Assembly (NCBI GenBank): GCA_963840555.1
Contig: CAWIZK010000003.1
Location: forward strand, 11,779-75,778
Direction of reading: 5' to 3'
DNA from: an uncultured Acidobacteriaceae bacterium
GTDB lineage: Bacteria > Acidobacteriota > Terriglobia > Terriglobales > Acidobacteriaceae
DNA length: 64,000 bases
Shown: positions 1-64,000 of the stretch, in pieces
Position numbering within the stretch: the first letter of the stretch is position 1
Layout: the number at the start of each line of letters is the position of its first letter
Position numbers and translations under genes: made by a program
Notes under the pieces: generated by a model
What the model was told of the DNA's origin: nothing
What the model saw: only the letters and a program-made list of their open reading frames with translations
Database searches by the model: none

Positions 1-360
1 CACCGCCTCCTCCAGTGCCTTGCGTGTAGCGGGATGGACCCGGGCACCAGCCAAGAAAGGTTCGAATGACTGCTGCGATACGTTCGCCAAGCGCTTAATC
101 TGACGGGCAAAATCGCGCACATGAGGGATTTTGCTGTAGCGGTCCAGGAACATGGTCGCAAGATACGTCATGCTATAAGCGTTCCCGAGACCTTCGCCCA
201 TAATTTTGAGCTTCGCATCCGACGGAGCATCCTTAACGGCCTTCGCAAGCGGGCTGAGAAATCCGAGCTGCAGATATGGTGGAATCGGCCAATCAACCTC
301 CTTGAAGGCGTTAGCCAGCCATTCCGCAAACTCTCTGTTGGTTGAAGCGTTGCTTGACAT
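1..360 (-). CDS. hypothetical protein (N-terminal 120 codons; gene continues past left edge)
   Basis: Absent from the ORF track because it is truncated. Reverse-strand ATG at 358-360, open to position 1 (MSSNASTNREFAEWLANAFKEVDW...). The ATG lies 2 nt after the TAA stop (363-365) of the upstream gene, suggesting translational coupling. Confidence 0.5.
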   Translation of the reverse strand, partial: MSSNASTNREFAEWLANAFKEVDWPIPPYLQLGFLSPLAKAVKDAPSDAKLKIMGEGLGNAYSMTYLATMFLDRYSKIPHVRDFARQIKRLANVSQQSFEPFLAGARVHPATRKALEEAV

Positions 361-362
361 GA

Positions 363-1283
363 TTATTTTTTTAGCCACGGCAAGGTCGCTGTCTGATAAT
401 CGCTGAATTCCCGAACAAATCGCTCCGCCCATGCAGCCGCCTGGGCGACGGCAGCTTCTAGTGCGTCGTCCTTATACTCGATCTTGTGCCAGTGCTTATG
501 CTTTGCGTAAGTATCCTCAAACATCCAGGTAGCACCTTTGCCTTCTTCTTGCAGGACTGTGGTCACGCATTCAGCATCTTTAGCTACATGCGGAATTTCA
601 TAAAGATGGCCGGAAGGCTCTGAATTCTCGATGACGATAAACCTGGATGAGAGCGCATACCGCATCACCTTTTGCACAACGCCTTCGCCAACCCTATCAG
701 GCTGCTCTTTGATGATGTAGGTGTAATAGCCAAGTTCCTGCAGCTTTGATTCAATCCTCTTCAGCCTGTCGAGCGCCGGGCCAGTATCTTTGCCAAGAAT
801 AAGAACAGAGTCGGAGTTTTCAAGGATGGCATCGGCGCGCTGCCACACCAGATCAAACGCAGCCTTTATCGAGCTAATCAGCTCCTCGGGCGGAGTTGCC
901 AGCGGTAGTTGCAACTTCCATCTAACAAAAATATGAACGTCCTCGGCATCGCGGGAAGGGTCTGAGAGCGGATGTCCTTCGTGCATCAGGCGCGTAACCG
1001 CACGCTCCATCGCTTCGGAGAAGGCATAGGCGGAAAATTTGTGCTCCCAGTATTTGGTATAGAGATGCTCTTCGATTTCGCAGGCAAGGACATCGCCCTC
1101 ACGGCGGAGTGTCGTGCCCGGGAAATAATTGTCGATTACCCGGATCGCTACGTCATCGGGCATGGCTGCGAGATCGAGCGCCTTCAGCGCTTCGATACTT
1201 ATCGGATCGCCGTCTTCATGCCGGAACTCCTCCCAGCCGCCTTCGGGGTCGTTAACTTCGTGGCCTTCATGGTCTTCTGACAT
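363..1283 (-). CDS. hypothetical protein, acidic N-terminus, Rossmann-like beta/alpha C-terminal region
   Basis: ORF track 363..1298 starts at a TTG. The ATG at 1283 is preceded by GGAGAGG (1290-1296). The C-terminal segment VLILGKD...RFIVIENSEPSGHLYE alternates hydrophobic strands and helices. No family recognised with certainty. Confidence 0.6.
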   Translation of the reverse strand: MSEDHEGHEVNDPEGGWEEFRHEDGDPISIEALKALDLAAMPDDVAIRVIDNYFPGTTLRREGDVLACEIEEHLYTKYWEHKFSAYAFSEAMERAVTRLMHEGHPLSDPSRDAEDVHIFVRWKLQLPLATPPEELISSIKAAFDLVWQRADAILENSDSVLILGKDTGPALDRLKRIESKLQELGYYTYIIKEQPDRVGEGVVQKVMRYALSSRFIVIENSEPSGHLYEIPHVAKDAECVTTVLQEEGKGATWMFEDTYAKHKHWHKIEYKDDALEAAVAQAAAWAERFVREFSDYQTATLPWLKK

Positions 1284-1367
1284 GCGTGGCCTCTCCAATG
1301 ACCGTCGTAGTGATCCAAGCAGTTTAGCGGATAGATGGCAACCGTTCGTGTGGTCGCGCCGCTGAGG

Positions 1368-1417
1368 GCCATAAAAGAGGTTATGGGGTCGGGGTCCGAG
1401 CCCCTCCTCTTTTGGAA
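1368..1417. repeat. copy 1 of a ~50-bp degenerate direct repeat with palindromic core CCATAA-AAGAGG-TTATGG
   Basis: ccataaaagaggttatggg is shared exactly with 2206-2224, with collinear partial identity continuing to ttggaat. It also forms a hairpin AAAAGAGG...CCTCTTTT, which could terminate the upstream minus-strand ICMT gene. Confidence 0.6.
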
Positions 1418-1473
1418 TTGATGTGTCTGATAAATTTTGTTATCGGACACGCCTCGGGAAGAGGAGCAACGGA

Positions 1474-2040
1474 TCACAGATATCTTCTTACCCGACGGCT
1501 GTACTGTGTGTATTGCTCACCATAGTGCTTTCGCAAATAGTCTTCTTCACGCAAAACCTGACGGTTCAAGAGCCAGAAACCGCTGACGACATAAAGCAAG
1601 AATATCCAAGTCGGGAAAATCAGGAATTGGCCAATGAGGATAAAGCCGAACGCCACATATATCGGATTACGGCTGTAGGAAAAGATCCCGTCTGTTACAA
1701 GCTTGTCTGCGTGTTGCGCATCTATGCCGACCCGAAAGCTTTTTCCAAAGGAAATGAGGCTCGACAACAATAATGAGAGCCCCGCGAGGCAGAATGCCAC
1801 GCCGAGCCACTCGGTGATTGCAGAATAAAAAAGCTTCTTTGTACTCACCGTGGGGAGACCAAATGCTGCTGCGAACACGAGGTAAAAGTAAAATAGGGCA
1901 AAGGGCGGAATCAGAAAGTCCGTTTTGTCCGTTTCCCCGAATCTCATGGCTGCGATTCCTTGCCTTTTCAGGAGCAGGAGCCGGGCCACAACCATACCGA
2001 CCATCAGAACAATCGTCAGAGCGGCAAAATATCGGGGCAT
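1474..2040 (-). CDS. isoprenylcysteine carboxyl methyltransferase (ICMT)/phospholipid methyltransferase family membrane protein
   Basis: 188 aa, multi-TM. Motifs YSRNPIYVAFGFILIG and EEDYLRKHYGEQYTQY are typical of the ICMT/PEMT family. ATG at 2038-2040. Confidence 0.8.
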   Translation of the reverse strand: MPRYFAALTIVLMVGMVVARLLLLKRQGIAAMRFGETDKTDFLIPPFALFYFYLVFAAAFGLPTVSTKKLFYSAITEWLGVAFCLAGLSLLLSSLISFGKSFRVGIDAQHADKLVTDGIFSYSRNPIYVAFGFILIGQFLIFPTWIFLLYVVSGFWLLNRQVLREEDYLRKHYGEQYTQYSRRVRRYL

Positions 2041-2205
2041 GGGGAGTTCCGGGAAAATGCGACTTTAGCGTCTTAGGGCCCCTCGACGCAATGCAGAATA
2101 GCGCTTCGTGACCGTCTCGCTTGTTGGATTCAAGTGAATTGTCGCACCCCTGAGAACAAACAATTGTTAAAGAATCTAAACCATCTTGACGCTGGAGGCT
2201 TGCGA

Positions 2206-2256
2206 CCCATAAAAGAGGTTATGGGTTGTGATCCGGCTGAACGGTGCCCATTGGAA
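2206..2256. repeat. copy 2 of the ~50-bp degenerate direct repeat (palindromic core CCATAA-AAGAGG-TTATGG)
   Basis: Same 19-nt core as 1368-1386, same orientation. Lies between the cas1 terminators and the ICMT gene start. Confidence 0.6.
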
Positions 2257-2272
2257 TCATTCCAAAAATGCG

Positions 2273-2334
2273 GTAGTGGGCTGTTTTGAAACAGCCCGCT
2301 ACCAAAAATGCACGCGGCTTGCTTTTGCCGCGTG
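2273..2334 (-). terminator. two tandem intrinsic terminators downstream of cas1
   Basis: Hairpins CACGCGGC-N8-GCCGCGTG (2311-2334) and GTAGTGGGCTGTTT-N-AAACAGCCCGCTAC (2273-2302). On the minus strand each is followed by GCATTTTTGG. Confidence 0.6.
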
Positions 2335-2339
2335 GTTTG

Positions 2340-3905
2340 TCAGGCGAGATGTTCTTTCGAGACTCTGACAAGTTGCGCTAACGCCTTCCAGTGCATCGGG
2401 TGCGGCACGTGTTGACCTTTACGCACTTTTGCTGCATAGGGCTCGGATACGCTGAGCCTCTGCGCCAGAACGGGCACGGTCACGGAAGCAAGTCGAGGAA
2501 GGATCAGCGTGCGGTAGCTGGATTGAGTGAGCCAAGTCGGAAGACTCGACGGCAGCCACCCTGATCGTGCCTCCCGCTGTCGTTTCTGCGAAGCCGACAT
2601 CCGCGTCCTCGATTCAGGCGTCTTTGCTGCGATCCGGCCTCTCTGAGCGACTTCGATCATGTTAGCCTTCGAAATGCTGACTCCGCACTGTGCACAGTGA
2701 TTCCTCTGATTGCTGCTGAGCACGACTCCGCAGTCTCGGCAGACTTTCTGCGGACGAGGGACAAGAACACTTGACGGCACCGCGTTCCCCTTCGCTCCTC
2801 TCCGGTGCGCTTGCGTAAGCCGCGTTGGAAACTTACCGGCAGTGTTCGACTTGGAGGTGGTACACCACAAGGCTCGTGCGACGTACTCGGCCCAGGGTGC
2901 AACCAATCTCCCCCAAATAGGTGCAGTCTCGCTCAACTTGGCGCACATCCCGGACATGAGCCTGCAATTGCCATTCGCACTCTCGAAGAAATCGGCCCTG
3001 CGTAGGGGTTCCCGAGCGATCCACGTTAGCAGCCAGCTCTCGATTTGCGGGCGCACTGGTTCGAGAACATCAAAAGCGAGGGAATCCCGGTTGGAGGTGT
3101 CCGTGTGCAGACCTAATCCCAAGCCCGGATCGAGCCCTAATTCCCCAAGGGCCAATCGGGTTTCCGATTCGAGAAGCGCGAAGCAGAAATTGAGAATGGC
3201 GTGGAACGGCGTTATGGCGAGACGCGGGCCGCCCGATAGCGGCGACTGCCTTGTGCCGACCGTACGCCAGTGTTCGGGTACGCGACGCACGTCCGCCTTG
3301 GGCCAGAGCACACGAACATCCCGCAGTGTGCCGAAATATGCGATTGCGGCGTGACTCTCCACTGTTCTTAGCCGTTCGATTGTGTCGACCTTGGGCAGTT
3401 CGCAAGTTCGGATGCCAGCGATCACGTCCGCCGCACCGGAATCCGTCAATTGTTCGCGTATGACGCGCTCCTGCCCCTCCAGCTTGGCGTTTATAAGTTC
3501 ACGCGAGATCCTCAGGCCTGTGCCGTTCTGCCACGCCAGAGCTTGCGCACGCCTCAGCCGAGCATCGGATGAGGAGGGGGGACCAGTGACCAACTGAATC
3601 TTGCCGAGACGGTCCAAAAGAACGAACGATGCGCCAACGTCGCTCAACCACTTCAGCGCGGAGAGGGTGACGAAGCCATCATCGGCAATGCAGACGAGGC
3701 GTTTCAGGCTGTGTCCTATCCTTGGCAGTCGGGCCTGGCGGCGATCCGCACCGAGGCCATCTTCGAAAATCAGGTGACCACGATCGACGTTTATCTTTAT
3801 GCCGTATCCGCAGAGAGTGACAACATTATGTCGCGGCATTATCAGCAATGGGGATCCGGAATTGCCGGATGGCGGACGTTGAGATACGTTTTTCGTAGCT
3901 GTCAT
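2340..3905 (-). CDS. cas1: Cas1-family integrase homologue (casposase-like), with C-terminal Zn-ribbon and HTH extension
   Basis: 521 aa. Cas1-like succession: N-terminal beta domain (LVCIADDGFVTLSALKWLSDVGASFVLLDRLGK), helical catalytic domain with VESHAAIAYF (Glu), ITPFHAILNFCFALLE, GLDPGLGLGLHTD (His) and SLAFDVLEPVRP (Asp/Glu). Tail has CRDCG...CAQCG plus an HTH-like end. ATG with AGGAGAA upstream. No cas2 or CRISPR array nearby. Confidence 0.85.
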   Translation of the reverse strand: MTATKNVSQRPPSGNSGSPLLIMPRHNVVTLCGYGIKINVDRGHLIFEDGLGADRRQARLPRIGHSLKRLVCIADDGFVTLSALKWLSDVGASFVLLDRLGKIQLVTGPPSSSDARLRRAQALAWQNGTGLRISRELINAKLEGQERVIREQLTDSGAADVIAGIRTCELPKVDTIERLRTVESHAAIAYFGTLRDVRVLWPKADVRRVPEHWRTVGTRQSPLSGGPRLAITPFHAILNFCFALLESETRLALGELGLDPGLGLGLHTDTSNRDSLAFDVLEPVRPQIESWLLTWIAREPLRRADFFESANGNCRLMSGMCAKLSETAPIWGRLVAPWAEYVARALWCTTSKSNTAGKFPTRLTQAHRRGAKGNAVPSSVLVPRPQKVCRDCGVVLSSNQRNHCAQCGVSISKANMIEVAQRGRIAAKTPESRTRMSASQKRQREARSGWLPSSLPTWLTQSSYRTLILPRLASVTVPVLAQRLSVSEPYAAKVRKGQHVPHPMHWKALAQLVRVSKEHLA

Positions 3906-3974
3906 TGGAGTGTATTCTCCTATGTCGGTTAGGGCTTGTCGTCTGCTGATAACAGGCGGCAGGCCCGCTTTGAA

Positions 3975-4106
3975 TTAGATTTTCTTCAGATAGGCCTCAA
4001 CCGCGCGACGGAAAAGCTCGGCCATGGGCGCTCCTGTCTTGTCAGACACTTTCTTGAGCTTCGCAATCAATTCCTCCGGCAGCCAAACCGTCGTGCGCTT
4101 CTTCAT
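3975..4106 (-). CDS. ribbon-helix-helix (CopG/Arc-like) small DNA-binding protein
   Basis: 43-aa ORF below the track cutoff, translated by hand: MKKRTTVWLPEELIAKLKKVSDKTGAPMAELFRRAVEAYLKKI. This is the classic RHH pattern (beta strand, then two helices). Sits 69 nt upstream of cas1 on the same strand. Confidence 0.6.
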   Translation of the reverse strand: MKKRTTVWLPEELIAKLKKVSDKTGAPMAELFRRAVEAYLKKI

Positions 4107-4122
4107 TCTTCAAGTCTAATAC

Positions 4123-4140
4123 GTATGTCAATGTATGTCA
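4123..4140. promoter_or_regulatory. tandem direct repeat GTATGTCA-AT-GTATGTCA (candidate operator)
   Basis: Two identical 8-mers with 10-bp periodicity, immediately upstream of the RHH gene start (4106) and overlapping the stop of the 4138..4620 gene. Confidence 0.35.
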
Positions 4141-4620
4141 CTTGATTTGTTCGCCTTTTAGCCGTTTCTGTTCATCATTCCAAATGCGCTGAACTTTCCG
4201 TGGGCTGACACCAAACTTCTGAGATACGCGGCTATAGGCGAATGTCTGCTTCACGCCTTGGGCCTTATGATGCGCAACCTCAGCGCAGATTTTCTGGTCT
4301 TCATTGGGTGTTGATGTGCGTGGACGACCGCCGGGGTCGTGCGGAAGCTGTTTCAACACACCCGGCGCGGATTGCCTGACCGCGTAGACCAATTTAGGCA
4401 GCAACTGCAGGGTGTGCTCAAACGCGACGCCTTCGGCTTCGGGTAGTTGCCGTAACATTTCTCGGGCTGTTTCCCTATCACGAAGCGCTGAAAGTTTGGC
4501 TAAGAGGCCGGCAAGCCAAGGATAGAAGGCTTGGACAGCCTCCTGAAAGTTGCTGGGACCCAACGGCCTGATGGCACAATCCAGCGCTTCGAAGTACCGG
4601 TCTATCTCTTGGTCCGTCAT
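4138..4620 (-). CDS. hypothetical protein with C-terminal helix-turn-helix
   Basis: 160 aa, ATG at 4618-4620. The C-terminus QTFAYSRVSQKFGVSPRKVQRIWN resembles a resolvase/psq-type HTH. First gene of the minus-strand HTH-RHH-cas1 string. Confidence 0.6.
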   Translation of the reverse strand: MTDQEIDRYFEALDCAIRPLGPSNFQEAVQAFYPWLAGLLAKLSALRDRETAREMLRQLPEAEGVAFEHTLQLLPKLVYAVRQSAPGVLKQLPHDPGGRPRTSTPNEDQKICAEVAHHKAQGVKQTFAYSRVSQKFGVSPRKVQRIWNDEQKRLKGEQIK

Positions 4621-4745
4621 TGCGCCAAAAGCCCCCTACCCAGTTTTGGCATGGCCTGAAGCCAAAAGGGTACCCGAATTGTTGTGGCACCCTGCCTCCG
4701 CGACGATGTATGAGACCAGTTTTGAGGTCGACCGAGGGTTGTCAA

Positions 4746-5266
4746 ATGCGGCGTCGCAAGTCCATTTCGAGCCACAAACAGGTTGCGCAGACCCGCAGTG
4801 GTGCGCTTGCCTCCTCCGACCGGGCGTTTGAAGCCAAGCAAAGGGCCTTTCACGCCATTGCCAGAATGCGCAGTGGGGGCTCTCACTCACTGCTGCGGCA
4901 CGCGAGGAGGGCACAAAGGCCACCACGGTCAAGAAATACCTCCCCGCGGCCTTACGCCAGTCCAGACGCGGTACATGGACGGCTACGAAGGGAGATCGCT
5001 ACATCAGGACTGTGGTTCTGCCCAGTGCGCACGGCCACGTGACGGTCCAGGCACGGGGCTCCGCCGAAGCGGAACTGGCAGCTGCCTATTCTGCCGCCCT
5101 GGCTCGATGGGCACGCACCGGCAAACCAACCGAATTAGCTCCGTTTCGCGGGAAAAAGGTTGGCGGGTTTGAACTCCTGACAGCTCCTCGGGCCCTCTCA
5201 GCGTTGGGTGACGCCGGCCTGTTGCAACTCGATTCGCTTTACGCGTCCTTGAAGGACGCTGCATGA
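4746..5266 (+). pseudogene. HTH-domain protein interrupted by a frameshift at a G5 run (4875-4879)
   Basis: Frame 0 gives MRRRKSISSHKQVAQ...AFEAKQRAFHAIARMRSGG. A -1 step then gives LSLTAAAREEGTKATTVKKYLPAALRQSRRGTWTATKGDRYIRTVVLPSAHGHVTVQARGS...LKDAA. Together they read as one coherent protein. The stop overlaps the next ATG (ATGA at 5263-5266). Confidence 0.5.
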
Positions 5267-5592
5267 AGAACCTCCACCCACTCCGGGCTGAGCGCAGGCG
5301 GCAGAAGAGGGTCGTTGACCCGCCAAAGATGCGCTGCATTTTTTGTCTGGAGTTGGAGCATGTCGCAGGAGGCAATCACGACTTCCTGCTGACGTTTCCC
5401 GACATCTGCCAAAAGCACCACGATGTACTAACCGAGGCGCGGCGGAATGGCGATATCAACATGGTATTTGAGCGCGACCCGGTCAAACGTGTGGCACTGG
5501 CGCTGAAGTCTGCCTCTGTATTTCTGCGCATGTTGGCCGATGCGATGTGGCGCTGGGCGGCTCGATTAGAAGATGAGAGGAGTCCAGAATGA
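5263..5592 (+). CDS. small Cys/His-rich protein, possible HNH-type nuclease
   Basis: 109 aa. CIFCLELEHVAGGNHDFLLTFPDICQKHHDV fits a CxxC...(E)H...N...CxxHH layout. Start and stop both overlap neighbours in ATGA. Confidence 0.45.
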   Translation: MKNLHPLRAERRRQKRVVDPPKMRCIFCLELEHVAGGNHDFLLTFPDICQKHHDVLTEARRNGDINMVFERDPVKRVALALKSASVFLRMLADAMWRWAARLEDERSPE

Positions 5593-6437
5593 AGAAGAAC
5601 AAGAAACCTGGCGAAATAATTTCGCGAAGTATCCCTGGCGAAGTCTTGGGGCCATTACCCTTGCCGCCCGAACTAGCGACCCTGTCCGACCATTGGAGGG
5701 AGCTTACCTATGACCAGAGGATCGCCTACGTAAAGGGTCGCCCTCTGCAAGAACGCCTCCTGCTGCTCAAGAGCGTCGGTGGCGTCTGCAAAAACGCCAT
5801 CCAGGTTGTGTGCGAGTTCCGGCCGATCATCGAAGTATGCCGCGACGAATTCAGGCAGCCCGGACAGCGCGTCCCGGTCGAGGGCAAGCCCACTTGGACG
5901 AAGTTCATTCCAGAAACGTTTGGTTTCAGCCCGCGGCGCATGCAGCAGTTGCTCGCGGACGGCAACCCGGATGGCGGTCGGCGCGAGAAATCGCCTAGAC
6001 AAGCCCACGAAGCGAAACGCGGGCCAAAGACAGGCCCGGAGGAGGACTATCACCGGCTGCTAAAGGTCGAAGCTCTGGCAGTCGACCTGGCCAGGAGCGT
6101 GGTCGAGCAGGGTGACGCTGAGCGATATCCGGAGGCTGACGAGATCTTGAAAATCACCGGGTCGGAAGCGAACGCACAACCTTCCAGGTCGTGCACTTTA
6201 GCAAGCAGTCGCATCGCCGAGCCCGGCGATACCGAGGAAGAGGGGCAGATCACCGGTATCAAGATTGGGCCGCAGCCAGATTGCTATATCTGCGGGACCG
6301 GCCTTCATACTTGTGCCCTCCATGCACCCCAACTCGAAGCGTTGATGTTCCAACGCGGTATCGAAGACCATGACGCCTCGGACATTCTGCTGCAGCAGTT
6401 TGCCAAGCAGGGACACAGATTCTTGAAAACAGCTTGA
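5589..6437 (+). CDS. hypothetical protein
   Basis: 282 aa. GAGAGGAG upstream of the ATG, ATGA overlap with the upstream gene. No family recognised. Cys/His cluster near the C-terminus (CYICGTGLHTCALH). Confidence 0.55.
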   Translation: MKKNKKPGEIISRSIPGEVLGPLPLPPELATLSDHWRELTYDQRIAYVKGRPLQERLLLLKSVGGVCKNAIQVVCEFRPIIEVCRDEFRQPGQRVPVEGKPTWTKFIPETFGFSPRRMQQLLADGNPDGGRREKSPRQAHEAKRGPKTGPEEDYHRLLKVEALAVDLARSVVEQGDAERYPEADEILKITGSEANAQPSRSCTLASSRIAEPGDTEEEGQITGIKIGPQPDCYICGTGLHTCALHAPQLEALMFQRGIEDHDASDILLQQFAKQGHRFLKTA

Positions 6438-6485
6438 CCCCCGCTGGCGGTTCGCAAACATATTGCACAAAGGAGAGGAGACACG

Positions 6486-6704
6486 ATGAGCAAATGTAAC
6501 GAGCACGATGTCATGTGTGCCTTCGTTGCCACGACTTACAGAATGGCGTGGAAGGTCTGGAAAGAACACAACGGTAACCCGTCAGAAGCCGCACTTGAAC
6601 AATTGGAGATTCACGGGGATTGGCCTCGCGGGATGGCAGCCCGCGTTATGCAACGAATTAAAGGGGATTCGCAGCTGCGTGCCGAGCTTGAGCGCTGGTC
6701 GTAA
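6486..6704 (+). CDS. hypothetical small protein
   Basis: 72 aa. Strong SD (AAAGGAGAGGAG) upstream of the ATG. The stop lies 2 nt before the polB ATG. Confidence 0.55.
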   Translation: MSKCNEHDVMCAFVATTYRMAWKVWKEHNGNPSEAALEQLEIHGDWPRGMAARVMQRIKGDSQLRAELERWS

Positions 6705-6706
6705 GC

Positions 6707-9652
6707 ATGACGAACCAAAGCGGAGGCCGGACCGACACGCCGTTAGGCAAGGAGGTATTTCTCCGCAGCCACGTTGTCGAGGTGGACGCAAAGCACCCGC
6801 CAGCCAGTTCTTACGCCGAACCCAAATGGCCCGAGTACGCGCTTGTCTTCGATACCGAGACAACACTGGACCCTAGAGAGCAAGCGCTGCTCTTTGGTTT
6901 CTATCGCGTTTGCCGATTACAGGGAGACAGTTATCAATGCGTCGAAGAAGGGGTTCTTTACCCTGACGACCTGTCACCTAAACACATGACGCTCATCAAG
7001 CGTTACGTCAGGAATTCCAAATCGGAGGTTGTAAGCAGCGACTACGACGAAAGCATCCACCTGTACAGCCGGTCGGAATTCGCGGAGAAGGTGTTTTTCA
7101 ACGCTGTCAGAACGCGATCATTAATTGTTGCGTTCAACGCCCCTTGGGACATTTCGCGGTTATCGATTGACTACAAAACTGCCCGTAACCGCGCATGGTC
7201 GCTTGTCCTAGCGCAGCGGGTTTCGCGGAAGACGGGGCAAGTGGAAGCCAATCCGGAACGCCCACGGGTTCGGGTCACGTCAAAGGACTCTAAATCCGCC
7301 TTCTTCAGCCTGAGCAAGCCAATAAGGCCTGACGAATGGCCAACGTACATGGTTGGATCCAAGAGTCGCCTGGTTTTTCGGGTCCTGGATCTGCGCACCC
7401 TGGGATGGGCCTTATTCAATGAGAGTTATTCCCTGAAGGCCATTTGCAAAGCCACGAAGACCAAAAACCAAAAGCTGGACCATGAGCCCACAGGTACCGT
7501 GAGAGTTGACGAACTGGACTATTGCCGACACGACGTGCGCTGCACCGTTGACGCCCTGAATTCGCTAAAAGAGGAATTCGACAGACACCCAATCGATCTG
7601 CATCCGGACAAGGCAGTTTCGCCCGCGAGTGTCGGTAAGGCATATCTCCGAGCAATGGGCATTACTGCCCCTAAGAAGAAGTTCGACGTGCCAGATGAAA
7701 TTTATGGAATCGCTTCGCAGGCATATTTTGGCGGTCGTTCCGAAATCCGAATCCGCAAAACTCCCGTTCCCGTCGTTCTAACGGACTTCTCCAGCCAATA
7801 CCCGACGATAAATTCGCTGCTCGGTAACCCTGAAGTATTGATCGCCGAAAGCGTTTCGTTTGAAGACGCAACCGATGAGGTTCAGAAATTCATATCAGGC
7901 ATCACGTTGGAGGATTGTTTTCAGCAAAACACCTGGAAACAAATGAAATTCTTCGCGCGCATCCGTCCCGACGGCGACGTTCTCCCGGTGCGTGCGGAGT
8001 ACAACGAGGACGGCGTTACAAAGAACATTGGCATAAATTACTTCACGTCGAGCGAGCCGGTCTGGATCAGTGGCCCGGATCTGATCGCTTCGAAATTGCT
8101 GTCTGGCAAAACTCCACGGATTGAAAAAGCATTTCGCATGGTGCCGCACGGCCGGCAAAAGGGCCTTAAGCCGACAAATCTTCGCGGAATGGTCGGAGTT
8201 GATCCACGAAAAGATGATCTTTTCCGGGCCATGGTCGAGCAAAAATCGGTGTACAAATCCTCCAATGAAGCACTCTCGTATTTTCTGAAGATTGCCGCAA
8301 ATTCAACAAGTTACGGAATGTTTTTGGAGTTGACGCCGCAGAAGAAATTCAACCCGGTCAAAGTAAAAGTATTTTCTGGCGAACACAGCCACGAGCAACC
8401 GGTTAGCACCATCGAAAAACCGGGTGAGTGGTATTTTCCGCCAATTGCAGGCCTGATTACGGGCGGAGCGCACTTGCTGTTGGCGATGATCGAGCGCTGC
8501 ATAACCGATAAAGGCGGTCACTACTTGTTTTGCGATACCGATTCAATGTGCATTGTGGCCTCGAAGAAAGGTGGTTGGGTTCAATGTCCGAACGAGCCTC
8601 GTATTAAAGCGCTTTCGTGGAAGGATGTCGAACAAATTTCCGCGCGATTTGAGTCGCTCAATTGCTACGACCGGACAAAAGTGCGCGGATCGATTTTGAA
8701 AATTGAAAAAGTGAATTTCGACACCGATAAAAATCAAATTGAATTGTTCGGATACGCCATTAGTGCGAAAAGATATGCCCTGTACCGCTACAAAAAGAAT
8801 GGTGACATTGAAATCGTTGACGCAAAGGCTCACGGACTGGGATACCTCTATCCGCCGAAGGATTCCGTCAACGGGGACGAGGCGGAAAACGATTGGGTTT
8901 TCGAAACGTGGCGTTGGCTGTTGGAAGGCGAAGTTACAAAACCGACGACCACTCCAACCTGGTTTTCCATTCCTGCAATGATGCAAATAACCGTAAGCAC
9001 GCCAGCGGTTCTCGGAAATCTGAAGGGGTTCACCAGGCCTTTTAATTTTATTCACGTTCCCCTACTTTTCCCGAGCTCCTATCCCACAGGTAAGACTCCG
9101 TCGAACTTCAGCCTCATGATGCCTTTTTCAACCCATCGCGACCGATGGCTTAGGGCAGAAGCAATCGAGGTTCATAGCGGAGAACAATACCCAATCACGC
9201 TGCTGGATCCCAAGCGACGCACAAAGAAAATCGAGGTCAAGTGCTACGGGAATGTGCTCGGTGCGTATCGCGAGCACCCAGAAGCCAAATTCCTTGGGCA
9301 CGACGGTAAGTCATGTGTCAGCGATACACGTGGGCTGTTAAGGCGAAGCCACATCATTGCGGATCGTCATCGCTACATCGGAAAGGAAACGTCGCGTCGA
9401 TGGGAACAAGGCGAAGACCTGAGCATGGTCGACTTCCGATGTGTGGAATACGCCCGCGGAAAAATGAGCGCCAGTGACGAAATCAGAAAACGAATGATTG
9501 AAATTGGGATTCGGGAGGTCGCCCGGCGCAGCGGGGTCAATAGGGAAACCGTGGCGCTTATCACAAGAGGTCAACCAGTCAAAGCCGTAACCCTCCGAAG
9601 AGTAGTGGGAGCGCTTTCGGAGTCGCGCTGGGCGCGCGATAGTGGACCCTAG
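6707..9652 (+). CDS. polB: family B DNA polymerase with 3'-5' exonuclease domain and C-terminal HTH
   Basis: 981 aa. Exo I ALVFDTETT, Exo II VAFNAPWDISRL, Exo III YCRHDVRCT. Pol motif A LTDFSSQYPT, motif B KIAANSTSYG, motif C LFCDTDS, KxY ISAKRYALY. C-terminal IGIREVARRSGVNRETVALITRG looks like an HTH. Confidence 0.85.
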   Translation: MTNQSGGRTDTPLGKEVFLRSHVVEVDAKHPPASSYAEPKWPEYALVFDTETTLDPREQALLFGFYRVCRLQGDSYQCVEEGVLYPDDLSPKHMTLIKRYVRNSKSEVVSSDYDESIHLYSRSEFAEKVFFNAVRTRSLIVAFNAPWDISRLSIDYKTARNRAWSLVLAQRVSRKTGQVEANPERPRVRVTSKDSKSAFFSLSKPIRPDEWPTYMVGSKSRLVFRVLDLRTLGWALFNESYSLKAICKATKTKNQKLDHEPTGTVRVDELDYCRHDVRCTVDALNSLKEEFDRHPIDLHPDKAVSPASVGKAYLRAMGITAPKKKFDVPDEIYGIASQAYFGGRSEIRIRKTPVPVVLTDFSSQYPTINSLLGNPEVLIAESVSFEDATDEVQKFISGITLEDCFQQNTWKQMKFFARIRPDGDVLPVRAEYNEDGVTKNIGINYFTSSEPVWISGPDLIASKLLSGKTPRIEKAFRMVPHGRQKGLKPTNLRGMVGVDPRKDDLFRAMVEQKSVYKSSNEALSYFLKIAANSTSYGMFLELTPQKKFNPVKVKVFSGEHSHEQPVSTIEKPGEWYFPPIAGLITGGAHLLLAMIERCITDKGGHYLFCDTDSMCIVASKKGGWVQCPNEPRIKALSWKDVEQISARFESLNCYDRTKVRGSILKIEKVNFDTDKNQIELFGYAISAKRYALYRYKKNGDIEIVDAKAHGLGYLYPPKDSVNGDEAENDWVFETWRWLLEGEVTKPTTTPTWFSIPAMMQITVSTPAVLGNLKGFTRPFNFIHVPLLFPSSYPTGKTPSNFSLMMPFSTHRDRWLRAEAIEVHSGEQYPITLLDPKRRTKKIEVKCYGNVLGAYREHPEAKFLGHDGKSCVSDTRGLLRRSHIIADRHRYIGKETSRRWEQGEDLSMVDFRCVEYARGKMSASDEIRKRMIEIGIREVARRSGVNRETVALITRGQPVKAVTLRRVVGALSESRWARDSGP

Positions 9653-9684
9653 CTCCATTCGGCGTTCCGTTTTGGGTACAGGTT

Positions 9685-10347
9685 ATGCAGGACGACAATT
9701 CCGATCAACCCATCGGAATTTTAGCTTGCTGGCAGAAGATTCGGTTATCATCACTCGCCATGAAAATTCTAGTTAGCGATTATGGGTCGGGCCTGCAAGT
9801 TTGGGCTGATTTTCGCCGTGACGGCCTCGCATTTATTTCTGAAGTCAAATCGGTATCTACGCTTCCAAAAGTGACCGCGACACTATTACTGCGTTGGAGC
9901 GAAGTATTTGTAATGTTCTTGGTAGTCGGAATTGCTGATATCGCGGTGGCGTATCGACACGCGATTATAGGTTCGTGGCTGATATCACACTGGGCTGTTC
10001 AAAATGCAACGAAAGCGGCGACAGCGATTGCCCTTCTCGCCTTCGCGCTCGGATTGCTATTGGCCCTATGGAAACGAAGGCAGTTATTCACATACAGCAT
10101 CTGGGAAGTCGTTTTTGGAGCTTTTTCGGCCTTTCAATTAGGGCTGCTTTTGTTCCCAGCAGTGGAGATGTCTAAACTTGTTGGACTCGCATCCGCGTTG
10201 TACGTGGTATCAAGGGGAGGAGGAAATCTGGCCGATGCACTTGAAAAGGAGACCGAAATAGAGCGTCTGAAACTGGAAATGGTCAGAGGTGCTCCTCGTG
10301 AACCGTGGCCACCATCAATTCTTCCAAGATCTGAATCCACAACCTGA
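9685..10347 (+). CDS. hypothetical integral membrane protein
   Basis: 220 aa with about 4 hydrophobic spans (VFVMFLVVGIADIAVAY, AIALLAFALGLLLALW, VVFGAFSAFQLGLLLF, LVGLASALYVV) and a charged coiled C-terminus. Start uncertain. Confidence 0.5.
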   Translation: MQDDNSDQPIGILACWQKIRLSSLAMKILVSDYGSGLQVWADFRRDGLAFISEVKSVSTLPKVTATLLLRWSEVFVMFLVVGIADIAVAYRHAIIGSWLISHWAVQNATKAATAIALLAFALGLLLALWKRRQLFTYSIWEVVFGAFSAFQLGLLLFPAVEMSKLVGLASALYVVSRGGGNLADALEKETEIERLKLEMVRGAPREPWPPSILPRSESTT

Positions 10348-10433
10348 TCGTACAGTTGCCGTTCGACCCGGTCCCGCTAGCTCCAGGAACCGCACGAGGA
10401 AACGTGATCGGCAGCCGTTCGAGCCGAGGACAC

Positions 10434-11648
10434 CTAACGTTTCTTAGCTGCTGTCTCCGGATATCCGGGCGCAAAGAATTGGAAGTGTGTGCAATAGTTG
10501 CAAACAAAAGGTACTAGCCGGATTGACCCAACTTGCCTATGAAGTTGGTCAAATCTCTGCACTTCCAAGGCTTCCGATCCGGCAATTAGTTGGGGTCGAT
10601 AAGTACCTTTTCCGCATATCTGGCAGCGTCGTGGTAGATCTAAAAGCTGTCCTCCTTGATGTATTAGCCCAAGAACTTCATCTATTACCAGCAATAGCTC
10701 GGTGGCGTTCTCTAAGCAACGCAATTGCTCTTCGACTACGCAACGGTCGAGAATTCTGTTGATAAAGGCCATCTCAACGCTATCTGGAAACAGGCGCTCC
10801 AGGTCATTCTCTGGCTTATGGTGATACTCCCTGAGCAGCTTTAGTCGGCCTGCGACCATACACCACAACAGTTTCCCAAGCATATAAACATCAAAATCTG
10901 GCTTAACATCGTCTAACCGTTCGGCGATCGGCGCCCACGGGGGCATGTAGTCACGAGGCCCCACCTTTTCCTGCGTCAGTGTTATGCGATCTCCGTCGTC
11001 TGGCGAGTAGACAATTCCAAAGTCGCCCAGAACGAATGCCTCTTCACCCTGAGGAAATACATTGGCAGGTTTGATGTCGCGGTGGACAATTCCGTCGCTG
11101 TGTAGAGAAGCGACAGCTTGCACCAGAGAACGGAACACCGTGAGGGCCGCTAATGCTCTCCCGCGGAATTGCGTAATTTGCTTCTCCAGCGAACCTTGCG
11201 GAAAGTATTCGGTTATGATCCATCGCTCGTCTTCATTCCATTCCAAAAGCCTCAGGAGACCGGACCTGCCTTGGTTCAGCACTTTGATCTCACGCTTGAA
11301 GCGAGAAACAGCCAAGTCACCAGCCCCTCCTGCCGGAATCTTGAATTGTTTCAAGGCACCGAGTTCCGAAGGGTCATCATCACGAGCCGATTTTCTTATG
11401 GCGCGGGCGAAGAGTAGTGCATGTTCACTTTGACTCGGAAAATTGACGGTTCCACGCCTGACTTGAAAATCCAAGATCTCCGAAACGCTCTTATCGATTT
11501 CCGCTTGGCGTATCGGACTCCGAACCAACCACACTTCACTTTGACCGCCGCTCCCAAGAGGGAGGCCAAGTCTTGTCCAGTTAGAGATGTTTTCCATGGT
11601 TGCAAGAAGTGTACGACAGTCGGGGGGGGCCAGCTTTTCGGCCTCCAA
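10434..11648 (-). CDS. Ser/Thr protein kinase with C-terminal Zn-ribbon
   Basis: G-loop LGSGGQSEVW, catalytic loop HRDIKPANVF, GDFG. C-terminal CQICGKGTYRP...CNYCTHF. The track start is a TTG at 11648; an alternative ATG is at 11597. Confidence 0.75.
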   Translation of the reverse strand: MEAEKLAPPDCRTLLATMENISNWTRLGLPLGSGGQSEVWLVRSPIRQAEIDKSVSEILDFQVRRGTVNFPSQSEHALLFARAIRKSARDDDPSELGALKQFKIPAGGAGDLAVSRFKREIKVLNQGRSGLLRLLEWNEDERWIITEYFPQGSLEKQITQFRGRALAALTVFRSLVQAVASLHSDGIVHRDIKPANVFPQGEEAFVLGDFGIVYSPDDGDRITLTQEKVGPRDYMPPWAPIAERLDDVKPDFDVYMLGKLLWCMVAGRLKLLREYHHKPENDLERLFPDSVEMAFINRILDRCVVEEQLRCLENATELLLVIDEVLGLIHQGGQLLDLPRRCQICGKGTYRPQLIAGSEALEVQRFDQLHRQVGSIRLVPFVCNYCTHFQFFAPGYPETAAKKR

Positions 11649-11934
11649 TAGCTAGGCTCCGGTATGCACGACTCCAGTTGTCCATACCAGAAATAAAATC
11701 AGCACCGCCCGTTTACGTCTCCCGCTCCCCCACGCCGGAGCTCCTCGCGCTAACTTGATGGGGACGCATGCCGGTCACGGTTCCGTTTTCCATCACGGTT
11801 CCTATCTCGAACCCACATACCTCGTACATTTACCGTGTAGTACCCAAAACCCAAGTGGCTGGATTTTCCCGCCCCTATAGCTATCCCCCGCATTCAGTTG
11901 ACCCGCCGTTGGGAGCGGCCTAACATTACCGCCA

Positions 11935-14367
11935 ATGGACGTAGCCGCCGACAGTTTGGTCGGGCAGACCGTGTCCCATTACCGAATACTTTCCAAGCTC
12001 GGTGGTGGGGGCATGGGTGCTGTCTACGAAGCGGAAGACACCCGCCTTGGCCGGCACGTCGCGCTCAAGTTTGTCCCGCCGGAAATGGTGCACGACCGGA
12101 AGGCGCTCGACCGGTTTTTCTGGGAGGCACGGGCGGCTTCGCAACTGAACCATCCGGGAATCTGCACCATCCACGACATTGAAGACGCCGATGGGCACCC
12201 CTTCATTGTTATGGAACGTCTGGAAGGCGTCAGCCTGAAAGAACGCATGATGGGCGGGCCGATGGAGCTGGACGACATCCTCGACGTCGGTATCCAGGTT
12301 TCGGACGCGCTGGCGGCTTGTCACGCCAAAGGCATCATTCATCGCGACATCAAGCCAGCGAACATCTTCCTCACCAATAGCGGTCAAGTGAAGGTGCTCG
12401 ACTTCGGCGTGGCCAAGCTCGCGCCCGGAGTTCGCAGCGACAACGCGCTGGACGATCCGCTGACCATGGCGGGCGATATTTTCGGCACGGCCGTGTACAT
12501 GTCGCCGGAGCAGGCCCGAGGTGAAGAACTGGATGCTCGCACCGACCTGTTTTCGATGGGAGTGGTGCTGTACCAGATGGCGACGGGCCAACGGCCCTTC
12601 ACAGGCACCAATGCGGTGACCACGATGTCGGCGATCATGACCCAGAAGCCGCTCTCGCCGCTCAAGCTGAACCCCAAGCTCCCTCCCGAACTTGAGGGCA
12701 TCATCGGTCGAGCGATGGAGAAAGACCGGGGCCAGCGCTATCCCGACGCCCTGGCCCTGAAGGGCGACTTGCAGTCGCTGAAGCGCGAAACCGAGCCGGG
12801 CATGACCGACACCGCACGCATGCGGCCGCTGCTGCCCTACCGGATTTCGAGCAGCACATTTCAGAGCACGAGCCGCAAGCCGCTCTACATTTTGCTGGGT
12901 GTGATCGCGCTGTTGATCACATTGCTGATTCCCATGGGCGCGTGGTTCTTCAAGCAGCGATCCAACGTACACGCGCGTACAAGCATCGCGGTGCTGCCAT
13001 TGCAAAATATGAATGGCGACGTCGGCGCCGATTTCCTGCGCTTCGCACTGGCCGACGAGTTGGCCAATGCCCTCACGAATACCCGCACCCTGGACGTGCG
13101 TCCGTTCATGATGTCGCGAAAGTACGTTGGCAACGACGTCGATCCGCGCCAGGCCGCTGCTGATCTTCGCGTGGGGACGATCGTAACTGGTCACTTCCTG
13201 CAGCAGGGCGACAACCTCATGGTCACGCTCGAAGCCATGGATGGCGCGAGCGAGAAGCTGGTATGGCAGGCGAATGTAACCGGACCGGCCACCGATCTGA
13301 TTGGGTTGCAAGCTGCGATGAACAACAAGGTCACGCAGGGACTGCTGCCCGCGATTGGCATGGCCGGAGCGCAATCGGAAGGGGGGACGCATCCACACGA
13401 TGCAGCGGCCTATGACCTCTACTTGCATAGCCTGGCGCTGTCGCGCGATCCAGGTCCGAACAAAGACGCCATCGCAGTACTGGAGCACGCCGTCTCCGCC
13501 GATCCCAACTATGCTCCCGCGTGGGAGGAGTTGGGTCTTCGCTATTACTACGATTCCAGCTATTCAACAGGCGGCGAAGAGATGTTCCAGAAATCGACGC
13601 AGGCGTTTGAGAGAGCGGTTTCGCTCGATCCTAACCGCATCGTCGCCGCCGGCCAGATCATTGTTAATCATGTAGAGCGTGGCGAGCTGGGCAAGGCGTA
13701 TGAATTCGCGCAGGCACTGGTGAAACGCGCGCCGAACAGCGCCCAGTCCCACTTTGTTATGGGCTACGTTTATCGCTATGCCGGCATGCTCGGGCCTGCC
13801 ATGCAGGAATGCGACAAGGCGCTCGCGCTCGACCCCGGCAATTACACGTTCCGCTCTTGTACATGGGCCTTCATGGAAATGGGCAACACCAAGAGGGCAG
13901 CGGACTTCATCAAGCTGGACAACGGTTCGGAATGGGCGGCATATGCTACGCCATCGCTGCTGCTGCGCGAAGGCAAGATCGATGAAGCCCGCGAGGCCGT
14001 TAAGAAAATGGACAGCACCGCACGTCATCAACGCGTTCTGCTCGAAGCTTGCCTGGGCGTGAGACCGTACTCTGAGGCTCAGCAGATGGCGCATGACGCT
14101 GAGACCACCACTCCTGCGTTGCCCGACGCCGAACTCATCTACTATGCGGGCGCGATCTATGCCGATTGCGGACTCAAGCCGGCCGCGATGGTGATGTTGC
14201 AGCACGCTATTGAGCAGAACTACTGCTCGTATTCCAACCTGCAAAATGATCCCATGCTGCGCAAGATCCGCGGCACGTCGGGATTCGACAAACTTCTGCA
14301 ATCCGCCAAGGATTGCCAGCAATCAAACCTGCCGGCCATGAATACGAACGATGTCCAGGCGCCGTAA
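11935..14367 (+). CDS. membrane Ser/Thr protein kinase with periplasmic TPR region
   Basis: 810 aa. GGGGMGAVYEA, HRDIKPANIF, DFG, one TM (LYILLGVIALLITLLIPMGAWFF), C-terminal TPR-like repeats. Confidence 0.85.
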   Translation: MDVAADSLVGQTVSHYRILSKLGGGGMGAVYEAEDTRLGRHVALKFVPPEMVHDRKALDRFFWEARAASQLNHPGICTIHDIEDADGHPFIVMERLEGVSLKERMMGGPMELDDILDVGIQVSDALAACHAKGIIHRDIKPANIFLTNSGQVKVLDFGVAKLAPGVRSDNALDDPLTMAGDIFGTAVYMSPEQARGEELDARTDLFSMGVVLYQMATGQRPFTGTNAVTTMSAIMTQKPLSPLKLNPKLPPELEGIIGRAMEKDRGQRYPDALALKGDLQSLKRETEPGMTDTARMRPLLPYRISSSTFQSTSRKPLYILLGVIALLITLLIPMGAWFFKQRSNVHARTSIAVLPLQNMNGDVGADFLRFALADELANALTNTRTLDVRPFMMSRKYVGNDVDPRQAAADLRVGTIVTGHFLQQGDNLMVTLEAMDGASEKLVWQANVTGPATDLIGLQAAMNNKVTQGLLPAIGMAGAQSEGGTHPHDAAAYDLYLHSLALSRDPGPNKDAIAVLEHAVSADPNYAPAWEELGLRYYYDSSYSTGGEEMFQKSTQAFERAVSLDPNRIVAAGQIIVNHVERGELGKAYEFAQALVKRAPNSAQSHFVMGYVYRYAGMLGPAMQECDKALALDPGNYTFRSCTWAFMEMGNTKRAADFIKLDNGSEWAAYATPSLLLREGKIDEAREAVKKMDSTARHQRVLLEACLGVRPYSEAQQMAHDAETTTPALPDAELIYYAGAIYADCGLKPAAMVMLQHAIEQNYCSYSNLQNDPMLRKIRGTSGFDKLLQSAKDCQQSNLPAMNTNDVQAP

Positions 14368-14458
14368 CAGGTTTTCCATTGCAGTCGGACGCGGCTGCGG
14401 TATACTGCGGCGACCTCATGCCAGAGCTCAGCTATGCTCGCGGGATTTCGGTCCCGCT

Positions 14459-16033
14459 GTGGACCTCACGCTCGCAGAAATGCTGGCGCAAACCGCTTCG
14501 CGCATTCCTGACTGCGAAGCCGTAGTAGTCGTCCACCAGAACCTGCGCTTGAGTTGGCGGGAATTCGACGATGAAGTCACCCGCGTCGCGCGCGGACTTG
14601 CGGGACTCGGGCTCCGGGCCGGCGACCGGGTGGGAATCTGGTCAACCAATTGCGCTGAATGGATACTGTTGCAATATGCCTGCGCTCGCGCGGGATACGT
14701 GCTGGTCAATGTGAACCCGGCTTACCGCTCGCATGAGCTTGCGTTCATACTTCGCCGCTCGGGAATGCGCGCGCTATTTTTGCATGAGCGCGACGCCCGT
14801 GCCGATTACCAGCAAATCCTCGACGATGCGCGCTCGCCCGACCAGGCGCTGGCGCATGTAGTGCACCTCGATACCACAGAGTGGGACACGATGCTCGCCC
14901 ACGGCTGCGACCTGCCGGCGGAGCCGGTGCGGACCGGCGATCCAACCAACATTCAATACACCTCGGGCACCACAGGGTCGCCGAAGGGCGTCGTGTTGAC
15001 CCACCGCAACCTGGTGAACAACGCGCGCTTCTCCGGCGATGCGATGCGCATGACCAGTGACGATCGCATGTGTATTCCGTTCCCCATGTATCACTGCGCA
15101 GGATGCGTGTGCGCTGTGCTGAATTGCGTCACACGCGGAGCGACGATCGTTTTGCCGTCACCATCGTTCGATCCTGTGGCTGTACTTAAGGCCGTGGAGA
15201 ATGAGAAAGCCACGGTCATTGGCGGCGTGCCGACGATGTTCATTGGTGAATTGCAACATCCCGAGTTTGCAAACTTCAACCTCAGCTCGCTGCGCACGGC
15301 GCTCATCGGTGGCGCGCCATGTCCCGTGGAGCTGCTCAAGCGCATGACCACTGACATGCATTGCGAAGAGGTGTGTGTAATCTACGGCCAGACCGAAGCA
15401 TCGCCAATGATCACGATTCACGCCCCGGGTGACAACTTTGAACAGCGTACCTCGACCGTCGGTAAGGCGGGCCCGAATTCCGAAGTCAAAATCATCAGTC
15501 CGGTTACTGGAGAAACGGTACCCGTAGGTGAACTGGGCGAGCTGTGTGCACGCGGATACATGGTGATGATCGGCTACGACGGCGAGCCTGATGCCACGGC
15601 GCGCGCGGTGGATGCCGAGGGTTGGTTGCACACTGGCGATCTCGCCGTCATGCGCGAGGATGGCCACGTCAACATCCGCGGCCGCGCCAAGGAACTGATC
15701 ATTCGCGGCGGCGAGAACATTTATCCTGCGGAGATTGAGGCATTTCTGTTTGCCCATCCCAAAGTCGCCGAGGTTGCCGTGGTTGGCCTGCCGGACTCAA
15801 AGCTCGGAGAGACGGTTGCCGCGTGGGTGAAGCTGCGTGCCGGCGAGACTATGACAAAGGACGAATTGCAGGATTATTGCCAGGGGAAGATTGCGCACTT
15901 CAAGATTCCGCAACACATTCGCTTCGTGGATTCGTTTCCGATGACGGTTACCGGGAAACTTCAGAAATTCCGCATTCGCGAATCTGAAATTGAAATGTTA
16001 GGACTCGCCGGACAGAAGCAAACCACGGCCTGA
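14459..16033 (+). CDS. AMP-dependent acyl-CoA synthetase/ligase
   Basis: AMP-binding motif IQYTSGTTGSPKGVVLTHRN. The 5' end is uncertain: GTG at 14459 is in frame, while ATG at 14418 in another frame encodes the family-typical MPELSYARGISVPL (see finding). Confidence 0.85.
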   Translation: MDLTLAEMLAQTASRIPDCEAVVVVHQNLRLSWREFDDEVTRVARGLAGLGLRAGDRVGIWSTNCAEWILLQYACARAGYVLVNVNPAYRSHELAFILRRSGMRALFLHERDARADYQQILDDARSPDQALAHVVHLDTTEWDTMLAHGCDLPAEPVRTGDPTNIQYTSGTTGSPKGVVLTHRNLVNNARFSGDAMRMTSDDRMCIPFPMYHCAGCVCAVLNCVTRGATIVLPSPSFDPVAVLKAVENEKATVIGGVPTMFIGELQHPEFANFNLSSLRTALIGGAPCPVELLKRMTTDMHCEEVCVIYGQTEASPMITIHAPGDNFEQRTSTVGKAGPNSEVKIISPVTGETVPVGELGELCARGYMVMIGYDGEPDATARAVDAEGWLHTGDLAVMREDGHVNIRGRAKELIIRGGENIYPAEIEAFLFAHPKVAEVAVVGLPDSKLGETVAAWVKLRAGETMTKDELQDYCQGKIAHFKIPQHIRFVDSFPMTVTGKLQKFRIRESEIEMLGLAGQKQTTA

Positions 16034-16049
16034 GAGTAGCTACATTCAC

Positions 16050-16454
16050 ATGACTTTTGACCTGCGCAAGTTTGCCGAGCGTTACACCGCAGCCTGGTGC
16101 AGCCAAAACGCCGGCAGTGTTGCAGGGTGCTACGCGCCCGACGGCACGCTGACGATTAACAACGGCACGCCAGCTGTCGGTCGAGCCGCAATCACCGCGG
16201 CTGCCCAATCATTCATGACGGACTTTCCGGACTTGAAGGTCACGATGGACGGCGTGTCCGTCGAGGGAGCGCGGTCGGTCTATCGCTGGACGCTCGACGG
16301 CACCAACACCGGTCCGGGCGGGACGGGCGCGCATGTTCGCATCAGCGGATTTGAGGAGTGGCTCATCGGCGACGACGGACTCATCGGCGCGTCGCTCGGC
16401 CACTTCGACGCCGACGACTACCAGCGCCGGCTCAGAGGTAAAACCCGCGGTTGA
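16050..16454 (+). CDS. SnoaL/NTF2-like (ester cyclase-like) protein
   Basis: 134 aa. The size and pattern YTAAWCSQNAGSVAGCYAPDG...TMDG are typical of SnoaL-like small proteins. Confidence 0.6.
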   Translation: MTFDLRKFAERYTAAWCSQNAGSVAGCYAPDGTLTINNGTPAVGRAAITAAAQSFMTDFPDLKVTMDGVSVEGARSVYRWTLDGTNTGPGGTGAHVRISGFEEWLIGDDGLIGASLGHFDADDYQRRLRGKTRG

Positions 16455-16481
16455 AATTAGCTGGCGAGCGCAGCAGTTTGT

Positions 16482-19007
16482 TTAGCGGACTTGTACCGCC
16501 GCGCCTTCGCGCTCGAAACGCTCGAGATTGCTCTCCAGGCGGCTCTCCGCTTCCTGATCGTGTTGCGACCGGACCAGTTCGATTGCCTGGCGTTCTGCCT
16601 GAATGGCATCAGCCGGCCGCCCCGACTTGTCATAAGCGGTAGCAAGCATATCCAAGGCGCGCCAATCCTTGCCGCCGCTTAACTCCACAGCCTTCTTGAA
16701 CTCAGCCACCGCCCCCGGAACATTTCCGCTGACACCCAACGCATAGCCGAGATTGATGCGGTACTCGACCGAGTCTGGACGCAGCGTTACAGCTTGGCGA
16801 AGTTCTTCGACGCCTTCTTCGGTACGGCCCGTCTTGACGAGTTCGAAGCCAAGGCGATAATGCGCCTCCGCAAAAACCGGAGCTAGTTGCACGGCTTTGC
16901 GCAGATGTTCTTCCCCTTCGAGCGGCTGTCCCTGCTCGAACAACACCGAGCCAAGGTCCATCTCCGCGCCGGCGTCGGTGGGATCGATCGTCAAAGCCTT
17001 GTGCCAGCTTTCGATCGCGCCAGTCGGATCGCCAGAATTCGACTGCGACACGGCCAGATGGTCGTACCACGCACTGGGGGGATTGGGATTGAACGTGCAA
17101 GCCTTGCGATACTCTTCCATCGCCTCATGTTCCTGGTTGTTCTGCGTCAGCGCAGTAGCCAGCGCGTAATGCGCAATGGGATCGTTGGGGTCGTGTTGCA
17201 GCACTTCGTGAAATGTTCCAATCGCTTCCGGCAGCTGTTTCTTTTCTAACTGGTCGAACGCCACGTTAAACAGACGGTAGAACTCGGTCGCCTCAGGATC
17301 GATATGCTGCATGCCGTCGGGAGGAATGTTCACAAACTCCGGAATATTCACGGCGCGATTGGCGGCCGTCATGTTGTCCACCAGGATTGCCGGACTGTCG
17401 TTTCCGTCGGCATCGATGTGGGTCAGCATCAGTTGCGTGAAGGGCGTACGCGCCTTCGAGGAAAAAGCCAGCCAGCGTCCGTTCGGCGAAAACGTGTGCC
17501 ACGAATTCATCAGTGACGTGTTGCAGTTCATGCGCCGCGCTTTGCCGCCTCCAAACGGCACGATGTAAAGCTGGCTGTCGGGCCGCATCAGCAGGCCGTT
17601 CTTGTTTTGCACAAACACGATCCACTTGCCGTCGGGCGAGACCTTGGGGAAGTTGTTGCTCATGCCGTTCGCCGAAGCTCCGAGTAACGGTTCCGCTTTG
17701 CCGCCGCGACCCTCGTTAAACGGAATCTTATACAGGTCGTACTGAATTTGCGTTTCGTTGGGATCGTTTGCGAACTCGGCTTTCGGGCGTCCCTCAGGGT
17801 AAGATTCGCGCGCTTCCGCCCGGCTGAAAATCAGGAACTTGCCATCGGCCGACCAGAATGCGCTGGTGTGAACATACTTCGGATCATCGGCGCCGGGAAG
17901 CGGCTTCAGCTTGCCTTCCTGCCGGTCGTACCAGGCAAGGATGCCGCGCGTCGGATAAAAGACCTGGTTGAACGGGGGCCCTTGGAAGTTCATGCTATAA
18001 AGCCGGTCCGCGATTCCCGCCGCAAATTCCGGAAGCTCATCCTTGTGCTTATTGCCCAATCCTGGAGGCCCGATCGATGTGATCACATAGCGCCCGTCGG
18101 GTGAAATCTGCGACATGAATCCGAACCGCTTCACGGCCGGTGTGATCCTGGCGTTCGGGTCCTCTTGGAACGAACTCCAGCGCACCACATCGGTATTCTT
18201 GATTGTCATGTTTTTCGACACAGGCACAATCGCATAGAGGGCCTTATCGTTCTTCGGTCCATCCAAGTCCAGCCCCAGGGTCTTGCCATCACTCGAAAAC
18301 GAGTGGCAATTGGCGCAGGTGACGAGCTTCTGCATCACCGTCCGGCTCTGCGGCTGCGAAATGTCGCGAAGCTTCCATTTGATAAGCGGAACCGCGAACG
18401 GCGGCAGTGGCTGAATCACTCCCTTTTCGGATCTTGGCCAGAGCATCAGCGGCACGTCGCGATAGAAGATTGGCGCGCTGACTGGGTCAGCTGACGTCGA
18501 GATGGTCACGCTACCGCCGGAAACTGTCTGTTTCATCGCATCGTCAGCAAAACCGGCGATCGTAATCGTTGCCGGTGACTTTACCGAGTTTTTCTTGATG
18601 GTTGCCCACGTTTCGGCATCCGGTATCCACGTCCGCGTCGCTGCCTGCTGAGGGTTAAGTTTCAGGAGCTCGCCGGTCGGTCCCGTTTCCGGATCGACCT
18701 CACCCCAATGGAAGTGTTCGCCCGGCACCTCGACCCGAATGTCTTTTCCATGTCCACCAAAGGACACATTAACGACCCATCGTTTGGCTGTGTCATTGGC
18801 ATCGCGAAAAAGAAACGTTGGCGGCGTAATTTCAGGCGGGAAGATGGAGCCTTCGAGCGGGTAATCGACCGTAATCTTTGCAAGCGAAGCGGACTGGACG
18901 TCAGGTGCGCCCCCATGGGCACGCAACATGCCGGCACCTCCGAGCAGCGCCAGAGCGCACACTAATGCGGCCAACGGCGCCACTATATTCGCAGATCGCA
19001 AAGGCAT
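16482..19007 (-). CDS. secreted TolB-like beta-propeller / TPR repeat protein
   Basis: ATG at 19007 gives a signal peptide (MPLRSANIVAPLAALVCALALLGGAGML). Central SPDG-type PD40-like repeats, C-terminal TPRs. The track ORF extends to 19079. Confidence 0.75.
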   Translation of the reverse strand: MPLRSANIVAPLAALVCALALLGGAGMLRAHGGAPDVQSASLAKITVDYPLEGSIFPPEITPPTFLFRDANDTAKRWVVNVSFGGHGKDIRVEVPGEHFHWGEVDPETGPTGELLKLNPQQAATRTWIPDAETWATIKKNSVKSPATITIAGFADDAMKQTVSGGSVTISTSADPVSAPIFYRDVPLMLWPRSEKGVIQPLPPFAVPLIKWKLRDISQPQSRTVMQKLVTCANCHSFSSDGKTLGLDLDGPKNDKALYAIVPVSKNMTIKNTDVVRWSSFQEDPNARITPAVKRFGFMSQISPDGRYVITSIGPPGLGNKHKDELPEFAAGIADRLYSMNFQGPPFNQVFYPTRGILAWYDRQEGKLKPLPGADDPKYVHTSAFWSADGKFLIFSRAEARESYPEGRPKAEFANDPNETQIQYDLYKIPFNEGRGGKAEPLLGASANGMSNNFPKVSPDGKWIVFVQNKNGLLMRPDSQLYIVPFGGGKARRMNCNTSLMNSWHTFSPNGRWLAFSSKARTPFTQLMLTHIDADGNDSPAILVDNMTAANRAVNIPEFVNIPPDGMQHIDPEATEFYRLFNVAFDQLEKKQLPEAIGTFHEVLQHDPNDPIAHYALATALTQNNQEHEAMEEYRKACTFNPNPPSAWYDHLAVSQSNSGDPTGAIESWHKALTIDPTDAGAEMDLGSVLFEQGQPLEGEEHLRKAVQLAPVFAEAHYRLGFELVKTGRTEEGVEELRQAVTLRPDSVEYRINLGYALGVSGNVPGAVAEFKKAVELSGGKDWRALDMLATAYDKSGRPADAIQAERQAIELVRSQHDQEAESRLESNLERFEREGAAVQVR

Positions 19008-19009
19008 GG

Positions 19010-19498
19010 CTACTCCTGCGGAACGGCGCAACGAAACATCGCGATGGCTTCGATCTCCACCAGCAAGTCGGGACGGCACAAGATTGCCTGGATACCGGTC
19101 GAGGCGGGCAGCGGATCCAGTTCTTGCTCCCGGTAGAAAGCCGTGCGCTCTTCGTTGAAGGCCGCGTAGTCGCGATCAATGTCGCGCAAATAACACGTGG
19201 TGCGGACGATGTCTTTCCAACTTGCACCTTCGGCTGCCAGCAGGGCGGTAATGTTCTCAAAAGTCCGCCGAAGTTGGGCGCGGAAGTCCCCGACATGGAC
19301 TGTCTCACCCTTTTCATCGATGCTCGCAGTGCCGGAGATCAGCAGGATGGCAACATTTCCAAGATCGATGCGCATGCCACGCGAAAACGAACTTGGCCGG
19401 TCGTAGCACCACGCCTCGTTCAGAACCGCTAAATTAGTGATTGCCCTTTTCCGGACCGGAGCATTGAGAACTTCCGACAGAATGTCCTGCACTGACAT
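19010..19498 (-). CDS. RidA/YjgF-family protein
   Basis: 162 aa. The ISGTASID...TTCYLRDI...EIEAIA pattern is typical of the RidA/YjgF fold. The stop lies 2 nt before the downstream ATG. Confidence 0.7.
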   Translation of the reverse strand: MSVQDILSEVLNAPVRKRAITNLAVLNEAWCYDRPSSFSRGMRIDLGNVAILLISGTASIDEKGETVHVGDFRAQLRRTFENITALLAAEGASWKDIVRTTCYLRDIDRDYAAFNEERTAFYREQELDPLPASTGIQAILCRPDLLVEIEAIAMFRCAVPQE

Positions 19499-19778
19499 AG
19501 AGACGCCTACATTTAGGCCGAGGACTACTACAGACAGTCTTCGCCCTAGTAAGCTATTCGCTCATAAGATGTCGGAAGTTCCGGTTTGTTGATGATTTTT
19601 TTGTAAAGCTGGAGGGGCCAAGACTCGGGTAGTTCGTTTGTCGCGCCGGAGCCCCAACGCTCCGGCGTTTTTGTTGGGTCACTGCTTCCCCGCAAGACTC
19701 CCGCGCGTCAATTCCGTTACTATGATTCTGCTCGTATCTGTTTGCCGCGTCGTTCGGCGTTACGAAGGATCTCCGGGA

Positions 19779-20453
19779 ATGAATCGAAATCGGCTATCTT
19801 TGCTCGCTTTTGCCTCTGTTCTGATGCTTTTGAGCGCAATGTCCGCCTGGGGCGGCGATACCTCTGCCCTGCGCCCTCCCAAGGGCTCCAAGGTCGCCCT
19901 GCTTGTCTTTGAAGACCTGCAATGTCCCGATTGCGCCCGCGCTGCACCGGTCCTCCACGAAGCCGCCAAGAAATACAGCATTCCGCTGGTGCAGTACGAC
20001 TTCCCGTTGCCCATGCACAACTGGTCTTTTGAGGCAGCGGTCAACGCCCGCTACTTCGACACCAAATCGAAGAAACTCGGCGATGATTACCGGCTGTTTA
20101 TCTTCGCCAACCAGCCGCAGATCACGCCCCAGAACCTGCGGGGCATGACCGAGCGCTTCGCCGCCGACAACAAGGTGACTTTCCCCTTTGTCGTGGATCC
20201 CTCTGGCGAATTCGCAGCCAAAATAAAGGCTGACTACGCTGTCGGGCAGCGTGTGGGTATCGAGCACACACCTACTATCTACGTCGTTAGCGATACCACC
20301 CGAGGCACACCATTTGTCGAAGTGGTTGATCGCACTCAGCTTTACCAATTGATTGACAAAGTAATCAAGGAAGCCGGCCCCTCCGCGCCTGCCCCTAAAT
20401 CAACTGCCTCGAAGTCAGCTGCCCCCAAGTCAGCTTCGGCCAAGGCGCAGTAG
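19779..20453 (+). CDS. DsbA-like thioredoxin-fold thiol:disulfide oxidoreductase
   Basis: Signal peptide from the ATG at 19779. CPDC active-site motif (FEDLQCPDCARAAP). Confidence 0.75.
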   Translation: MNRNRLSLLAFASVLMLLSAMSAWGGDTSALRPPKGSKVALLVFEDLQCPDCARAAPVLHEAAKKYSIPLVQYDFPLPMHNWSFEAAVNARYFDTKSKKLGDDYRLFIFANQPQITPQNLRGMTERFAADNKVTFPFVVDPSGEFAAKIKADYAVGQRVGIEHTPTIYVVSDTTRGTPFVEVVDRTQLYQLIDKVIKEAGPSAPAPKSTASKSAAPKSASAKAQ

Positions 20454-20674
20454 ATCTATCTCGGCCGGAACGGGTTTGCTCCGAACCGGCCTGGGTTACA
20501 AATCGCAACATTTTTTTGTGGAACCCGCAATTCGCCCCCAGCGAATAGCACCTTACGGGGGGGATTTGTAGCCTGGTTACAAACCCAAGGCATCCCTTGC
20601 TCACAGGCGCGACTCCAACGGCAAAGCAGTGTTACTATCGCTAACGCGCCTGGCCGTCAGATGTAGAGGTGTTG

Positions 20675-21301
20675 ATGAAGACGACCGCTGAGCTTTCTTC
20701 GCACGATCGAATCCTAAGGGCAGCCAAACTGCTCTTCGCCCAAAACGGTTACGAAAATACAAGCACCGTCGCGATTGCCCGCGAAGCGGGGACCAGCGAA
20801 TCGCAGTTGATGAAGCACTTCGGCAGCAAGCAAGGGCTGCTACTCGCCATTTTGGACCGTGGCTGGAATGCCACACTGGAACGCATCAGGGCCACGGCTA
20901 CCGCCGTATCTCCCGGTGACCGCCTGGTCTCTATGCTAACGGCCGCCACCATCGAATTTGAAAACGACGAGCAATTCAAGATTCTGTCTGCACTGGAATC
21001 CCGCCGTGTGCGCAAAGACAGTAGCGAAGTCATGGTCAGCCGCGGCTATCGGCGGTTCCGCGAAATTTTCGACCGCACACTTCTCGAAATGCGAAACGAA
21101 GGCATGATCCGCGCCGATCTCAATCTCGACGCGGTCCGCGCCGGCATTCTCGGTTTCGCCGAAGGATTGTGGCGCGACCAGATCATCGCCAGCCGTGCTG
21201 GGATGTCGTCCAGCTACGCCTTCGACGACATGCGAAAGGTGCTCGAGCTAGTGCTCGAGTTCTTCCTGGAAGTGCCTGCCCAGCGCGCCAAAGCCAGCTA
21301 G
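20675..21301 (+). CDS. TetR/AcrR family transcriptional regulator
   Basis: N-terminal HTH ILRAAKLLFAQNGYENTSTVAIAREAGTSESQLMKHFGSKQGLL. Confidence 0.85.
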   Translation: MKTTAELSSHDRILRAAKLLFAQNGYENTSTVAIAREAGTSESQLMKHFGSKQGLLLAILDRGWNATLERIRATATAVSPGDRLVSMLTAATIEFENDEQFKILSALESRRVRKDSSEVMVSRGYRRFREIFDRTLLEMRNEGMIRADLNLDAVRAGILGFAEGLWRDQIIASRAGMSSSYAFDDMRKVLELVLEFFLEVPAQRAKAS

Positions 21302-21448
21302 CTGGTTGTCGCAGTTTTCCCATCAGCACCCCGCCTCGTGCGGGGTGTTTCTCGATCCCGCCAATTTGACTCGGCATGTGCCTGCGTATCGTAGGGCCCG
21401 GAATTCACCGCGACCGGAATTGCTGCGGGTATAATCGCCATCACCCTC

Positions 21449-24418
21449 ATGCCACTGACCTCCGGTACGAAGCTTGGCCCCTACGAAATTCAGTCACTGC
21501 TCGGTGCGGGCGGGATGGGCGAAGTCTATCTCGCTCTCGACACCCGGCTCCAGCGCACTGTCGCCATCAAAATCCTTCCCGCCCATCTTTCCTCAAGCCC
21601 CGACCTGCATGCCCGTTTTGTGCAGGAGGCCAAATCCATTTCGAGCCTCCAGCACCCCAATATCTGTGTAGTTCACGACATTGGTTCGCAAGACGGCGTC
21701 GACTTCATGGTGATGGAGTACGTTTCCGGGAAGACCCTGGACCGCGTCATTCAGCGTGGTGGGCTGCCGTCGAATCTGGCGACCAAGTACGCCGTGCAAG
21801 TGGCCGAAGCCCTCGCCCGCGCGCATGCAGCCGGCATCGTTCATCGTGACCTGAAGCCCGCCAACATCATGGTTGATGACACCGGCCTCGTAAAAGTGCT
21901 CGACTTCGGTTTGGCCAAGCTCGCCGCTGCAGACTCAGCGACCGGAGACGTCGGCGCCACCATTACCGGATCCGGCAACGCCACCACGCCCGGCATGATT
22001 GTCGGAACCCTTGCTTACATGTCGCCCGAGCAGGCGGAAGGCAAGCCCATCGACGCTCGCAGCGATATCTTCTCCTTCGGCGCGGTTTTCTACGAGATGC
22101 TGGCTGGTGCCAAAGCCTTCGATGGCGAGTCGAGTGCCGCGCTGCTCGCTGCCGTCATGCGCGACGACCCCAAGCCGCTCAGCGAGCTCAATCACGATGT
22201 TCCTCCCGAGCTGCGGCGCATCGTTACCCGATGCTTAAAGAAGAAGCCCGCCGATCGTTACTCCAACGGCACCGAACTGGCGCAAGACCTCAAAAACAGC
22301 CGCGACTTGCTGTTCCCCGATTCGGGCGCGGCACTGAGTTCTGCCCGCATCGTGAGAGAAGCCAAGCGCCCGCGGATTCTGGTGCCGCTGCTGGCGCTCC
22401 TCATCCTGCTCGGCTTGGGTGTGGGCTGGCTGGTCAAGCGCAATGGCGAGGCCCGCTGGGCGCGCGACGTCGCGGTCCCGCAGATTTCCCAGCTCTACGA
22501 TCAAGGCAAGTATGGGGAGGCCTTCGCTGTGGCCGATCGCGCGGAGAAGGCCATCCCCGGCGACCCCGCGCTGGCCAAGCTGTGGCCGGTGATCTCCTAC
22601 CAGCTCTCTATCAACACCAGCCCAGCCGGCGCTGACGTCTATCGCCGCGAATACAACGATCCCAATTCGGCGTGGGCGCTCGTGGGAAAAACTCCGCTGA
22701 AGAATGTTCGCCAGCCTCGCGGCATGTTTCTCTGGAAGTTTGAAAGGCAGGGATACAGTCCCGTTCTCCGCACCACCAACGGAATACTCCCTCGATTCGG
22801 CATACCGATTGGCGAAGGTGCTGAAGTGTCTGTCGTCCTCGACGAAACTGCGAAGACGCCAGCGGGCATGGTGCGCGTCTCACCTGAACACTATCCCAAA
22901 ACTCTCTTCATCCCCGGCTTCGAAGGCCAGCCCGAGCTTGCTCTCAAGGATTACTGGATCGACCAGTACGAGGTCACTAACCGCCAGTACAAAGCATTCG
23001 TGGACGCCGGTGGCTACCAGAAGCCCGAGTACTGGAAGTTCGATTTCACTCGCGACGGAAAGAAGCTGACGTGGGACGAGGCCATGGCCCAATTCCGCGA
23101 CGCTGCCGAACGTCCCGGCCCCAAAGACTGGGTGCAGGGGGAGTATCCCAAGGGCCAGGATGACTATCCAGTCACAGGTATAAGTTGGTATGAGGCTGCG
23201 GCCTACGCAGAATTCGCGGGCAAGAGTCTGCCCACCATCTACCACTGGAACCGTGCCGCAGGCCCGTTTTCCGCAGCGTTCATTGTTCCTGCCAGCAATT
23301 TCGGCGGCGCCGGAGTTCTGCCTGTTGGAAGCAAGCCGGGCATGAGTCCGTGGGGCAATTACGACATGGCCGGCAACGTGAAGGAATGGACCACCACCGA
23401 ATCTGACTCCGGCAAGCGTTACGTTCTCGGCGGTGCCTGGGACGAGCCCAACTACATGTTCGTCGACCCCGACGCGCAATCGCCGTGGCTGCGTGCATCC
23501 AACATCGGTTTCCGCACCGTGAAGTACATCGAGCCCGGTTCCGTTCCCAAGGAGGCCGAACTTGCGATTCCTTGGCCGCGGCGCGACTACAGCAAAGAAA
23601 AGCCCGTCAGCGATCAACTCTTTGAGGCGTACCGCAGTCTTTACTCCTACGACAAGACGCCGCTCAATCCTACCGTCGAACAGGTCGCCGACGAGGAGGA
23701 CTGGAAGGTCGAGAAGGTTTCATATTCTGCCGGCTATGGGAACGAGCGCGCCATCTCATATCTCTTCCTGCCCAAGAAAGCCAAGCCACCCTATCAGACG
23801 GTCATCTTCTTCCCCGGCTCGAACGCCCTGCTGCTGAGGAAGTTCACGCTGTATCCCACTGCGGCGCTCGACGCCGTTATCCGTAGCGGACGCGCCGTGC
23901 TCTATCCGGTCTACAAGAGCACCTACGAACGCGGTGACGGCATGGAAACCGATGTCCCCAGCACTTCCAGCGAATGGCGCGACCACGTCGTGATGTGGGC
24001 GAAAGATGCCTCCCGCGCCCTCGACTACGTCGATTCGCGCCCCGATCTCGACCACGAAAAGATCGGCTATTACGGCTACAGTTGGGGAGCGGTGATGGGC
24101 GCCATCATCCCTGCCGTGGATCCGCGCATCAAGGCCAACGTGCTGGCGCTGGGGGGAATGGAATACAGCCACTCCCTGCCCGAAGTCGACAAGATCAACT
24201 TCATTACGCATGTGAAGCAGCCCACCCTGCTGCTCAGCGGCCACTACGATTTCTTCTTCCCGGTTGACTCCACCCAGATACCATTCTTCAACCTGCTCGG
24301 TGCGAAAAAAGAGCAGAAGAAGCGAGTGCAGTACGAAACTGGCCACAACATTCCGCGCAATGAACTGATCAAGGAAGTCCTGAACTGGTACGACTCGTAC
24401 CTCGGCCCCGTTCAATGA
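21449..24418 (+). CDS. membrane Ser/Thr kinase fused to FGE-sulfatase-like and alpha/beta-hydrolase domains
   Basis: 989 aa. Kinase: GAGGMGEVYLA, HRDLKPANIM, DFG. TM: ILVPLLALLILLGLGVGWLV. FGE-type: YWIDQYEVTNRQYKAFV, MAGNVKEWT, LGGAW. Hydrolase: GYYGYSWGA, a later Asp, and His in YETGHNIP. Confidence 0.85.
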   Translation: MPLTSGTKLGPYEIQSLLGAGGMGEVYLALDTRLQRTVAIKILPAHLSSSPDLHARFVQEAKSISSLQHPNICVVHDIGSQDGVDFMVMEYVSGKTLDRVIQRGGLPSNLATKYAVQVAEALARAHAAGIVHRDLKPANIMVDDTGLVKVLDFGLAKLAAADSATGDVGATITGSGNATTPGMIVGTLAYMSPEQAEGKPIDARSDIFSFGAVFYEMLAGAKAFDGESSAALLAAVMRDDPKPLSELNHDVPPELRRIVTRCLKKKPADRYSNGTELAQDLKNSRDLLFPDSGAALSSARIVREAKRPRILVPLLALLILLGLGVGWLVKRNGEARWARDVAVPQISQLYDQGKYGEAFAVADRAEKAIPGDPALAKLWPVISYQLSINTSPAGADVYRREYNDPNSAWALVGKTPLKNVRQPRGMFLWKFERQGYSPVLRTTNGILPRFGIPIGEGAEVSVVLDETAKTPAGMVRVSPEHYPKTLFIPGFEGQPELALKDYWIDQYEVTNRQYKAFVDAGGYQKPEYWKFDFTRDGKKLTWDEAMAQFRDAAERPGPKDWVQGEYPKGQDDYPVTGISWYEAAAYAEFAGKSLPTIYHWNRAAGPFSAAFIVPASNFGGAGVLPVGSKPGMSPWGNYDMAGNVKEWTTTESDSGKRYVLGGAWDEPNYMFVDPDAQSPWLRASNIGFRTVKYIEPGSVPKEAELAIPWPRRDYSKEKPVSDQLFEAYRSLYSYDKTPLNPTVEQVADEEDWKVEKVSYSAGYGNERAISYLFLPKKAKPPYQTVIFFPGSNALLLRKFTLYPTAALDAVIRSGRAVLYPVYKSTYERGDGMETDVPSTSSEWRDHVVMWAKDASRALDYVDSRPDLDHEKIGYYGYSWGAVMGAIIPAVDPRIKANVLALGGMEYSHSLPEVDKINFITHVKQPTLLLSGHYDFFFPVDSTQIPFFNLLGAKKEQKKRVQYETGHNIPRNELIKEVLNWYDSYLGPVQ

Positions 24419-24494
24419 GGCTGAGGACAATATAATTCCGCCGCCGCATCAGGCATGACCCAAACTTAAAGAGAATAAGAGAAGAGGGAAGACG

Positions 24495-25358
24495 ATGGCA
24501 TCTGTCTTAATCACCGGCACCAGCAAGGGGATTGGTTTCGAAACTGCACTGTTGTTTGCTCGCGCCGGCCACACGGTCCATGCCACCATGCGCAACCCGG
24601 ACAAGGCTCCGGAATTGTCAGCGGCAGCGGCGCTCGAAAACCTGCCGATTACGATCACCGCCCTCGATGTGGACTCCGACCAGTCAGTCGCTACGGCCTT
24701 CGCCGCCATCTACGATAGCCACGGCGCCATCGATGTCTTGGTAAATAACGCCGGAATCGAGCGTGTTAGCTCCATCGAAGAGCTTCCGTTCGACGACTTC
24801 CGCGCCGCCATGGAGACCAACTATTTCGGCGCCCTGCGCTGCATCAAGGCGGTGGTACCCGACATGCGCGAGCGCCGCAGCGGCTGCATCATCAATGTTA
24901 CGTCCGTGGCCGGCCGCATCTCCTGTCCGCCGTTCGCGCCCTATGCCGCTTCCAAGTGGGCGCTGGAAGCCCTCAGCGAGACCCTGGCCGCCGAGATGAA
25001 GACCTTCAACGTCCGCGTGGCGATCGTCGAACCCGGCATCATTGACACCGCCATGGCGCACCGTATCTCCGAGCCGACCCACCTGTCGGCGTACACCCAG
25101 CGCGATCGTATGGCGGGCATGTTCACGGACGCGCTTCACACTCCGACCTCGCCTACGCTGGTTGCGGAAAAGATTCTGGAGATTGCCGCGGGTACGTCTT
25201 GGCAATTGCGTCACCTGGTCGGGCCAAATTCCGTTCCTTTCATCGAGTGGCGTCGCGGCATGACCGATGAGGAATGGGTGGACCTCCATTCGTCCGACGA
25301 TGAAGAATACTTCCGCCGCACCTCGCAAAGCTCACTGCCGGGGGGAACCGGGGACTGA
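24495..25358 (+). CDS. short-chain dehydrogenase/reductase (SDR)
   Basis: TGTSKGIG cofactor motif, NNAG, and the YAASK catalytic YxxxK. Confidence 0.85.
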   Translation: MASVLITGTSKGIGFETALLFARAGHTVHATMRNPDKAPELSAAAALENLPITITALDVDSDQSVATAFAAIYDSHGAIDVLVNNAGIERVSSIEELPFDDFRAAMETNYFGALRCIKAVVPDMRERRSGCIINVTSVAGRISCPPFAPYAASKWALEALSETLAAEMKTFNVRVAIVEPGIIDTAMAHRISEPTHLSAYTQRDRMAGMFTDALHTPTSPTLVAEKILEIAAGTSWQLRHLVGPNSVPFIEWRRGMTDEEWVDLHSSDDEEYFRRTSQSSLPGGTGD

Positions 25359-25383
25359 ATCCGAACTTTAGTCGATGAGGTGG

Positions 25384-25414
25384 CCCACATTTCCCAGCGT
25401 TCGGGAAATGTGGG
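25384..25414 (+). terminator. perfect 12-bp stem hairpin downstream of the SDR gene (also a repeat-family member)
   Basis: CCCACATTTCCC-agcgttc-GGGAAATGTGGG, 26 nt after the SDR stop. No clear T-tract. Confidence 0.45.
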
Positions 25415-25432
25415 AGTCAGAGCCAAAGTTAT

Positions 25433-25507
25433 ATCCGCGGCATCCGCGTAAATCCGCGGTCTCTCTTGCTCTTTCTCGAAACTTGACACTTGAAACTTCG
25501 AAACTAG
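25433..25507 (+). repeat. composite intergenic repeat (ATCCGCG-type unit, then GAAACT(T/C)GAAAC-type unit)
   Basis: 25433-25459 matches 61760-61786. 25475-25507 (ctcgaaacttgacacttgaaacttcgaaactag) resembles 35273-35306 and 56962-56992. Confidence 0.65.
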
Positions 25508-25510
25508 TTC

Positions 25511-25996
25511 TTACAGTTTGCGCAGCACCGCGAACACTTCTTCCGTCTCTGGTTGCCGGTCGATGGGATGCACTTTCGAGTATGCGATCTTACCCTTCTT
25601 ATCGATCACAAACACCGCGCGCTCGCTGATGCCCGGGAGCGGTTCGCTGGTGCGCAAGATGCCGTACTTCGTCGCCACTTCTCCGTGAGGGTAGAAGTCG
25701 CTCGCCAGCGGCAGACTTAGGACGCCGATTTCTTTCTTCTGCCATGCGATGTGACTCGGAATCGAATCGACGCTGACGCCTATGACCTCGGCGCCGTACC
25801 CCTCGAACTTCTCCAGTTCTGCGTTGAACGCAGGCAATTCCGCCGAGCACACCGGCGTCCAGTCGGCCGGATAAAACACCAGCACCACGTTCTTCTTGCC
25901 GCGATATTCGCTGAGTTTTACGCGCTGTTTAATATTGCCTATTACCGCCGGCAAGTCGAAATCGGGAGCTTCATCTCCAACATTTAAGGGCGCCAT
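25511..25996 (-). CDS. peroxiredoxin (AhpC/TSA, BCP-like)
   Basis: FYPADWTPVCSAE peroxidatic Cys motif. ATG at 25996 preceded by AGGAGG. Confidence 0.85.
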   Translation of the reverse strand: MAPLNVGDEAPDFDLPAVIGNIKQRVKLSEYRGKKNVVLVFYPADWTPVCSAELPAFNAELEKFEGYGAEVIGVSVDSIPSHIAWQKKEIGVLSLPLASDFYPHGEVATKYGILRTSEPLPGISERAVFVIDKKGKIAYSKVHPIDRQPETEEVFAVLRKL

Positions 25997-26134
25997 ACGT
26001 TCCTCCTGGCAAAAGGAGATTCTAGAGAGGCTTGCCGTGTCTCGCAAGTCGAGTGCCAGCCGATTTCACGCGATTGTAACTTCCTTGCGCTCAGTGCTTC
26101 ACATCTTCTGTATCCTCGTTAGCGATAGCTCGGA

Positions 26135-26902
26135 ATGTTAGTACAGGTCAAACACGATGCCCCTGGGTCCTGGCGCTCATACATTGCGGGCAAGCCGGCA
26201 TGGCTTCTTCCGTACCTGGTGATCGAGTGGCCAATGGCCTGGCTGGCGTTCGCACTGAGCCGCTGGTCGTTTCTACACGTGCTGGAGTCGCTCGGCAGTC
26301 TTTCTGTACTGGTTGCGGTGATTTTCTACTTCAGCGAAGCTGGTGACCGCGTGAAGCAGAAGCACTACCAGGCGTGGCAGGTCATTAACACAGCGCAGCA
26401 CATGGGCGGCAGCGGCGGCCGCATCGACGCCCTCGCCGAGCTCAACGCCGACCACGTCCCGCTTGTCGGCGTCAATCTTGCTTCCGCTTTCCTCCAGGGG
26501 GTACAACTTCCCAAGGCCCGGCTGCTGCGCGCCAACCTTACCGCCGCCGATGTGCGCAACAGCAATCTCGCGGGAGCCGATCTGTCTTACGCGTCACTGA
26601 ATGGCGCAAACTTCCGCCAGAGCGATCTGACTTCTGTGAATTTCAACTCCTCCGATCTCGCCGATGGCGATTTTTGCGGCGCCCGCTTCGCCTCATCCGA
26701 TCTCACCGCCGCTGTCCTTGACGGAGCCGATCTTGGCAACGCCGATCTCCGCAGCATTCAGTGGCAGCAAATCAAGAGCTTGAAGAAGACAAATCTCGCG
26801 GGAGTCAAGAACGCGCCCGACGGCTTCTTGACCTGGGCGCTCAGTAAAGGTGCTGTGCAACTCGAAACGAATCCGAATTGCCCACCGAGTGCCAATCCTT
26901 AA
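26135..26902 (+). CDS. pentapeptide-repeat protein with N-terminal membrane segment
   Basis: Long run of A(D/N)LxX pentapeptides (ANLTAADVRNSNLAGADLSYASLNGANFRQSDL...). Confidence 0.8.
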   Translation: MLVQVKHDAPGSWRSYIAGKPAWLLPYLVIEWPMAWLAFALSRWSFLHVLESLGSLSVLVAVIFYFSEAGDRVKQKHYQAWQVINTAQHMGGSGGRIDALAELNADHVPLVGVNLASAFLQGVQLPKARLLRANLTAADVRNSNLAGADLSYASLNGANFRQSDLTSVNFNSSDLADGDFCGARFASSDLTAAVLDGADLGNADLRSIQWQQIKSLKKTNLAGVKNAPDGFLTWALSKGAVQLETNPNCPPSANP

Positions 26903-26918
26903 TCCAGCTTGGCCGTTG

Positions 26919-27491
26919 CTATCCAAATAGCCGCGGCGCCAGCGCACCGGTCGTCCGGCGATACTCTTCGTACTCGACGCCGAAGGTGCGAACCATAAAC
27001 TGCTCCTCCATTCGGCTCTTGATCGTCCACGCTATCCAAAGCAGCACGACCGACACAGCGCCGCGGACTTTTCCGTTCGCCAGAAACGTGCCGAACATAC
27101 CCAGTAGGATTCCTGTATAGATTGGGTGTCTCACCAACCGGTACGGGCCGCCGCGAATGAGCTGGTGTTTCTCTTTGATGGTGGGGACGCTGCTCCAATT
27201 GCTTCCCAGATAAACCCGTGCCCATATAGCGAAGCCCATTCCCGCCAGCGTAACCACGACCGCCGCTACCTCGATGGCTTGCGTTTTTGGAATGATGCGG
27301 TACTGCAACCAGTCCACGTCGTAATGGAATCCGAACATGAGGTACATGCCCAGCACCACGGGAATGTTGTAGTAGATCCGGTTGGCCCAATCCACGCGTT
27401 CCACGGCCCGTTTGGTACGCAGTCCGGCAAGAATCCAAAGCACAAAAAACGCAGACCACAGATAACGACAAATAAGCATTCCATCGATCAT
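26919..27491 (-). CDS. isoprenylcysteine carboxyl methyltransferase family protein (second paralogue)
   Basis: VRHPIYTGILLG and EEQFMVRTFGVEYEEY motifs. ATG at 27491; the track start at 27500 is a TTG. Confidence 0.8.
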   Translation of the reverse strand: MIDGMLICRYLWSAFFVLWILAGLRTKRAVERVDWANRIYYNIPVVLGMYLMFGFHYDVDWLQYRIIPKTQAIEVAAVVVTLAGMGFAIWARVYLGSNWSSVPTIKEKHQLIRGGPYRLVRHPIYTGILLGMFGTFLANGKVRGAVSVVLLWIAWTIKSRMEEQFMVRTFGVEYEEYRRTTGALAPRLFG

Positions 27492-27621
27492 GGGCTGCAA
27501 GTTTACTGCACACGGTCAGGTTTGCGGCCATCGATTTCGGCCTGCAACTTCCGCCGTTGCAGCGGGTTTAGACTGGTTCAAGTCGTCGCAGGACTCAACT
27601 CAACCGGAACAGGGAAGACCC

Positions 27622-28885
27622 ATGCATTTCGCCACCCGCGTGACGAAACTCCACGCGCAAAACGCCAACCGACTGTCGGACTCGGCAAAATTCCTCGCAG
27701 CCTTCTCGCTCTTGCTGTCGTGCTTGGCGCTCTACGGCCAGCAGGCGCCTCCAGCAAAGCAGGCCCAGCCCACGCCACAAGACGATCAAGCGGTCACCAC
27801 CATCAAGAAAGACGTCAACGTCGTCAACGTGCTGGCCACGGTGCGCAACAAGCAGGGCCAGATTGTCTCCACCCTCACCAAAGAAGACTTCAAGCTGGAA
27901 GTGGACGGCAAGCCCCAAACCATCCGTTACTTCTCTCGTGTTACCGACACTCCACTCACTCTGGGTCTCCTTGTTGACACCAGCCTCAGCCAGCGCCGCC
28001 TGCTCGATAAGGAGCGCAGCGCCAGCTATACGTTCCTGAACGACTTGCTCAACGAGTCTCGAGACAAAGCCTTCATTATCCACTTCGATTTTGACATTGA
28101 GCTGTTGCAAGACCTGACCAGCTCGCGGCCTAAGCTCCAGGCCGCTCTCCAGAAGATCGAGTCCCCCGAGCCCCAGCAGATGAATACCAGCGGCGGACAG
28201 GGTGGAGGGCAGGGCGGCGGCGGCCGGGGCGGCGGCACCAAACTCTACGATGCCATCTTCCTCGCTTGCGACGAAATTACCTCCAAACAGAGCGGCCGTA
28301 AGGCCATCATCATTCTTTCCGACGGAGTCGATCAGGGCAGCAAGGTCGGCATGATACGCGCCATCGAATCCGCTCAGCGAGCGAATACCCTCGTCTACAC
28401 CATCCTCTTCGCCGATCCCGGTGCCTATAACAACATGGCCGGAGGACACCCCGGCGGCCATGGCGGAGGAGGCGGCGGCTATCCCGGCGGAGGCTACCCG
28501 GGTGGTGGTGGCTATCCCGGCGGCCGCAGATATCCCGGCGGAGGTGGCTACCCGGGTGGCGGCGGTGGCGGATACCCCGGCGGCGGGCAGGGTGGCGGCG
28601 GCAATCGCGGCGGCGGCGGGGCCTCTCCTCACGAAGACGGCAAGCACGTCATGGAGATGCTCGCCCAGCAGACCGGACGCGCGCTTTTTCGAGGTCACGA
28701 AGAAAGAGTCGATCGACGACATCTACAAGACCATCGGCGAGGAACTTCGCAACCAGTACAATCTGGGCTTCACTCCCGAGCAGGCCGAGGTCGAGGGCGA
28801 CTTCCACAAAATCAACGTCACCACCACCCAAAAAGACATGACGGTCCAGTCCCGCGAAGGCTACTACTCCGGCAAGCAGCCGTAG
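27622..28885 (+). pseudogene. VWFA-related secreted protein with Gly/Tyr/Pro low-complexity insert; reading frame broken near 28680-28690
   Basis: Signal peptide. VNVLATVRNKQGQIVSTLTKEDFKLEVDGKPQTIRYF and LGLLVDTSLSQ are typical of the acidobacterial VWFA-related family. The C-terminus FFEVTKKESIDDIYKTIGEELRNQYNLGFTP... continues in another frame after MLAQQTGRA (one extra base in the cgcgcgc run). Confidence 0.7.
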
Positions 28886-28911
28886 AATTTTCCAATCACG
28901 ACTATGAAAAA

Positions 28912-28935
28912 GGGGCGGGATTCGCATCCCGCCCC
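28912..28935 (-). terminator. intrinsic terminator (10-bp GC stem) between convergent genes
   Basis: GGGGCGGGAT-tcgc-ATCCCGCCCC. On the minus strand it is followed by TTTTTC, so it best fits termination of the aconitase gene. Confidence 0.7.
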
Positions 28936-28966
28936 TCAAGTCTTTCTATCCTCTAACCGCAAACGG

Positions 28967-31728
28967 CTACGCCAACAACCCTCGCAGCACGTACTGCAAG
29001 ATCCCGCCGTGCTGGTAATACAGCACTTCCTGCGGCGTATCAATCCTCACCGTCGCGTGGAACTCGTGGACCGAACCATCAGCATTCTTCGCCCGAACCT
29101 TCACCGTCTTGCCCGGAGCGAAATTCGCCAGCACTTCCGTAAGTCCCACAACGTCGTACACCTCTTCGCCGGTCAAGCCGTTGGTTTCAGCGCTCTCTTC
29201 CTGGAGGAACTGCAGCGGCAGGATGCCCATGCCCACCAGGTTCGACCTGTGGATGCGCTCGAAGCTCTCCGCCAGCGCCACCCGCACGCCCAGCAGCCGC
29301 GGCCCCTTCGCCGCCCAGTCACGGGAAGAACCGGAGCCATACTCCTTGCCCGCCAGCACCATCAGCGGAGTCCCCTCCGCCCGATACTTCACCGACGCAT
29401 CGTAGATAAACATCTCCTCGCCATCAGGGCAGGTGTCGCGTGTACGCGCCCTCGCGGTCCGGCGTGAGCTTGTTGCGCAGCCGCACATTGGCAAACGTGC
29501 CACGCATCATGACTTCATGATTGCCGCGCCGCGATCCGTACGAGTTGAAGTCCACCGGCTGCACGCCGTGCTCGATCAGGTATTTCCCGGCCGGACTGCT
29601 CGCCTTGATCGATCCTGCCGGCGAGATATGGTCCGTCGTCACACTGTTGCCCAGGTAGCACAACACGCGCGCGCCTGAAATATCGCCCACCGCCGCCGGC
29701 GTCTTCGGCATGTTCTCGAAGTACGGCGGATGCTTCACATACGTCGACTCTTCTCGTCCCACGTGAACGTCTCGCCCGCCGGAACCTTCAGCCCCTGCCA
29801 GCGTTCATCGCCTTTCAGCACATCTTTGTACGCTGACGTGAACACGTCCTTCGTGATGTACTCCTTCAGCACGTCGTCCACTTCTTTCGCTGTCGGCCAA
29901 ATTTCCTTCAGGAACACCGGCTTGCCATTCCCGAATCCCAGCGGCTCTTTGTACACGTCAATGTCGATGCGCCCTGCCAGCGCGAACGCCACCACCAGCG
30001 GCGGAGACATCAGGTAATTCGCGCGCACTTCCGAGTTAATGCGCCCTTCAAAGTTGCGATTGCCACTCAGCACCGACGCCACCACCAGGTCTTTCTCGCC
30101 AATCACGGTCGACACTTCCTGCGGCAGCGGCCCCGAGTTGCCGATGCACGTCGTGCATCCATAGCCCACGGTATGGAACTTCAGTTTCTCCAGGTACGGC
30201 AGCAGGCCCGAGCGCGTCAGGTATTCCGTCACCACCATCGAACCCGGCGCCAGCGACGTCTTTACCCACGACGGAACCTTCCATCCCCTTCTCGACGGCC
30301 TTCTTCGCCACCAATCCCGCCGCCACCATCACCGACGGATTCGACGTGTTCGTGCAGCTCGTGATCGCCGCAATCACGACGCTGCCGTGATCGAGCTCGC
30401 GATTCATCGGCACGTGTTCCTGAACCTGCTCCACCGGAGGCTCCTGCGAATCCATTCCCGCCGGATGTCCGCCTTCACCTTCCCAACGCGCGCCCTGCTT
30501 CGGAGGAACCTGTTGCCCCGGCTTCAGCAGCGTTGGCAGCGCAGCGGTAAATGACCGTCCCGCTTCCGACAGCACCACCCGGTCCTGCGGACGCTTCGGC
30601 CCCGCAATGCTCGGCTCCACGGTCGCCAAATCCAGATCGAGCACGTCCGTGTACTCCGCTTCCGGCGTGTCTTTGGTGTAGAACAGTCCCTGCTCTTTGT
30701 AGTACGCCTCGACGACGGCGACGTCTTCTTCCTTGCGTCCGCTCAGCCGCAGATAACGCAACGTTTCATCATCCACCGGGAAGATGCCGCACGTCGCGCC
30801 ATACTCCGGAGCCATGTTCGCAATCGTCGCGCGATCGGCCAGCGGCAACCCGCTGCAGCCCGGGCCCGAAGAACTCCACGAACTTTCCAACCACGCCCTT
30901 CTTGCGCAGCATCTCCGTCACGGTCAGCACTAGGTCGGTCGCGGTCGAGCCTTCCTTGAGGCTGTTCTTCAGCCGCACGCCCACTACCTGCGGAATCAGC
31001 ATCGACACCGGCTGTCCCAGCATGGCGGCTTCGGCCTCGATTCCGCCCACGCCCCAGCCCAGCACTCCCACGCCATTGATCATCGTGGTGTGCGAGTCCG
31101 TTCCCACCAGCGTGTCCGGATACGCCATCGGATCTCCGCTCTCGCCCTTCACTCCCACGAACACCACTCGCGCCAGGAACTCCAGATTGATCTGGTGCAC
31201 AATGCCTGTATCCGGAGGAACAATCGCGAAATTCTTGAACGCCGTCTGTCCCCAGCGCAGGAACGCATAGCGCTCTTTGTTGCGCGCAAACTCTAATTCG
31301 GCGTTGAGCTGGAACGCCTGCGGTGTCCCGAACTCGTCCACCTGCACCGAGTGGTCAATCACCAGCTCTGCCGGTTGCAGCGGATTGATCAGCTCTGGGT
31401 CGCCTCCCAGCGCCTTCATGGCGTCGCGCATTGCTGCCAGGTCCACCACCGCGGGTACGCCCGTGAAGTCCTGTAGCAGCACGCGGCTGGGCATAAACGC
31501 AATCTCTTCCGACGGAACGCTCTTGCTGTTCCACGCTGTCAGCGCACGCACGTCATCGGCTTTCACCGCCTTGCCGTCCTCCCGCCGCAGCAGGTTCTCC
31601 AGCAGAATTCGCAACGAATACGGCAGATGCTTCATGGAGCACCCGTGCGCCTCAACGGCGCTCAGCCGATAAAACTCAAACTGTCTGGAACCGACGCGGA
31701 GGGTAGACCGACTGCCAAAACTGTTCAT
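28967..31728 (-). pseudogene. acnA: aconitate hydratase A, interrupted by four frameshifts
   Basis: Five consecutive track ORFs concatenate into one full-length aconitase: [10 protein letters not shown]...IDHSVQVD...GTDSHTTM...[19 protein letters not shown]...[10 protein letters not shown]...[12 protein letters not shown]...NRNFEGR...SSRDWAAKG...[10 protein letters not shown]. Frame changes occur near 30857, 30280-30288, 29744-29747 and 29427-29429. Confidence 0.85.
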
Positions 31729-31960
31729 GAATGAATCCCTTCTTAATTGATGCTTCTGGACGGCGGAGCGATGAAACGCGGCATTCACTAACGCGAAACT
31801 ATCTATCTTAAATCGTGGGGTGGGGCAGTGAATAGGGGCGGTGGGAGGTGCCGCGTTCGAGCGCGCGCATCGAACGGAACTTTCGTTCTTTCTCCCTACC
31901 GCCCCACACTTCTCTCAATCTGGCATGGACAGGAATCGCGAGCAGTCTCTAGCTCCCCAA

Positions 31961-33241
31961 TCACTCGTCATGGTGCACGGGACTCAAGTTGTTCTTGTAG
32001 ACAAACGTGGCGATAGCTCGCCCCAGACGCCCACCCGCATCTTGGTCGGTTCGAAAATGTATGCCGCCGTAAACGCGCGCGTCGTCGACATCGTCGGTAA
32101 TCTGCTTGAACCTCGTGTAATGCAACACGATGTTCGTCGCCGGAGGGTTCGAAAGTGTGATCGAATGTCCGCCTTCGCCATAGAGACGCCTCATGACCTC
32201 GGCGCCGCTATAACTGCCGCTGGCGTGATTCGAGGGATAGCTCGGGAAACACGGCGCCGCGATGAAGGGGGCGTAGGTGGGATCGGCAGTCGTTTTCCAG
32301 TTGCCGTCCGTGTCACCCGCATGAATCGCCGTTTCGGGGCGCCAAAAGTTGTAGTGGTATTTATTAAAGAATGACGCCACGAAGCCGTCATTGATGGCCA
32401 TGTTGACCAGCGCCAAGGCTCGGGCATTCTCAGACAACGAACTGCCCTGTGCGACGGCGATCTGCCGGGCAGCCTGATCGAACACCACAGTCGACGAGGT
32501 GACCGCGTAGAAATGAACGACATCAGCCCGATCTTGGGGCCGCTCGGTGCTGTTCAGGCTTCCGACCGTCAATACCTCGTTGTAGGCCTTTGCGTATTGG
32601 TTGCTCGTGAGCGCTGGCGGCGGATCGAGGAGATACGCCTTGGCACTTGGGACACCGAACGGGGTTACATTCTGCCATTGGAAGAAGACCCCCACGGCAA
32701 TTCCATTCACGATTGGACAACTCGGCGTGGCCTGCCATTCACCTGGAACAGCGGAGCCCGGTATCTTGAACTGCGGAGGCGACGACCCGTCGTTGGCGCG
32801 CAAAAGCATCATGGCCGCGGCTGCAGCGTCACCTGTCGCTATCCCATCATCCTTGGCCTGGCCGTCCGGAATCAACGCCAACGAACTCGCGAGTGCGGCG
32901 TCCAGCGTCGACGCGCTGGCTGGGTAATAGTGACTAAGCACCCGATACGCAGCCTCGATGGCTGCGGCGTCGGCGGATGCGCCTTTCGGTGCTGTGATGG
33001 TTCCGAGATACGGCCTGTAGTCGCCGGTAACAGCGTTGACCGCTTCAAATACAGCCAGTTGCGTGATCGCCGCGACGCGCGACAAGTCGAATGGGTTCTG
33101 GCCGTTCGCGATAGCAGTATTGATCGCAATTGCGTTCCAGTCTAAGACAACATCGGCTTTTGCGGTGACCGTCCCAAGCAACAAGCAAGCGACAGCAATA
33201 AACACAATGAGCGACTTCTTGAAAACAACGGGAGTTTTCAT
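31961..33241 (-). CDS. PAP2-superfamily protein (vanadium haloperoxidase/acid phosphatase-like), secreted
   Basis: Signal peptide from the ATG at 33241. PAP2 signature pieces FWRPET, SYPSNHAS and ARVYGGIHFRTD. Confidence 0.7.
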   Translation of the reverse strand: MKTPVVFKKSLIVFIAVACLLLGTVTAKADVVLDWNAIAINTAIANGQNPFDLSRVAAITQLAVFEAVNAVTGDYRPYLGTITAPKGASADAAAIEAAYRVLSHYYPASASTLDAALASSLALIPDGQAKDDGIATGDAAAAAMMLLRANDGSSPPQFKIPGSAVPGEWQATPSCPIVNGIAVGVFFQWQNVTPFGVPSAKAYLLDPPPALTSNQYAKAYNEVLTVGSLNSTERPQDRADVVHFYAVTSSTVVFDQAARQIAVAQGSSLSENARALALVNMAINDGFVASFFNKYHYNFWRPETAIHAGDTDGNWKTTADPTYAPFIAAPCFPSYPSNHASGSYSGAEVMRRLYGEGGHSITLSNPPATNIVLHYTRFKQITDDVDDARVYGGIHFRTDQDAGGRLGRAIATFVYKNNLSPVHHDE

Positions 33242-33750
33242 GGGGATGTCCTCTAACTTTTCGGTGGGGGCGGGGAGAAGTTGGCAGAATCGACTTCGCC
33301 GCTGGAAAAAGTCAGCCGATCCGAAATTTCGATGCCTCGGTAGCACCTGTCATAGCTTCGATCGGATGGCAGAGACTACTTGCGTCTTGGGCCAGAGGGG
33401 ACCCATACATCCGACGAAGATAAATAAGACAGAGGAAGGGACAGTGTCGGCCGAGTAGAGCGAGTATATGCAGAGACTATCGGATGTCAATCAGATTCTA
33501 GTCTTGGCACGAATATTCTAGTTGCAGTCCGAGTTAACTAGAATTTAGGCGCTGATTTTTCAAAGCCTAAAACTACAACTGCGAGCCGAAGCTCGCGGTT
33601 GTCCGTAAAGACGGGTTGAGATGGCTGGTTAGTTCGGGGTGCCCGGTGCCTGCCCTGAGCGAGGTCGAAAGGTTCGCGCCGCGCTTTTCGGCGCTAACCA
33701 GGGTAATGTCGCCCTCAGCGTACAATTTCCCTTCTGAGGCGCACCATTTC

Positions 33751-34770
33751 ATGCGATCTAGAATTCACCAAAGCATTGTCCTCATCTGCCAATGTGCGTT
33801 CCTTCTGGCATCCTCCGCCTGGGCCCAGCACGCGGGCCCCACCACCGATAACCAGGTCGACATCCAGGTCAAGGTCACCTACGAAGACGGACGCACGCCG
33901 GTCCCGCAGGTCAAGCTCGAGCTCCTCGATAACAATGGGGTCGCCCAAAACCTGCTCTTCACTGACAAAGATGGCCGCGCCGATTTCATCATCGACCTTC
34001 AAATCACCAAGACCTACAACTTCAACCTGCGTGCCTCCAGGCAGGGCATCGAAGAAGTCGTCTCCGACACCATTCATGTCGTCCACCGCGAGGGGACCCA
34101 CATGGTGTCGCTACAAGTGAAGTCGACCGAACATCAGGCACTCCAGTCGAAGTTAGCCATTACCTCCGTCGCGCAGGCCCAAGTCCCCAAAGACGCGCGC
34201 GCCGCTTTTCACAATGGTCTTTCAGAGTGGGAGAAGAAGAATTACCAGCCGGCAGCTGATTATTTCGAGAAGGCCACCGTTCTCTATCCGCAGTACGACG
34301 AGGCGTTCAACTATCTCGGCATGATGTACGCGCACCTCGACCAGCCTGACAAGTCGCGCGCTGCCTTCGAGACTGCAGTTAAGCTGAACGACAAGAATGC
34401 CTCGGCCGACCGCAACCTTGCAGGATTGATGATGCGCGACCACAACTACGAACGCGCCGGCGACCTGGCGCGCAAGTCGCTGGCAGTCGATCCCATGAAT
34501 GCTTTCGCGTGGACAATCGCAGCCATTGCCGACCTCCAGGCTGGCAACCCCGACTTAGCTGTGAAGGCCGCCCGCAAAGCGCACGAATCTCCCCACCAAG
34601 GCTATGCGCTCTGCCACTTCGTCGCCGGACAAGCCCTCGAGCGCCAGCACGACACCGCCGGCGCAAAGCTGGAGTACGAAACCTATTTGCAGGAAACCCC
34701 CGACGGCCCCGAAGCCCCGCAAGTGAGAAAAGCCCTGGCTCGCCTGGAAGCTGCATCCGCGCAACAATAG
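33751..34770 (+). CDS. secreted TPR-repeat protein
   Basis: Signal peptide from the ATG at 33751. C-terminal TPR-like repeats (YQPAADYFEKATVLYPQYDEAFNYLGMMY...). Confidence 0.7.
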   Translation: MRSRIHQSIVLICQCAFLLASSAWAQHAGPTTDNQVDIQVKVTYEDGRTPVPQVKLELLDNNGVAQNLLFTDKDGRADFIIDLQITKTYNFNLRASRQGIEEVVSDTIHVVHREGTHMVSLQVKSTEHQALQSKLAITSVAQAQVPKDARAAFHNGLSEWEKKNYQPAADYFEKATVLYPQYDEAFNYLGMMYAHLDQPDKSRAAFETAVKLNDKNASADRNLAGLMMRDHNYERAGDLARKSLAVDPMNAFAWTIAAIADLQAGNPDLAVKAARKAHESPHQGYALCHFVAGQALERQHDTAGAKLEYETYLQETPDGPEAPQVRKALARLEAASAQQ

Positions 34771-34834
34771 GGTTGGACAAACAGAGTGTGGGGGGCGGTG
34801 CTCGGGCAATTGTGGAATTAAAAATCTCAGAATC

Positions 34835-34862
34835 CTCTGTGTCTCCGTGCCTCTGTGGTGAA
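34835..34862 (+). repeat. CTCTGTGTCTCCGTGCCTCTGTGGTGAA intergenic repeat
   Basis: Near-identical copy at 57671-57699 (ctctgtgtcctccgtgcctctgcggtgaa). Confidence 0.7.
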
Positions 34863-35272
34863 TACCTCTTTACTGAAGACTGCCAACGGTCGCCCGTCAC
34901 GTTGATCCGTGACTAACTCGCTTGGTACTCGACCTCTACCTGGCGTACACTTCCGCCGGAAGGATGAGGGAGAGTTGTCGTCCCACGAGTCGGCAGCCAG
35001 ACTGTGCCCACGTCCCCAGCTAGGTGGTTCGACCTGTGATTGGTCACGTTTGTTTTCAGTCTCTCGCCCATTTCCCCGCCAAGACGCACGTCCATCCCCA
35101 CGAAAGCCGATGTAAGTCCTTACTCCCCTATGATTTCCATACAAACTATTTGGTTTCTATGTTTTACGCTGTAATTGTCTCCTATCTACATGAAAACAAA
35201 GATCCTAGGGGGAGGGGGGAGGGGGTACCTCATTTTGCCATTTCCCGTTTCGGAACTTCAGTTCCGAAACGT

Positions 35273-35306
35273 GGAACTCGCAACTTGAGACCTGAAACTC
35301 GAAACC
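35273..35306 (+). repeat. GAAACTCGAAAC-type intergenic repeat
   Basis: ggaactcgcaacttgagacctgaaactcgaaacc. Same family as 25475-25507 and 56962-56992. Confidence 0.6.
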
Positions 35307-35353
35307 GGCTCCGCGTGCTACCCTTGCCGTCACACCTCTTTTCAGGAGCCTTT

Positions 35354-35917
35354 ATGCGTAAGTCTCTGATCTCGTTTGTCCTCGTGCTTTTCATCTCGCT
35401 TTCAGCCATCGCCCTCAACGCCGCCTCGCTCGCGGGCGTCAGCCTGCCCGATTCCACGCAGGTCGCCGGCAAGTCCCTGGTCCTCAACGGCCTCGGCCTA
35501 CGCTCCAAAATGATGGTGAAGGTCTACGTCGCTGGCCTCTATCTGGAGCAGAAGTCCTCTGACCCTAACGCCATCATGAAGTCCGACGGCCCCAAGAAGA
35601 TCGTCATGCACTTCCTGTATCACCCCAGCAAGAGCCAGATGGCCGACGCCTTCAACGAAGGCTTCGCCGACAACTCGCCAGACGCCATGAAGACGATGAA
35701 GTCTGACATCGATAAGTTGAATGGCGCGCTCGTGGACTTGAAATCAGGCGACGAGATGGTATTCACCTACGTTCCCGGCACCGGTACGACTCTTGCCATC
35801 AACGGCAAAGACCTGATCACCATCGCCGGTCAGCCCTTCGAACAGGCGCTGCTCTCGGTGTGGCTCGGTCCCAAGCCCCCCACTGCCGACGTGAAAGCCG
35901 GAATTCTCGGCAAGTAG
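35354..35917 (+). CDS. chalcone isomerase-like family secreted protein
   Basis: AGGAG SD and signal peptide. LVLNGLGLRSKMMVKVYVAGLYLE is typical of the bacterial CHI-like family. Confidence 0.65.
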   Translation: MRKSLISFVLVLFISLSAIALNAASLAGVSLPDSTQVAGKSLVLNGLGLRSKMMVKVYVAGLYLEQKSSDPNAIMKSDGPKKIVMHFLYHPSKSQMADAFNEGFADNSPDAMKTMKSDIDKLNGALVDLKSGDEMVFTYVPGTGTTLAINGKDLITIAGQPFEQALLSVWLGPKPPTADVKAGILGK

Positions 35918-36023
35918 CAGTTCGCGGTCTGCTGCCAGCGGTTCGCCATGAAAAAATGCGCCTCGTCTCTGCGAGGCGCATCTATGCGTTGCAACTATAG
36001 CCACAGCGCATATAATAGCTTTC

Positions 36024-36377
36024 ATGAGTGACGACCCGAATTCCCAGCTTCCGCTTCAGCCCACCACGTTTCACATCCTGCTCTCGCTGGCGGAAGAAGA
36101 TCGCCACGGTTACGCCATTATTCTAGATGTCGCGCGACGCACCGACGGCGACATCAAGCTCAGCGCAGGCACGTTGTACCGCTCCATCCAGCGCATGCTT
36201 GAGTCTGGCCTGATCACCGAAACCAAGAGCAGGCCTGCTCCCGAGATGGATGATGAGCGTCGTCGCTATTACCGCATCACGCAATTCGGAACCGCAGTGG
36301 CCAAGGCAGAAGCGGGACGCTTGAGCAGCCTGCTGAAGATGGCGCGCTCGTGCGGCGTTGTGCCAAGGACGACGTAA
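36024..36377 (+). CDS. PadR family transcriptional regulator
   Basis: FHILLSLAEEDRHGYAIILDV...GTLYRSIQRMLESGLI. The stop overlaps the next ATG (TAATG). Confidence 0.85.
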   Translation: MSDDPNSQLPLQPTTFHILLSLAEEDRHGYAIILDVARRTDGDIKLSAGTLYRSIQRMLESGLITETKSRPAPEMDDERRRYYRITQFGTAVAKAEAGRLSSLLKMARSCGVVPRTT

Positions 36378-38962
36378 TGAACCTCTATCGAGCCTTGCTC
36401 CATCTGTATCCCTCGTCGTATCGAACGGAATACGGCGAGGAAATGAGCGGCATCTTCGCGCAGGAGCTGCGAGATTCCAGCGGACCGTTGGCGCGTTGCG
36501 GCCTCTGGCTCTCTACTTTCTTCGAAGTCATCGGCAATGCGGTCGCAGTTCACTGGCAGATAGCTCGACGCGACCTGCGTTACTCGCTGCGGTCTCTGCT
36601 TCGTTCACCGGGTTTCACCATCACCGCAATTCTGCTGGTCACCATCGGCATCGGAGCCAACGCCGCCATTTTCACCCTGGCCGATTTCGTGCTGGTGCGC
36701 CCGCTGCCTTTTCCCGAGCCCAATCGCCTGGTGAAAGTCTGGGAGAAGCATCCTGGCTATTCACTGATGGAGCTCTCTCCGCCGAACTATCGCGACATCA
36801 ACAACGCCACGACTTCCTTCACATCGCTCGGTGCTTATACCGACATAGCGATGAACCTGATTGGACAGGGCGAACCGCTGCGCGTCGAGGGAGCAATCGT
36901 TACGGGAAACCTGTTCTCCACTCTTGGCCGCTCGCCGCTGCTCGGCCGCTACTTTACTGACCGCGACGATCAGGCTGGTGCGCCAGCGACCGTGATGCTG
37001 AGCTATTCGTTCTGGCAGACGGAATTTGGCGGCGAAGCGAGCATGCTGGGGAAATCGATCATCCTCGACGACGCGGCCTACACCGTAATCGGCGTGACGC
37101 CGCCGGATTTCCACTTCCCCAGCCGCGAAACCCGGTTCTGGAAGACCTTTCGCTACAAGGAAGAGGATTATGCGGAGCGTGACAACAACTACATAACCGG
37201 AATCGGGCGGCTCAAGCCCGGCGTGTCGGTCGAACAGGCGCGAAACGAGTTGGATGTGATTGCGCGACGCTTGCAGCAGCAGTATCCGAAAGAGAATGAA
37301 AACGTCGGCGTCACCGTTCTGTCGCTGCGTGATGAGTTAAGCAAGCAGTCGCGGCTTCTCCTGCTCGCCCTTTGTGGCGCGGCAATCTGTTTGCTCGTGA
37401 TTGCGTGCGCTAATCTCGCCAACCTGCTACTGGTACGTTCCCTGGCACGACAGAAGGAGCTGTCCATCCGTGTTTCGCTGGGCGCCAACCGGAGATACAT
37501 CCTGCGACAACTGCTTTCTGAGAGCCTCATCCTAGGCGTTGCCGGCGGTCTCGGCGCCATCGGCGTCGCCGCGCTTGCCTTGCCGCTGCTTTCGCGACTC
37601 GTGCCTACTGGCCTTCCCACGCAGGAAGTTCCGCCGGTCGATCTGCGGCTGTTGTCGTATGCACTCGTGATGACCGCGATCACCTTTCTCGCATTCGGGG
37701 TAGCTCCGGCGATCCGGATTTGCCGCAATGCCGGATTCAGCGGCTTGCGTGAGGGCGTTCGCACTGGCGGAACAGGCAGCCATCGGCTGCGCTCGGCACT
37801 AGTGATCGCCGAAGTCGCGGTGTCGGTGGTGCTGCTGATTTGCTCTGGCCTGCTGATACGCGCGATGTGGAAGGTGCAAGCCACCGATCCCGGCTTCCGG
37901 ACCGAGAACATCTTGACCATGCGTACGGCACTGCCGCTTCCTAAGTATGAAAAGACAAAAGTGCGCGAACAGTTCTACGCCAGGGTGTTGAACGATGTTC
38001 GTCGGCTGCCCGGCGTGACTGACGCTGCCTATGTAAGCGCGCTGCCCATGGTGTGGCGCGGCGGTATCTGGCCAGTGGTGGTCAACGGGGTGTCGAAGAT
38101 CCGGGCTGAAGGCAACACCGCGAGCCTGCGCTATGTGACGCCCGGGTTCTTCGCGACCATGGCGATTCCGGTGAAGGCAGGGCGAGACATATCTGAATCT
38201 GACACTGCCGACACGCAATGGGTTGCGGTGATCAGCGAGTCGCTGGCGCAGAAATACTGGCCTGACGAATCGCCGATTGGCCGTCATTTCGAGTTTGGAT
38301 TGCACGACCGCGAAGTCGTTGGGATTGTCGGCGACGTTCGGGTGCGAGGTCTTGAACGGGTCAGCGAGCCCCAAGTGTATCTGTCATACCAGCAGGTTCC
38401 CGACGGATTTCTCATTGGGTACACGCCGAAGGACCTCGCAATCCACGCGACGCGCTCGCCGGAGTACCTCATTCCCGAGGTGCGGCGCATTATCGCCGCA
38501 GCCGGCCCCCAGCAGCCAATTTCTGACGTGAGAACGATGGAGGAAATTGTCGCCGGCGAGACGCAATCGCGCGCCGTGCAGACGCGCGTGCTGATGACGT
38601 TCACTTCGGTTGCGATCCTGCTTGCCGGGCTGGGAATTTACGGATTGCTCTCGTTTACCGTGTCGCTGCGACAACAGGAGTTCGGCATCCGCATGGCGCT
38701 CGGCGCACGGCAAGGCGACATATTCAGGATGGTGCTGAGCAAAGGCGCGGTGTTGGCCCTCGCGGGCTTGGTTCCCGGACTGCTGCTGGCCTACGTGGCT
38801 GCCCGCTGGCTGGAAAGTCTCTTAGCAGGGTTGAAGCCGGCAGACGCCTTCACGTTCGCCGCGGCCACCCTACTGTGTTTCGTGGCGACATTGGCGGGAA
38901 CAATCGTGCCTGCGCTGCGCGCAGTACGAACGGATCCGACGAGCGTGATGCGGGCGGAGTGA
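36377..38962 (+). CDS. duplicated FtsX/MacB-type ABC permease (ADOP-type orphan permease)
   Basis: The N-terminus MNLYRALLHLYPSSYR is typical of PadR-linked permeases. Two FtsX-like 4-TM halves, each preceded by a large periplasmic domain. Confidence 0.85.
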   Translation: MNLYRALLHLYPSSYRTEYGEEMSGIFAQELRDSSGPLARCGLWLSTFFEVIGNAVAVHWQIARRDLRYSLRSLLRSPGFTITAILLVTIGIGANAAIFTLADFVLVRPLPFPEPNRLVKVWEKHPGYSLMELSPPNYRDINNATTSFTSLGAYTDIAMNLIGQGEPLRVEGAIVTGNLFSTLGRSPLLGRYFTDRDDQAGAPATVMLSYSFWQTEFGGEASMLGKSIILDDAAYTVIGVTPPDFHFPSRETRFWKTFRYKEEDYAERDNNYITGIGRLKPGVSVEQARNELDVIARRLQQQYPKENENVGVTVLSLRDELSKQSRLLLLALCGAAICLLVIACANLANLLLVRSLARQKELSIRVSLGANRRYILRQLLSESLILGVAGGLGAIGVAALALPLLSRLVPTGLPTQEVPPVDLRLLSYALVMTAITFLAFGVAPAIRICRNAGFSGLREGVRTGGTGSHRLRSALVIAEVAVSVVLLICSGLLIRAMWKVQATDPGFRTENILTMRTALPLPKYEKTKVREQFYARVLNDVRRLPGVTDAAYVSALPMVWRGGIWPVVVNGVSKIRAEGNTASLRYVTPGFFATMAIPVKAGRDISESDTADTQWVAVISESLAQKYWPDESPIGRHFEFGLHDREVVGIVGDVRVRGLERVSEPQVYLSYQQVPDGFLIGYTPKDLAIHATRSPEYLIPEVRRIIAAAGPQQPISDVRTMEEIVAGETQSRAVQTRVLMTFTSVAILLAGLGIYGLLSFTVSLRQQEFGIRMALGARQGDIFRMVLSKGAVLALAGLVPGLLLAYVAARWLESLLAGLKPADAFTFAAATLLCFVATLAGTIVPALRAVRTDPTSVMRAE

Positions 38963-38970
38963 GTCGGTCG

Positions 38971-39876
38971 CTAGTTTTTGTGGATTGGGCCAGCATTTGC
39001 TGGTGGACGTTCCGGCGTCCACATGGGCTGACCTGCAGGAAGGTGGACCACCGGCAACTTGGGAAAAAGCGCGCGAACATCTTCGACGCACTTTGTCATT
39101 CCCGCCTCCTCCGACACCTCATGCCCGAGCAAAATCAGCGCTTTCAGGCGGCCTTGAGCGCTGGCGTCAAGCACGTATGAAATTGTTTCCCATTCAGGCA
39201 CCTCGCCCACAAGCAAAACCTCGACTTCATCCGAACGCAGCGCTTGGATTTGCCTCTGCGTTCCGGCGGCTCCCGGAAGCATCCCAACGTGTGTGATTGG
39301 CAGTGCGGGGTTCCCGACCACCCGCACCGACTGGGCATTCAGTTTGGTCGCCAGTTCGCGAGACAACTCAAGCAAGGTAGTCTTCGGAATCGTAAGTCGG
39401 AACGGATTTCCCGCAACCATATAGTTCTGCCAGCCCATCGCTTCCAAAAAGCCGACGGCAACGGGGTCAGGTGAGATGGAATGCATCTGGTCGTGAAACC
39501 GAAAGACGACCATGTGGTGCTGCTGAATGAATGCGAGTTTCTCGCGGTACACGGGATCGTCAGCGAAAAAGGCCGTGTCGTCGAGGTGGTTATAGAACGT
39601 CGGCTCGTGAGTGATTACCAGATTCAGGCCGCGCTTGTCGGCTTCGCGCAGAACGTCCATGGTATCGAGGAAGGTGACCGCAATGCCCTTCACCTGTGTG
39701 GATGGATCGCCCGCCTTGATGGTGTCTACGGTATTCGGAGGTGGAGCGACGGAGTAGTGCTGCTGGATACGATGAATGGCTTCCGCTGCGGTCAAGGTCT
39801 GGGCAGCGACGGCGAGCGGAAAAACAGCAACAAGAGCAACGACAGCACATACAGAACGCAAGGCGAAGGATTTCAC
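38971..39876 (-). CDS. NIF3-family (dinuclear metal centre) protein with apparent signal peptide
   Basis: GIAVTFLDTMDVLREADKRGLNLVITHEPTFY. GTG at 39876 is preceded by GAAGGAAAGG and gives VKSFALRSVCAVVALVAVFPLAVAAQ. The track start at 39927 is also a GTG. Confidence 0.6.
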   Translation of the reverse strand: MKSFALRSVCAVVALVAVFPLAVAAQTLTAAEAIHRIQQHYSVAPPPNTVDTIKAGDPSTQVKGIAVTFLDTMDVLREADKRGLNLVITHEPTFYNHLDDTAFFADDPVYREKLAFIQQHHMVVFRFHDQMHSISPDPVAVGFLEAMGWQNYMVAGNPFRLTIPKTTLLELSRELATKLNAQSVRVVGNPALPITHVGMLPGAAGTQRQIQALRSDEVEVLLVGEVPEWETISYVLDASAQGRLKALILLGHEVSEEAGMTKCVEDVRALFPKLPVVHLPAGQPMWTPERPPANAGPIHKN

Positions 39877-40031
39877 GTAAGTTACCTTTCCTTCAGAACG
39901 AAGGTTTATTGTAGCTTCGCGCTTCACCCCACGCCGTTCGTCCTCGACTGAACAGATGGCGATCCAATGAAATCGTATGCCAGAGCACAGCGCCGCGGAG
40001 AAGATTTCGTTTAGAGTAGCAAGCTAAGCCA

Positions 40032-40895
40032 ATGAGCCGTCCGCCGCCATTCGGAGATGTCGGAAGAATCAGCCGCCAGTACAGCAGAGCCATTACGCTC
40101 GCATTTCTGGTTGTTTGTTGCACCTCAGTATCGGGGCAATCGTGGCTCGACGCGTATTTCAAGCGCGTCGCAGAGCAACAGGCCAAACAACCTCACTGGG
40201 CCACGCCCCTGTTTACAACGACGCCCCGACTCGACCAACGCATCCGCTATGACGTGCTTTGGCAGCGGCAAGCCAACGGCCATATCACGGAAGACATCGG
40301 AAACAGCAAAGGCATCGGACTTATTCCCGCGCGCAACATTGAAGTCATCATCGGCATTCCGCCCTACTTCGTGCACGACAATCCCAAACAAAGGGACGGC
40401 TGGGGCGACGAGATGTTTCAAGTGAAATATCGCTTCGCTTCAGGAAACGAGCAGCACGGCAACTACATCGTGACCGCATTCCTGGCCGCTACGGTGCCCA
40501 CAGGGACCCACAACAACGGTGCTCCGCACGCCGTGCTCACGCCTACTCTCGCGGCCGGGAAGGGCTGGGGCCACTTCGACGTGCTCACCACCGCAGGTAT
40601 TCAGCTCCCGGTTGCCGAAGGCCAAAAGCTAGGCCAGCCGGTAAATTGGAACGTCGTCGGACAGTATCGTTTTCTGGGAAAGATTTCCCCTGAATTGGAG
40701 ATGAACTCCACGTTCTACTCGAATGGCCCGAGCGCGGGGAAGCACCAGGTGTTCCTATCGCCAGGAGTCGTCGCAGGCCGCTTTCCGATCTGGAAAAGAT
40801 TGTCGTTCACCGGCGGCGTAGGGGTGCAGATCGCGGTCACTCAGTTCCATACCTACAATCACGGCTGGATTCTCTCAACCCGGTTGCCGTTCTGA
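40032..40895 (+). CDS. putative outer-membrane beta-barrel protein
   Basis: Alternating amphipathic strands, ending in ...ILSTRLPF with a terminal aromatic residue, typical of OMPs. Family not recognised with certainty. Confidence 0.45.
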   Translation: MSRPPPFGDVGRISRQYSRAITLAFLVVCCTSVSGQSWLDAYFKRVAEQQAKQPHWATPLFTTTPRLDQRIRYDVLWQRQANGHITEDIGNSKGIGLIPARNIEVIIGIPPYFVHDNPKQRDGWGDEMFQVKYRFASGNEQHGNYIVTAFLAATVPTGTHNNGAPHAVLTPTLAAGKGWGHFDVLTTAGIQLPVAEGQKLGQPVNWNVVGQYRFLGKISPELEMNSTFYSNGPSAGKHQVFLSPGVVAGRFPIWKRLSFTGGVGVQIAVTQFHTYNHGWILSTRLPF

Positions 40896-41036
40896 GGTGT
40901 ATCGGCACGGCCGGACGTGAATCATTCGTTGTGGGCGAGACTTGGCGCGTTTAGTATGATGGGAATTCTTTGCAGAGAAATACCGTGCTGAAGATTTGTA
41001 CTTCGCTGCGCAGTCAGAAAGCCGAGGGGTGATTGC

Positions 41037-41522
41037 ATGTCACTGTCCGTGGGCAAGAGCGCCAGAGTGATGAGTCGAGTAACGGCTGGGGTCTTGATGT
41101 TCGCAGTGTCCGCGATTCTCACGGGCCAGGCACAGGATGCGAAGAAGCCCGCGCCGGCACCCGCCGCGGCGACCGCCGCCGGATCGCCGGTTGCGCGAGG
41201 ACAATACCTGGTAGAAGACGTGGCGATGTGCGGCACGTGCCACACTCCACGCAATGCGAGTGGATCTCTCGACCGCAGCCAGTGGCTGGCTGGTGCATCG
41301 GTGCCGTATCAGCCATCGCAAGCGACTACCGACTGGCCGACTGTAGCACCACGCATCGCCGGATTGCCGCCTGCCAGCAACGACGGAATGGTCACGCTGC
41401 TTACCACCGGAATCTGGACTACGGGCCAACAGCTTCGCGATCCGATGCCCAAGTTCCACATGACCAAAGCCGACGCTGAGGCCGTGGTTGCTTACTTGAA
41501 GTCGATCAAGACGAGTAAGTAA
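41037..41522 (+). CDS. c-type cytochrome (single haem)
   Basis: Signal peptide and a CGTCH haem-binding motif. Confidence 0.7.
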   Translation: MSLSVGKSARVMSRVTAGVLMFAVSAILTGQAQDAKKPAPAPAAATAAGSPVARGQYLVEDVAMCGTCHTPRNASGSLDRSQWLAGASVPYQPSQATTDWPTVAPRIAGLPPASNDGMVTLLTTGIWTTGQQLRDPMPKFHMTKADAEAVVAYLKSIKTSK

Positions 41523-41563
41523 CGGCCAGAACCTGCAAGTCCCAAAACTTCTATAGCGACTAC

Positions 41564-42889
41564 TTACAGGCGCACGATCTTTTCAGACTCGATGCCCTTC
41601 AGCGCATTGCGGGTATCCACTACCAGCCTTGCCACATCGAGCAATCCCTTGTAATCGATGCCAGAGTGGTCGGTGATGATGACGCAGCAATCAGCCTGGT
41701 TCGCCGACGAAAGTGCATCCTGGGTAGCGAGTTCGAAGCCGTCGAGCTTGAGCTTGGGCACATACGGGTCACTGTAAGTGACCACAGCGCCTAGCTTCTT
41801 CAGCAGCAGAATCACGTCGAGAGCAGGCGACTCGCGCATGTCGTCAATATTCCGCTTGTAAGAGACGCCCACAATGTGAATATGGGAGCCCTTTACTGCC
41901 TTGCCGTGCTGGTTGAGCGCTCCCTGGACCTTACCGGCGACGAAGTGCGGCATATTCCCGTTGATGTATCCGGCAAGCTCGATGAAGCGGGCTTCAATGC
42001 CCGCCTGCTTGGTCTTCCAGGACAAATAGAACGGATCGATCGGAATGCAGTGGCCGCCGAGTCCGGGCCCGGGGTAAAACGGCATGAAGCCGAACGGCTT
42101 GGTGGCGGCGGCGTCGATCACTTCCCACACGTTAATGCCCATGCCATCGCACATCACGGCCATTTCGTTCACCAGGCCGATGTTGATCATGCGGAAGGTG
42201 TTCTCCAGCAGCTTCACCATTTCGGCAACGCGCGTGTTGCTGACGGGCACCACATGTTGCAGCGCCTGCGAGAAAAATAGCTGGCCCATCTCAGTGCAGG
42301 CAGGAGTAATGCCGCCAACGACTTTTGGCGTGTTGAGAGTCTGGTACACGGGGTTGCCGGGATCGACGCGCTCGGGCGAGAAGCACAGGAAGAAATCTTC
42401 GCCGACCTTGAGGCCCTGCTTCTCAAACGTGGGCAGCAGGAGTTCGTCCGTGGTGCCGGGGTATGTGGTCGATTCGAGGATGACCAGCAGTCCGGGATGA
42501 AAGTGCTTGGCGATCTCGTCAGAGGCCGACACGATGTAGCTCATGTCGGGATCCTTGGTCTTACGTAATGGTGTGGGCACGCAGATGTTGATGGTGTCGA
42601 GCTGGCTGACGACAGAGAAATCGCTGGTAGCGTCGAAGCGCCCTGCTTTTACGAGTTCCGCAACTTCACTGCTGGGGACGTCTTGCACGTAGGACTCGCC
42701 TTTCATCAGGCGGTCGACGCGAGACTGCTGAAGATCGATGCCAGTGACGTGAAATCCGGCCTTGGCGAATTCAACTGCCAGGGGAAGGCCCACGTAACCG
42801 AGTCCGACGATGCCAACTCGGGCGGTTTTTGAGTCGATCTTCTCTTTGAGTGCCTGAAACGTGCTCACGGATTTCGCTGCCACATGCAT
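41564..42889 (-). CDS. nucleotide-sugar (UDP-glucose/GDP-mannose family) dehydrogenase
   Basis: VGIVGLGYVGLPLAVEFAKAG Rossmann motif, with a catalytic Cys region (GGHCIP). ATG at 42889; the track start at 42922 is a TTG. Confidence 0.85.
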   Translation of the reverse strand: MHVAAKSVSTFQALKEKIDSKTARVGIVGLGYVGLPLAVEFAKAGFHVTGIDLQQSRVDRLMKGESYVQDVPSSEVAELVKAGRFDATSDFSVVSQLDTINICVPTPLRKTKDPDMSYIVSASDEIAKHFHPGLLVILESTTYPGTTDELLLPTFEKQGLKVGEDFFLCFSPERVDPGNPVYQTLNTPKVVGGITPACTEMGQLFFSQALQHVVPVSNTRVAEMVKLLENTFRMINIGLVNEMAVMCDGMGINVWEVIDAAATKPFGFMPFYPGPGLGGHCIPIDPFYLSWKTKQAGIEARFIELAGYINGNMPHFVAGKVQGALNQHGKAVKGSHIHIVGVSYKRNIDDMRESPALDVILLLKKLGAVVTYSDPYVPKLKLDGFELATQDALSSANQADCCVIITDHSGIDYKGLLDVARLVVDTRNALKGIESEKIVRL

Positions 42890-43079
42890 GATTGCCTCTT
42901 CTGCAAGACCATTAAAGACCAACCTCTGATTCTATACATTTGAGAGAAAGTTCGGTAAATCCGAGGTTAGCGAACAACGCCGTCGAGCTTCAGATTGGAA
43001 TCGTTCGCATTAGGAAAGCTCGAAGGGTAAACGCTGCTGCAATCGCCGGAAGACAGCCCTACAGCCGAGTCTGTCAGGA

Positions 43080-44906
43080 CTAGTACTCGGGTGTGATTCG
43101 CAACCGGGCGTGCAGCGTCATCGGCAGAGAGGCGTGCCGGCGAACAACAATGACCCATGCGGGCTCTTTCGTGCCGAAACCGCGGGAGCGCCAGCTAGGC
43201 TCGACCACTCCGCCATCGGCTGTGAATTCAGCGAGGTCGCCGATTGCCCAGGTTCCCGGGGAAACTTCGCGCGGCTCCTGCGCGAAGTGCCAGAACTGCT
43301 CGATGTCATGCTCCCCGGCAGGCCCGGCGATTTCGTCGGTGGTGAAGAACTCGCGGCCGTCGAATTCGACAGTACGATAGTGGGTGAAACCCTGATAGCG
43401 GCAACTCGCAGTGGCGCGATCCTGAGTAGGATTGGCAGTGAAGTGCAAGGCGAATTCGTCAAGTTGGGGTGGGTTCGTCCAGCGGAATGGGCCGGCGGCG
43501 ACAGCTTGATTGTGGCCGTCGATGCGAACGGTGTTGTGGGCGGCCGACCCGCGGAAGTACGAGCGCCATTCGGGATCCATGTAGCTGTAAGTGCCGGAGT
43601 CGATGAGAATTTCCTGCTTTCCGACGGTGACCACGAGCGAGAGCGTGTCGGAGTGGCTGTGTCCGGCGGTGCCGGGACCGAACGGACCGGCGTCGAAAAG
43701 GGCAGCGACCGGGCCATGACGCATAACAACGATGCCGGTGTCGGCGAAGACTCGTGATTGGAGTTCGACCGATTCGTCGGGTGTTCGCCGGCAACCTTCA
43801 GGGCCGATCCACCACATGGCGATCTCGGCGAGGTCGCGTTCGTCGTATTCGAAGAAGCGCTCGCCTGTCAGCACCGATGCGACCGCCAGGGATGCGCGAG
43901 CGAAGCGCGGTCGCGGCCCGTGTGGGTGGAAGAATCGTCCGCCGTCGTCGTCCCCGAGGACTAGCAGATCGCCGCCTTCGCTGACGATGCTGGCGACGAA
44001 CTCGGCCATGCGCGCGAGGCTTTCGCGATAGTCCGCAGAAACGTCTTCGAGCAGAGCGTGGAAGGCGAACATGTCGAGCGCGTACATCTGGTAGTACGTC
44101 GATTGCTCGAAATAGTTGCCGTCGGGTTTGACGCTCGTGCGCATGTGCTCAGCGACGATCCCGCTTCCGAGTCTGCGCCAGCGGTGGGAGCGGGGGAATT
44201 GCGGGAACAGCCGCCCGAGGGCGTGCAGCGCGACGGCTTCGCCCAGCAGGTGCGTGTTGGGCGAGAAGTAAATCGACAGATTGTATTCGAGATGCAGGCC
44301 GTGACGGTAGAGCTCAGCCAGGAACCGCTGCCGAAATTCGGCCGACATGCGCGCGCCGATGAGATGGAAGATCCATATCCATGACTGCGCGCGAAACGCG
44401 ACTTCCAGCGCGCTCGTCCAGTTGATGCCGTGTTGAAACGGATTTTCGGCCCACCAGTGTTCGAGTTGCCGGAAGACGTACTCGCTGTACTCATCACGAT
44501 CTGCAAGCACGGCTGCCTGCGCCAACAGGACCAGGTGCTGGTGCCGGTTAATCTCCCAGATGAATTTGTGATCGCCGGCTGCCGCGAGATCGAGATATGG
44601 GATACGGCGGAAATAATCTGCAGGCGTCTCAGTGCCGCGATGCGGATCCCGCCGCCACGCCATCGTGTCGCCGTAGTCGATGACGGTATCGAAGATCGGG
44701 ATGCGGCCTCGTAGTACCTCATCCGCGGTGGCGATGAGGTCCCGGGCATAATCGGTGCCGCGCAGCGCATCGGCTACGGTCTTCGGATCGGGGAGCAAGG
44801 CGAGAGGTGTATCGGCCCGCAGCGTCAGCTTTGGCGAAGAGAGTGCAAGGAGCGCGTTGGCGGCCTCCTGGCGCAGACGAAATGTGATCTCGCGAGCCGA
44901 GCGCAT
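43080..44906 (-). CDS. heparinase II/III-like (polysaccharide lyase-like) protein
   Basis: 608 aa. HGINWTSALEVAFR and AGHSHSDTLSLVV are typical of the heparinase II/III and alginate lyase-like N- and C-domains. Confidence 0.7.
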   Translation of the reverse strand: MRSAREITFRLRQEAANALLALSSPKLTLRADTPLALLPDPKTVADALRGTDYARDLIATADEVLRGRIPIFDTVIDYGDTMAWRRDPHRGTETPADYFRRIPYLDLAAAGDHKFIWEINRHQHLVLLAQAAVLADRDEYSEYVFRQLEHWWAENPFQHGINWTSALEVAFRAQSWIWIFHLIGARMSAEFRQRFLAELYRHGLHLEYNLSIYFSPNTHLLGEAVALHALGRLFPQFPRSHRWRRLGSGIVAEHMRTSVKPDGNYFEQSTYYQMYALDMFAFHALLEDVSADYRESLARMAEFVASIVSEGGDLLVLGDDDGGRFFHPHGPRPRFARASLAVASVLTGERFFEYDERDLAEIAMWWIGPEGCRRTPDESVELQSRVFADTGIVVMRHGPVAALFDAGPFGPGTAGHSHSDTLSLVVTVGKQEILIDSGTYSYMDPEWRSYFRGSAAHNTVRIDGHNQAVAAGPFRWTNPPQLDEFALHFTANPTQDRATASCRYQGFTHYRTVEFDGREFFTTDEIAGPAGEHDIEQFWHFAQEPREVSPGTWAIGDLAEFTADGGVVEPSWRSRGFGTKEPAWVIVVRRHASLPMTLHARLRITPEY

Positions 44907-44942
44907 GGAAGCTCCATGATAGATGAGTGACCACGCAGTGTT

Positions 44943-45947
44943 CTATTGCGCGCGCTTTTGCAACGTCTGGCACTCGCTGTGGAGCTTGGCGTCGTGGGTG
45001 AGGCCGTCGACAGTCATGCACTCATCGAACGCGGTCTTGGGATCGGAGTCTTTGAGCAGGGTGTACAGCATCATGTGAGGCGCGACCCAATCGGGCGCGA
45101 GTCTGGTGGCGGCGACGAGTTCGAGAACTGCAGAAGCTTTTTCTCCGTTGTTTTGCAGAGCGATCGCCAGGTTGTAGCGAACCTTGGCGTCGTTCGGCTT
45201 CAGGCGCACCGCCTCTTTGTATTCGAGGATGGCGTCGCTGGTCTTTCCCGTGACGTCGAGCGCGGTCGCCAAGTTCATGTGCGCGTCGGCGTTAGTCGGC
45301 TGCAGCTCGACGGCGATGCGGTAATGCTCAATGGCTTGCGAATAGAGCTTGCTGGCGTAGAGGAGGTTAGCGAGATTGTTGTGCGCGATCGCCAGCTTAG
45401 GATTCAAGCGAATCGCCTGCAAATACTCGGCGGCTGCGGCCTTCGAGTCTCCGTTCTTCTTCAACGCATAACCGAGATCGTTGCGCGCGTTGGCGTCGTT
45501 GGGTTTGAGCATCACAACCTGGCGCAGGTTGGCGACGGCGCCCGTGTAATCTCCGCCATTCATCAAAAGGTTGGAGAGGCGCGACAGCGCGTCGAGGTAA
45601 TCGGGATACTCCTTGAGCGCGGCTCGATACTCGATGATGGCGTTGGCATAGTCCGTCTGTTTTTCGGCTTGGCGTCCGGCATGGTAATGGCGCTCGGCGG
45701 CCGCGGGAATGACGGGCGCGACCGGGGCTTCGCCCTGTTTCGGAGCTTGTGCCGGCGCCGAACTCGCAGGAGTCGGAACTCCGGAGTTGGAAGGCGCCGT
45801 CTGCGGCATTTGCGGCGCTGCCGGCGCGGTCGTCTGCGGCTGAGGGTTGGCCGGTAGTTGCTGGTTGCTCGACGTTTGCGCGAGTGAAAGTGCAGCAGCA
45901 AAAACGATGGACGAGAAGACAAGAGCGAAGCTGCGAACGACCGTCAT
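44943..45947 (-). CDS. secreted TPR-repeat protein with Pro/Gln/Ala-rich linker
   Basis: Signal peptide, low-complexity PQ-rich stretch, then about 6 TPRs (YANAIIEYRAALKEYPDYLDAL...). Confidence 0.75.
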   Translation of the reverse strand: MTVVRSFALVFSSIVFAAALSLAQTSSNQQLPANPQPQTTAPAAPQMPQTAPSNSGVPTPASSAPAQAPKQGEAPVAPVIPAAAERHYHAGRQAEKQTDYANAIIEYRAALKEYPDYLDALSRLSNLLMNGGDYTGAVANLRQVVMLKPNDANARNDLGYALKKNGDSKAAAAEYLQAIRLNPKLAIAHNNLANLLYASKLYSQAIEHYRIAVELQPTNADAHMNLATALDVTGKTSDAILEYKEAVRLKPNDAKVRYNLAIALQNNGEKASAVLELVAATRLAPDWVAPHMMLYTLLKDSDPKTAFDECMTVDGLTHDAKLHSECQTLQKRAQ

Positions 45948-46051
45948 AGCTGGAATAGCTTGAGTATAACGGCTGCGGGAGTTCCCGGTGATGAGGCAAC
46001 GGCGAATTCATCGCCAAGTCATAGAAGCCCGAAACCGACCCGGTGTTCTGC

Positions 46052-48691
46052 TCACTTCGTGGGAAATTGTAGAGTGACAGTGCGTGACTTATAAGCCCCG
46101 GCCGCTCCAACAGGGAAAGAGACTTCGAGCGCGACACCGGAAGCGGGCTTGATGATCTTTGCACCTTGCACGACGATGCCGCTAGGCGCATTGAAGAGCG
46201 GCAGCGTGTAAGTCATGCCATTCACTCCCGCGAGCTGAAGCACCAACTTGTCGTGCGCAGCGTTCCATTGCTCGGCAACGATCTTGAGGCCCGAGCTGGC
46301 GGTTCCGTCGACGGGAACCGAGATCGGATAGCCAATCGCAAAGTTGCCGCTGACGTGCAGATGAATCGTCGTCTTGTCGGCGGTGATCGGCGCGGAAATA
46401 GCGGAGTGCTGATCGCTGCCGTTCGTGGAAATCTTGGGCGCCACCTTGCTGCCGTTCACGTCCGCGGCAAGAAGGTGGGCACGAGAACTTAGCGCGGGCG
46501 AAAACTCGAGTTCAACCTTACCATCGCCCTGACGGACCACATCCAGCGTGATGTCATCTCCCACAACGTGGTACAGCAAGTCCAACCGTACTCCGGCCAC
46601 CTTTATTGCACTGATCGAGAACTCACTCCATCCGGCGGGAACGTGCGGCGCAAACGTCACCGTTCCTTCGAGCGCGTTTACTTCAAGTCCCATCATCCCG
46701 CGCAGAAGCGGGCTTATCACCATGGCCGAAGACCATATCTGGTGCGGCGTGCTGGTGGAAAGCTGCGTGTAGAAATCTCCCGATAGCACCTCTGTCGTGC
46801 GGCCCGGCGAGCCGGTCTGCGCCAACTGCGCGTTGGCCATCAAATTCTCATAGCCATAGGGAACGCGATGATAGCGATATCCGGCGACTGACGCCCATCC
46901 CGTGAACAACGGCCACACGCTTCCGAAGTGGTAACCCGTCGGCGAGTAAAGTGGGTCCTGGTTCGAAAGAATGCGCGGGCCCCAGTCGGTCTGGTGGTCG
47001 GGCGCGGCGATCGTGTTCAGGAACAATTCGCTCTTGGCTGTGTCAGTCAGGCCGAACCACATGGGCACGGTGCCGAGCACGCTTGGTTTGTCGATGCGCT
47101 TCCCCTGCATGTCAACGGCGTAGGCGTAATAGTTGTTTTCCGGCGACCAGAACGTCTTTTCCATCGTCGTGCGCTGGGCCGCGGCCTCGCTGTCGAGTTG
47201 CTGCGCAACATCGTTCTTGCTGACGGCGCGGGCGACCGAGGCCAGCGCTTCGACTCCTGCGATGCCGACCCCCGCCTGGTAGAACTCGCCTGAGATCGGT
47301 ATCAACGGCGGGTTCTGGGGCTGCGCCATATCCGAGGGTTGCGGGCGCAGCGGTCCCCCTTCTATCCATCCGTGGCCGATGTTGAGGTTCTGCGACAATC
47401 CGCTCGCCGAGTACGTGGACTTCAGGAACTGGTAGGCGTGCCACAGGCTGTCCCAGTGATCGCGGGCGAAGGCGACGTCTCCGGAAGCGCGCACGTAATC
47501 GGCAAAGCCCACGAGATACAGCGGCGTACCATCAGCGGATGCTGTGCCGTATGGATAGTCTTTCCACCAGTCGACAAGTTTCACGGATTGCGCAATCTCG
47601 TGCGGAATTCGCCCGTCGGGACGCTGGTACTGCATCAGAAATTCGAGCGCCGTGCGCGCGGTGGTGTAGTCGCCGATGGAATCAAGCGCGAGAGCAGTCC
47701 ACATCGAGTCGCGTCCGAAATACCAACTGAATCCAGGCCGGTGCGAGCCGCTGGAAATGTTATAACCCGCGACCAGGCCTTTGCCAGCATAAGGCTCATC
47801 CACCAGGCCCTGCACCGTGCTGATGCGCGCCCAATCGTACGAGAGTTGCAGTTTATGGTCAGGCAGCGTGAGCTGAACTGTGCTGTCGAGGTAATGCGTA
47901 TAAAAATCGCGAGCTTGCTGCATCAACGATCCATCGTCGGCCAGCAGTTTGCTATAGAGCGCATCGGCCTGTTTCTGGTTCTCGAACGAGCCGGTCATCA
48001 CGAACCGATAAACTTTGTGCCCCTTGATTGCTGGGCCGAACGAGAACTCGTCGACATGTCCCGCCGAATAGTTGGCGCTGTAGGTGGTGGTAACGACGGA
48101 GGCCCCGGTAGCTCCGGCAATTGCGAAGAAGGCGTGACGGTCGTTGCTGAATCGGAAGGCGGCGAGGGCAGGGTCCCACTGGCTGTAGCCGTCGCCGAGG
48201 CCTGCTGGCCACATCCACGCGACGTCCGGAGTGAACGAGGCTTCGACAGAGACTGGGGCGGCGGAATTGACTTCGACTTCTACAATCGCAGCTCGCTGGT
48301 CGATGGGCACAAACCAGGTGGCGCATGCGGTAAACGAATCGTAGATGTACTTCACAGACGAAGATTCGGGTCGCACCGTGATGGTTCGCGGGATGGCTTC
48401 TCCCGAGAGGACCACGTCACCGACCCGAAACTTCAGCTCGAAGTCACGAAACAGCTTGAGCGGGTAAATCCACGCCTCGAAGCTGCCGTCTTCGCGCCCG
48501 AGTATCCCCGCGTGCGGGCCGACAGCGTCGAGAAACTGCCAGTCGCGCGCGGCGCGGCGAGACCGCGGTGCCCCCGAACGGCGCTGGGCTTCGCGGCCCA
48601 TGGTAAGCGGTCCGGTGTTGTCGCACGGAGATTGGGCCAGCAGCGATGTCGCAACCACGACCAGGCAGAAGACTAAGTTCTTGGCACGCAT
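46052..48691 (-). CDS. secreted six-hairpin glycosidase-like protein (amylo-alpha-1,6-glucosidase/GDE-like)
   Basis: The ATG at 48691 gives the signal peptide MRAKNLVFCLVVVATSLLAQS. FSWYFGRDSMWTALAL...QRPDGRIPHE resembles the GDE_C/(alpha/alpha)6 family. Confidence 0.65.
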   Translation of the reverse strand: MRAKNLVFCLVVVATSLLAQSPCDNTGPLTMGREAQRRSGAPRSRRAARDWQFLDAVGPHAGILGREDGSFEAWIYPLKLFRDFELKFRVGDVVLSGEAIPRTITVRPESSSVKYIYDSFTACATWFVPIDQRAAIVEVEVNSAAPVSVEASFTPDVAWMWPAGLGDGYSQWDPALAAFRFSNDRHAFFAIAGATGASVVTTTYSANYSAGHVDEFSFGPAIKGHKVYRFVMTGSFENQKQADALYSKLLADDGSLMQQARDFYTHYLDSTVQLTLPDHKLQLSYDWARISTVQGLVDEPYAGKGLVAGYNISSGSHRPGFSWYFGRDSMWTALALDSIGDYTTARTALEFLMQYQRPDGRIPHEIAQSVKLVDWWKDYPYGTASADGTPLYLVGFADYVRASGDVAFARDHWDSLWHAYQFLKSTYSASGLSQNLNIGHGWIEGGPLRPQPSDMAQPQNPPLIPISGEFYQAGVGIAGVEALASVARAVSKNDVAQQLDSEAAAQRTTMEKTFWSPENNYYAYAVDMQGKRIDKPSVLGTVPMWFGLTDTAKSELFLNTIAAPDHQTDWGPRILSNQDPLYSPTGYHFGSVWPLFTGWASVAGYRYHRVPYGYENLMANAQLAQTGSPGRTTEVLSGDFYTQLSTSTPHQIWSSAMVISPLLRGMMGLEVNALEGTVTFAPHVPAGWSEFSISAIKVAGVRLDLLYHVVGDDITLDVVRQGDGKVELEFSPALSSRAHLLAADVNGSKVAPKISTNGSDQHSAISAPITADKTTIHLHVSGNFAIGYPISVPVDGTASSGLKIVAEQWNAAHDKLVLQLAGVNGMTYTLPLFNAPSGIVVQGAKIIKPASGVALEVSFPVGAAGAYKSRTVTLQFPTK

Positions 48692-48838
48692 GGGCGAGTC
48701 GAATGGTAGCAGTGGCTGGTGGTTAGTGGCTAGTGCCTGGAAAAGGCAGTCTCGCGCTGAGAGAAGAACGGAAGCCGCCATGTCGAGCTCGAGGCTCCCG
48801 TTCTCTGCGCGTCCGACTCTCTTTCGAATCCTGTCGGC

Positions 48839-51800
48839 CTAGTTCACTGTAACGTTGATGGTGGCCGTTTGCGTCATGCCGCCGCCGGTGCCGGTGATGG
48901 TGACGTTTCCGGTGATAGGCGTTACGCCGCCGCCACCACCGCCTCCGCTGCTACCGCCGCCGCACGACAGAGCACCCAATAAAAGCCCAAGCGCGAGCAG
49001 TGTCAGCAAGACTTTTTTCACCCGGCTCAAGCGTGTGAGTGCGTCGCGTTTGCGCCGGCTGGCCGTCGCGGGTGCAGCCAGAAATACAAAGCCCAGCGAG
49101 AATACATAACTGGCATAGATGCCCATTCCGCGATGCTGGAAAGGCAAGGGCGGGCGAACGTCACGCGAGAGCACCGCGCCGCGCAGCGTTACCAGCACGG
49201 ATCCGCTGCCTCCAGTTATGGTCGAAGGGGGGCCGATGGTGCATGTGGTCGTGCCGAGCGAACTTGGCACGCTGCACGAGAGAGCGACGTCAGAATTAAA
49301 TCCGCCGACTGCCGCCACCGTGAGGTTGTCGGTAATTACGCCCCCGCTCGGGATCGCGACCGCGGGGCTGGCCACCGTCATCGTGAAGCTGGGCGCGACA
49401 GCGTTCACCGTCACCGGAATTGTCAGCGAGTGGGTCTGGCCGCCGCCCGTCGCCGTGAGGATTACTGAGCCACTAGTTGCAGACGACGTCGCACTTACCG
49501 TGAGTGTACTGGGGGTCCCAGGAGTCACAGCAGTGGGGCTCGTCGAACAGCTTAGTCCAGTGCCAGTGACTTGGGTGCAAGAGAGTGTCACGCTGCTGGT
49601 GAATCCTTGTATGGGAGTTACGGTGATGGTGTCATTCGTACTGCCGCCCGAACTCACTGTCTCCGTACTATTTCCCGACGTAATAGAGAAGTCAGGCGCA
49701 TTGATGGCGACATTCACAACGACGGAGTTGGTTGTGCTGCCACTCGTTCCCGTCACGGTGACCGTGCCGCTCTGCGACGATTGGCTCGAACCCACCTGAA
49801 TCGTAAGGTTGGCTGAACCGCCGGCAGCCACGCTTGGGTTATCAAAGCTGCAAGTTGCGCCCGTCAGCGACGCTGTAGCACACATCAGCGCCACGGTTCC
49901 CGTGAATCCTTCCTTCGGAGTCACCGTCAGAGCCACAACGGCGTTGCCACTGGGGACGATCGTCTCGTACCGCGATACCGGCAGCACTAGAAAATGCGCA
50001 TTCGGCGTGCCGTTGATCGCATCGATCAGCGCCGTCGCATCCACCGAACCCAATCCGGTGACCTGATCGTAGCCCACGCCGGCGGAGTAACCCATGGAGC
50101 CGCCGTTGGCGGGGCAGCCGGTGTCGGGGTTGGCGGTGGTCGGAGCCGCGCACGCAACAATGTTGTCGCCCGTCGTGATGTCATTGAACGCCCACGAGGT
50201 TGGTGTCACCAGCGGGTAAGTATTGGATGCGATCTGGTAAAGCGCCGCATCGGGGTTGCCTAGTGTTGCCTTACCGGCGTTCATGAGCGCCTGGTTAGTC
50301 AGCGCCAGAATTCCTGCGAACTGTGGAGTGCCGATCGATGTTCCGCCGATCACGTCGAAGGTAGTGTCGGTATTGCGGTAACCGTTGACGCAACTGGACT
50401 GCGAACAGATGACGGTGAAGTCGTGCGACGCCGATGCGTTAAGCGAAATGTCGGGCACGTAGCGGGCCTTTGACGGATTCGGGACACCGGGTCCGGTCTG
50501 CCACGACTGCGCCGGAAATATAACGCTGGCCCCACCGCCCGTTGCAGTGGGCGACCCGGTGGTCTGACCGCTGGAGTCATTCCACGCCGTTTCGGGGATG
50601 TAAGAGAAAGCGGAAGCAACCGTGTCGGTGGTAGACCCAGCCCAATATTGCGTGGGTTGAGAAGGCACAGTGGGGTTCGTGGTGTCGCCGGTAAGAGTCG
50701 TTCCGCCGACAGAAGTCGAGTAAGGCATACTGCCGGGGAAATCGACCGACAAACCCATGGTTGCCGGTAGGCTGGTGTCGCAATCAGCAGCGCCGTTGTC
50801 ACCCGCGGCTACGACAATGGCCTGGCCTTGAGTGTTCGCTTTCTGTCCTGCATTTGTTAGCAGCGATTGGGTACTGGAGTCTACCGTGGCCTCGCAGGTT
50901 CCGTAGCTCACGCTGATGACTTGCGCCTTGTCGGCATTCACCGCATCCACGAGCGACTGAAAGGCACCGCCACTATTGCTGTTTTCTATGTAATAGATGA
51001 GATCTGCATTTGGGGCAGCAGCGCCGGCCCATTCAAGGTCGAGATTCGCTTCGTCAACATCTCCAGAAACAATACCCGGGTCCGATCCATTTACGACAGT
51101 CAGATTCACCGGGGGGAGACCGGCCAGGGTGCGAAAGGTCACGATGTCGTACTGCTGTTGTTGCCCATTCACCACCGCCCCGGGGGTGCCGGTGCGGCCC
51201 GGATTGCTGTCGGTGGACAGGTCGGATTGCCCGACTACGGCGATCGTCTGACCCGTTCCGTCGATGCCTGGCTGAAAAATTCCGTTCACATAGTCAGGCA
51301 GGTTGTAGATGGTGCCGAAGTCCCCCGGCACGACGAAATGGTTTCCGGTAATGGACGAGGTGACGCGCGGTCGCGGCTTCACATTGAGCGGCCGCGGTGC
51401 GAAGTTGTGCAGTCCGGTGACGCCGGTAATCACTCCGCTGAATGCGTCGGGAACCGCTACATCAGCTGAGGCTGCGTAATGCGTCACTCCATTCACCAAG
51501 TAGTTATGGATGGGCGCGCGAAAGGCTGCCTCCACCTGCGCTGCGATGCCGCTGAATGTGATCCAATCGCGACCACGGGCGACTTCCTCGACTTTGAAAC
51601 CCTGCGCGGTCAGCCATGCCGACACAGTGTCCACGTCGGCTTGCGCCAGTCCGAAGCGGTCGCCGAATTCCTCGGGCGTGAGCCACTTGTGATAGTTGGC
51701 CGAAGCCGGGTCTTGCTGCTCGGCCAGCAACTGGTCGAGATCGGCCTGCTGGGCGGCGCTGCGCGAGAACACAACCGTCATGCGCTCCAGAGGCATCGTG

Positions 51801-51970
51801 GCCGCCACCGGGCCTCGATCGACCCCGGCGCGGGCGCGCGGCGACATCGTTCCCTCCAGCCTTACGGCGCTGGCGTTGTTAATGGGCCGCACGATGCGGC
51901 GCTGTTCGGGTTGCTGGGCAAAGGCGAACGAGGCAGACAGAACGATGGCGAAAGCAAATTTGAGTTGCAT
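48839..51970 (-). CDS. S53 (sedolisin/kumamolisin-like) serine peptidase with C-terminal Ig-like repeats and TM/Gly-rich tail
   Basis: The N-terminal pro-kumamolisin-type propeptide region includes HKWLTPEEFGDRFG. Active-site GGTSIGTPQFAG. Repeated ~90-aa Thr/Ser/Gly-rich modules, then a TM segment and a GGGSSGGGGGGG tail. Confidence 0.8.
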   Translation of the reverse strand: MQLKFAFAIVLSASFAFAQQPEQRRIVRPINNASAVRLEGTMSPRARAGVDRGPVAATMPLERMTVVFSRSAAQQADLDQLLAEQQDPASANYHKWLTPEEFGDRFGLAQADVDTVSAWLTAQGFKVEEVARGRDWITFSGIAAQVEAAFRAPIHNYLVNGVTHYAASADVAVPDAFSGVITGVTGLHNFAPRPLNVKPRPRVTSSITGNHFVVPGDFGTIYNLPDYVNGIFQPGIDGTGQTIAVVGQSDLSTDSNPGRTGTPGAVVNGQQQQYDIVTFRTLAGLPPVNLTVVNGSDPGIVSGDVDEANLDLEWAGAAAPNADLIYYIENSNSGGAFQSLVDAVNADKAQVISVSYGTCEATVDSSTQSLLTNAGQKANTQGQAIVVAAGDNGAADCDTSLPATMGLSVDFPGSMPYSTSVGGTTLTGDTTNPTVPSQPTQYWAGSTTDTVASAFSYIPETAWNDSSGQTTGSPTATGGGASVIFPAQSWQTGPGVPNPSKARYVPDISLNASASHDFTVICSQSSCVNGYRNTDTTFDVIGGTSIGTPQFAGILALTNQALMNAGKATLGNPDAALYQIASNTYPLVTPTSWAFNDITTGDNIVACAAPTTANPDTGCPANGGSMGYSAGVGYDQVTGLGSVDATALIDAINGTPNAHFLVLPVSRYETIVPSGNAVVALTVTPKEGFTGTVALMCATASLTGATCSFDNPSVAAGGSANLTIQVGSSQSSQSGTVTVTGTSGSTTNSVVVNVAINAPDFSITSGNSTETVSSGGSTNDTITVTPIQGFTSSVTLSCTQVTGTGLSCSTSPTAVTPGTPSTLTVSATSSATSGSVILTATGGGQTHSLTIPVTVNAVAPSFTMTVASPAVAIPSGGVITDNLTVAAVGGFNSDVALSCSVPSSLGTTTCTIGPPSTITGGSGSVLVTLRGAVLSRDVRPPLPFQHRGMGIYASYVFSLGFVFLAAPATASRRKRDALTRLSRVKKVLLTLLALGLLLGALSCGGGSSGGGGGGGVTPITGNVTITGTGGGMTQTATINVTVN

Positions 51971-52142
51971 GCGGTTTCCGTTGGGTTGCCGAATCAGGAT
52001 ACAAGTCGTGGGCGCTGAATAGCTACTTTAGTAGAAACGCGAATCCGAGCCTCGAGTTTCGCGGCAACGCCAGCTCGGCCACGAATTTCCACGAATTCGG
52101 GGCCGCCAAATCAGCAAACGAAACCTGTGCCAGCGCTGCCCC

Positions 52143-52652
52143 TTATGCCTTCAGGCTCTCTTTCAGCTTCTTCGACTTCGCTTCCACCCCCTTGGCGAGC
52201 TTTTCCTTATGCTCGTCGAGCTTCTTCGCAACGCCAGTGTCGTGCAGGCCGATGATCTGTGCCGCGAGGATTCCCGCATTGGTCGCTCCCGGTTTGCCGA
52301 TGGCGACCGTCGCGACCGGTATCCCTGCGGGCATCTGCACCATCGCAAGTAGGGAATCGAGTCCGAGCAGCGCGGTCGAAGGAATGGGCACGGCGATGAC
52401 CGGCAGCGTGGTCTCTGCCGCGATGACACCTGCGAGATGCGCGGCCCCGCCAGCTCCGGCGATCACGACCTCAACGCCGCGTGCCTTGAGCCCGCGCGAG
52501 TACTCGCTGGTGCGCGCCGGTGAGCGATGCGCCGACGTAATGTCGATTTCGTAAGGAATGTTGAACTCGGCCAGCGCCTTGCCGGCCTCATTCATGATGT
52601 CGAGGTCCGAGTCGCTGCCCATAACGATAGAGACAAGAGGTTTGTTAGTCAT
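52143..52652 (-). CDS. purE: 5-(carboxyamino)imidazole ribonucleotide mutase
   Basis: VSIVMGSDSDLDIM...SAHRSP...AGGAAHLAGV. ATG at 52652; the track GTG is at 52661. Confidence 0.9.
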   Translation of the reverse strand: MTNKPLVSIVMGSDSDLDIMNEAGKALAEFNIPYEIDITSAHRSPARTSEYSRGLKARGVEVVIAGAGGAAHLAGVIAAETTLPVIAVPIPSTALLGLDSLLAMVQMPAGIPVATVAIGKPGATNAGILAAQIIGLHDTGVAKKLDEHKEKLAKGVEAKSKKLKESLKA

Positions 52653-52674
52653 AGTTGACACCTATTTTACTTGG

Positions 52675-53379
52675 TCAGGGCTTTTTCGCCGACTCTACGA
52701 ATTGAGCCTGCGCACAGCCTCCATTTTCAACCACAACGTTCTCAGGATTCTCATAGCTTATGTCAGCGCCCGTAAAAGTCCTGCCTGGTGTCAGCGCCCG
52801 AACCTGATATTTGCCCGGGGTAACGCGCATTTCGAATCGCCCAACTGCGTCGGTTTCTGCCGTGATGACACCGCCCGGTCCCGTAGCTTCCACCTGCACG
52901 CCCTCGATAGGAGACAAATAAGATGTCCCACCCACCGCACCCTGAATCATTCCACGGTTGGAGGTGCTGTCTAGCATGTCAACTTGATCGAGGGCCGACT
53001 GTTTACTGGCTGTAGGGCCGGAATTGCCACAACCGTCGATCAGCCACGCACCGCTGAGATTTTCTTCACGCAGGAATAAGAGGTAGGACGCGCCAGTCTT
53101 CCAGTCGAATGTTGCTCGGCCGCTGTCGTTACCTTCGTACACTCGAAACAGCCGGGGAGCCTGACCGCGAAACGACTGCTCGACGGTCATCGAATAGTGG
53201 GTTCCGAGAATATCGCCGTAGCTGTCCTTGAGCGGTGTAATCCCCGCGAGTTTCGCGATCACTACGGCTTTGCTGTGGAAGTATTCGGCACATACCAGTC
53301 GCGGTTGCGGCAGGTTGCAAACGGCGCTAGCCTGACCCGCCAACACCGCCAACATCAGGATCGTCGTACAGGTTCGCAT
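52675..53379 (-). CDS. secreted protein with carboxypeptidase-regulatory-like C-terminal domain
   Basis: Signal peptide. The C-terminus GVQVEATGPGGVITAETDAVGRFEMRVTPGKYQV is typical of the CarboxypepD_reg fold. Confidence 0.55.
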   Translation of the reverse strand: MRTCTTILMLAVLAGQASAVCNLPQPRLVCAEYFHSKAVVIAKLAGITPLKDSYGDILGTHYSMTVEQSFRGQAPRLFRVYEGNDSGRATFDWKTGASYLLFLREENLSGAWLIDGCGNSGPTASKQSALDQVDMLDSTSNRGMIQGAVGGTSYLSPIEGVQVEATGPGGVITAETDAVGRFEMRVTPGKYQVRALTPGRTFTGADISYENPENVVVENGGCAQAQFVESAKKP

Positions 53380-53382
53380 GTG

Positions 53383-54672
53383 CTAGGAATTGTTCTCGCG
53401 CAGATGTTTCAGCCCACGCGCGGCAATATCTTTCCGGTAGTGCATGCCGTCGAAGCGAATCTTCATCACCGCATCGTAGGCGCGTTCCACCGCCTGCGGC
53501 AGATCGCTGCCACGCGCGGTCACGCCCAGCACCCGTCCACCTGACGTGTAGTAAGCGCCGTCGCGGCGCGTTGTTCCGGCGTGAAACACTTTCACTCCGA
53601 ACAGACGGTCAGCATCTTCGATGCCGCTAATGGGCGTACCCACTTCAAAGGCGCCGGGGTATCCGCCCGACGACATGACAACGCACACCGCCGGGTCGGG
53701 CGTCCAGCGGAAGTCGCCTTCGCTCACACGGCCTGCGATCGAAGCCTCAATGGCATCAAGCAGGTCGCTCTCCATCCGCATCATGATGGGCTGAGTCTCA
53801 GGATCGCCGAAGCGGCAATTGAACTCCAGCACCATCGGTCCGCGCGCGGTCATCATGATGCCGCAATAGAGAATGCCCTTGTACTCGGCGCCTTCCGCCT
53901 TCATGCCCGCGACAACCGGTTTGGCCACGTGTGTCACCAGCCAGTCGCGCATCTGCGCATCGATAATTTGGTCGGTGGAATACGCGCCCATGCCTCCGGT
54001 ATTGGGGCCCTGGTCGCCGTCGAAGATGCGCTTGTGGTCTTGCGTGGCGACCAGTGGCACAACCCGCTCACCGTCGCTCATCACCAAAAACGACATCTCC
54101 TCGCCGTCAAGAAATTCCTCCAACACCACGCGGGCGCCGGCTTCGCCCAGCATCTTGCCGCTCAGCATTTCTTCAGCGACGTGCAGGGCTTCGTCTTTGG
54201 TCTGCGCGATCACCACGCCCTTCCCGGCGGCGAGTCCATCGGCCTTGACGACAATGGGTGTATGAAACAGTGCCAGCGCCGGTTTCAGTTCTTCCTTCTT
54301 TGTGCAGATGGCGTAGTGCGCCGTAGGAATACGGTGGCGCTGCATGAATTCCTTGGCGAAGCTCTTGCTCGCCTCAAGTTGCGCGGCGGCGCGTGTGGGC
54401 CCAAAAATCGGCCAGCCGCGACGCTGAAACTCGTCCACCACCCCTAACGTGAGAGGCATTTCCGGGCCGACCACGGTGATATCGGGGTTCAACTTATTGG
54501 CAAGCTGCACGATGGAGTCAAGGCTTTTAAGGTCGACGGCCACACACTCGGCGTCGGCGGAGATGCCTCCACTGCCCGGCGCGCAATACAGCTTATGGAT
54601 GCGCGGCGACTGCCGCAGCTTCCATACAATCGCGTGTTCGCGACCACCACTACCGAGGACGAGGACTTTCAT
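53383..54672 (-). CDS. purD: phosphoribosylamine--glycine ligase
   Basis: MKVLVLGSGGREHAIVWKL with an ATP-grasp core. 429 aa. Confidence 0.9.
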   Translation of the reverse strand: MKVLVLGSGGREHAIVWKLRQSPRIHKLYCAPGSGGISADAECVAVDLKSLDSIVQLANKLNPDITVVGPEMPLTLGVVDEFQRRGWPIFGPTRAAAQLEASKSFAKEFMQRHRIPTAHYAICTKKEELKPALALFHTPIVVKADGLAAGKGVVIAQTKDEALHVAEEMLSGKMLGEAGARVVLEEFLDGEEMSFLVMSDGERVVPLVATQDHKRIFDGDQGPNTGGMGAYSTDQIIDAQMRDWLVTHVAKPVVAGMKAEGAEYKGILYCGIMMTARGPMVLEFNCRFGDPETQPIMMRMESDLLDAIEASIAGRVSEGDFRWTPDPAVCVVMSSGGYPGAFEVGTPISGIEDADRLFGVKVFHAGTTRRDGAYYTSGGRVLGVTARGSDLPQAVERAYDAVMKIRFDGMHYRKDIAARGLKHLRENNS

Positions 54673-54696
54673 AAAGGGAATGCCGTCTTTGCGTCA

Positions 54697-54766
54697 GGGC
54701 ATGACTTTAGTCGTGCCGCTAAGCGCCTTAATTTCAATCCGCCGAGCGGACTTTAGTCCGCGAGGC
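54697..54766 (+). repeat. GACTTTAGTC-containing intergenic repeat pair
   Basis: gggcatgactttagtcgtgccgctaagcg ... gagcggactttagtccgcgaggc. Two related units lie between purD and mntH. Confidence 0.55.
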
Positions 54767-54863
54767 TTTAACTCTCTACGCAACCATTCGAAAGGAAAGA
54801 GTAGGGTTGCAGCGCGGCGCGTGTCAAACCATGGCACGTGCGACATAGAATAAGAACTATCGC

Positions 54864-56279
54864 ATGGCAGACTCGGTTCCAGAACGGCCAGACACCGGAT
54901 TCGAAGGCCGGGGGCTGGGCAGCCACCCGTCGCTCGAAGAGGTGCACGGTACCGTCAGTGTCCCCCACCATCAAGCCGGGTTCTGGCAGAACTGGAAGGC
55001 CTTCGTTGGCCCGGCCATCCTCGTCAGCGTCGGCTACATGGACCCGGGCAACTGGGGCACCGACCTGCAAGCCGGCGCGCAGTTCAAATACAACCTGCTC
55101 TGGGTGGTCGGACTCGCCAGCCTGATGGCGATTTTCATGCAGGTCATCTCCGCGCGCCTCGGCGTAGTCACCGGACGCGACTTGGCGCAGTGCTGCCGCG
55201 AATGGTATCCCTCATGGACGCGCTGGCCGAACTGGTTCTTCAGCGAGACAGCGGTAGCCGCGTGCGACCTCGCCGAAGTGCTCGGCGGCGCGGTAGCGCT
55301 GAACTTGCTGTTCCACATCCCGCTTTTCTGGGCAGTCGTCATCACCGGGCTCGACGTCCTGCTTCTCCTCGGCCTGCAGCGCTTCGGAATGCGCACCATC
55401 GAAGCCATTGTGCTGCTGCTGATCGGCACCATCGCTGTCTGCTACTTCATCGAGATTTTCGTGCTCCCGCAAACCCAGCCGAGTTTTTCCGAGATGGCGC
55501 GCGCGCTGGTGTCGCCGCAGCTGCGGCAGGCGGGCATGCTCTACCTCGCCATCGGCATCATCGGTGCGACAGTCATGCCGCACAACCTTTACTTGCACTC
55601 AGCGCTGGTGCAGAGCCGCAAGCTCCAAAAAGATGAGCCGTCGATGCGCAGCGCCATCCGCTTCAACACCATCGACTCGGTCGTCGCCCTCACGGTTGCG
55701 TTCTTCGTGAACTCGGCAATCCTTGTACTGGCGGCGACGGTGTTCTTCGGGAAGGAAAGCGTCGCCGTCCCCGGCGGACAGATCGTGCATTTCAGCGCCA
55801 ACAGCGACTGGATTCGCGTCGCCTACCTCACGCTGGCCCCGTTGCTCGGCACAGCCGGTGCCAGCACTCTGTTCGCCGTCGCGCTGCTGGCCAGCGGACA
55901 GAGCAGCACCATCACCGGTACTCTCGCCGGCCAGGTTGTGATGGAAGGCTTCATGAACTGGCGCATCAAGCCCTGGGTGCGTCGCCTCATCACGCGATCG
56001 CTGGCGATTATTCCGGCAGTGGTGGTCATTGGATGGCGTGGCGACAGCAGCGTTACCGACCTGCTCACGCTGAGCCAGGTTGTTCTGGCGCTCCAGTTGC
56101 CATTCGCCATGTTTCCGCTTCTGCAATTCACGAGTTCGCGTAAGCGCATGGGCAAGTGGCGCAACGGATGGTTCCTGCTGGCCACGGGATGGGCGAGTGC
56201 TATCCTGATCACCGCCATGGACATCGTGGGCCTGCCCGATTCGCTGAAAACGGCGTGGCGGGTGATTGTTGGGGGATAG
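54864..56279 (+). CDS. mntH: Nramp-family divalent metal (Mn2+/Fe2+) transporter
   Basis: GYMDPGNWGTDLQAGAQFKY and ATVMPHNLYLHS Nramp motifs. About 11 TM segments. Confidence 0.85.
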   Translation: MADSVPERPDTGFEGRGLGSHPSLEEVHGTVSVPHHQAGFWQNWKAFVGPAILVSVGYMDPGNWGTDLQAGAQFKYNLLWVVGLASLMAIFMQVISARLGVVTGRDLAQCCREWYPSWTRWPNWFFSETAVAACDLAEVLGGAVALNLLFHIPLFWAVVITGLDVLLLLGLQRFGMRTIEAIVLLLIGTIAVCYFIEIFVLPQTQPSFSEMARALVSPQLRQAGMLYLAIGIIGATVMPHNLYLHSALVQSRKLQKDEPSMRSAIRFNTIDSVVALTVAFFVNSAILVLAATVFFGKESVAVPGGQIVHFSANSDWIRVAYLTLAPLLGTAGASTLFAVALLASGQSSTITGTLAGQVVMEGFMNWRIKPWVRRLITRSLAIIPAVVVIGWRGDSSVTDLLTLSQVVLALQLPFAMFPLLQFTSSRKRMGKWRNGWFLLATGWASAILITAMDIVGLPDSLKTAWRVIVGG

Positions 56280-56303
56280 CGCCTCCCCTGGAGATGTACC
56301 ACA

Positions 56304-56720
56304 ATGTATGACACCATTCTGGTCACGGTTGACGGTACGCCCACCGACCGCGCCATCATCGAGCACGTCAAGAAGCTGGCCGCTTGCCATCACAGCCGCG
56401 TGGTGCTGTTGCACGTGGCCGACGGATGGGCTGCTCGCACCTACGGCCCCGACGCCGTAAGTCCTGAAATCTCCGCCGACCAGGCTTATCTGGAAAAAGT
56501 TCGCGCCGAGTTCGAAGCCGCCGGTATCCCCGCCGAAGCCGAGATGGCTTATGGCGACTCAGCCACCGAAATCATCAAGTGGGTCGAAGAGAAGGGCTGT
56601 GACCTGGTGGCCATGAGCACCCACGGACATGGCTTCCTGCAAGACATCTTCCGCGGAACCACGGCGACCCGCGTCCAGCACAGCATCAGCGTACCCGTGC
56701 TGCTGCTGCGCGCGAAGTAG
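56304..56720 (+). CDS. universal stress protein (UspA family)
   Basis: ILVTVDGT...VVLLHV...LVAMSTHGHGFLQDIFRGTTATRVQHSISVPVLLL. Confidence 0.8.
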   Translation: MYDTILVTVDGTPTDRAIIEHVKKLAACHHSRVVLLHVADGWAARTYGPDAVSPEISADQAYLEKVRAEFEAAGIPAEAEMAYGDSATEIIKWVEEKGCDLVAMSTHGHGFLQDIFRGTTATRVQHSISVPVLLLRAK

Positions 56721-56961
56721 GGTTCAGAGAACTGGAACCCGTTCGCAGGCCCCACTCGTCCATCCGGCCAATTTCGAAGTGAGCAATTCTGTACAGACCG
56801 CTGAGCGCCCCACAACTTAGTCTCCTGATAGACGAAGTGGCGCAGCCCGTGGACATTCTCGGCTAGAGAGGTCCACGGGCATCAATTGCTCAGATTGTTG
56901 GGGGAGTTTCCTGCCGATCGAAGTCGTCGTAACAACCGAATCGCAGGCGATCCGCAGTTCC

Positions 56962-56992
56962 GACTCGAAACTCGAAACCAGGAACTCGAAAC
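56962..56992 (+). repeat. GAAACTCGAAAC-type intergenic repeat
   Basis: gactcgaaactcgaaaccaggaactcgaaac. Confidence 0.6.
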
Positions 56993-56997
56993 AGCTT

Positions 56998-57273
56998 CTA
57001 GATTCCCAGCTTCTTCACTTCTTCGTTGTAGTACTTCCGATACAGGATGTCCCACTCCTGTGAGCCTTCCAGAATCGTTTTCTTCTGGTTCTCGATCTTG
57101 TGCCGAGCGGCAGCATCGATCTTGGCTTCTTCCGTCATCAGCAGTTCCAGGACGCGCCGTGTCTCCTGCCGAATGGTATTGCGGTCTTCAATGAAATCCA
57201 CGCTTTCGGTTTCGGCCAGCGTATCGGCCACGGCGTGTGCCAGCTTATTGATCTTTTCGCGGCTGATTCTCAT
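56998..57273 (-). CDS. DUF507-like small protein
   Basis: 91 aa. MRISREKINKLAHAVADTL... is paralogous to the adjacent upstream ORF. ATGA overlap at 57270-57273. Confidence 0.65.
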   Translation of the reverse strand: MRISREKINKLAHAVADTLAETESVDFIEDRNTIRQETRRVLELLMTEEAKIDAAARHKIENQKKTILEGSQEWDILYRKYYNEEVKKLGI

Positions 57274-57548
57274 AGCACTGCCTTATACTTGCGCACCAGC
57301 TCGTTCTTGATCTTCTTAAACATCTCCTGGTAATTGGCGCCGCTCTGCCGCATTTCGTCCGAGTAAGTCTCGAGAATGATCCGCACCTCATCGTTGATAC
57401 GGTCTTCCAGCGTCAGCTCCTCGATAATCGCCGCGTGCACGCGTTCGCGCACCTGTTGCGGCTCTGCGGACTCGATGAACTCACCGTCAATCAGCTTTTT
57501 GGTGATTTGTTGGGCCAGATAGCCCACATATTCTTTGGAGAAGTGCAT
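57270..57548 (-). CDS. DUF507-like small protein
   Basis: 92 aa. MHFSKEYVGYLAQQITKKLIDGEFIE.... Paired with 56998..57273. Confidence 0.65.
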   Translation of the reverse strand: MHFSKEYVGYLAQQITKKLIDGEFIESAEPQQVRERVHAAIIEELTLEDRINDEVRIILETYSDEMRQSGANYQEMFKKIKNELVRKYKAVL

Positions 57549-57670
57549 GCTTGTCGGAATCGTGTGTCGTAATCGTTGATTTTAACACAGCATCGGCATC
57601 GAATCGCCCATCGCTGGGTGCCCCGTTCAAGGAAGCGTCAGCGGCCTTGGGCGGGTCTTTGCCCTTTCTT

Positions 57671-57699
57671 CTCTGTGTCCTCCGTGCCTCTGCGGTGAA
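57671..57699 (+). repeat. CTCTGTGTCCTCCGTGCCTCTGCGGTGAA intergenic repeat
   Basis: Matches 34835-34862 apart from one inserted base and one substitution. Confidence 0.7.
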
Positions 57700-57749
57700 C
57701 TCGTCTTTTCTAGAAATTGGGAAACTCACGCTATAATCCAGCAACCCTC

Positions 57750-60341
57750 ATGGCGCTCGCTTCCGGTACGAAACTAGGCCCTTACGAACTCGTCGCGTTG
57801 ATTGGTGCTGGTGGAATGGGCGAAGTCTACCGCGCACGCGACCAGCGTCTCGGACGCGATGTCGCTGTCAAAGTCCTTCCCGCTTCCTTCGCCGCCGATC
57901 CCGATCGCTTGCGTCGTTTCGAGCAGGAAGCCCGCGCCGTTGCCGCGCTCAATCATCCCAACATTCTCGGCGTTCACGATCTTGGCCAGCACGACGGCAC
58001 GCCCTACATGGTCTGCGAACTGCTCGAAGGCGAGAGCCTGCGTGCCATCCTCGCGCGCGGACCGATCTCCCATCGCAAAGCAATCGACTACGGCGTTCAG
58101 ACCGCGCACGGCCTCGCCGCTGCTCACGGCAGAGACATCGCCCATCGCGATCTCAAACCCGACAACATCTTCATCACTCGCGAAGGCCACGTAAAGATCC
58201 TCGACTTCGGACTCGCCAAGACCATCGACAAAGCTGCCGACAGCAAAGACACGCACCTCGGCACCATGACCTCCGACGGCCCGCTCACCGGCGTTGGCAC
58301 CGTCGTGGGCACCGCCGGATACATGTCTCCCGAGCAGGTCCGCGGCTCCACCGTTGACTGCCGCACTGACATTTTCAGCTTTGGCGCAGTGCTCTACGAA
58401 ATGCTCAGCGGAGTTCGTGCCTTCCATCGCGACACCACCGCCGAAACCATGACCGCGATCCTGCACGACGATCCGCCTGAGACTCCGACCGGCGGACGTC
58501 CGCTGCCGCCCGCGCTCGATCGCATCGTCCGCCACTGCCTCGAGAAGGCTCCCGAGCAGCGCTTCCAATCGGCGCGCGACATGGCCTTCGATCTCGAGTC
58601 GGTCACCACGATCACCTCGTCCGGCGGTCTTTCCGCCGCGAAAACCAAAGAGCGCAAGACTCGCTGGAACCTGATTGCCGCCGCAGCCGCTCTCATTCTG
58701 CTCGCCGGTTTAGCCGGATGGCTCCTCTCTTCAGCCCGTCATCCCGCGACCGGAGCGCAATTTCACCAGGTCACCTATCGCCGTGGCACGCCGGGCACAG
58801 CGCGCTTCACGCCCGACGGACAAAACGTCATCTACACCGCCGCATGGGAAGCCGCCGAGCCTGAACTCTACTCCGTGCCTGCTGACGGAGTCGGTGGCCA
58901 TCCCATGGGCATCAAAGACGCGCGTCTCCTGGCAGTCTCCAGCAAGGGAGAACTCGCCGTCGCACTCTCTCCTCAGGTCCGCACCACGCTTCTCGCTCCC
59001 GGCAATCTGGCCCGCACCACTGGAACCAGCGCTCCCAAGCCCGAGATCGAAAACATTCAGGCCGCCGACTTCACTCCCGACGGATCCGCCCTCGCCATCG
59101 TCCGCTTCACGCCCGCCGATTTCATGTGTCAGCTCGAGTACCCCATCGGCAAGGTCCTCTTGCGCGAGAGGCTGATCGACGACCTTCGCTTCTCGCATGA
59201 CGGCAAGTACCTTGCCTTCATCGCCCACACCAATCCCAGTGACGATCGCGGCACCGTCACGATCATCCGTACCACCGGCGAGAAAGTCGCCGTCAGCCCG
59301 CTGTATGAAAGCTCACAGGGACTGGCCTGGAGCGTCAGTGGCGACGAAGTCTGGACCAGCTCCCCTCTCGAATCCGGAGAAGTCCACGCCTTATCGATTT
59401 CCGGCAAGACCCGCGATCCCCTGGCTATGCCCGGTCGTCTTCATCTGCGCGACATCTCCTCCAAAGGTCAACTCCTCGTTGGGCAGGGCATTGCTCGCCG
59501 CGGCATCGTCGTTTCCAGCAACAAAGGCGAGTCGCTGCGCGACCTCTCCTGGCTCGACTTCAGCTACCTCCGCGACATCAGCGACGACGGCAAGATGATC
59601 CTCTTCGAAGAGGAAGGTTCTTCCACGTCCAATTACACCGTGTACGTACGCGACACCGACGGCTCCGCCGCCGTTCCCATCGGTGAGGGATACGGGGGGG
59701 CCCTCTCGCGCGACAAGAAGTGGGCCCTGGCCATCAAGCTCACCGAACCGAACCACGAGATATGGCTGTTGCCCATCGGGCCCGGCGAGCCCCGTCGCAT
59801 CAATCCGCCTAACCTCGTTCCGGCGAATATCCTTCCCCAGTTCTTGTCCGACGGCAAGCGTGTTATTTATTCCGCCAACGAATCCGGGCATCCAGTTCGG
59901 ATTTGGCTTCAGGGTCTCGACGGCGGCGCGCCGAAACCAATTTCTGCCGAAGGAGTTGCAGCCAGAAGCGTCTCCCTTGACGACCAATGGGTGCTCGCCG
60001 GCATCAGGGACGCCTCCTCGGGCAACGTGCATCTGGTCCTCTTGCCCATCAATGGCGGCAATACGGTGGAGATCACCGGCCTGAAGCCCGCCGAAATGCC
60101 CTTGGGCTGGACCAGCGATGGCCAGCTTTATGTATCTGCGCCCGACACGTCCGGCGCTGGCGTTAAGGTGGAGAAGCTCAATCCGCATACCGGAGCACGT
60201 ACCCCGTGGCGCACCCTCGCTACCGCGCCCATCGGAGGCGTCGTCCCCGATCCGCCCATCATCACCCCCGACGGCAACACTTACGGCTTCGACTATCGCG
60301 TCCGCCTCTCCGACCTCTACACCGTCTCCGGCGTCCGCTGA
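57750..60341 (+). CDS. membrane Ser/Thr kinase with TolB-like beta-propeller ectodomain
   Basis: The ATG at 57750 gives MALASGTKLGPYELVALIGAGGMGEVYRA. HRDLKPDNIF, DFG, TM LIAAAAALILLAGLAGWLL. C-terminal PD40/WD40-like repeats (FTPDG, FSHDGKYLAF, ISDDGKMILF, LSDGKRVIY). Confidence 0.85.
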   Translation: MALASGTKLGPYELVALIGAGGMGEVYRARDQRLGRDVAVKVLPASFAADPDRLRRFEQEARAVAALNHPNILGVHDLGQHDGTPYMVCELLEGESLRAILARGPISHRKAIDYGVQTAHGLAAAHGRDIAHRDLKPDNIFITREGHVKILDFGLAKTIDKAADSKDTHLGTMTSDGPLTGVGTVVGTAGYMSPEQVRGSTVDCRTDIFSFGAVLYEMLSGVRAFHRDTTAETMTAILHDDPPETPTGGRPLPPALDRIVRHCLEKAPEQRFQSARDMAFDLESVTTITSSGGLSAAKTKERKTRWNLIAAAAALILLAGLAGWLLSSARHPATGAQFHQVTYRRGTPGTARFTPDGQNVIYTAAWEAAEPELYSVPADGVGGHPMGIKDARLLAVSSKGELAVALSPQVRTTLLAPGNLARTTGTSAPKPEIENIQAADFTPDGSALAIVRFTPADFMCQLEYPIGKVLLRERLIDDLRFSHDGKYLAFIAHTNPSDDRGTVTIIRTTGEKVAVSPLYESSQGLAWSVSGDEVWTSSPLESGEVHALSISGKTRDPLAMPGRLHLRDISSKGQLLVGQGIARRGIVVSSNKGESLRDLSWLDFSYLRDISDDGKMILFEEEGSSTSNYTVYVRDTDGSAAVPIGEGYGGALSRDKKWALAIKLTEPNHEIWLLPIGPGEPRRINPPNLVPANILPQFLSDGKRVIYSANESGHPVRIWLQGLDGGAPKPISAEGVAARSVSLDDQWVLAGIRDASSGNVHLVLLPINGGNTVEITGLKPAEMPLGWTSDGQLYVSAPDTSGAGVKVEKLNPHTGARTPWRTLATAPIGGVVPDPPIITPDGNTYGFDYRVRLSDLYTVSGVR

Positions 60342-60351
60342 TTTTTTAGGT

Positions 60352-60449
60352 TTGTCATCACGAGCGCAGCGAGGGATCTGCTTTTCCGTGGAAGTACTAG
60401 TCGGATGCCCCATTCAAGGCCATCTTTTGGCCTTGAGTGGGGATTTTCG
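60352..60449 (+). repeat. interspersed repeat module (TTGTCATCACGAG...GAGGGATCTGCTTTT unit plus hairpin unit GCCCCATTCAAGGCCATCTTTTGGCCTTGAGTGGGGATTTTCG)
   Basis: 60401-60449 matches 61681-61729 with 2 mismatches over 49 nt. The first unit recurs three times at 61532-61656. Confidence 0.8.
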
Positions 60450-60473
60450 TTTAGGTTCCGTTAAGTGCTTAAC

Positions 60474-61187
60474 TCAGTGCGTCCCCTGTTGTGCCGTCCC
60501 ATCCGACCACTTGCCCACCACGACCATAAAAATCGTCACCCGTTCCTCAGGATCATTTGCCGCAATAATCGGAGAGCCCGCCAGATTCGCTCCCCAGCTT
60601 TTCGCTGCGTCTCCCGCGACAAAAAACATCAGATGCGGATGCCAGCTCATGCCCTCGTCGTTCAAATACTGCTGCTTCGACATCATGTAGCACATCGCTC
60701 CCGGTTCCAGCGCGGGTAGTTCCTTCTTATCCAGTGCCGATGCGGTCGCCGCGGCGATTTCTGCCTTCGATTTTCCCGCCAGCACCAGCTTGGTTTTCAT
60801 CAGGAATATGGGCGCAAAGGTCCGCGCGGCTGGCGCATTGAAGCAATTGGGGGCGCGCACTTTGGGATTCCAAAACTGCGGCTCATCGGTGGAGTTAGCC
60901 CACGACCGTTCCACGAGGCACACAAAGCCATTCGTGCCCTTCACGGCAGTCGTGTAGCCCTTCGGTCCCAGCACCATCACTTCGGCTGAGTCCGAGATAG
61001 AGGCTGGCGCCGCACTGCGAGCCAGCGCGATTTCAGCATTCTCGTCGGTCATCAAGTACTGTTCAAGCGCGGCCATTGCCGGATACGAAGCTTTCTCCGC
61101 AGGCGCTTGTGCCTGACCGATCGCGCAGGCTAAGACAACCTGCGCAAACAATGCCAATACGATTAGCTGGATGGTCTTCTGCTGCAT
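60474..61187 (-). CDS. hypothetical secreted protein
   Basis: ATG at 61187 with an AGGAGAG SD, and the signal peptide MQQKTIQLIVLALFAQVVLACAIGQAQA. No family recognised. Confidence 0.55.
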   Translation of the reverse strand: MQQKTIQLIVLALFAQVVLACAIGQAQAPAEKASYPAMAALEQYLMTDENAEIALARSAAPASISDSAEVMVLGPKGYTTAVKGTNGFVCLVERSWANSTDEPQFWNPKVRAPNCFNAPAARTFAPIFLMKTKLVLAGKSKAEIAAATASALDKKELPALEPGAMCYMMSKQQYLNDEGMSWHPHLMFFVAGDAAKSWGANLAGSPIIAANDPEERVTIFMVVVGKWSDGTAQQGTH

Positions 61188-61531
61188 GGAACTCTCCTGC
61201 GGACGGACATCTCTGTCGGGAAGTCTACCGCAGGTCTGAGGGAATGAGCGGCCGATGTCTGCTTGAGCGGGATTTTCGAATCGGGTGGGGCTACACCTGT
61301 GCCAAAGGGACGGACACAACCGGAAAGGACGAAATCGCTATGTCGTTACCGAAGCAAGCGAGGACTACAGGACATACGCCCGCAACATCCACCATACGAG
61401 GAACAATGCGACCACGGCACCCGCGACATGAACGACCCAGTCGCCAACTGTTTTCGGTTTGCCAAAATTAAACACCGTGGCATGTTAGCACGCGCTCAAG
61501 AAAGCCTGGTCGGAACGAGTGCTCCCACACC

Positions 61532-61729
61532 TTGTCATCACGAGCAGCGTCGCCCTCTTATTGGTTGTCATCACGAGGTCGCCGTGGCGACCGAGGGATC
61601 TGCTTTTTGTTTGTCATCCTGAGCGGAGCCCGCTTCGGGCGGAGTCGAAGGACCCCTTTACCGCGAAAAATCTGTGGCCCTCGGGTGCCCCATTCAAGGC
61701 CATCTTTTGGCCTTGGGTGGGGATTTTCG
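61532..61729 (+). repeat. array of interspersed repeat units (3x TTGTCATC-type units, then the GCCCCATTCAAGG hairpin unit)
   Basis: Units start at 61532, 61565 (inner hairpin GGTCGCC-gt-GGCGACC) and 61611 (GTCATCCTGAGCGGAGCCCGCTTCGGGCGGAGTCGAAGGACC). Hairpin unit at 61687-61729. Confidence 0.8.
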
Positions 61730-61759
61730 AACCGGCCGGGTCGATGACGACTTGGCCTT

Positions 61760-61786
61760 ATCCGCGTAATCCGCGCAAATCCGCGG
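61760..61786 (+). repeat. ATCCGCG(T/C)AA-type short tandem repeat unit
   Basis: atccgcgtaatccgcgcaaatccgcgg. A related copy atccgcggcatccgcgtaaatccgcgg lies at 25433-25459. Confidence 0.7.
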
Positions 61787-61835
61787 TTGCTTTTGCCTTT
61801 TCTAATCACTAGCCGCTAACCACCAACTACTATCT

Positions 61836-62606
61836 TCACGCAAACTGCTTAAAGTCCGCCTTCCTCTTCTGCAAGAACGCCATCAGCGCCTCGCGGCACT
61901 CTGGAGACTTCAGCCGCTCGGCCAGCACATCCAACTCTTCTTGAATCACCCGCTCTACCTCAGCCGCCATCGGTTTCTTCATCAACTCCTTGGTCGCGCG
62001 CACCGCTGCCGCCGGCTTTTCCGCCAACAATTGCGCCGCTCCCATCGCGGTCTCCAGCAACTTGTCAGGAGCCACCACCGCATTCACCAATCCCAACTCA
62101 TACGCGCGCTGCGCACTGATCGGCGCGCCCAGCATCAGCAACTCGGCCGCGCGTACATGCCCCATGAGCGCCGGAACCAGCAGCGTCGAGCCTGCCTCAG
62201 GAATAATCCCGAGGTTCACGAATGGCATCATGAGCTTGGCATCGTCAGCCGCATAAACCAGGTCGCAATGCAGCAGAATGGTCACCCCAATCCCCACCGT
62301 CGCGCCATGCACCGCTGCGATCATCGGTTTCTTCGCGTGCGCCACCGCCATCATAAAATGCACCGCCGGAGGCACGTCCTGCCCCTTCCAGGGGTTCGCC
62401 ATGAAATCCTGTAAATCGTTGCCTGCGGTGAATGCATCCCCATTTCCATGCAATAGCATCACACGCACGTTGGGATCGGCTTCGCCCTGTTCCACCGCTT
62501 CCGCCATCGCGGAATACATGGCAACGGTTAACGCATTCTTCTTTTCAGGACGGTCAATCGTGATTCGCAGAACATCGGTGTGCAGTTCGGTGTTGATATT
62601 ACCCAT
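61836..62606 (-). CDS. enoyl-CoA hydratase/isomerase (crotonase family)
   Basis: LRITIDRPEKKNALT, AAVHGATVGIGVTILLHCDLVYA. ATG at 62606. Confidence 0.85.
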   Translation of the reverse strand: MGNINTELHTDVLRITIDRPEKKNALTVAMYSAMAEAVEQGEADPNVRVMLLHGNGDAFTAGNDLQDFMANPWKGQDVPPAVHFMMAVAHAKKPMIAAVHGATVGIGVTILLHCDLVYAADDAKLMMPFVNLGIIPEAGSTLLVPALMGHVRAAELLMLGAPISAQRAYELGLVNAVVAPDKLLETAMGAAQLLAEKPAAAVRATKELMKKPMAAEVERVIQEELDVLAERLKSPECREALMAFLQKRKADFKQFA

Positions 62607-62818
62607 GAAGATTCCTCGTTCGCGCCGGCTTCTGCCTTCGTCCACTGCCGCGCGCAGACGGAATTGTACTGGAAGAAAATCTGAGAAGCGGTGATACTGG
62701 GCTTAGCCTTCTTCAGCCGTTCCCGTTTTTGGCTTCTTTGTGGGGAGTCACACATGGTTTTCGCGTTCTCCGCCGCTCGACTGCACGCGTTCGTCAGCGC
62801 TGCGCCGGTCGTGTGCCC

Positions 62819-63580
62819 ATGAGGATCGCCCGCCGTTTTGCTTCCTTAATGATCTTCGTGTGCGCATCCACGCTGATCGCCGCTGCGGCTGATTTCGCGA
62901 CCTCATCGTGCGGCCCAGGTCTCCATCTAACTGGCGATCAGGTTGCCAAACGGCTGGCGGCCAATAACGCTGCAAGGGCAAAAGACTTGCGCGGCTTCGA
63001 GAGTCAGCGGCACTACGAACTCGACTACACTGGCTTTCCCTATTCCCGCAGTGCCGAAATGACGGTTAACGTCTCCTACCGCGCTCCCGGGAATAAGAAG
63101 TTGACCGTCGTTACCGAGTCCGGCTCCAAGCTCATCCTCACTCGCGTTCTGCATCGGCTGCTGGAATCCGAGCAGGAGTCTTCCGCCGACGAAGCCAGCC
63201 GCAACGCTGTGGCACTCACTCCTGATAACTATCGCTTTGCCTTGCGTGGCTGCGCCGCCGCTGCGGGTCGTGACCTGTACGTGATGGAAGTCGAACCGTT
63301 GCGCGACACCAAGTTTCTCTATCGTGGGACCATCTGGGTTGATGCGCTCGATTTTGCCGTCGTCCGCATCGAGGCCGAGCCCGCCAAGAATCCATCGATC
63401 TTTACCAAGCGTTCCGAGATTCACCACCAGTATCAAAAAATCGGTGAGTTCTATCTGCCGTCCTCCAACGAGACGGTTACGGACGTTCGCCTGGGCGGAC
63501 GCTCGGTTCTCAAGATCCGGTACGAAAACTACAAACTTGATCCTGCCGAAAATCGCGAGCAGAAAACCGCCAAAAACTAA
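62819..63580 (+). CDS. hypothetical secreted protein (LolA/lipoprotein-sorting-like fold suspected)
   Basis: The ATG at 62819 gives the signal peptide MRIARRFASLMIFVCASTLIAAA. YVMEVEPLRDTKFLYRGTIWVDALDFAVVRIEAEP resembles outer-membrane lipoprotein-sorting-like proteins. Confidence 0.5.
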   Translation: MRIARRFASLMIFVCASTLIAAAADFATSSCGPGLHLTGDQVAKRLAANNAARAKDLRGFESQRHYELDYTGFPYSRSAEMTVNVSYRAPGNKKLTVVTESGSKLILTRVLHRLLESEQESSADEASRNAVALTPDNYRFALRGCAAAAGRDLYVMEVEPLRDTKFLYRGTIWVDALDFAVVRIEAEPAKNPSIFTKRSEIHHQYQKIGEFYLPSSNETVTDVRLGGRSVLKIRYENYKLDPAENREQKTAKN

Positions 63581-63712
63581 CTCAAGATTTGCCGGAAATG
63601 AATTATAAGTAAAGTTATAATTACAACTCATTTCAGGTGGGTCGTTGTCATTATAATTGCCGTTATAACTGGCACCCGTCGGACGCAGTCGCCGCGTATA
63701 CTGCGAGTTCTA

Positions 63713-64000
63713 TGAGCACCTCAGCGGCCAGCCTCCGGCGTCCCCCAGGAACCGCCGCTCCCAGCCGCTTTAAGCTACTGCTGGCGTTCTTCGCCATTTA
63801 CATCGTCTGGGGATCTACTTATCTTGCAATACGTTACGCGGTTGATACGATCCCGCCTCTCATGGTAGCCGGTTTTCGTCACATCGTCGCTGGCGTTTTC
63901 CTGTTGGGCGTTGCCTATTTTCGCGGCTATCGCCCAACCTGGCGCGAGTGGCGCTCAAGTGCGGTTTTGGGCTTTCTTTACTTCGTGTTAGGCCATGGCA
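63713..64000 (+). CDS. EamA/DMT-family transporter (N-terminal part; runs off right edge)
   Basis: FKLLLAFFAIYIVWGSTYLAIRYAVDTIPPLMVAGFRHIVAG is typical of the EamA domain. Open to the window end. Confidence 0.7.

Follow-up and report, generated by a model that had tools for sequence, protein, structure and literature searches.

Casposons are self-synthesizing DNA transposons whose integrase, the casposase, is a homologue of Cas1. Published casposons have terminal inverted repeat (TIR) tips of GGGGTA.../GGGATATAGG... and 14-bp target-site duplications (TSDs) with a conserved terminal motif, and they include tandem arrays and, in bacteria, intergenic insertions (PMC4046053, PMC4779613). Family 3 (NitAL212-C1 of Nitrosomonas sp. 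AL212, AceAut-C1) has bacterial hosts (PMC4046053), while family 2 (Methanosarcina mazei MetMaz-C1) and family 1 (Thaumarchaeota, e.g., NitSJ-C1) are archaeal. Pipolins, which are bacterial and self-replicating, encode a divergent pPolB-related polymerase (piPolB) and defence-rich cargo; in these respects they are similar to the element considered here.

In the window (i.e., the whole 64-kb stretch of DNA analysed here), positions 1–11888 very probably represent most of an integrated casposon, with its right terminus at 11888 and its left end beyond the window edge. The element belongs with a large family from soil bacteria that seems not to have been described before; we judge this casposon family to be new, and likewise the kind of target it uses. 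No earlier description of a promoter-targeting casposon family was found in the literature consulted, consistent with the new lineage suspected in the sequence-only reading. That reading's casposon interpretation is supported, and the tests named there (Cas1 affinity, PolB synteny, definable ends, and presence among relatives) favour a casposon. Both of its borders have to be moved, however: inserted DNA is present already from base 1 rather than from 2233, and the end placed at 10426 really lies at 11888, which takes in a 220-aa ORF (o220) and a 404-aa kinase. The block is AT-richer, as had been noted, with a GC content of 0.540 (1–11888) versus 0.592 elsewhere in the window.

The orthologous site lacks the element in two related genomes (L076 and L077), whose homology to the window begins exactly at 11889. 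From this position onward the window is syntenic with loci L076–L078, in none of which does DNA from 1–11888 find a match, and L076 carries the empty site CCCATTCAGTTGAC at the homologous position. Because the empty site lacks 1–11888, the whole block is an insertion, and its presence at this locus is polymorphic. The junction comprises the following features:

11855–11888, minus strand: right TIR, matched by nhmmer with a profile built from the relatives' ends.
11889–11902, plus strand: promoter-proximal copy of the 14-bp target, CGCATTCAGTTGAC, containing the −35 box of a Ser/Thr kinase gene promoter.
11898–11926, plus strand: targeted kinase-gene promoter outside the element, TTGACC-17 nt-TAACAT, from a promoter scan.

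Read inward on the minus strand, the right TIR is GGGGATAGCTATAGGGGCGGGAAAATCCAGCCAC; the terminus at 11888 reads GGGGATAGCTATAGGGGCGGGAAAAT, with the conserved inverted-repeat tip GGGGATAGCTATAG.... The terminal 26-mer and the TSD 14-mer each occur once in the window, the former with 0 matches in 100 shuffles, and the terminus is identical over 27 nt to that of another element (L015) and close to that of L019. It lies directly upstream of the kinase-gene promoter's −35 box (TTGAC); between the end of TAACAT in this promoter and the ATG at 11935 are 8 nt. The promoter scan found one such promoter here (0.2 expected), and its elements GTTGACCC...GGCCTAACATTACCGCCAATG are invariant across four genomes; consensus and conservation thus suggest that the targeted site functions as a promoter.

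Five complete relatives, 12.1–15.5 kb in size, have the same inverted termini at both ends and perfect TSDs of the form N9-TTGAC, so the definable ends expected of a casposon are present:

L002: TSD GTCAACTGGCCTTC, 14/14, with TIRs.
L004: TSD GTCAATGAGTTGTG, 14/14, with TIRs.
L028: TSD GTCAAACCGCCTTG, 14/14, with TIRs.
L030: TSD GTCAAACCCGGGGG, 14/14, with TIRs.
L062: TSD GTCAAACGACGGAC, 14/14, with TIRs.

The 14 bp at 11889–11902 have the same position and N9-TTGAC format as these duplications, and a second copy should flank the left end beyond the window. Across the family, the survey yielded 27 different ends and 21 different sites; the ends are always oriented inward relative to Cas1 and PolB, and TTGAC closes 18–20 of the 21 sites. 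TAnnnT follows TTGAC by 17–18 nt in 8/8 promoter-side flanks examined, while the genes downstream differ (kinase, ValRS, trigger factor, others). As read from these sites, the family inserts exactly at the predicted −35 box of gene promoters. One relative (L002) contains tandem copies with one TSD in common, and internal-deletion and truncated derivatives occur (L055, L067/68, L034/58, L007, L008), which together are signs of a mobile, decaying family. The window's TIR type is absent from the loci whose Cas1 is nearest among retrievable contigs (L009–L012, 70% identity), and no ends were recognisable in L001 and L003.

The termini, TSD length, tandem insertion, and Cas1 with zinc ribbon and HTH resemble casposon families 2 and 3. 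Family 3 likewise inserts intergenically, is ~14 kb in size with a 14-bp TSD, and has a similar TIR layout, GGGGTATGTTAAC...CCGTACACTT in NitAL212-C1 vs GGGGTACTATGACC...GCTACACCCC in L004 (PMC4046053). We set the acidobacterial family apart from it by published descriptions; the host phylum (Acidobacteriota) and the promoter −35 box as target are unlike family 3. The family 2 tip GGGATATAGGTAAGTCAAAAAAAC resembles GGGGAGAGATATAGAGG..GAAAAT, and this family, too, has a 14-bp TSD with a conserved terminal motif (PMC4046053, PMC4779613) and tandem copies on one TSD. Family 2, however, targets tRNA-Leu 3′ ends or intergenic CGCA-motif sites instead of TTGAC promoters, and family 1 targets the 3′ end of the EF-2 gene and has TSDs and TIRs unlike those described here (PMC4046053).

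The conserved core of the family consists of Cas1, a ~170-aa protein, a small Cys/His protein, and PolB, with variable cargo on both sides. In the window, the Cas1 side comprises:

2340–3905, minus strand: casposase Cas1, 521 aa, intact ORF with Pfam, NCBIfam, and PADLOC Cas1 matches.
2272–2303: hairpin with a perfect stem just 3′ of the Cas1 stop codon (self-complementary 32-mer, blastn), likely a terminator.
3975–4106, minus strand: 43-aa ribbon-helix-helix protein (RHH_1/RHH_3 families) upstream of Cas1, as first read.
4138–4620, minus strand: 160-aa product of the gene that opens the Cas1 operon, in one family with a 180-aa ORF of L004; possibly an HTH protein, to judge from weak DUF7769 and IS481-HTH matches.
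1–2040, minus strand: Cas1-side cargo (gene calls, Logan contig) without counterpart in the empty-site loci.
1474–2040, minus strand: PEMT/ICMT-type methyltransferase (Pfam PEMT, 1.7e-14).
363–1283, minus strand: 306-aa ORF, Cas1-side cargo.
Running off the window edge, minus strand: 133-aa ORF, start only, Cas1-side cargo.

The 521-aa Cas1 divergent to the PolB operon was correctly recognised from the outset (Pfam Cas_Cas1, E 1.2e-30, residues 33–318; weak C-terminal HTH_31 match). Its Cas1 domain (~30–320) is followed by a CxxC...CxxC zinc ribbon (389–407) and a C-terminal HTH-like region (~470–520), and 36 diverse relatives show no variation at E183, H267, D279, E282, or the four cysteines. 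With the family profile, the best solved match is the family 2 casposase of M. mazei (6opm; 157 bits), compared with 140 bits for the best CRISPR Cas1, and the window Cas1 falls far below every cut-off of the CRISPR-subtype NCBIfam models. These profile scores, with one solved casposase as reference, support an affiliation with casposases rather than with CRISPR-associated Cas1. Cas1 of family 3 also carries a fused zinc-binding domain and HTH, both C-terminal in AceAut-C1 as in the window (PMC4046053). Family 2 shares the HTH at the C-terminus of Cas1 and of PolB, but as the papers describe it lacks the ribbon between Cas1 and HTH, and the family 1 casposase is without extra domains.

On the PolB side, the genes of the plus-strand operon (4746–9652) overlap or abut, in agreement with the translational coupling originally proposed:

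4746–5266, plus strand: core gene fam1, found in all five complete elements and coding for ~170 aa in relatives.
5263–5592, plus strand: core gene fam3 (o109), small Cys/His protein, directly upstream of PolB at all loci except for the ORFs on the next line.
5589–6704, plus strand: 282-aa and 72-aa ORFs (gene calls) peculiar to the window, between fam3 and PolB, with no family match and no counterpart at this position in relatives.
6707–9652, plus strand: PolB, 981 aa, C-terminal HTH (motifs in translation, Foldseek).
9685–10347, plus strand: cargo o220, 220 aa, inside the TIR, with hydrophobic stretches in translation and no family matches.
10434–11648, minus strand: cargo, 404-aa Ser/Thr kinase (Pfam Pkinase, 1.9e-20).

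ORFs 4746–5042 and 5039–5266, previously taken as separate, belong to a single fam1 gene whose frame is broken by 1 nt within a G5 run (4874–4878); in tblastn, intact fam1 proteins of L062, L028, L030, and L004 match two frames that join at 4877–4880. The HNH-like label given to fam3 holds for its motif pattern (CxxC..EH..N..CxxHH) but not for Pfam, where DUF968 and HNHc_6 match sub-threshold and in relatives only; small HNH-type and HTH-type core genes are a trait shared with family 3 (PMC4046053). The kinase matches the PADLOC mad6 and PD-T4-6 kinase models (1e-22 to 1e-23), and same-position kinases occur in L004 and the P0003 locus.

The complete exonuclease and polymerase motif set claimed for PolB is legible in translation (FDTETT, NAPWD, YCRHD, DFSSQYP, KIAANSTSYG, FCDTDS, KRY). 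The window PolB is sub-threshold against Pfam DNA_pol_B_2 (21 bits; cut-off 25.8), which matches 23/29 family members, while HTH_26 matches 7 and DNA_pol_B 0/29. Foldseek ranks phi29 DNAP and the tectivirus, His1, and GA-1 polymerases on top, though with a predicted model of moderate quality (pLDDT 64) and E-values for phi29 and Pol alpha less than 10-fold apart. The predicted fold and the DNA_pol_B_2 matches of the family place PolB in the protein-primed (phi29/tectivirus) type, as in family 1, whose polymerase is related to that of His1 virus. Family 3 PolBs, on the contrary, are reported to be nearest archaeal RNA-primed PolB3 (PMC4046053), whereas only DNA_pol_B_2 and phi29/tectivirus folds are found here, and family 2 has a PolB3-like polymerase. 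The family is thus one with family 2/3-like ends and casposase architecture and a family 1-like polymerase type. An assignment to piPolB was rejected, as the window PolB has canonical DTDS and KRY instead of the defining SxTTDG and KTRG; pipolins, moreover, use tyrosine recombinases at tRNA genes with direct repeats, not Cas1, TIRs, and TSDs.

In the mechanism we propose, a casposase multimer would bind both TIR tips and join their 3′ ends to the two target strands, 14 bp apart, with one cut directly after TTGAC; gap repair would duplicate the 14 bp, so that the downstream gene would keep an intact −35/−10 promoter. TIR and TTGAC may be recognised by the zinc ribbon and HTH of the casposase, possibly with small core proteins. 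The element would copy itself with its own phi29/tectivirus-type PolB, initiation probably being protein-primed on the G-run termini of a predicted excised linear form.

The window copy may or may not have kept its activity. It may be inactive because fam1 is frameshifted and two extra ORFs precede PolB, and a casposon-derived but immobilised remnant, its left end (outside the window sequence) lost or degraded, would be in keeping with the many decayed copies among relatives (L007, L008, L055, L067). We consider this possible but doubtful: neither Cas1 nor PolB is truncated, and both retain every catalytic motif; the right TIR tip matches that of an independent element perfectly over 27 nt; a frameshift in a G5 homopolymer could be a sequencing error; and the syntenic P0003 locus has intact genes.

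A protein-primed type of polymerase and termini opening with a G run, whose initial heptanucleotide (GGGGATA) is identical to the end of the PRD1 genome, would also suit an integrated tectivirus/phi29-like linear plasmid or virus-like replicon, with the termini as replication origins and Cas1 as an accessory. This is improbable, since a 14-bp TSD, terminal motif, and tandem site reuse are the published signature of casposase integration and the Cas1 catalytic residues are invariant family-wide. Furthermore, a second integrase did not turn up among the window genes scanned (ORFs of the complete relatives were compared only with one another), and a PHROGs scan, which covered core genes and PolB-side cargo, found no capsid, packaging ATPase, or other phage-type family.

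Defence-type neighbours (SIR2_2 and YaaC in L013, DUF5343 in L009) and the PD-T4-6/mad6-like kinases could instead point to a Cas1–PolB pair domesticated as a stationary defence or repair system in a defence island. Such a host module is largely refuted, and we give it very little credence, given the TIRs, perfect TSDs, empty sites, varied insertion genes, tandem copies, and deletion derivatives; the defence-like genes lie inside the TIRs as variable cargo, and module contexts are unrelated between genomes, which rules out PolB as a conserved syntenic chromosomal gene. Finally, an orphan CRISPR adaptation gene with cas2 and array just left of base 1, outside the window, is extremely improbable even though the score against the generic Cas1 model TIGR00287 is above threshold (76 vs 71.7 bits), as no cas2 and, by TRF, no repeat-spacer array was found in the whole 64 kb, in line with the first reading, nor any cas2 or CRISPR array in 75 related loci including the five complete elements, the scores against the subtype models stay far under their cut-offs, the empty site marks the whole block as an insertion, and the 520-aa architecture of Cas1, zinc ribbon, and HTH is common to 929 clusters.

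The casposon proposed for the left part of the window in the sequence-only reading is supported, with corrected boundaries: it is not bounded at 2233-10426 but runs from beyond the left window edge to position 11888. The element and its surroundings comprise the following features.

<1..11888: casposon, left end beyond the window edge
2340-3905, minus strand: Cas1, 521 aa
4746-5266, plus strand: fam1, a core gene of ~170 aa, here split
5263-5592, plus strand: o109, a member of the core gene family fam3
6707-9652, plus strand: PolB, a family B DNA polymerase, 981 aa
9685-10347, plus strand: o220, a 220-aa cargo ORF
10434-11648, minus strand: cargo Ser/Thr kinase gene, 404 aa
11855-11888: right terminal inverted repeat (TIR)
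11889-11902: one copy of the 14-bp target-site duplication (TSD)
11935: ATG of kin810, a separate Ser/Thr kinase gene right of the element

The Cas1 and PolB ORFs lie where they had been placed, and the translation of the latter contains, as claimed, all exonuclease and polymerase motifs of family B. The block is also AT-richer, as had been noted (GC 0.540 in the element part vs. 0.592 in the remaining window), and a repeat search of the 64 kb and of 75 related loci found no array. No cas2 or other cas gene was hit among the proteins of the element, Cas1 being the sole cas-family match. A separate, independent gene call on a Logan contig gave two divergent operons, one on the minus strand (160 aa, a 43-aa RHH protein, then Cas1) and one on the plus strand (98, 75, 109, 282 and 72 aa, PolB, then 220 aa). 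This 10,107-nt contig, from the Logan assembly of run ERR11718639, has one end at 11884, 4 nt inward of the predicted terminus, and the other at ~1778, where it shares ~30 nt with the next contig; a branch in the assembly graph at the end of the element would be in keeping with variation in presence or copy number within the sample.

Inverted-repeat searches reaching 4 kb from the stop codons of Cas1 and PolB (the window and related loci L001, L003, and L004) returned nothing convincing; the true ends lie further out and were found via cross-locus conservation only. Specifically, the arms flanking 12-15 kb in L062/L020, L028, L030, and L004 share the tip GGGGA[T/G]AG[C/A]TATAGAGGCCGGGAAAATTCCTACACCCC, and a profile of this tip recovered ~30 ends, all of them pointing inward, with left ends beyond Cas1 and right ends beyond PolB. 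Five complete relatives have TIRs at both ends, and in each of the five a perfect (14/14) TSD lies directly outside (L002, GTCAACTGGCCTTC; L004, GTCAATGAGTTGTG; L028, GTCAAACCGCCTTG; L030, GTCAAACCCGGGGG; L062, GTCAAACGACGGAC). L002 holds a tandem integration, with a second element directly against that TSD; the left end of this second element (GGGGTATTACGCG...) begins just past the shared copy, at ~13054. The same locus holds three copies of a ~1.4-1.6-kb gene of ~457 aa (252-1862, 11482-13037, and 13085-14692; 97.7% and 76.6% identity), the first two opposed in the first element and the third in the abutting one. At L029 and L051, which come from different samples, the PolB-side right ends carry an identical 14-mer (AGCTTCCGTTTGAC), one with the promoter-side flank and the other with the upstream flank, a pattern that would arise from two elements sitting head-to-head at one site.

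Other repeats were weighed as element ends. The 159-nt arms of L004 were read as a repeat upstream of kinase genes until the shared tip and 14/14 TSD were seen, which identify them as true TIRs. A 271-nt inverted repeat in L003 was rejected, since by eye it resembles IS110-type transposase genes at their 5' ends. In L009/L010/L012, a 237-nt inverted repeat that takes in the PolB 3' end was at first read as a long TIR. It was set aside on two grounds: one half of a REP-like hairpin (CCATTACACTCA...loop...TGAGTGTAATGG) makes up its outer edge, and hairpins of this kind also contain the L009/L010 junctions. These hairpins are scattered in acidobacterial contigs (L009 at ~121-197, 9206-9234, and 9809-9885; L010 at 2204-2263, 2994-3070, 4219-4250, and 13853-13930; also L003, L028, L029, L046, and L055) and sit where the near-identical L009 and L010 diverge.

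In the window, the tip profile has a single match (11863-11891, minus strand), the 26-mer GGGGATAGCTATAGGGGCGGGAAAAT has no second copy and no match in 100 shuffles, and the tip equals the L015 terminus over 27 nt; together these place the right terminus at 11888. As this terminus lies beyond o220 and the 404-aa kinase gene, both are cargo. Only the right TIR is seen, and the adjoining 14-mer CGCATTCAGTTGAC, of the format N9-TTGAC, is not repeated elsewhere in the window, which places the left end outside it; no inverted copy of the PolB side or of the PolB C-terminus exists in the window. Empty sites, sought in relatives, were found in two genomes (L076 and L077), where ~130 nt, free of any element, separate kin810 orthologues (82-83% identity) from a divergent RidA-family gene, and where the RidA-side flank reads ...GCGCTTTCCGC. 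DNA homology between the window and these genomes starts at ~11889 and continues through syntenic genes past 21 kb, with none in 1-11888, and at the TSD position L076 has a single copy of CCCATTCAGTTGAC, 13/14 identical. These data are direct evidence that the left 11.9 kb of the window is an insertion at exactly the predicted junction. In L078, the same RidA-kinase intergenic region harbors a 916-aa Big_2/lactonase-type gene (2929-5679), and the conserved kinase promoter is preceded by two further TTGAC motifs.

The insertion sites share a short target. When co-oriented, TSD positions 10-14 read TTGAC in 18-20 of 21 distinct sites, with positions 1-9 (N9) variable, and the gene-side flanks have a TAnnnT hexamer 17-18 nt past TTGAC in 8/8 and a start codon 8-70 nt further on. 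The window promoter, TTGACC-17-TAACAT, was called independently by a promoter scan and is invariant in four genomes. From these motifs, the element appears to insert just upstream of a -35 box, duplicating it and leaving the gene a complete core promoter. The genes downstream encode a Ser/Thr kinase (window and L004, also the P0003 locus, and probably L006), what reads as a valyl-tRNA synthetase (L020/L062), trigger factor (L067/L072), and others at further loci, and the element occurs in both orientations. Mobility is evident in empty orthologous sites, insertions at different genes, and tandem and decayed copies. Orthologues of the L020/L062 site are used in L027, L031, L033, and L034 with a different N9 in each; since TSD copies are identical within an element while N9 differs at orthologous promoters, the pattern points to repeated, recent, site-specific insertion rather than a single ancient event. 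Targeting of tRNA genes is ruled out by their near-absence, with none in the window and one among the loci (tRNA-Pro, ~650 nt from the L004 end). A promoter -35 target is not among the described casposon classes (tRNA 3' ends, the EF-2 3' end, and unspecified intergenic sites).

By profile scores, the Cas1 protein is probably of casposase rather than CRISPR type. Residues 33-318 match Pfam Cas_Cas1 (E 1.2e-30), and the generic NCBIfam cas1 model is above its cut-off (76 vs. 71.7 bits), whereas the scores on the CRISPR-subtype models of NCBIfam (20-77 bits) are all far under the respective cut-offs (120-560). With no subtype-clade score, and neither cas2 nor an array in the window and the 75 loci, the gene does not form a CRISPR-Cas adaptation module. 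A family profile finds the Methanosarcina mazei casposase structure 6opm best (157 bits), ahead of the best CRISPR Cas1 (140) and all others (<=113). E183, H267, D279, and E282, which align with the catalytic positions of solved Cas1s and of the casposase, are invariant along with four cysteines in 36 relatives that are 33-73% identical to the window Cas1. The cysteines form an invariant CxxC...CxxC zinc ribbon (389-407) C-terminal to the Cas1 domain, followed by a conserved block (G497/P501/H502/H505/W506). The C-terminal HTH of family 2/3 casposases is present, through weak matches (HTH_31 below threshold in 3 of 36 members; HTH_31/HTH_3 weak in L013), as is the zinc-binding domain that some family 3 members have.

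PolB had no significant match in PDB (by single sequence and by profile), NCBIfam, PADLOC, or plasmids, and was classified only through structure and a family-level Pfam scan. In the AlphaFold model (pLDDT 64, residues 40-700 usable), the closest PDB fold is phi29 DNA polymerase (E 2e-10, TM 0.53 on target), with KOD and Tgo polymerases scoring lower, and the closest BFVD folds are the polymerases of tectivirus, His1, GA-1, and SEV1. A long beta-hairpin modeled at 542-572, between motifs B and C, occupies the place of TPR2 in protein-primed polymerases, and among 29 relatives scanned DNA_pol_B_2 was found in 23, DNA_pol_B in none, and a C-terminal Cro/C1 HTH in seven. By both the model and the family scan, the PolB is of protein-primed type. 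A piPolB, i.e., the polymerase of pipolins, is ruled out because the DTDS and KxY motifs are canonical: D610, T611, D612, and S613 of FCDTDS are invariant and K688-R689-Y690 is present, as opposed to the PolC motif SxTTDG and the KH-X8-KTRG that replaces KxY in piPolB (PMC5695915), neither of which the window PolB has.

Relatives of Cas1 and of PolB number in the hundreds each; Cas1s with the ~520-aa architecture form 929 clusters at the 50% level (E<=1e-30), and genome matches are to Acidobacteriota MAGs only (Acidobacteriaceae, Korobacteraceae, and Sulfotelmatobacter). The conserved core seen across loci from genomes and metagenomes consists of Cas1 and, divergently oriented to it, fam1 (~170 aa), fam3 (~110 aa), and PolB; Cas1-PolB linkage is kept in at least 20 loci, and flanking genes all vary from locus to locus. 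The PolBs nearest the window's (70-78% identity) adjoin Cas1s of just 47-54% identity, and the Cas1s nearest the window's (60-77%) adjoin PolBs at 34-45%, a discordance between loci which indicates that the two divergent modules recombine. Decay is seen in frameshifted Cas1 genes (L007 and L008), a PolB with an internal deletion (L067/68), and truncated or nested copies (L034 and L058).

Some loci show such remnants in detail. At L034 1031-3185 and L058 10001-11978, PolB is cut at residue ~707 with an element terminus within ~30 nt, and L058 has three or more copies, whether partial or complete (PolB, Cas1, Cas1 fragment, PolB fragment, PolB fragment); this arrangement looks like nested or serial insertion with deletions. 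At L055 1497-2319, C-terminal pieces of Cas1 (residues 430-507) and PolB (770-966) directly abut, oriented as they would be in a derivative, possibly non-autonomous, that formed by internal deletion, with both end-proximal regions kept. Of the small core proteins, fam1 has no family match, and fam3/o109, a possible counterpart of the HNH endonuclease gene conserved in families 2/3, has an HNH-like CxxC..EH..N..CxxHH pattern, its relatives matching DUF968 and HNHc_6 below threshold only. In the window, a 1-nt frameshift in a G5 run (4874-4878) splits fam1 into 98-aa and 75-aa ORFs, which would be explained by a sequencing error or else by a slip that recently inactivated the gene. A tandem repeat ~5 kb from Cas1 in L036 (1006-1541; 96-nt period, 5.6 copies, 82% matches) does not appear CRISPR-like, judging by its period and absence of spacers.

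Among known casposons, the nearest ends are those of NitAL212-C1 (family 3; TIR GGGGTATGTTAACTTCTCCCAAACGCCGTACACTT, TSD 14 bp, intergenic, 14.4 kb) and MetMaz-C1 (family 2; TIR GGGATATAGGTAAGTCAAAAAAAC, TSD 14 bp), both from the supplement of Krupovic et al. 2014 (PMC4046053), which share tip style and TSD length with the present elements; the L004 tip shares with these listed TIRs a GGGGTA start and TACAC at about position 30. Most described casposons have TSDs of 14-15 bp. A 2016 study reported TSDs of 14 bp in which a terminal motif is conserved, tandem copies that have one TSD in common, and an intergenic location for all bacterial casposons (PMC4779613). The window Cas1 has the domain order Cas1-ZBD-HTH of AceAut-C1 (family 3), and a C-terminal HTH is found in family 2 PolBs as in the seven PolB relatives. 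However, family 2/3 PolBs are described as nearest archaeal PolB3 (PMC4046053 supplement), and by that description the window PolB differs clearly in being of the protein-primed type. The thaumarchaeal family 1 does have a protein-primed-type PolB, but its Cas1 lacks extra domains and targets the EF-2 3' end, whereas the window Cas1 has a zinc ribbon and HTH and its target is a -35 box. Approximately 50 casposons are catalogued, mainly archaeal (a 2024 comparative study used 48, from two original surveys), and a full-text literature search, whose incomplete coverage makes an earlier description possible, brought up no paper that connects casposons to Acidobacteria or reports elements of this kind. 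With mixed modules and a new, simple target rule, these elements are a new family-level variant of casposons.

The insertion polymorphism, TIR tips, 14-bp TSDs, TTGAC rule, and intact catalytic residues are direct observations. Given the established biochemistry of casposases and Cas1 (PMC4779613; 6opm study), the two TIR 3' ends would be joined to opposite strands at points 14 bp from each other, with subsequent repair creating the TSD. More speculatively, TTGAC might be read by the HTH or zinc ribbon of the casposase, replication might be protein-primed from the G-run termini, and fam1 or fam3 might be the terminal protein. Phage PRD1, whose genome begins with the same 7 nt (L075 1-7, GGGGATA) as the TIR tip of the elements, replicates by protein priming on a terminal G/C run. 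The likeness is too short to prove anything and perhaps due to chance. We also entertain, as a doubtful possibility when its parts are taken jointly, that the targets are sigma-70-type promoters as such, that the element replicates as an excised linear molecule by protein priming, and that it is a chimera. On this reading, target choice would not be a mere TTGAC preference filtered by selection; instead, the C-terminal HTH could read TTGAC, or the casposase could dock on promoter-bound RNA polymerase. The excised molecule, with GGGG termini, could by analogy be tectivirus-like, and family 2/3-type integration machinery could have been combined with a family 1/virus-type replication module. If true, the elements would be a bacterial reservoir for how Cas1 integrases gained leader-proximal, promoter-adjacent specificity before CRISPR arrays.

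Casposons are the proposed ancestors of the CRISPR adaptation machinery. A family abundant in soil Acidobacteriota offers many natural ends, TSDs, empty sites, tandem copies, and decay products, and its discordant Cas1 and PolB, with a protein-primed-type PolB beside family 2/3-like ends, indicate that casposon replication and integration modules can be shuffled. The target rule is simple and testable (insertion 14 bp upstream of, and ending at, a promoter TTGAC, with the downstream core promoter left intact). A Cas1-family integrase with a short promoter-side target is a tractable system for the evolution of leader-proximal specificity in CRISPR integrases, and could find use as a programmable or safe-harbor DNA insertion tool.

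The cargo shows patterns of its own. An exact 19-nt direct repeat, CCATAAAAGAGGTTATGGG, brackets a PEMT-type methyltransferase cargo gene of the window (1369-1387 and 2207-2225); the repeat is itself a small hairpin (CCATAA/TTATGG), with ~30 nt 87% alike between copies, and may represent a terminator or operator present twice, or else what a small gene cassette left behind as a scar. Ser/Thr kinase cargo adjoining the PolB end recurs in the window (10434-11648), L004 (636 aa), and P0003 (589 aa, with TPM_phosphatase), and these kinase-bearing elements are themselves inserted at a kinase gene promoter. On two kinase models of PADLOC, mad6 and PD-T4-6, the window cargo kinase reaches 1e-22 to 1e-23, and in other elements the genes adjoining Cas1 are SIR2_2 and YaaC, or DUF5343/AF_1680.

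Follow-up and report, generated by a model that had tools for sequence, protein, structure and literature searches.

The window, by which we mean the whole 64-kb stretch of DNA analysed here, carries a gene for a 521-aa protein that joins a Cas1-like core to a long C-terminal extension. The question it raises is whether this protein belongs to a CRISPR adaptation system or is the integrase of a mobile element and, in the latter case, what its extension might be for. We consider it very probable that this protein is the casposase of a bacterial casposon of the family 3 type, i.e., a self-synthesizing DNA transposon, which spans at least 11.9 kb of an acidobacterial-type chromosome and is cut by the left edge of the window.

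The catalytic core and its C-terminal extension

The predicted casposase gene and the parts of its product are laid out as follows:

2340..3905, minus strand: casposase gene, 521 aa, with Cas1 core, Zn-ribbon and HTH (ORF list, Pfam, profile against 6OPM, Foldseek)
2856..3824, minus strand: Cas1 core, about residues 28-350 (AF2 secondary structure, invariant residues, alignment to casposase/Cas1 catalytic positions)
2676..2750, minus strand: Zn-ribbon segment, about residues 386-410 (C389-x2-C392-x11-C404-x2-C407; Cys invariant across phyla)
2361..2618, minus strand: C-terminal helical HTH domain, about residues 430-515 (HTH_31 matches, AF2 helices)

The similarity of the 521-aa protein to Cas1 is well above chance level: Pfam Cas_Cas1 matches residues 33-318 with E=1.2e-30, a profile of the window Cas1 family matches the casposase structure 6OPM with E=6.7e-29, and a Foldseek search with the predicted casposase structure returns 6OPM at the top (2e-15). 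The ORF listing contains the segments ESHAA, HAILNFCFALL, GLGLHTD, AFDVLEPVRP, CRDCG-x11-CAQCG and VPVLAQRLSVSEPYAAKVRKG. The core is made up of an N-terminal β-domain followed by an α-helical catalytic domain with E183, H267, D279 and E282, all four of which are invariant in 50 homologues as well as in distant relatives from Acidimicrobiia and Gemmatimonadota (~33% identity). In a profile alignment, the catalytic Glu of both the Methanosarcina mazei casposase (gvEG) and a type I-C Cas1 (wEG) is matched by E183, the LH histidine by H267, and D-x-x-E-P-x-R by D279/E282. A first pairwise alignment had set E183 opposite a Lys of 6OPM; this is an artefact of an 8-residue mis-registration, and the profile alignment is preferred. 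An earlier note on this DNA had read the protein as a Cas1 with intact catalytic residues and proposed an alignment to characterised Cas1 proteins and casposases as the check; that alignment bears the reading out, with the putative Glu/His/Asp/Glu residues being invariant and coinciding with the catalytic positions of 6OPM and the type I-C Cas1. This conservation suggests that the integrase is probably active. Full-length homologues, more than 100 of them with identities of 55-77%, cover ~99% of the casposase, including the C-terminal extension.

The same note had described the extension as ~170 aa long and as a combination of Zn-ribbon and HTH. The length agrees with the core ending near residue 350 and being followed by the Zn-ribbon (~386-410) and the HTH (~430-515), but the two CxxC pairs are separated by 11 rather than 12 residues (C389, C392, C404, C407). 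These four cysteines are invariant in the 50 homologues and the distant Acidimicrobiia and Gemmatimonadota relatives, and the segment matches several Zn-ribbon Pfam families at sub-threshold values (E 0.007-0.06). In the AlphaFold (AF2) model, the structure prediction that had been asked for, this segment forms short β-strands of low confidence (pLDDT 43-59) and residues 430-515 form a confident helical domain (pLDDT 72-91). The isolated tail matches HTH_31 in Pfam (E=1e-4), a family likewise found in 13 of the 50 homologues (best 1.9e-5). Together, the invariant cysteines, the Pfam matches and the helical domain uphold the Zn-ribbon and HTH nature of the extension. Candidate standalone Zn-ribbon+HTH proteins were also considered; most of the many short matches proved to be pieces of casposase genes in decay.

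The polymerase and the neighbouring genes

The remaining genes of the element within the window are:

1..2339, no strand: Cas1-side interior (cargo), which continues past the left edge of the window
363..1283, minus strand: 306-aa protein, Cas1-side cargo
1474..2040, minus strand: PEMT/ICMT-like methyltransferase, Cas1-side cargo (PEMT match 1.7e-14)
3975..4106, minus strand: ribbon-helix-helix (RHH) protein, 43 aa, just upstream of the casposase gene (RHH_3 3.4e-11, RHH_1 4.4e-8; source-contig gene call)
4138..4620, minus strand: 160-aa protein with HTH-like C-terminus (weak matches only: DUF7769 0.0011, IS481 transposase HTH region 0.0095)
5263..5592, plus strand: 109-aa candidate HNH (His-Me finger) nuclease with CxxC…CxxH scaffold (PolB-adjacent orthologues, weak Pfam)
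5589..6437, plus strand: 282-aa protein in the PolB operon (ORF; family searches without match)
6486..6704, plus strand: 72-aa protein immediately upstream of PolB (ORF; 48% identical orthologue at the same position in the related locus L009)
6707..9652, plus strand: divergent family B DNA polymerase (PolB), 981 aa, with C-terminal HTH-like tail (motifs, Pfam, PHROG, Foldseek)
9685..10347, plus strand: 220-aa predicted membrane protein, probable cargo (ORF)
10434..11648, minus strand: 404-aa Ser/Thr protein kinase, probable cargo (Pfam Pkinase 1.9e-20; between PolB and the terminus at 11888)

The casposase gene is divergent from an operon whose last gene, PolB, lies 2.8 kb away from it. The PolB displays invariant ExoI/II/III motifs, motifs A, B and C (DTDS) and the KxY motif. 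Its matches at the sequence level are a weak one to PF03175 in Pfam (1.8e-4) and one to a PHROG DNA polymerase (3e-6); against PDB the single sequence gives no match and the profile reaches an E of about 0.3 at motif C only. Foldseek with the predicted structure recovers PolBs only, namely phi29 (8.6e-9), Pol α, Pol ε, HSV, KOD and Pol δ 3IAY; phi29, Pol α, Pol δ 3IAY and HSV form the spectrum of fold matches that has been described for family 3 PolBs. PolBs of the family 2/3 type frequently carry an HTH at the C-terminus. The C-terminal tail is helical (AF2 pLDDT about 85) and weakly resembles LacI-type HTH (0.008) and HTH_3 (0.089) domains; when the HTH tails of Cas1 and PolB were compared with hhalign, exactly these regions were paired, with a P of 0.068 that is not significant.

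Of the smaller proteins, the 160-aa one shares its strand with the RHH and casposase genes and occupies the position of the 'HTH protein' slot of family 2/3 casposons. The 109-aa protein is a candidate HNH nuclease: its orthologues adjoin PolB in 13 loci, its family has invariant C25, H33, G36, C49 and H53 in the pattern CxxC…H…G…CxxHH, and the orthologues weakly match His-Me finger Pfam families (DUF968 1.3e-3, HNHc_6 0.014), with no significant match for the window protein itself in Pfam or for its profile in PDB. The 220-aa membrane protein has no homologue in the related elements compared, and, as with the 404-aa protein here, a Ser/Thr kinase is encoded by the family 3 casposon HenMar-C1.

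Could the protein be a CRISPR-associated Cas1 after all, its array and other cas genes lying elsewhere or having been missed? Its match to Pfam Cas_Cas1, a score just above the cut-off of the generic NCBIfam cas1 model (76 vs 71.7 bits) and the JGI annotation of homologues as 'CRISPR-associated endonuclease Cas1' speak for this. However, neither cas2 nor cas4 adjoins the gene, all subtype-specific Cas1 models are far from their cut-offs, the best match by both structure and sequence is a casposase, and the linkage to PolB is constant inside elements bounded by TIRs and TSDs. Across the 64-kb window there is no CRISPR array, tRNA or Rfam family, and the neighbouring genes scanned include no cas2, tyrosine/serine recombinase or DDE transposase. 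The CRISPR alternative is therefore already effectively refuted and we give it next to no weight. Accordingly, the view in the earlier note that the extension is a casposase rather than a CRISPR trait stands, given the PolB neighbour, the missing array and the TIRs and 14-bp TSDs of relatives. Of the features by which casposons are recognised, the window itself displays a Cas1 integrase, a PolB in the same element and a cas1 gene with neither an array nor a neighbouring cas2; TIRs and TSDs are seen in relatives, the window showing one terminus and one target copy. Casposon TSDs have a median length of about 15 bp, and those of the characterised family 2 elements measure 14 bp. The host is bacterial, as in family 3.

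Element ends, relatives and target sites

Three short features mark the PolB-side boundary:

11862..11888, no strand: PolB-side terminus, outer TIR part, …GGATTTTCCCGCCCCTATAGCTATCCCC (matches the termini of L009 and L031; unique in the window)
11889..11902, plus strand: 14-bp target CGCATTCAGTTGAC, one copy of the expected TSD (by analogy with the exact 14-bp TSDs of five relatives)
11898..11926, plus strand: sigma-70-like promoter sequence TTGACC-17-TAACAT (promoter scan: 1 found vs 0.1 expected)

The element in the window ends in …CTATAGCTATCCCC, with its last base at 11888. No second terminus or second copy of CGCATTCAGTTGAC was found in the entire 64-kb window, and a TIR search (window 1-16000; 5-kb flanks of the module) gave chance-level inverted repeats only. 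The window lacks a TIR pair because the Cas1-side end lies outside it; in complete relatives this end is 3-5.5 kb beyond the Cas1 stop. The GC content is lower over window positions 1-12000. From the one visible terminus we infer an element of at least 11.9 kb whose other end lies beyond the left window edge, where GGGGATAGCTATAGGGGCGGGAAAATCC preceded by CGCATTCAGTTGAC would be expected.

The 55 related loci come nearly all from MAGs of Acidobacteriota/Terriglobia, the remaining few belonging to Acidimicrobiia, Gemmatimonadota and Chloroflexia; the closest relatives of the window's organism are Acidobacteriota. In about 35 related loci, other phyla included, Cas1 is paired with PolB. Five relatives (L053, L031, L006, L032 and L009) are complete, measure 12-15.5 kb and have exact 14-bp TSDs and perfect TIRs (221 bp in L053, 37 bp in L031, and 80 bp or more in L009, L006 and L032) that start 5'-GGG(G/T)(A/T)…. 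In L006 an inverted repeat at 1323/16507 was rejected as the element end, being interior to the true terminus at 1193/16660. Target sites have been reused in tandem in L004, L031 and L039, and many copies are decayed, as expected of a mobile element. The family has more than 3,000 protein matches, and its C-terminal module alone forms 1,395 clusters at 50% identity; it is very abundant in Acidobacteriota, a point that appears to be new.

These boundaries also bear on whether the locus is some other PolB-encoding element, such as a pipolin-like element or a linear plasmid or virus that has become integrated, instead of a casposon proper. The weak match to PF03175, which is of the protein-primed type, and the top fold match to phi29 DNAP are compatible with such an origin, as is L012, an 11.7-kb contig that corresponds to a whole element with 141-bp inverted ends, like a linear replicon. 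The latter length, however, equals the assembler k-mer (contig name k141_…), so that a collapsed TIR is more likely. Furthermore, capsid, terminal-protein and tyrosine/serine recombinase genes were undetected in the core, the boundaries consist of a TIR and a 14-bp TSD rather than att direct repeats, and the combination of Cas1, PolB, TIR and TSD is what defines a casposon (PMC4046053). We hence regard this origin as highly improbable.

A less remote, though still unlikely, alternative is that the Cas1-PolB module is a domesticated or immobilised remnant, either decaying or recruited to a host function served by the C-terminal DNA-binding module. The window holds a single terminus, decay is visible in many family members, and the contig with the closest homologue (P0003, 75% identity) has a similar neighbourhood with an adjoining 811-aa kinase, which is compatible with vertical inheritance; the window copy could thus be an old, vertically inherited insertion. 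Against this, the casposase and PolB ORFs of the window are full-length and keep all catalytic motifs, the one terminus in view is intact and directly borders a canonical target, and in several relatives both the TSDs and the TIRs, the latter at least 80 bp long, are perfect, which points to recent transposition in the family.

Returning to the casposon, its target in the window is adjacent to a host gene: TTGACC-17-TAACAT stands 8 nt before the ATG (11935) of a gene for an 810-aa Ser/Thr kinase, and the -35 box of this promoter-like sequence falls inside the 14-bp target at 11889-11902. The 14-bp TSDs of all five complete relatives end in TTGAC, and in 9 of 9 mapped junctions the duplication covers what reads as the -35 box, TTGAC, of a sigma-70-like promoter, giving a common target of TTGAC[C/T]-N16-17-TAnnAT upstream of host genes. 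The motif upstream of valS in L053, GATMTTACAGGC, was tried as the window target and is absent from the window, the common denominator being TTGAC with a -10-like box. A target of the family 2 kind, in a tRNA or other structured RNA, was likewise discarded: the insertion sites contain no tRNA, and Rfam families are absent from the window as well as from five loci that were scanned. As the insertion duplicates TTGAC, the downstream gene retains an intact promoter-like sequence. A promoter-like target upstream of host genes is apparently a new point. We tentatively propose, as a possibility we do not yet favour, that this family targets sigma-70-type promoters, with the casposase, presumably via its Zn-ribbon and HTH, recognising TTGAC[C/T]-N16-17-TAnnAT such that the -35 box is at the edge of the 14-bp duplication.

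By analogy with the family 2 casposases of Aciduliprofundum boonei and M. mazei, the enzyme would act as a dimer or tetramer that binds both 3'-…CCCC-OH element ends and transfers them by transesterification onto the two strands of the target, at positions 14 bp from each other; repair of the gaps would leave the 14-bp duplication. On the same analogy, the Zn-ribbon and HTH module would recognise the target flank and/or the element ends by sequence, PolB would copy the element, and the HNH-like protein, along with the small RHH and HTH proteins, might have a regulatory or accessory role. If promoter targeting is true, each insertion would leave the host gene with an intact promoter and restore an intact target into which further copies could insert in tandem, and such promoters would represent a new class of casposon target. 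It would also be a natural case of Cas1-family integration beside a promoter, resembling leader-proximal integration of CRISPR spacers, and, by tying a Cas1 integrase to the transcription start region, would bear on the origins of the CRISPR leader and repeat.

It has been proposed that the CRISPR adaptation machinery descends from casposons, only a few dozen of which are on record, and the biochemistry of casposases has so far been confined to archaeal families 1 and 2 (PMC8464041, PMC6977970). The present family is bacterial, from soil and abundant; its ends are mapped precisely, its duplications measure 14 bp, and its target motif is short and well defined. Together, these properties make a family-3-type casposase directly testable in vitro, and it offers a clean system for asking what the Zn-ribbon and HTH extension recognises. 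It also matters for genome annotation, where such casposase genes are currently mislabelled as 'CRISPR-associated endonuclease Cas1' and the polymerases as 'hypothetical protein'.

Comparison with known casposons and CRISPR Cas1

Placement in family 3, as against a sister family, is suggested by a common architecture and by pairwise similarity: for the window Cas1, identity is 34% to that of AceAut-C1, as compared to 21-23% for family 2 casposases. AceAut-C1 is a family 3 casposon of Candidatus 'Acetothermum autotrophicum' on fosmid AP011671 (Krupovic et al. 2014, PMC4046053). The 34% identity applies to 180 aligned residues in the N-terminal 190 aa of its Cas1 (E 6e-19). Its 'Cas1-Zf' likewise has a zinc-binding domain and an HTH, both C-terminal. 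AceAut-C1 further encodes a PolB-HTH fusion, an HNH and an HTH protein, resembling the PolB with HTH-like tail, the candidate HNH and the HTH-like protein here, and it likewise has TIRs and an intergenic insertion site. The suggestion in the earlier note that the Zn-ribbon addition marks a distinct subgroup is thus right, yet the design of the window protein is not new, since the Cas1-ZBD-HTH fusion was described for AceAut-C1 (Krupovic 2014). The two differ in that AceAut-C1 is longer, at 20 kb, and has TIRs of 602 bp and a TSD of 15 bp, against 12-15.5 kb and a 14-bp TSD here; its host is a thermophile of a different phylum from Acidobacteriota, its cargo genes are different and, unlike in the window family, a promoter-like target is unreported for it.

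NitAL212-C1, a family 3 casposon of Nitrosomonas sp. AL212, has a 14-bp TSD as here, and its 36-bp TIR starts GGGGTATGTTAAC… (GGGGTATG…), which resembles GGGGTACTATGAC… and GGGGATAGCTATAG… in our family. Besides PolB-HTH and HNH it encodes two HTH proteins, and its Cas1 is joined to both a Zn finger and an HTH. However, this Zn finger is N-terminal to Cas1 rather than C-terminal as in the window protein, and the TSD, AGCCGGTACTGCCC, lacks the TTGAC of the window family.

Family 2 casposases (6OPM of M. mazei and that of A. boonei), the only ones to have been well characterised, share the same catalytic residues, with 6OPM being the best match by structure and sequence. In M. mazei the C-terminal HTH is essential, its deletion abolishing integration, and the 14-bp TSD and C-rich 3' transferred end …TATATCCC are as in the window family. 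Tandem reuse of targets is likewise common to both, and so, probably, is flank-dependent site-specific integration. In contrast, family 2 casposases are archaeal, show 21-23% identity and no Zn-ribbon between core and HTH, and insert at the 3' end of tRNA genes as against a promoter-like site upstream of protein genes.

Finally, CRISPR Cas1 proteins (Archaeoglobus fulgidus 4N06, type I-C 8D3L) have the fold and catalytic residues in common with the window casposase, and their staggered integration, which duplicates the repeat, is similar to the casposase duplication. CRISPR Cas1 acts together with Cas2 at an array and lacks the Zn-ribbon/HTH tail, whereas the window gene has neither a neighbouring cas2 nor an array and, unlike CRISPR Cas1, its product belongs to a TIR-bounded element with its own polymerase.

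The casposase gene and its C-terminal extension

The product of the following gene, in which an earlier, sequence-only note had recognized a Cas1 homologue, is very probably the casposase of a family-3-type (AceAut-C1-like) bacterial casposon:

2340..3905, minus strand: casposase gene, 521 aa, a single long ORF in the ORF listing

All the motifs quoted in the earlier note are present in this ORF. Residues 33–318 match the Pfam family Cas_Cas1 (E=1.2e-30), and we recovered over 100 full-length homologues of 505–530 aa with 55–77% identity. An alignment of 50 of these shows E183, H267, D279 and E282 to be invariant, as are C389, C392, C404 and C407 further downstream, and relatives at ~33% identity, from Acidimicrobiia and one Gemmatimonadota MAG, keep the catalytic and cysteine columns invariant too. 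The family profile aligns to both the M. mazei family 2 casposase structure 6OPM (E=6.7e-29) and the A. fulgidus Cas1 (1.6e-23). Here, the E183 segment 'llEaqaavaYF' aligns gaplessly to 'gvEgtlagkYW' of the casposase and 'wEGqaaiNY' of type I-C Cas1, with H267 opposite the 'LH' histidine and D279/E282 opposite 'D-l-q-E-P-f-R'. The pairing of E183 with a lysine of 6OPM in an initial pairwise alignment is an artefact, because the profile alignment registers E183 with the catalytic glutamate; the earlier Glu/His/acidic assignment is thus correct with respect to both casposases and CRISPR Cas1. An AlphaFold2 model computed from the 50-sequence alignment (mean pLDDT 73.5) displays the Cas1 β-domain and α-domain and retrieves 6OPM as its top Foldseek match (2e-15), followed by CRISPR Cas1 structures.

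The ~170-aa extension after the Cas1 core is, as previously claimed, a conserved part of the protein, since the full-length homologues cover ~99% of the query. Its two CxxC pairs stand, albeit with a spacing of CxxC-x11-CxxC in place of the x12 first reported. Residues 386–410 are modeled as short β-strands with low confidence, as expected because the metal is absent from the model, while residues 430–515 form a helical bundle (pLDDT 72–91). In Pfam searches, the isolated tail yields consistent sub-threshold zinc-ribbon matches (E 0.007–0.06) and HTH_31 at E=1e-4; the full-length protein matches HTH_31 weakly at residues 474–520, as do 13 of the 50 homologues (best 1.9e-5). The invariant cysteines, these matches and the helical bundle bear out the proposed Zn-ribbon and HTH. 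The 146-aa tail alone matched 1,395 clusters among 1.84 billion representative proteins (E<=1e-3). A free-standing Zn-ribbon+HTH family was considered and rejected, the short matches being mostly fragments of decayed casposase genes.

A linked family B DNA polymerase and other genes of the element

The casposase gene is flanked on its 5′ side by two small genes and, beyond these, by a divergent operon whose last product is a polymerase:

5′ of the casposase gene, minus strand: RHH protein, 43 aa (Pfam 3.4e-11)
5′ of the casposase gene, minus strand: HTH-like protein, 160 aa
6707..9652, divergent from the casposase gene: family B DNA polymerase (PolB), 981 aa, by invariant motifs and fold matches

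The 981-aa protein matches PF03175 and a PHROG DNA polymerase weakly and keeps every family B polymerase motif, each as an invariant column, namely ExoI DxE, ExoII, ExoIII, motif A DxxSxYP, motif B Kx3NSxYG, motif C DTDS and KxY. Its model matches family B polymerases only (led by phi29 at 8.6e-9 and followed by Pol alpha, Pol epsilon, HSV, KOD and Pol delta 3IAY), and its last ~60 residues form a confidently modeled helical, HTH-like domain, whose similarity to the Cas1 tail is not significant (P=0.068). Of the 55 related loci searched by tblastn, about 35 have this same PolB at 2–3 kb from the Cas1 gene, distant relatives included, and many copies carry frameshifted or truncated genes. We found no cas2 among the ORFs around cas1, and the whole 64-kb window is devoid of CRISPR arrays, tRNAs and Rfam matches.

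A 109-aa protein with a conserved CxxC…H…CxxHH pattern occupies the HNH slot of family 3 casposons, its His-Me matches being weak. It is preceded by two small plus-strand genes called on the source contig, 4746..5042 (98 aa) and 5039..5266 (75 aa), whose products have no family matches; the Arg-rich 98-aa product may not represent a real gene. In NCBIfam, the cargo Ser/Thr kinase (10434..11648, minus strand) matches the antiphage MADS6 kinase below threshold, its 2.2e-13 falling far short of the cut-off. Within the element, two identical direct copies of the 19-nt sequence CCATAAAAGAGGTTATGGG, each a small hairpin (CCATAA…TTATGG), lie at 1369–1387 and 2207–2225, on either side of a PEMT/ICMT-like methyltransferase gene (1474..2040, minus strand); they could be hairpins resembling terminators, or the trace left by insertion of a small cassette. 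Imperfect 18–54-nt repeats at 28450–28620 are GGC/GGT-rich, code for Gly-rich 'GGYPGG'-like sequence and are unrelated to the casposon.

Element ends and the target site

In related loci, searching the surroundings of the module for inverted repeats recovered perfect terminal inverted repeats (TIRs) of 221 bp in L053, 37 bp in L031 and at least 80 bp in L009, L006 and L032, bounding elements of 11.9–15.5 kb, each with exact 14-bp direct repeats. TIRs of related elements start with GGGGTACTATGAC…, GGGGATAGCTATAG… or GGGTTAGGAGAC…. In the window, a terminus …GGATTTTCCCGCCCCTATAGCTATCCCC matching those of L009 and L031 ends at 11888 and is followed by CGCATTCAGTTGAC; the whole window has neither a second terminus nor a second copy of the 14-mer. 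Because the Cas1-side end is expected 3–5.5 kb past the Cas1 stop, as in complete relatives, and only 2.3 kb is present there, the element would run past the window edge, with at least 11.9 kb of it inside. The lower GC across 1–12000 fits this extent.

The same sample yielded a 10.1-kb Logan contig with identical genes that ends, by coordinate mapping, within ~4 nt of the terminus at 11888, which looks like a branching of the assembly graph at the element end owing to a TIR or to occupied/empty-site heterogeneity. L012, a whole 11.7-kb contig carrying Cas1 and PolB, ends in perfect inverted repeats of 141 bp (1–141 and 11583–11723). These are probably a collapsed TIR of at least 141 bp, since 141 bp is the assembler k-mer (contig name k141_…); a free linear form is compatible with the data and less likely. 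L004/L001 have inverted terminal regions exceeding 1.5 kb (16–1862 and 12619–14587; 98–99.7% identity) that enclose a whole gene for a ~457-aa multi-pass membrane protein, with a third, more diverged copy at 11414–12799 and with the order of the two repeat blocks permuted on the right side.

We compared nine junctions on the 'TTGAC side', all brought to one orientation. The 14-bp target ends in TTGAC in all nine, followed by C or T, a 16–17-nt spacer and TAACAT, TAAGAT, TGTAAT or TACCAT. The window instance is:

11898–11926: promoter-like target site TTGACC-17-TAACAT, separated by 8 nt from the downstream ATG of an 810-aa kinase gene

It is the only sigma-70-like promoter called in the region (one found versus 0.1 expected). 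Host genes downstream of the junctions encode Ser/Thr kinases in five cases, among which three different terminus types occur; two are valS, one encodes a membrane protein and one is unknown. We tentatively suggest that the targets are functional promoters with the −35 box inside the duplication, a possibility to which we give somewhat less than even weight; the Zn-ribbon/HTH may be what reads such sites.

The valS flank of the two mapped junctions recurs in five more loci; in all seven (L053, L051, L025, L029, L014, L044 and L010) the element lies ~150–170 bp upstream of the valS start codon and host homology ends at its boundary; the site is a hot spot, or else the insertion is old and was passed down within a clade. 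In L004 (13036/13051), L039 (16239/16257) and L031 (15389 plus 14), a second terminus (GGGGTATTACGCG… or GGGGTTATAGGGG…) lies exactly 14 bp after the first; therefore, different elements or remnants in tandem share one target copy, which indicates that the regenerated target is used again, as has been described for M. mazei.

Comparison with known casposons

Casposons are defined by Cas1, PolB, TIRs and a target-site duplication (TSD) (Krupovic et al. 2014, PMC4046053). The PolB linkage, the TIRs with 14-bp TSDs in relatives and the lack of an array in the window point to a casposon, not a CRISPR system, and uphold the earlier reading of the C-terminal extension as typical of casposases and not of CRISPR Cas1. 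AceAut-C1, bounded by 602-bp TIRs and a 15-bp TSD, codes for PolB-HTH, HNH, an HTH protein and Cas1-Zf; NitAL212-C1 combines PolB-HTH, HNH, two HTH proteins and Zf-Cas1 with a 14-bp TSD and a TIR starting GGGGTATGTTAAC… (PMC4046053 supplement). For the M. mazei casposon, the TSD is 14 bp long and the transferred end is …TATATCCC; deletion of the HTH inactivates its casposase. A CGCA motif at the start of the target is critical for the M. mazei casposase (PMC6977970); the window target also starts with CGCA (11889–11892), probably by coincidence, since other TSDs of the family lack it. Kinases recur as cargo in the window element, as host Ser/Thr kinase genes at the target and in HenMar-C1, which carries a Ser/Thr kinase (PMC4046053 supplement).

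The literature searched contained no description of acidobacterial casposons or of a promoter-like casposon target. The Zn-ribbon-bearing proteins do form a group, as had been surmised, and their Cas1-Zn-ribbon-HTH architecture is previously known; what is added here is how large the family is in Acidobacteriota, element ends mapped precisely together with their 14-bp TSDs, and a promoter-like target that recurs consistently, its −35 box lying within the duplication. At the sequence level, the window Cas1 shares 34% identity over 180 residues with the AceAut-C1 Cas1 fragment (E=6e-19; PMC4046053), as against 21–23% with the family 2 casposase.

Follow-up and report, generated by a model that had tools for sequence, protein, structure and literature searches.

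A probable family 3 casposon in an Acidobacteriota chromosome and its protein-primed-like family B DNA polymerase

The open reading frame at positions 6707-9652 (+) of the window, that is, of the whole stretch of 64,000 nucleotides analysed here, encodes a family B DNA polymerase (PolB), and the question it raises is to which kind of element such an enzyme belongs and how that element is replicated. A previous reading of the sequence alone had left the subfamily of the polymerase uncertain. This point is largely settled by two features that the sequence-only reading did not notice, a Cas1 casposase gene and a transposon terminus (Table 1), and because of these two features the element is identified as a casposon. 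We conclude, with a probability of about 0.85, that an Acidobacteriota chromosome here carries a self-synthesizing transposon, a casposon of family 3, and that the reading frame encodes its PolB-HTH. In the conserved core of the element the polymerase is accompanied by a Cas1, transcribed divergently from it and bearing a zinc ribbon and a helix-turn-helix (HTH), by small HTH proteins and by an HNH-type nuclease. Assignment of the polymerase itself to the PolB clade of families 2 and 3 rests on the Cas1 linkage, the gene order and the HTH fusion. Casposons with PolB-HTH, HNH, HTH and kinase cargo are known already, and the element in the window would be a further member of family 3.

Table 1. 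Coordinates of the element and of its features in the window, with the basis of each assignment
Feature	Position	Strand	Basis
Family 3-like casposon, right-hand part only; left terminus left of position 1	1..11888		right terminus, intact relatives, GC
Casposase, 521 aa: Cas1 domain, four-cysteine zinc ribbon (C389, C392, C404, C407), C-terminal HTH	2340..3905	-	Pfam, alignment, tree
Ribbon-helix-helix protein, 43 aa	3975..4106	-	Pfam RHH_3 E=3e-11; gene also called in an independent Logan assembly
160-aa protein, possible C-terminal HTH	4138..4620	-	weak matches only (DUF7769, IS481 transposase N-terminal region); relative in L006
Homologue of the conserved ~177-aa HTH protein, split in two overlapping ORFs (4746-5042 and 5039-5266)	4746..5266	+	position, relatives
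HNH-type nuclease, 109 aa	5263..5592	+	invariant residue pattern, weak Pfam match
282-aa protein separating the two HNH gene halves, this copy only	5589..6437	+	absent from all related loci
72-aa protein, counterpart of the C-terminal domain present in the HNH proteins (197-198 aa) of L006 and L009	6486..6704	+	tblastn E=2e-16, 50% identity
PolB-HTH, casposon family B DNA polymerase, 981 aa	6707..9652	+	motifs, family alignment, model, fold search
XRE/Cro-type HTH module of PolB, residues 915-981	9449..9649	+	model, Foldseek, Pfam
Cargo: predicted membrane protein, 220 aa, at least 3 hydrophobic segments	9685..10347	+	no match in family searches
Cargo: Ser/Thr protein kinase, 404 aa	10434..11648	-	Pfam Pkinase E=2e-20; inside the right terminus
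Right terminal inverted repeat (TIR); minus strand reads GGGGATAGCTATAGGGGCGGGAAAATCCAGCCAC	11853..11888	-	TIR profile E=8e-9
Presumed duplicated target site (TSD) of 14 bp, right-hand copy, CGCATTCAGTTGAC	11889..11902	+	analogy with the TSDs of relatives; one copy in the window

The polB frame runs from an ATG to a TAG stop, and all seven motifs listed earlier were located in its translation. The exonuclease motifs are FDTETT (residues 48-53, ExoI), NAPWD (144-148, ExoII) and YCRHD (272-276, ExoIII); those of the polymerase are DFSSQYP (360-366, Motif A), KIAANSTSYG (528-537, Motif B), FCDTDS (608-613, Motif C) and AKRY (687-690, KxY). In an alignment of 50 family sequences the exonuclease residues D49, E51, N144, D148, Y272 and D276 are invariant, and so are D360, Y365, K528, Y536, G537, D610, D612 and Y690 on the polymerase side; within Motif C the whole stretch D610-S613 is invariant, and C609, like K688 of the KxY motif, is at least 90% conserved. 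Since the motif residues are invariant or at least 90% conserved, PolB is predicted to be active both as polymerase and as exonuclease. The exonuclease motifs (residues 48-276) are followed by the polymerase motifs (340-690), after which come a C-terminal extension and, beyond a linker (857-918), the HTH. The protein had been described as carrying large inserts, and fairly so: it is about 400 residues longer than phi29 DNAP, the additional residues being spread over the exonuclease domain, the interval between Motifs A and B, the interval between Motif C and KxY, and an extension at the C-terminus (about 290 aa).

The HTH-like segment noticed at the end of the protein, IGIREVARRSGVNRETVALITRG (residues 933-955), lies inside a four-helix module (924-978) joined to the polymerase part by the linker, which is of low confidence in the model. 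Modelled alone, the module gave a pLDDT of 84.8 with helices H10-19, H21-28, H32-39 and H46-62, and all of its Foldseek matches were HTHs of XRE type (C.Kpn2I, HipB, 434 Cro and VanUg). In Pfam the LacI HTH is matched at E=0.008, and HTH_26 by 13 of the 50 family members (best E=1.3e-5). On these grounds the HTH is real. It had also been called unusual for a replicative polymerase, which does not apply to casposons: a C-terminal HTH on the polymerase has been described for family 2, and the family 3 casposon NitAL212-C1 is annotated with a 'PolB-HTH', NAL212_0249 (Krupovic et al. 2014, PMC4046053). The likeness between the HTHs of Cas1 and of PolB is weak; there was no BLASTP match, and hhalign gave E=0.005 but a probability of 7.5%.

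The cas1 gene lies upstream of polB on the opposite strand, the two starts being 2.8 kb apart. Its product matches the Pfam models Cas_Cas1 (E=1e-30) and HTH_31, and residues E183, H267, D279 and E282 together with the four cysteines of the zinc ribbon are invariant in the alignment of relatives. By BLASTP it reaches 191 bits with the Cas1 of AceAut-C1 (40% identity, E=3e-60), 140-172 bits with three other family 3 Cas1s and 89 bits with that of HenMar; the scores are at most 91 bits with family 2, about 66 with family 1 and at most 37 with CRISPR Cas1s. In a neighbour-joining tree built on the published Cas1 alignment (286 columns), the Acidobacteriota Cas1s join AceAut in 195 of 200 bootstraps and fall within family 3 in 174 of 200. 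As judged from sequence comparison, this Cas1 is thus grouped with the family 3 casposon Cas1s, as sister to AceAut-C1. Sequence searches against solved structures gave no separation, the CRISPR protein 4N06 (3.7e-30) and the casposase 6OPM (4.1e-30) scoring about equally. No CRISPR array was detected in the 64-kb window by Rfam or TRF, and no cas2-like gene among the scanned ORFs adjoining cas1.

Several genes between cas1 and polB can be interpreted through the related loci (numbered here from L001). At the position of the split HTH gene, L001, L004, L008 and L009 carry single ORFs of 161-179 aa; the ~177-aa protein of L001 matches HTH_20 at E=1e-3, and HTH_17 was recorded for a 66-aa ORF in L009. 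In the HNH protein, residues C25, C28, E30, H33, C49 and H53 are invariant and form the pattern CxxC...E-x2-H...CxxCH, while the Pfam HNH match, obtained for the L004 orthologue, is weak (E=0.17). In the relatives the HNH gene is placed directly upstream of polB and overlaps its start. The 282-aa protein found in the window between the halves of this gene gave no family match in four libraries. Because the HTH gene is split and the HNH gene is interrupted, the copy in the window may be non-autonomous. Kinase cargo is also present in L009/L010 and in the published HenMar-C1.

The right TIR can be aligned with the two ends of each of five intact relatives, and an independent assembly of this DNA (10,107 bp) ends 4 bp short of it. 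A search with the TIR profile found no second TIR anywhere in the 64-kb window. In intact relatives 2.7-5.4 kb separate the left TIR from the cas1 stop; the element was assigned from position 1, and positions 1-2339 are either cargo or host DNA. The GC content is 0.54 inside the element and 0.59 in the flank, and genes of bacterial type flank the element in the window. The presumed TSD shares the TTGAC end of the 14-bp TSDs adjoining the TIRs of L001, L004, L005, L006 and L008. It also overlaps a promoter-like site of the following gene, at the -35-like hexamer.

The Cas1/HTH/HNH/PolB core recurs, within elements 12.9-17.6 kb long, at related loci of MAGs assigned to Acidobacteriota, Acidobacteriaceae and Bryobacterales. 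Cas1 is found upstream of polB and on the opposite strand in all seven informative loci (L001, L003, L004, L006, L008, L009 and, with a truncated Cas1, L002), a linkage that is kept even where the polymerases are only 44-50% identical. The relatives sit at different chromosomal sites, each flanked by TIRs and TSDs. Their TIRs are near-perfect, of 36 to 867 bp, with a tip formed by GGGG and the palindrome (T)ATAGCTATA, and with GGGAAAA and then ACACC further inward. TIRs of 37 bp (L001), 36 bp (L004), 53 bp (L006) and 111 bp (L008) are each accompanied by a TSD of 14 bp, as is the 40-bp TIR of L005, which is a deletion derivative; L003, with a TIR of 867 bp and a TSD of 12 bp, is inserted at the 3' end of a tRNA-Leu gene. 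The 14-bp duplications usually end in TTGAC, and tandem arrays are also found among the relatives. Perfect TIRs and TSDs, tandem arrays and the deletion derivative point to recent transposition.

The family 3 casposons available for comparison are AceAut-C1, NitAL212-C1, HenMar-C1 and StrAlb-C1 (PMC4046053). Like them, the Acidobacteriota elements have bacterial hosts, a Cas1 with a C-terminal zinc-binding domain and an HTH, and short TIRs of about 36 bp starting with GGGGTAT or GGGGAT. In NitAL212-C1 a 36-bp TIR beginning with GGGGTAT and a 14-bp TSD enclose genes for PolB-HTH, HNH, HTH, HTH and Zf-Cas1, and the genes of HenMar-C1 run Cas1-HTH-HTH-HNH-PolB, after which comes a Ser/Thr kinase (Krupovic et al. 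2014, PMC4046053); the PolB-HTH and the 14 bp of the former, and both the order and the kinase of the latter, are reproduced here. The 602-bp TIR of AceAut-C1 finds its parallel in the 867-bp TIR of L003. The elements described here differ in their Acidobacteriota host, in the TTGAC target motif and the insertion at a tRNA-Leu end, and in their many near-perfect copies, tandem arrays and deletion derivative; in the available part of Table S1 of that study (PMC4046053) the insertion sites of NitAL212-C1, AceAut-C1 and HenMar-C1 are given as 'intergenic'. Moreover, NitAL212-C1 and HenMar-C1 carry SF1 helicases, whereas no helicase gene was seen in the Acidobacteriota elements. No description of casposons in Acidobacteriota was found in the literature searched.

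With family 2 (AciBoo-C1, MetMaz-C1) the elements appear to share the core of Cas1-HTH, PolB-HTH, HNH and two HTH proteins; common to both are also tandem arrays, the tRNA 3' end as a possible target and TSDs of 14-15 bp, the published lengths being 15 bp in A. boonei and 14 bp in both M. mazei and NitAL212. The Acidobacteriota TIR tips are similar to that of M. mazei, GGGATATAGG, and the HTH of family 2 casposases is essential for integration. On the other hand, family 2 casposons have archaeal hosts, and their Cas1s lack the zinc ribbon and are far more distant from the Cas1 of the window, scoring at most 91 bits where that of AceAut scores 191.

Concerning the type of polymerase, the only Pfam PolB model matched by the family is PF03175, of protein-primed type, which is found in 46 of 50 members, with weak matches (best E=1.3e-7); the PolB of the window obtains 21.0 bits, under the gathering score of 25.8. 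Neither PF00136 nor PF03104 matched any of the 50 members. The best folds are the polymerases of phi29, His1, tectivirus and GA-1, with Pol alpha and the ASFV polymerase scoring nearly level with phi29. Because ExoI is located at residue 49, the protein has no N-terminal domain ahead of the exonuclease. Its alignment with phi29 DNAP is colinear, and this extends to the positions of TPR1 and TPR2, although as a profile alignment it is weak (E=0.006). By the same weak alignment and the AlphaFold model, an insertion of about 135 aa falls at the TPR1 position, and a long beta-hairpin (542-572) after the Motif B helix corresponds to phi29 residues 393-427, which include TPR2. The enzyme shares with protein-primed polymerases the canonical KxY and DTDS as well, and differs from them in an identity of only 12-14%, in its greater length, which includes the HTH, and in belonging to an element that integrates by Cas1. 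Hence, on modelled structure, the polymerase looks protein-primed-like, a look at odds with the 2014 papers, in which family 2 and 3 casposon PolBs are 'typical RNA-primed' and related to PolB3. As the sequence-only reading had anticipated, neither a terminal protein nor a primase gene was recognisable in family searches of the ORFs, terminal proteins being too divergent for their negative to count. Motif C reads CDTDS, as in the PolB_CDTDS cluster, which includes a casposon polymerase; the motif is unspecific to that cluster, since phi29 DNAP reads YCDTDS. Kazlauskas et al. 2020 (PMC7544198) placed the PolB of the A. boonei casposon in a divergent cluster related to both pPolBs and the main PolB group, an intermediate position that the fold search also gives for the present enzyme.

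These data also bear on origins outside the casposons. A cellular or domesticated PolB, a Pol II-like enzyme of repair or defence merely adjoining a stand-alone cas1, would accord with the decayed copies (L001 with a split Cas1, L004 with a split PolB, L002 and L005 with fragments) and with cargo kinases that resemble those of defence systems. It is nevertheless very improbable, since the insertion sites vary between genomes, each with its own TSD, perfect TIRs and TSDs, tandem arrays and the deletion derivative point to recent transposition, the element is lower in GC than its flank, PADLOC gave no match for PolB, and ExoI at residue 49 and the absent PF00136 and PF03104 matches do not fit a polymerase of cellular Pol II type, which was rejected. 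The earlier view of a mobile-element PolB rather than a Pol II enzyme is upheld by the exclusive match to PF03175, the phi29-like folds and the varied chromosomal sites with TIRs and TSDs. The structural similarity of the polymerase to tectiviral and phi29-like enzymes, together with the TIRs, could likewise suggest an integrated protein-primed virus or linear plasmid of tectivirus-like kind. We regard this as scarcely credible: tblastn of PolB found no relatives in 50,697 phage and 72,556 plasmid records, family searches of the ORFs yielded no capsid, packaging or terminal-protein genes, and integration is by Cas1 with a 14-bp TSD.

The pipolins encode primer-independent polymerases (piPolBs) with which the present enzyme has several traits in common, being a divergent PolB of similar size from a bacterial integrated element, with insertions at the TPR positions and no associated primase. 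In piPolBs, however, KxY is absent and KH-X8-KTRG is found instead (PMC5695915). The polymerase of the window has a canonical S-A-K-R-Y at residues 686-690 in place of KTRG, together with DTDS, and elements of this group have Cas1, TIRs and 14-bp TSDs where pipolins have a tyrosine (or serine) recombinase and att direct repeats. The piPolB assignment was rejected, its probability being close to nil.

A hybrid origin deserves more attention, in which a casposase of family 3 type would be combined with a polymerase from the protein-primed world, non-orthologous to the family 2/3 PolBs and representing a new protein-priming subgroup. The Pfam profile, the fold matches, the N-terminal position of ExoI, the colinearity with phi29 and the 'typical RNA-primed' label of the published enzymes all speak for it, and the G run at the start of the termini would permit sliding-back. 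Against it, HHpred for the PolBs of NitAL212-C1 and HenMar-C1 also listed phi29 (Krupovic et al. 2014, PMC4046053), the fusion to the HTH is that of NitAL212-C1 and the order HNH then PolB that of both casposons. The A. boonei casposon PolB is already in the divergent cluster mentioned above, no terminal protein is recognisable, and Pol alpha and the ASFV polymerase are nearly level with phi29. Taken together, we consider the hybrid unlikely and retain a PolB-HTH proper to a family 3 casposon.

For this family 3 casposon we propose the following model of integration and replication. By analogy with the A. boonei and M. mazei casposases, Cas1 would join the 3'-OH ends of the element to the target in a staggered manner, at positions separated by 14 bp, and once the gaps were repaired the 14-bp target duplication would result. 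PolB would copy the element, brought to it by the flexibly tethered XRE-type HTH, most plausibly at the palindromic TIR tip, and the beta-hairpin at the TPR2 position would allow strand-displacement synthesis independent of clamp and helicase. For priming, the option ranked first, although its chances fall somewhat below even, is nick-primed copy-out, in which the translationally coupled HNH nuclease, or else Cas1, would supply the 3'-OH at the element boundary. Priming by a protein at the G-run termini and RNA priming by the host primase, as proposed in 2014, are each possible at clearly lower odds, and de novo synthesis is the least probable. G-run termini are linked to sliding-back in PRD1 and phi29.

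A broader reading is put forward tentatively, and we hold it to be rather doubtful as a whole: the PolB of family 3, and by extension possibly of family 2, would have the architecture of protein-primed enzymes rather than being of RNA-primed type, would be tethered by its HTH to a G-run palindromic TIR and would start at the boundary without an RNA primer, from an HNH nick, a protein or de novo, within a very large clade that has recently been mobile in soil Acidobacteriota. If this were true, bacteria and not archaea would be the main casposon reservoir and would offer a tractable system for casposon replication.

The CRISPR adaptation module has been proposed to descend from casposons, and in the literature searched no biochemical characterisation of a casposon polymerase was found. 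The architecture of PolB, closer to phi29-type than to cellular polymerases, sharpens the question of priming. With their clean ends, 14-bp duplication, target motif, tandem arrays and a non-autonomous derivative, the Acidobacteriota elements provide a natural substrate set (TIR, target, Cas1, HNH, PolB-HTH) for bacterial casposon integration and replication. The count of bacterial casposons given by Makarova et al. in 2014 was four; the loci described here show family 3 casposons to be common and, as far as their sequences indicate, recently active in Acidobacteriota. The soil-bacterial branch is much larger and more recently mobile than the searched literature records. The PolB family is very large in metagenomes, and thousands of 'hypothetical proteins' of about 980 aa from soil are probably casposon polymerases.

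On sequence evidence, PolB is the polymerase of a family 3 casposon, that is, of a transposon inserted by a Cas1 (casposase). The sequence-only reading was correct in what it observed and partly correct in its interpretation: it had left the subfamily uncertain, having missed a cas1 gene and a casposon terminus in the window that together place PolB in a casposon (see table).

The ORF is real and the seven motifs quoted from it are all present, at residues 48-53, 144-148, 272-276, 360-366, 528-537, 608-613 and 687-690. In an alignment of 50 relatives, with 47-77% identity, the exonuclease residues D49, E51, N144, D148, Y272 and D276 and the polymerase residues D360, Y365, K528, Y536, G537, D610, D612 and Y690 are invariant, and K688 is conserved in at least 90%. 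More than 1,200 relatives, nearly all unnamed, were found in a database clustered at 90%. Among 1.84 billion representatives searched with a profile, 7,048 matched at E<=1e-3, the weaker of which may include other PolBs, and 2,004 at E<=1e-30.

When solved structures were searched by sequence, neither PolB nor its family profile matched one significantly (best, Pol alpha Motif C, E=0.37), PADLOC and NCBIfam gave no match for PolB, and its sole Pfam match, PF03175 (organellar/viral protein-primed type), lies below threshold. PF03175 is matched by 46 of the 50 relatives and the cellular PolB models by none, one of the grounds on which a cellular Pol II was rejected. The claim that PolB is of mobile-element rather than cellular Pol II type is thus borne out, both by these matches and by the location of the copies in elements bounded by terminal inverted repeats (TIR) and target-site duplications (TSD). 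A prophage or plasmid origin was also rejected, no relatives of PolB being found in phage or plasmid records, and a piPolB was excluded because the KxY motif is canonical.

The AlphaFold model of PolB (pLDDT 80.6, pTM 0.79) has phi29 DNAP as its top structural match (E=1.5e-13), with Pol alpha, the ASFV polymerase and E. coli Pol II close behind; among the viral models the best matches are the His1, tectivirus and GA-1 polymerases. Alignment of the family with phi29 DNAP (sequence agreeing with the PDB entry over 575/575 residues, save for the crystal mutations D12A and D66A) by hhalign in local mode, the global mode having failed, was weak (E=0.006) and colinear from ExoI through Motif C. The model and this weak alignment tentatively place a long hairpin (residues 542-572) at the TPR2 position of phi29 and an insertion of ~135 aa at the TPR1 position. 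With ExoI already at residue 49, PolB lacks the N-terminal domain that cellular PolBs have. The structural matches agree with the intermediate position described for the 'PolB_CDTDS' cluster, which holds the A. boonei casposon polymerase (Kazlauskas et al. 2020, PMC7544198). The CDTDS motif is not diagnostic of that cluster, since phi29 has it too.

Genomic relatives of PolB were found in Acidobacteriota MAGs. In every informative locus (L001, L003, L004, L006, L008, L009 and the truncated L002, some with a PolB only 44-50% identical) the cas1 gene is located 2-3.4 kb upstream of polB in opposite orientation, and the intervening small ORFs are the same. The footprints of transposition at these loci are collected in the table. 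In L003 (19013-19056) and L009 (17090-17139) a second TIR directly follows the TSD, which indicates tandem insertions, with junctions like those of the M. mazei casposon arrays. All termini have in common the pattern GGGG-(T)ATAGCTATA-...-GGGAAAA-...-ACACC, the tip of the TIR carrying the palindrome ATAGCTAT. Just inward of the right TIR of L003, ARAGORN called a 93-nt tRNA-Asn(GTT) (17835-17927), which could be either an element-borne tRNA gene or a false call. The metagenomic contig L013 (2455-9335) shares its TIR tip with the window element, adjoining ...GGTTGAC, and in the 6.8 kb inward of it nothing similar to the proteins of the window element was found; judging from these sequences, the same ends may mobilise quite different cargo.

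Features of the window element and of related elements (positions of the window unless a locus is named)
Feature	Position	Size	Remarks
Methyltransferase-like gene	1474-2040 (-)	188 aa	NCBIfam isoprenylcysteine O-methyltransferase, 64.7 bits (cut-off 160)
cas1	2340-3905 (-)	521 aa	opposite strand to polB; Pfam E=1e-30; C-terminal HTH
Ribbon-helix-helix gene	3975-4106		between cas1 and polB
160-aa ORF		160 aa	between cas1 and polB
Homologue of conserved ~177-aa HTH protein	4746-5266	98 + 75 aa	split into two overlapping ORFs
HNH-signature ORF	5263-5592	109 aa	
282-aa ORF		282 aa	between HNH and 72-aa ORFs; window copy only, absent from relatives
72-aa ORF		72 aa	just upstream of polB
polB	6707-9652 (+)	981 codons	ATG to TAG
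Predicted membrane protein gene	9685-10347		cargo, inside right terminus
Ser/Thr kinase gene	10434-11648		cargo, inside right terminus
Right TIR	11853-11888		terminal 14-mer exact
Element L001		14,000 bp	37-bp perfect TIR; 14-bp TSD
Element L003		17,632 bp	867-bp perfect TIR; 12-bp TSD overlapping 3' end of tRNA-Leu(CAG) gene
Element L004		17,008 bp	36-bp perfect TIR; 14-bp TSD
Element L005	L005 9819-14325	4,507 bp	non-autonomous deletion derivative, PolB fragment only; 40-bp TIRs; 14-bp TSD
Element L006		16,408 bp	53-bp TIR; 14-bp TSD
Element L008		12,921 bp	111-bp TIR; 14-bp TSD

The family was assigned through Cas1, the reference set being the aligned Cas1 sequences from which Krupovic et al. 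2014 (PMC4046053, supplement) built their tree. The window Cas1 scores highest with that of AceAut-C1, of family 3 (191 bits, 40% identity, E=3e-60), followed by three other family 3 Cas1s (140-172 bits); HenMar gives 89 bits, family 2 at most 91, family 1 about 66 and the CRISPR Cas1s at most 37. Neighbour-joining groups the six Acidobacteriota Cas1s as monophyletic (200/200) and sister to AceAut (195/200), within family 3 (174/200). Between its Cas1 domain and its HTH the window protein has a four-cysteine zinc ribbon, as in AceAut-C1, where a zinc-binding domain and an HTH are described at the C-terminus of Cas1 (PMC4046053). The published values are for NitAL212-C1 a length of 14.4 kb, a 36-bp TIR starting GGGGTAT and a 14-bp TSD, and for AceAut-C1 a 602-bp TIR. 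NitAL212-C1 is annotated there with 'PolB-HTH', HNH, HTH, HTH and Zf-Cas1, and HenMar-C1 with Cas1, HTH, HTH, HNH and PolB and, two genes beyond PolB, a Ser/Thr kinase.

Ser/Thr kinases recur as cargo in the window, in L009 (2901-3776), in L010 (2721-3776) and in HenMar-C1; the window kinase matches, by its kinase domain, the PADLOC models mad6 and PD-T4-6. The HTH protein split in the window is a single protein of 161-179 aa in L001, L004, L008 and L009. The split is either a frameshift or a genuine two-gene arrangement, and in the former case the window copy may be partly defective. In L006 and L009 one protein of 197-198 aa takes the place of the HNH and 72-aa ORFs, the former matching its N-terminal and the latter its C-terminal part, and between 5263 and 6704 they and the 282-aa ORF are all intact and closely packed. 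The 64 kb of the window contain no CRISPR array, tRNA gene or Rfam match.

The right TIR of the window is the reverse complement of the terminus of the related loci (TIR profile E=8e-9). Seeded repeats, gapped blastn and the TIR profile gave no second terminus in the window, and thus the element is cut by the window's left edge. The GC content of 1-2339 (0.52) is nearer that of the element (0.54) than that of the flank (0.59). A second, independently made assembly of this DNA ends 4 bp short of the window terminus, and a search of metagenomes with the TIR of the window gave three other termini and no copy of the window element. Adjoining the right TIR, from 11889 onward, is CGCATTCAGTTGAC, presumably one copy of the 14-bp TSD. 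It ends in TTGAC, and it shares bases with the -35-like hexamer of TTGACC-17-TAACAT, a promoter-like site located before the next gene. Of 12 elements examined, 9 have TTGAC as one end of the TSD or, where a single flank was seen, of that flank; the corresponding target motif is N8-(G/T)TTGAC. In L002, from a distant genome, a casposon terminus occupies the corresponding site, just before the orthologue of the kinase-TPR gene next to the window terminus. The flanks align (window 11889-11934, L002 5390-5494; GTTGACC...GGCCTAACATTACCGCC). The two elements face opposite ways, which suggests that they used the same site independently.

The HTH-like segment noticed in the sequence maps to residues 933-955 of PolB. 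A separate model of the last 67 residues (pLDDT 84.8) supports the fold, its structural matches being all XRE/Cro-type HTH proteins, VanUg among them; VanUg is also the HHpred match of the NitAL212 PolB-HTH (Krupovic et al. 2014, PMC4046053). The trait is not as unusual for a polymerase as had been claimed: NitAL212-C1 of family 3 has a published 'PolB-HTH', and for family 2 the presence of such an HTH at the C-termini of Cas1 and PolB alike is stated to be a hallmark (PMC4046053). The HTHs of PolB and Cas1 gave no alignment by BLASTP and were in register, although weakly, by profile comparison, so that the hallmark of similar HTHs is not claimed here. Strong conservation is also seen in the linker, modelled with low confidence, that joins the HTH to the polymerase body: its motif GKETxRRWEQGxDxSxVDF (residues 892-910, window 9380-9436) has G892, K893, E894, R897, W899 and D904 invariant. 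Conservation of such a linear motif in a disordered linker suggests that a partner, for example Cas1, the HNH protein or DNA, docks there.

By analogy with characterised casposases, Cas1 would join the 3' ends of the element to the target with a 14-bp stagger, and its HTH is probably essential for integration, as in M. mazei. PolB would copy the element and would probably be brought to the TIR by its flexibly linked HTH. The palindrome at the TIR tip is 8-10 bp long, and dimeric XRE-type HTH proteins bind palindromes of this kind. Taking into account that: (i) neither a terminal protein nor a primase is recognisable, as already noticed for the upstream ORFs, and no helicase either; and (ii) the end of the HNH gene overlaps the start of polB in relatives, by which overlap the two genes are translationally coupled, we tentatively favour a nick-primed strand-displacement copy-out, with a probability of about 0.4 that is a judgement and not a measurement. 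On the same judgement protein priming and priming by the host primase are each less likely, to an equal degree, and de novo synthesis is improbable.

The phi29-like architecture of PolB does not match the label 'typical RNA-primed' given in 2014 to the PolB of family 2 and 3 casposons. The weight of the finding comes from this mismatch and from the size and apparent activity of the bacterial casposon branch. Family 3 casposons are themselves known; those described here lie in Acidobacteriota, a phylum for which no description of casposons was found in the literature searched.

Two further observations concern the region downstream of cas1. Two perfect copies of the 19-nt CCATAAAAGAGGTTATGGG, itself a small inverted repeat (CCATAA/TTATGG), flank the methyltransferase-like gene at 1369-1387 and 2207-2225. 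Such a pair arose by chance in 0 of 100 shuffles, and the copies may mark the gene, whose protein had no record in a database look-up, as an inserted cassette. Directly downstream of the cas1 stop, at 2260-2309, a 15-bp inverted repeat, GGTAGTGGGCTGTTT / AAACAGCCCGCTACC, with A/T runs (CCAAAAAT) on both sides, looks from its sequence like a bidirectional intrinsic terminator.
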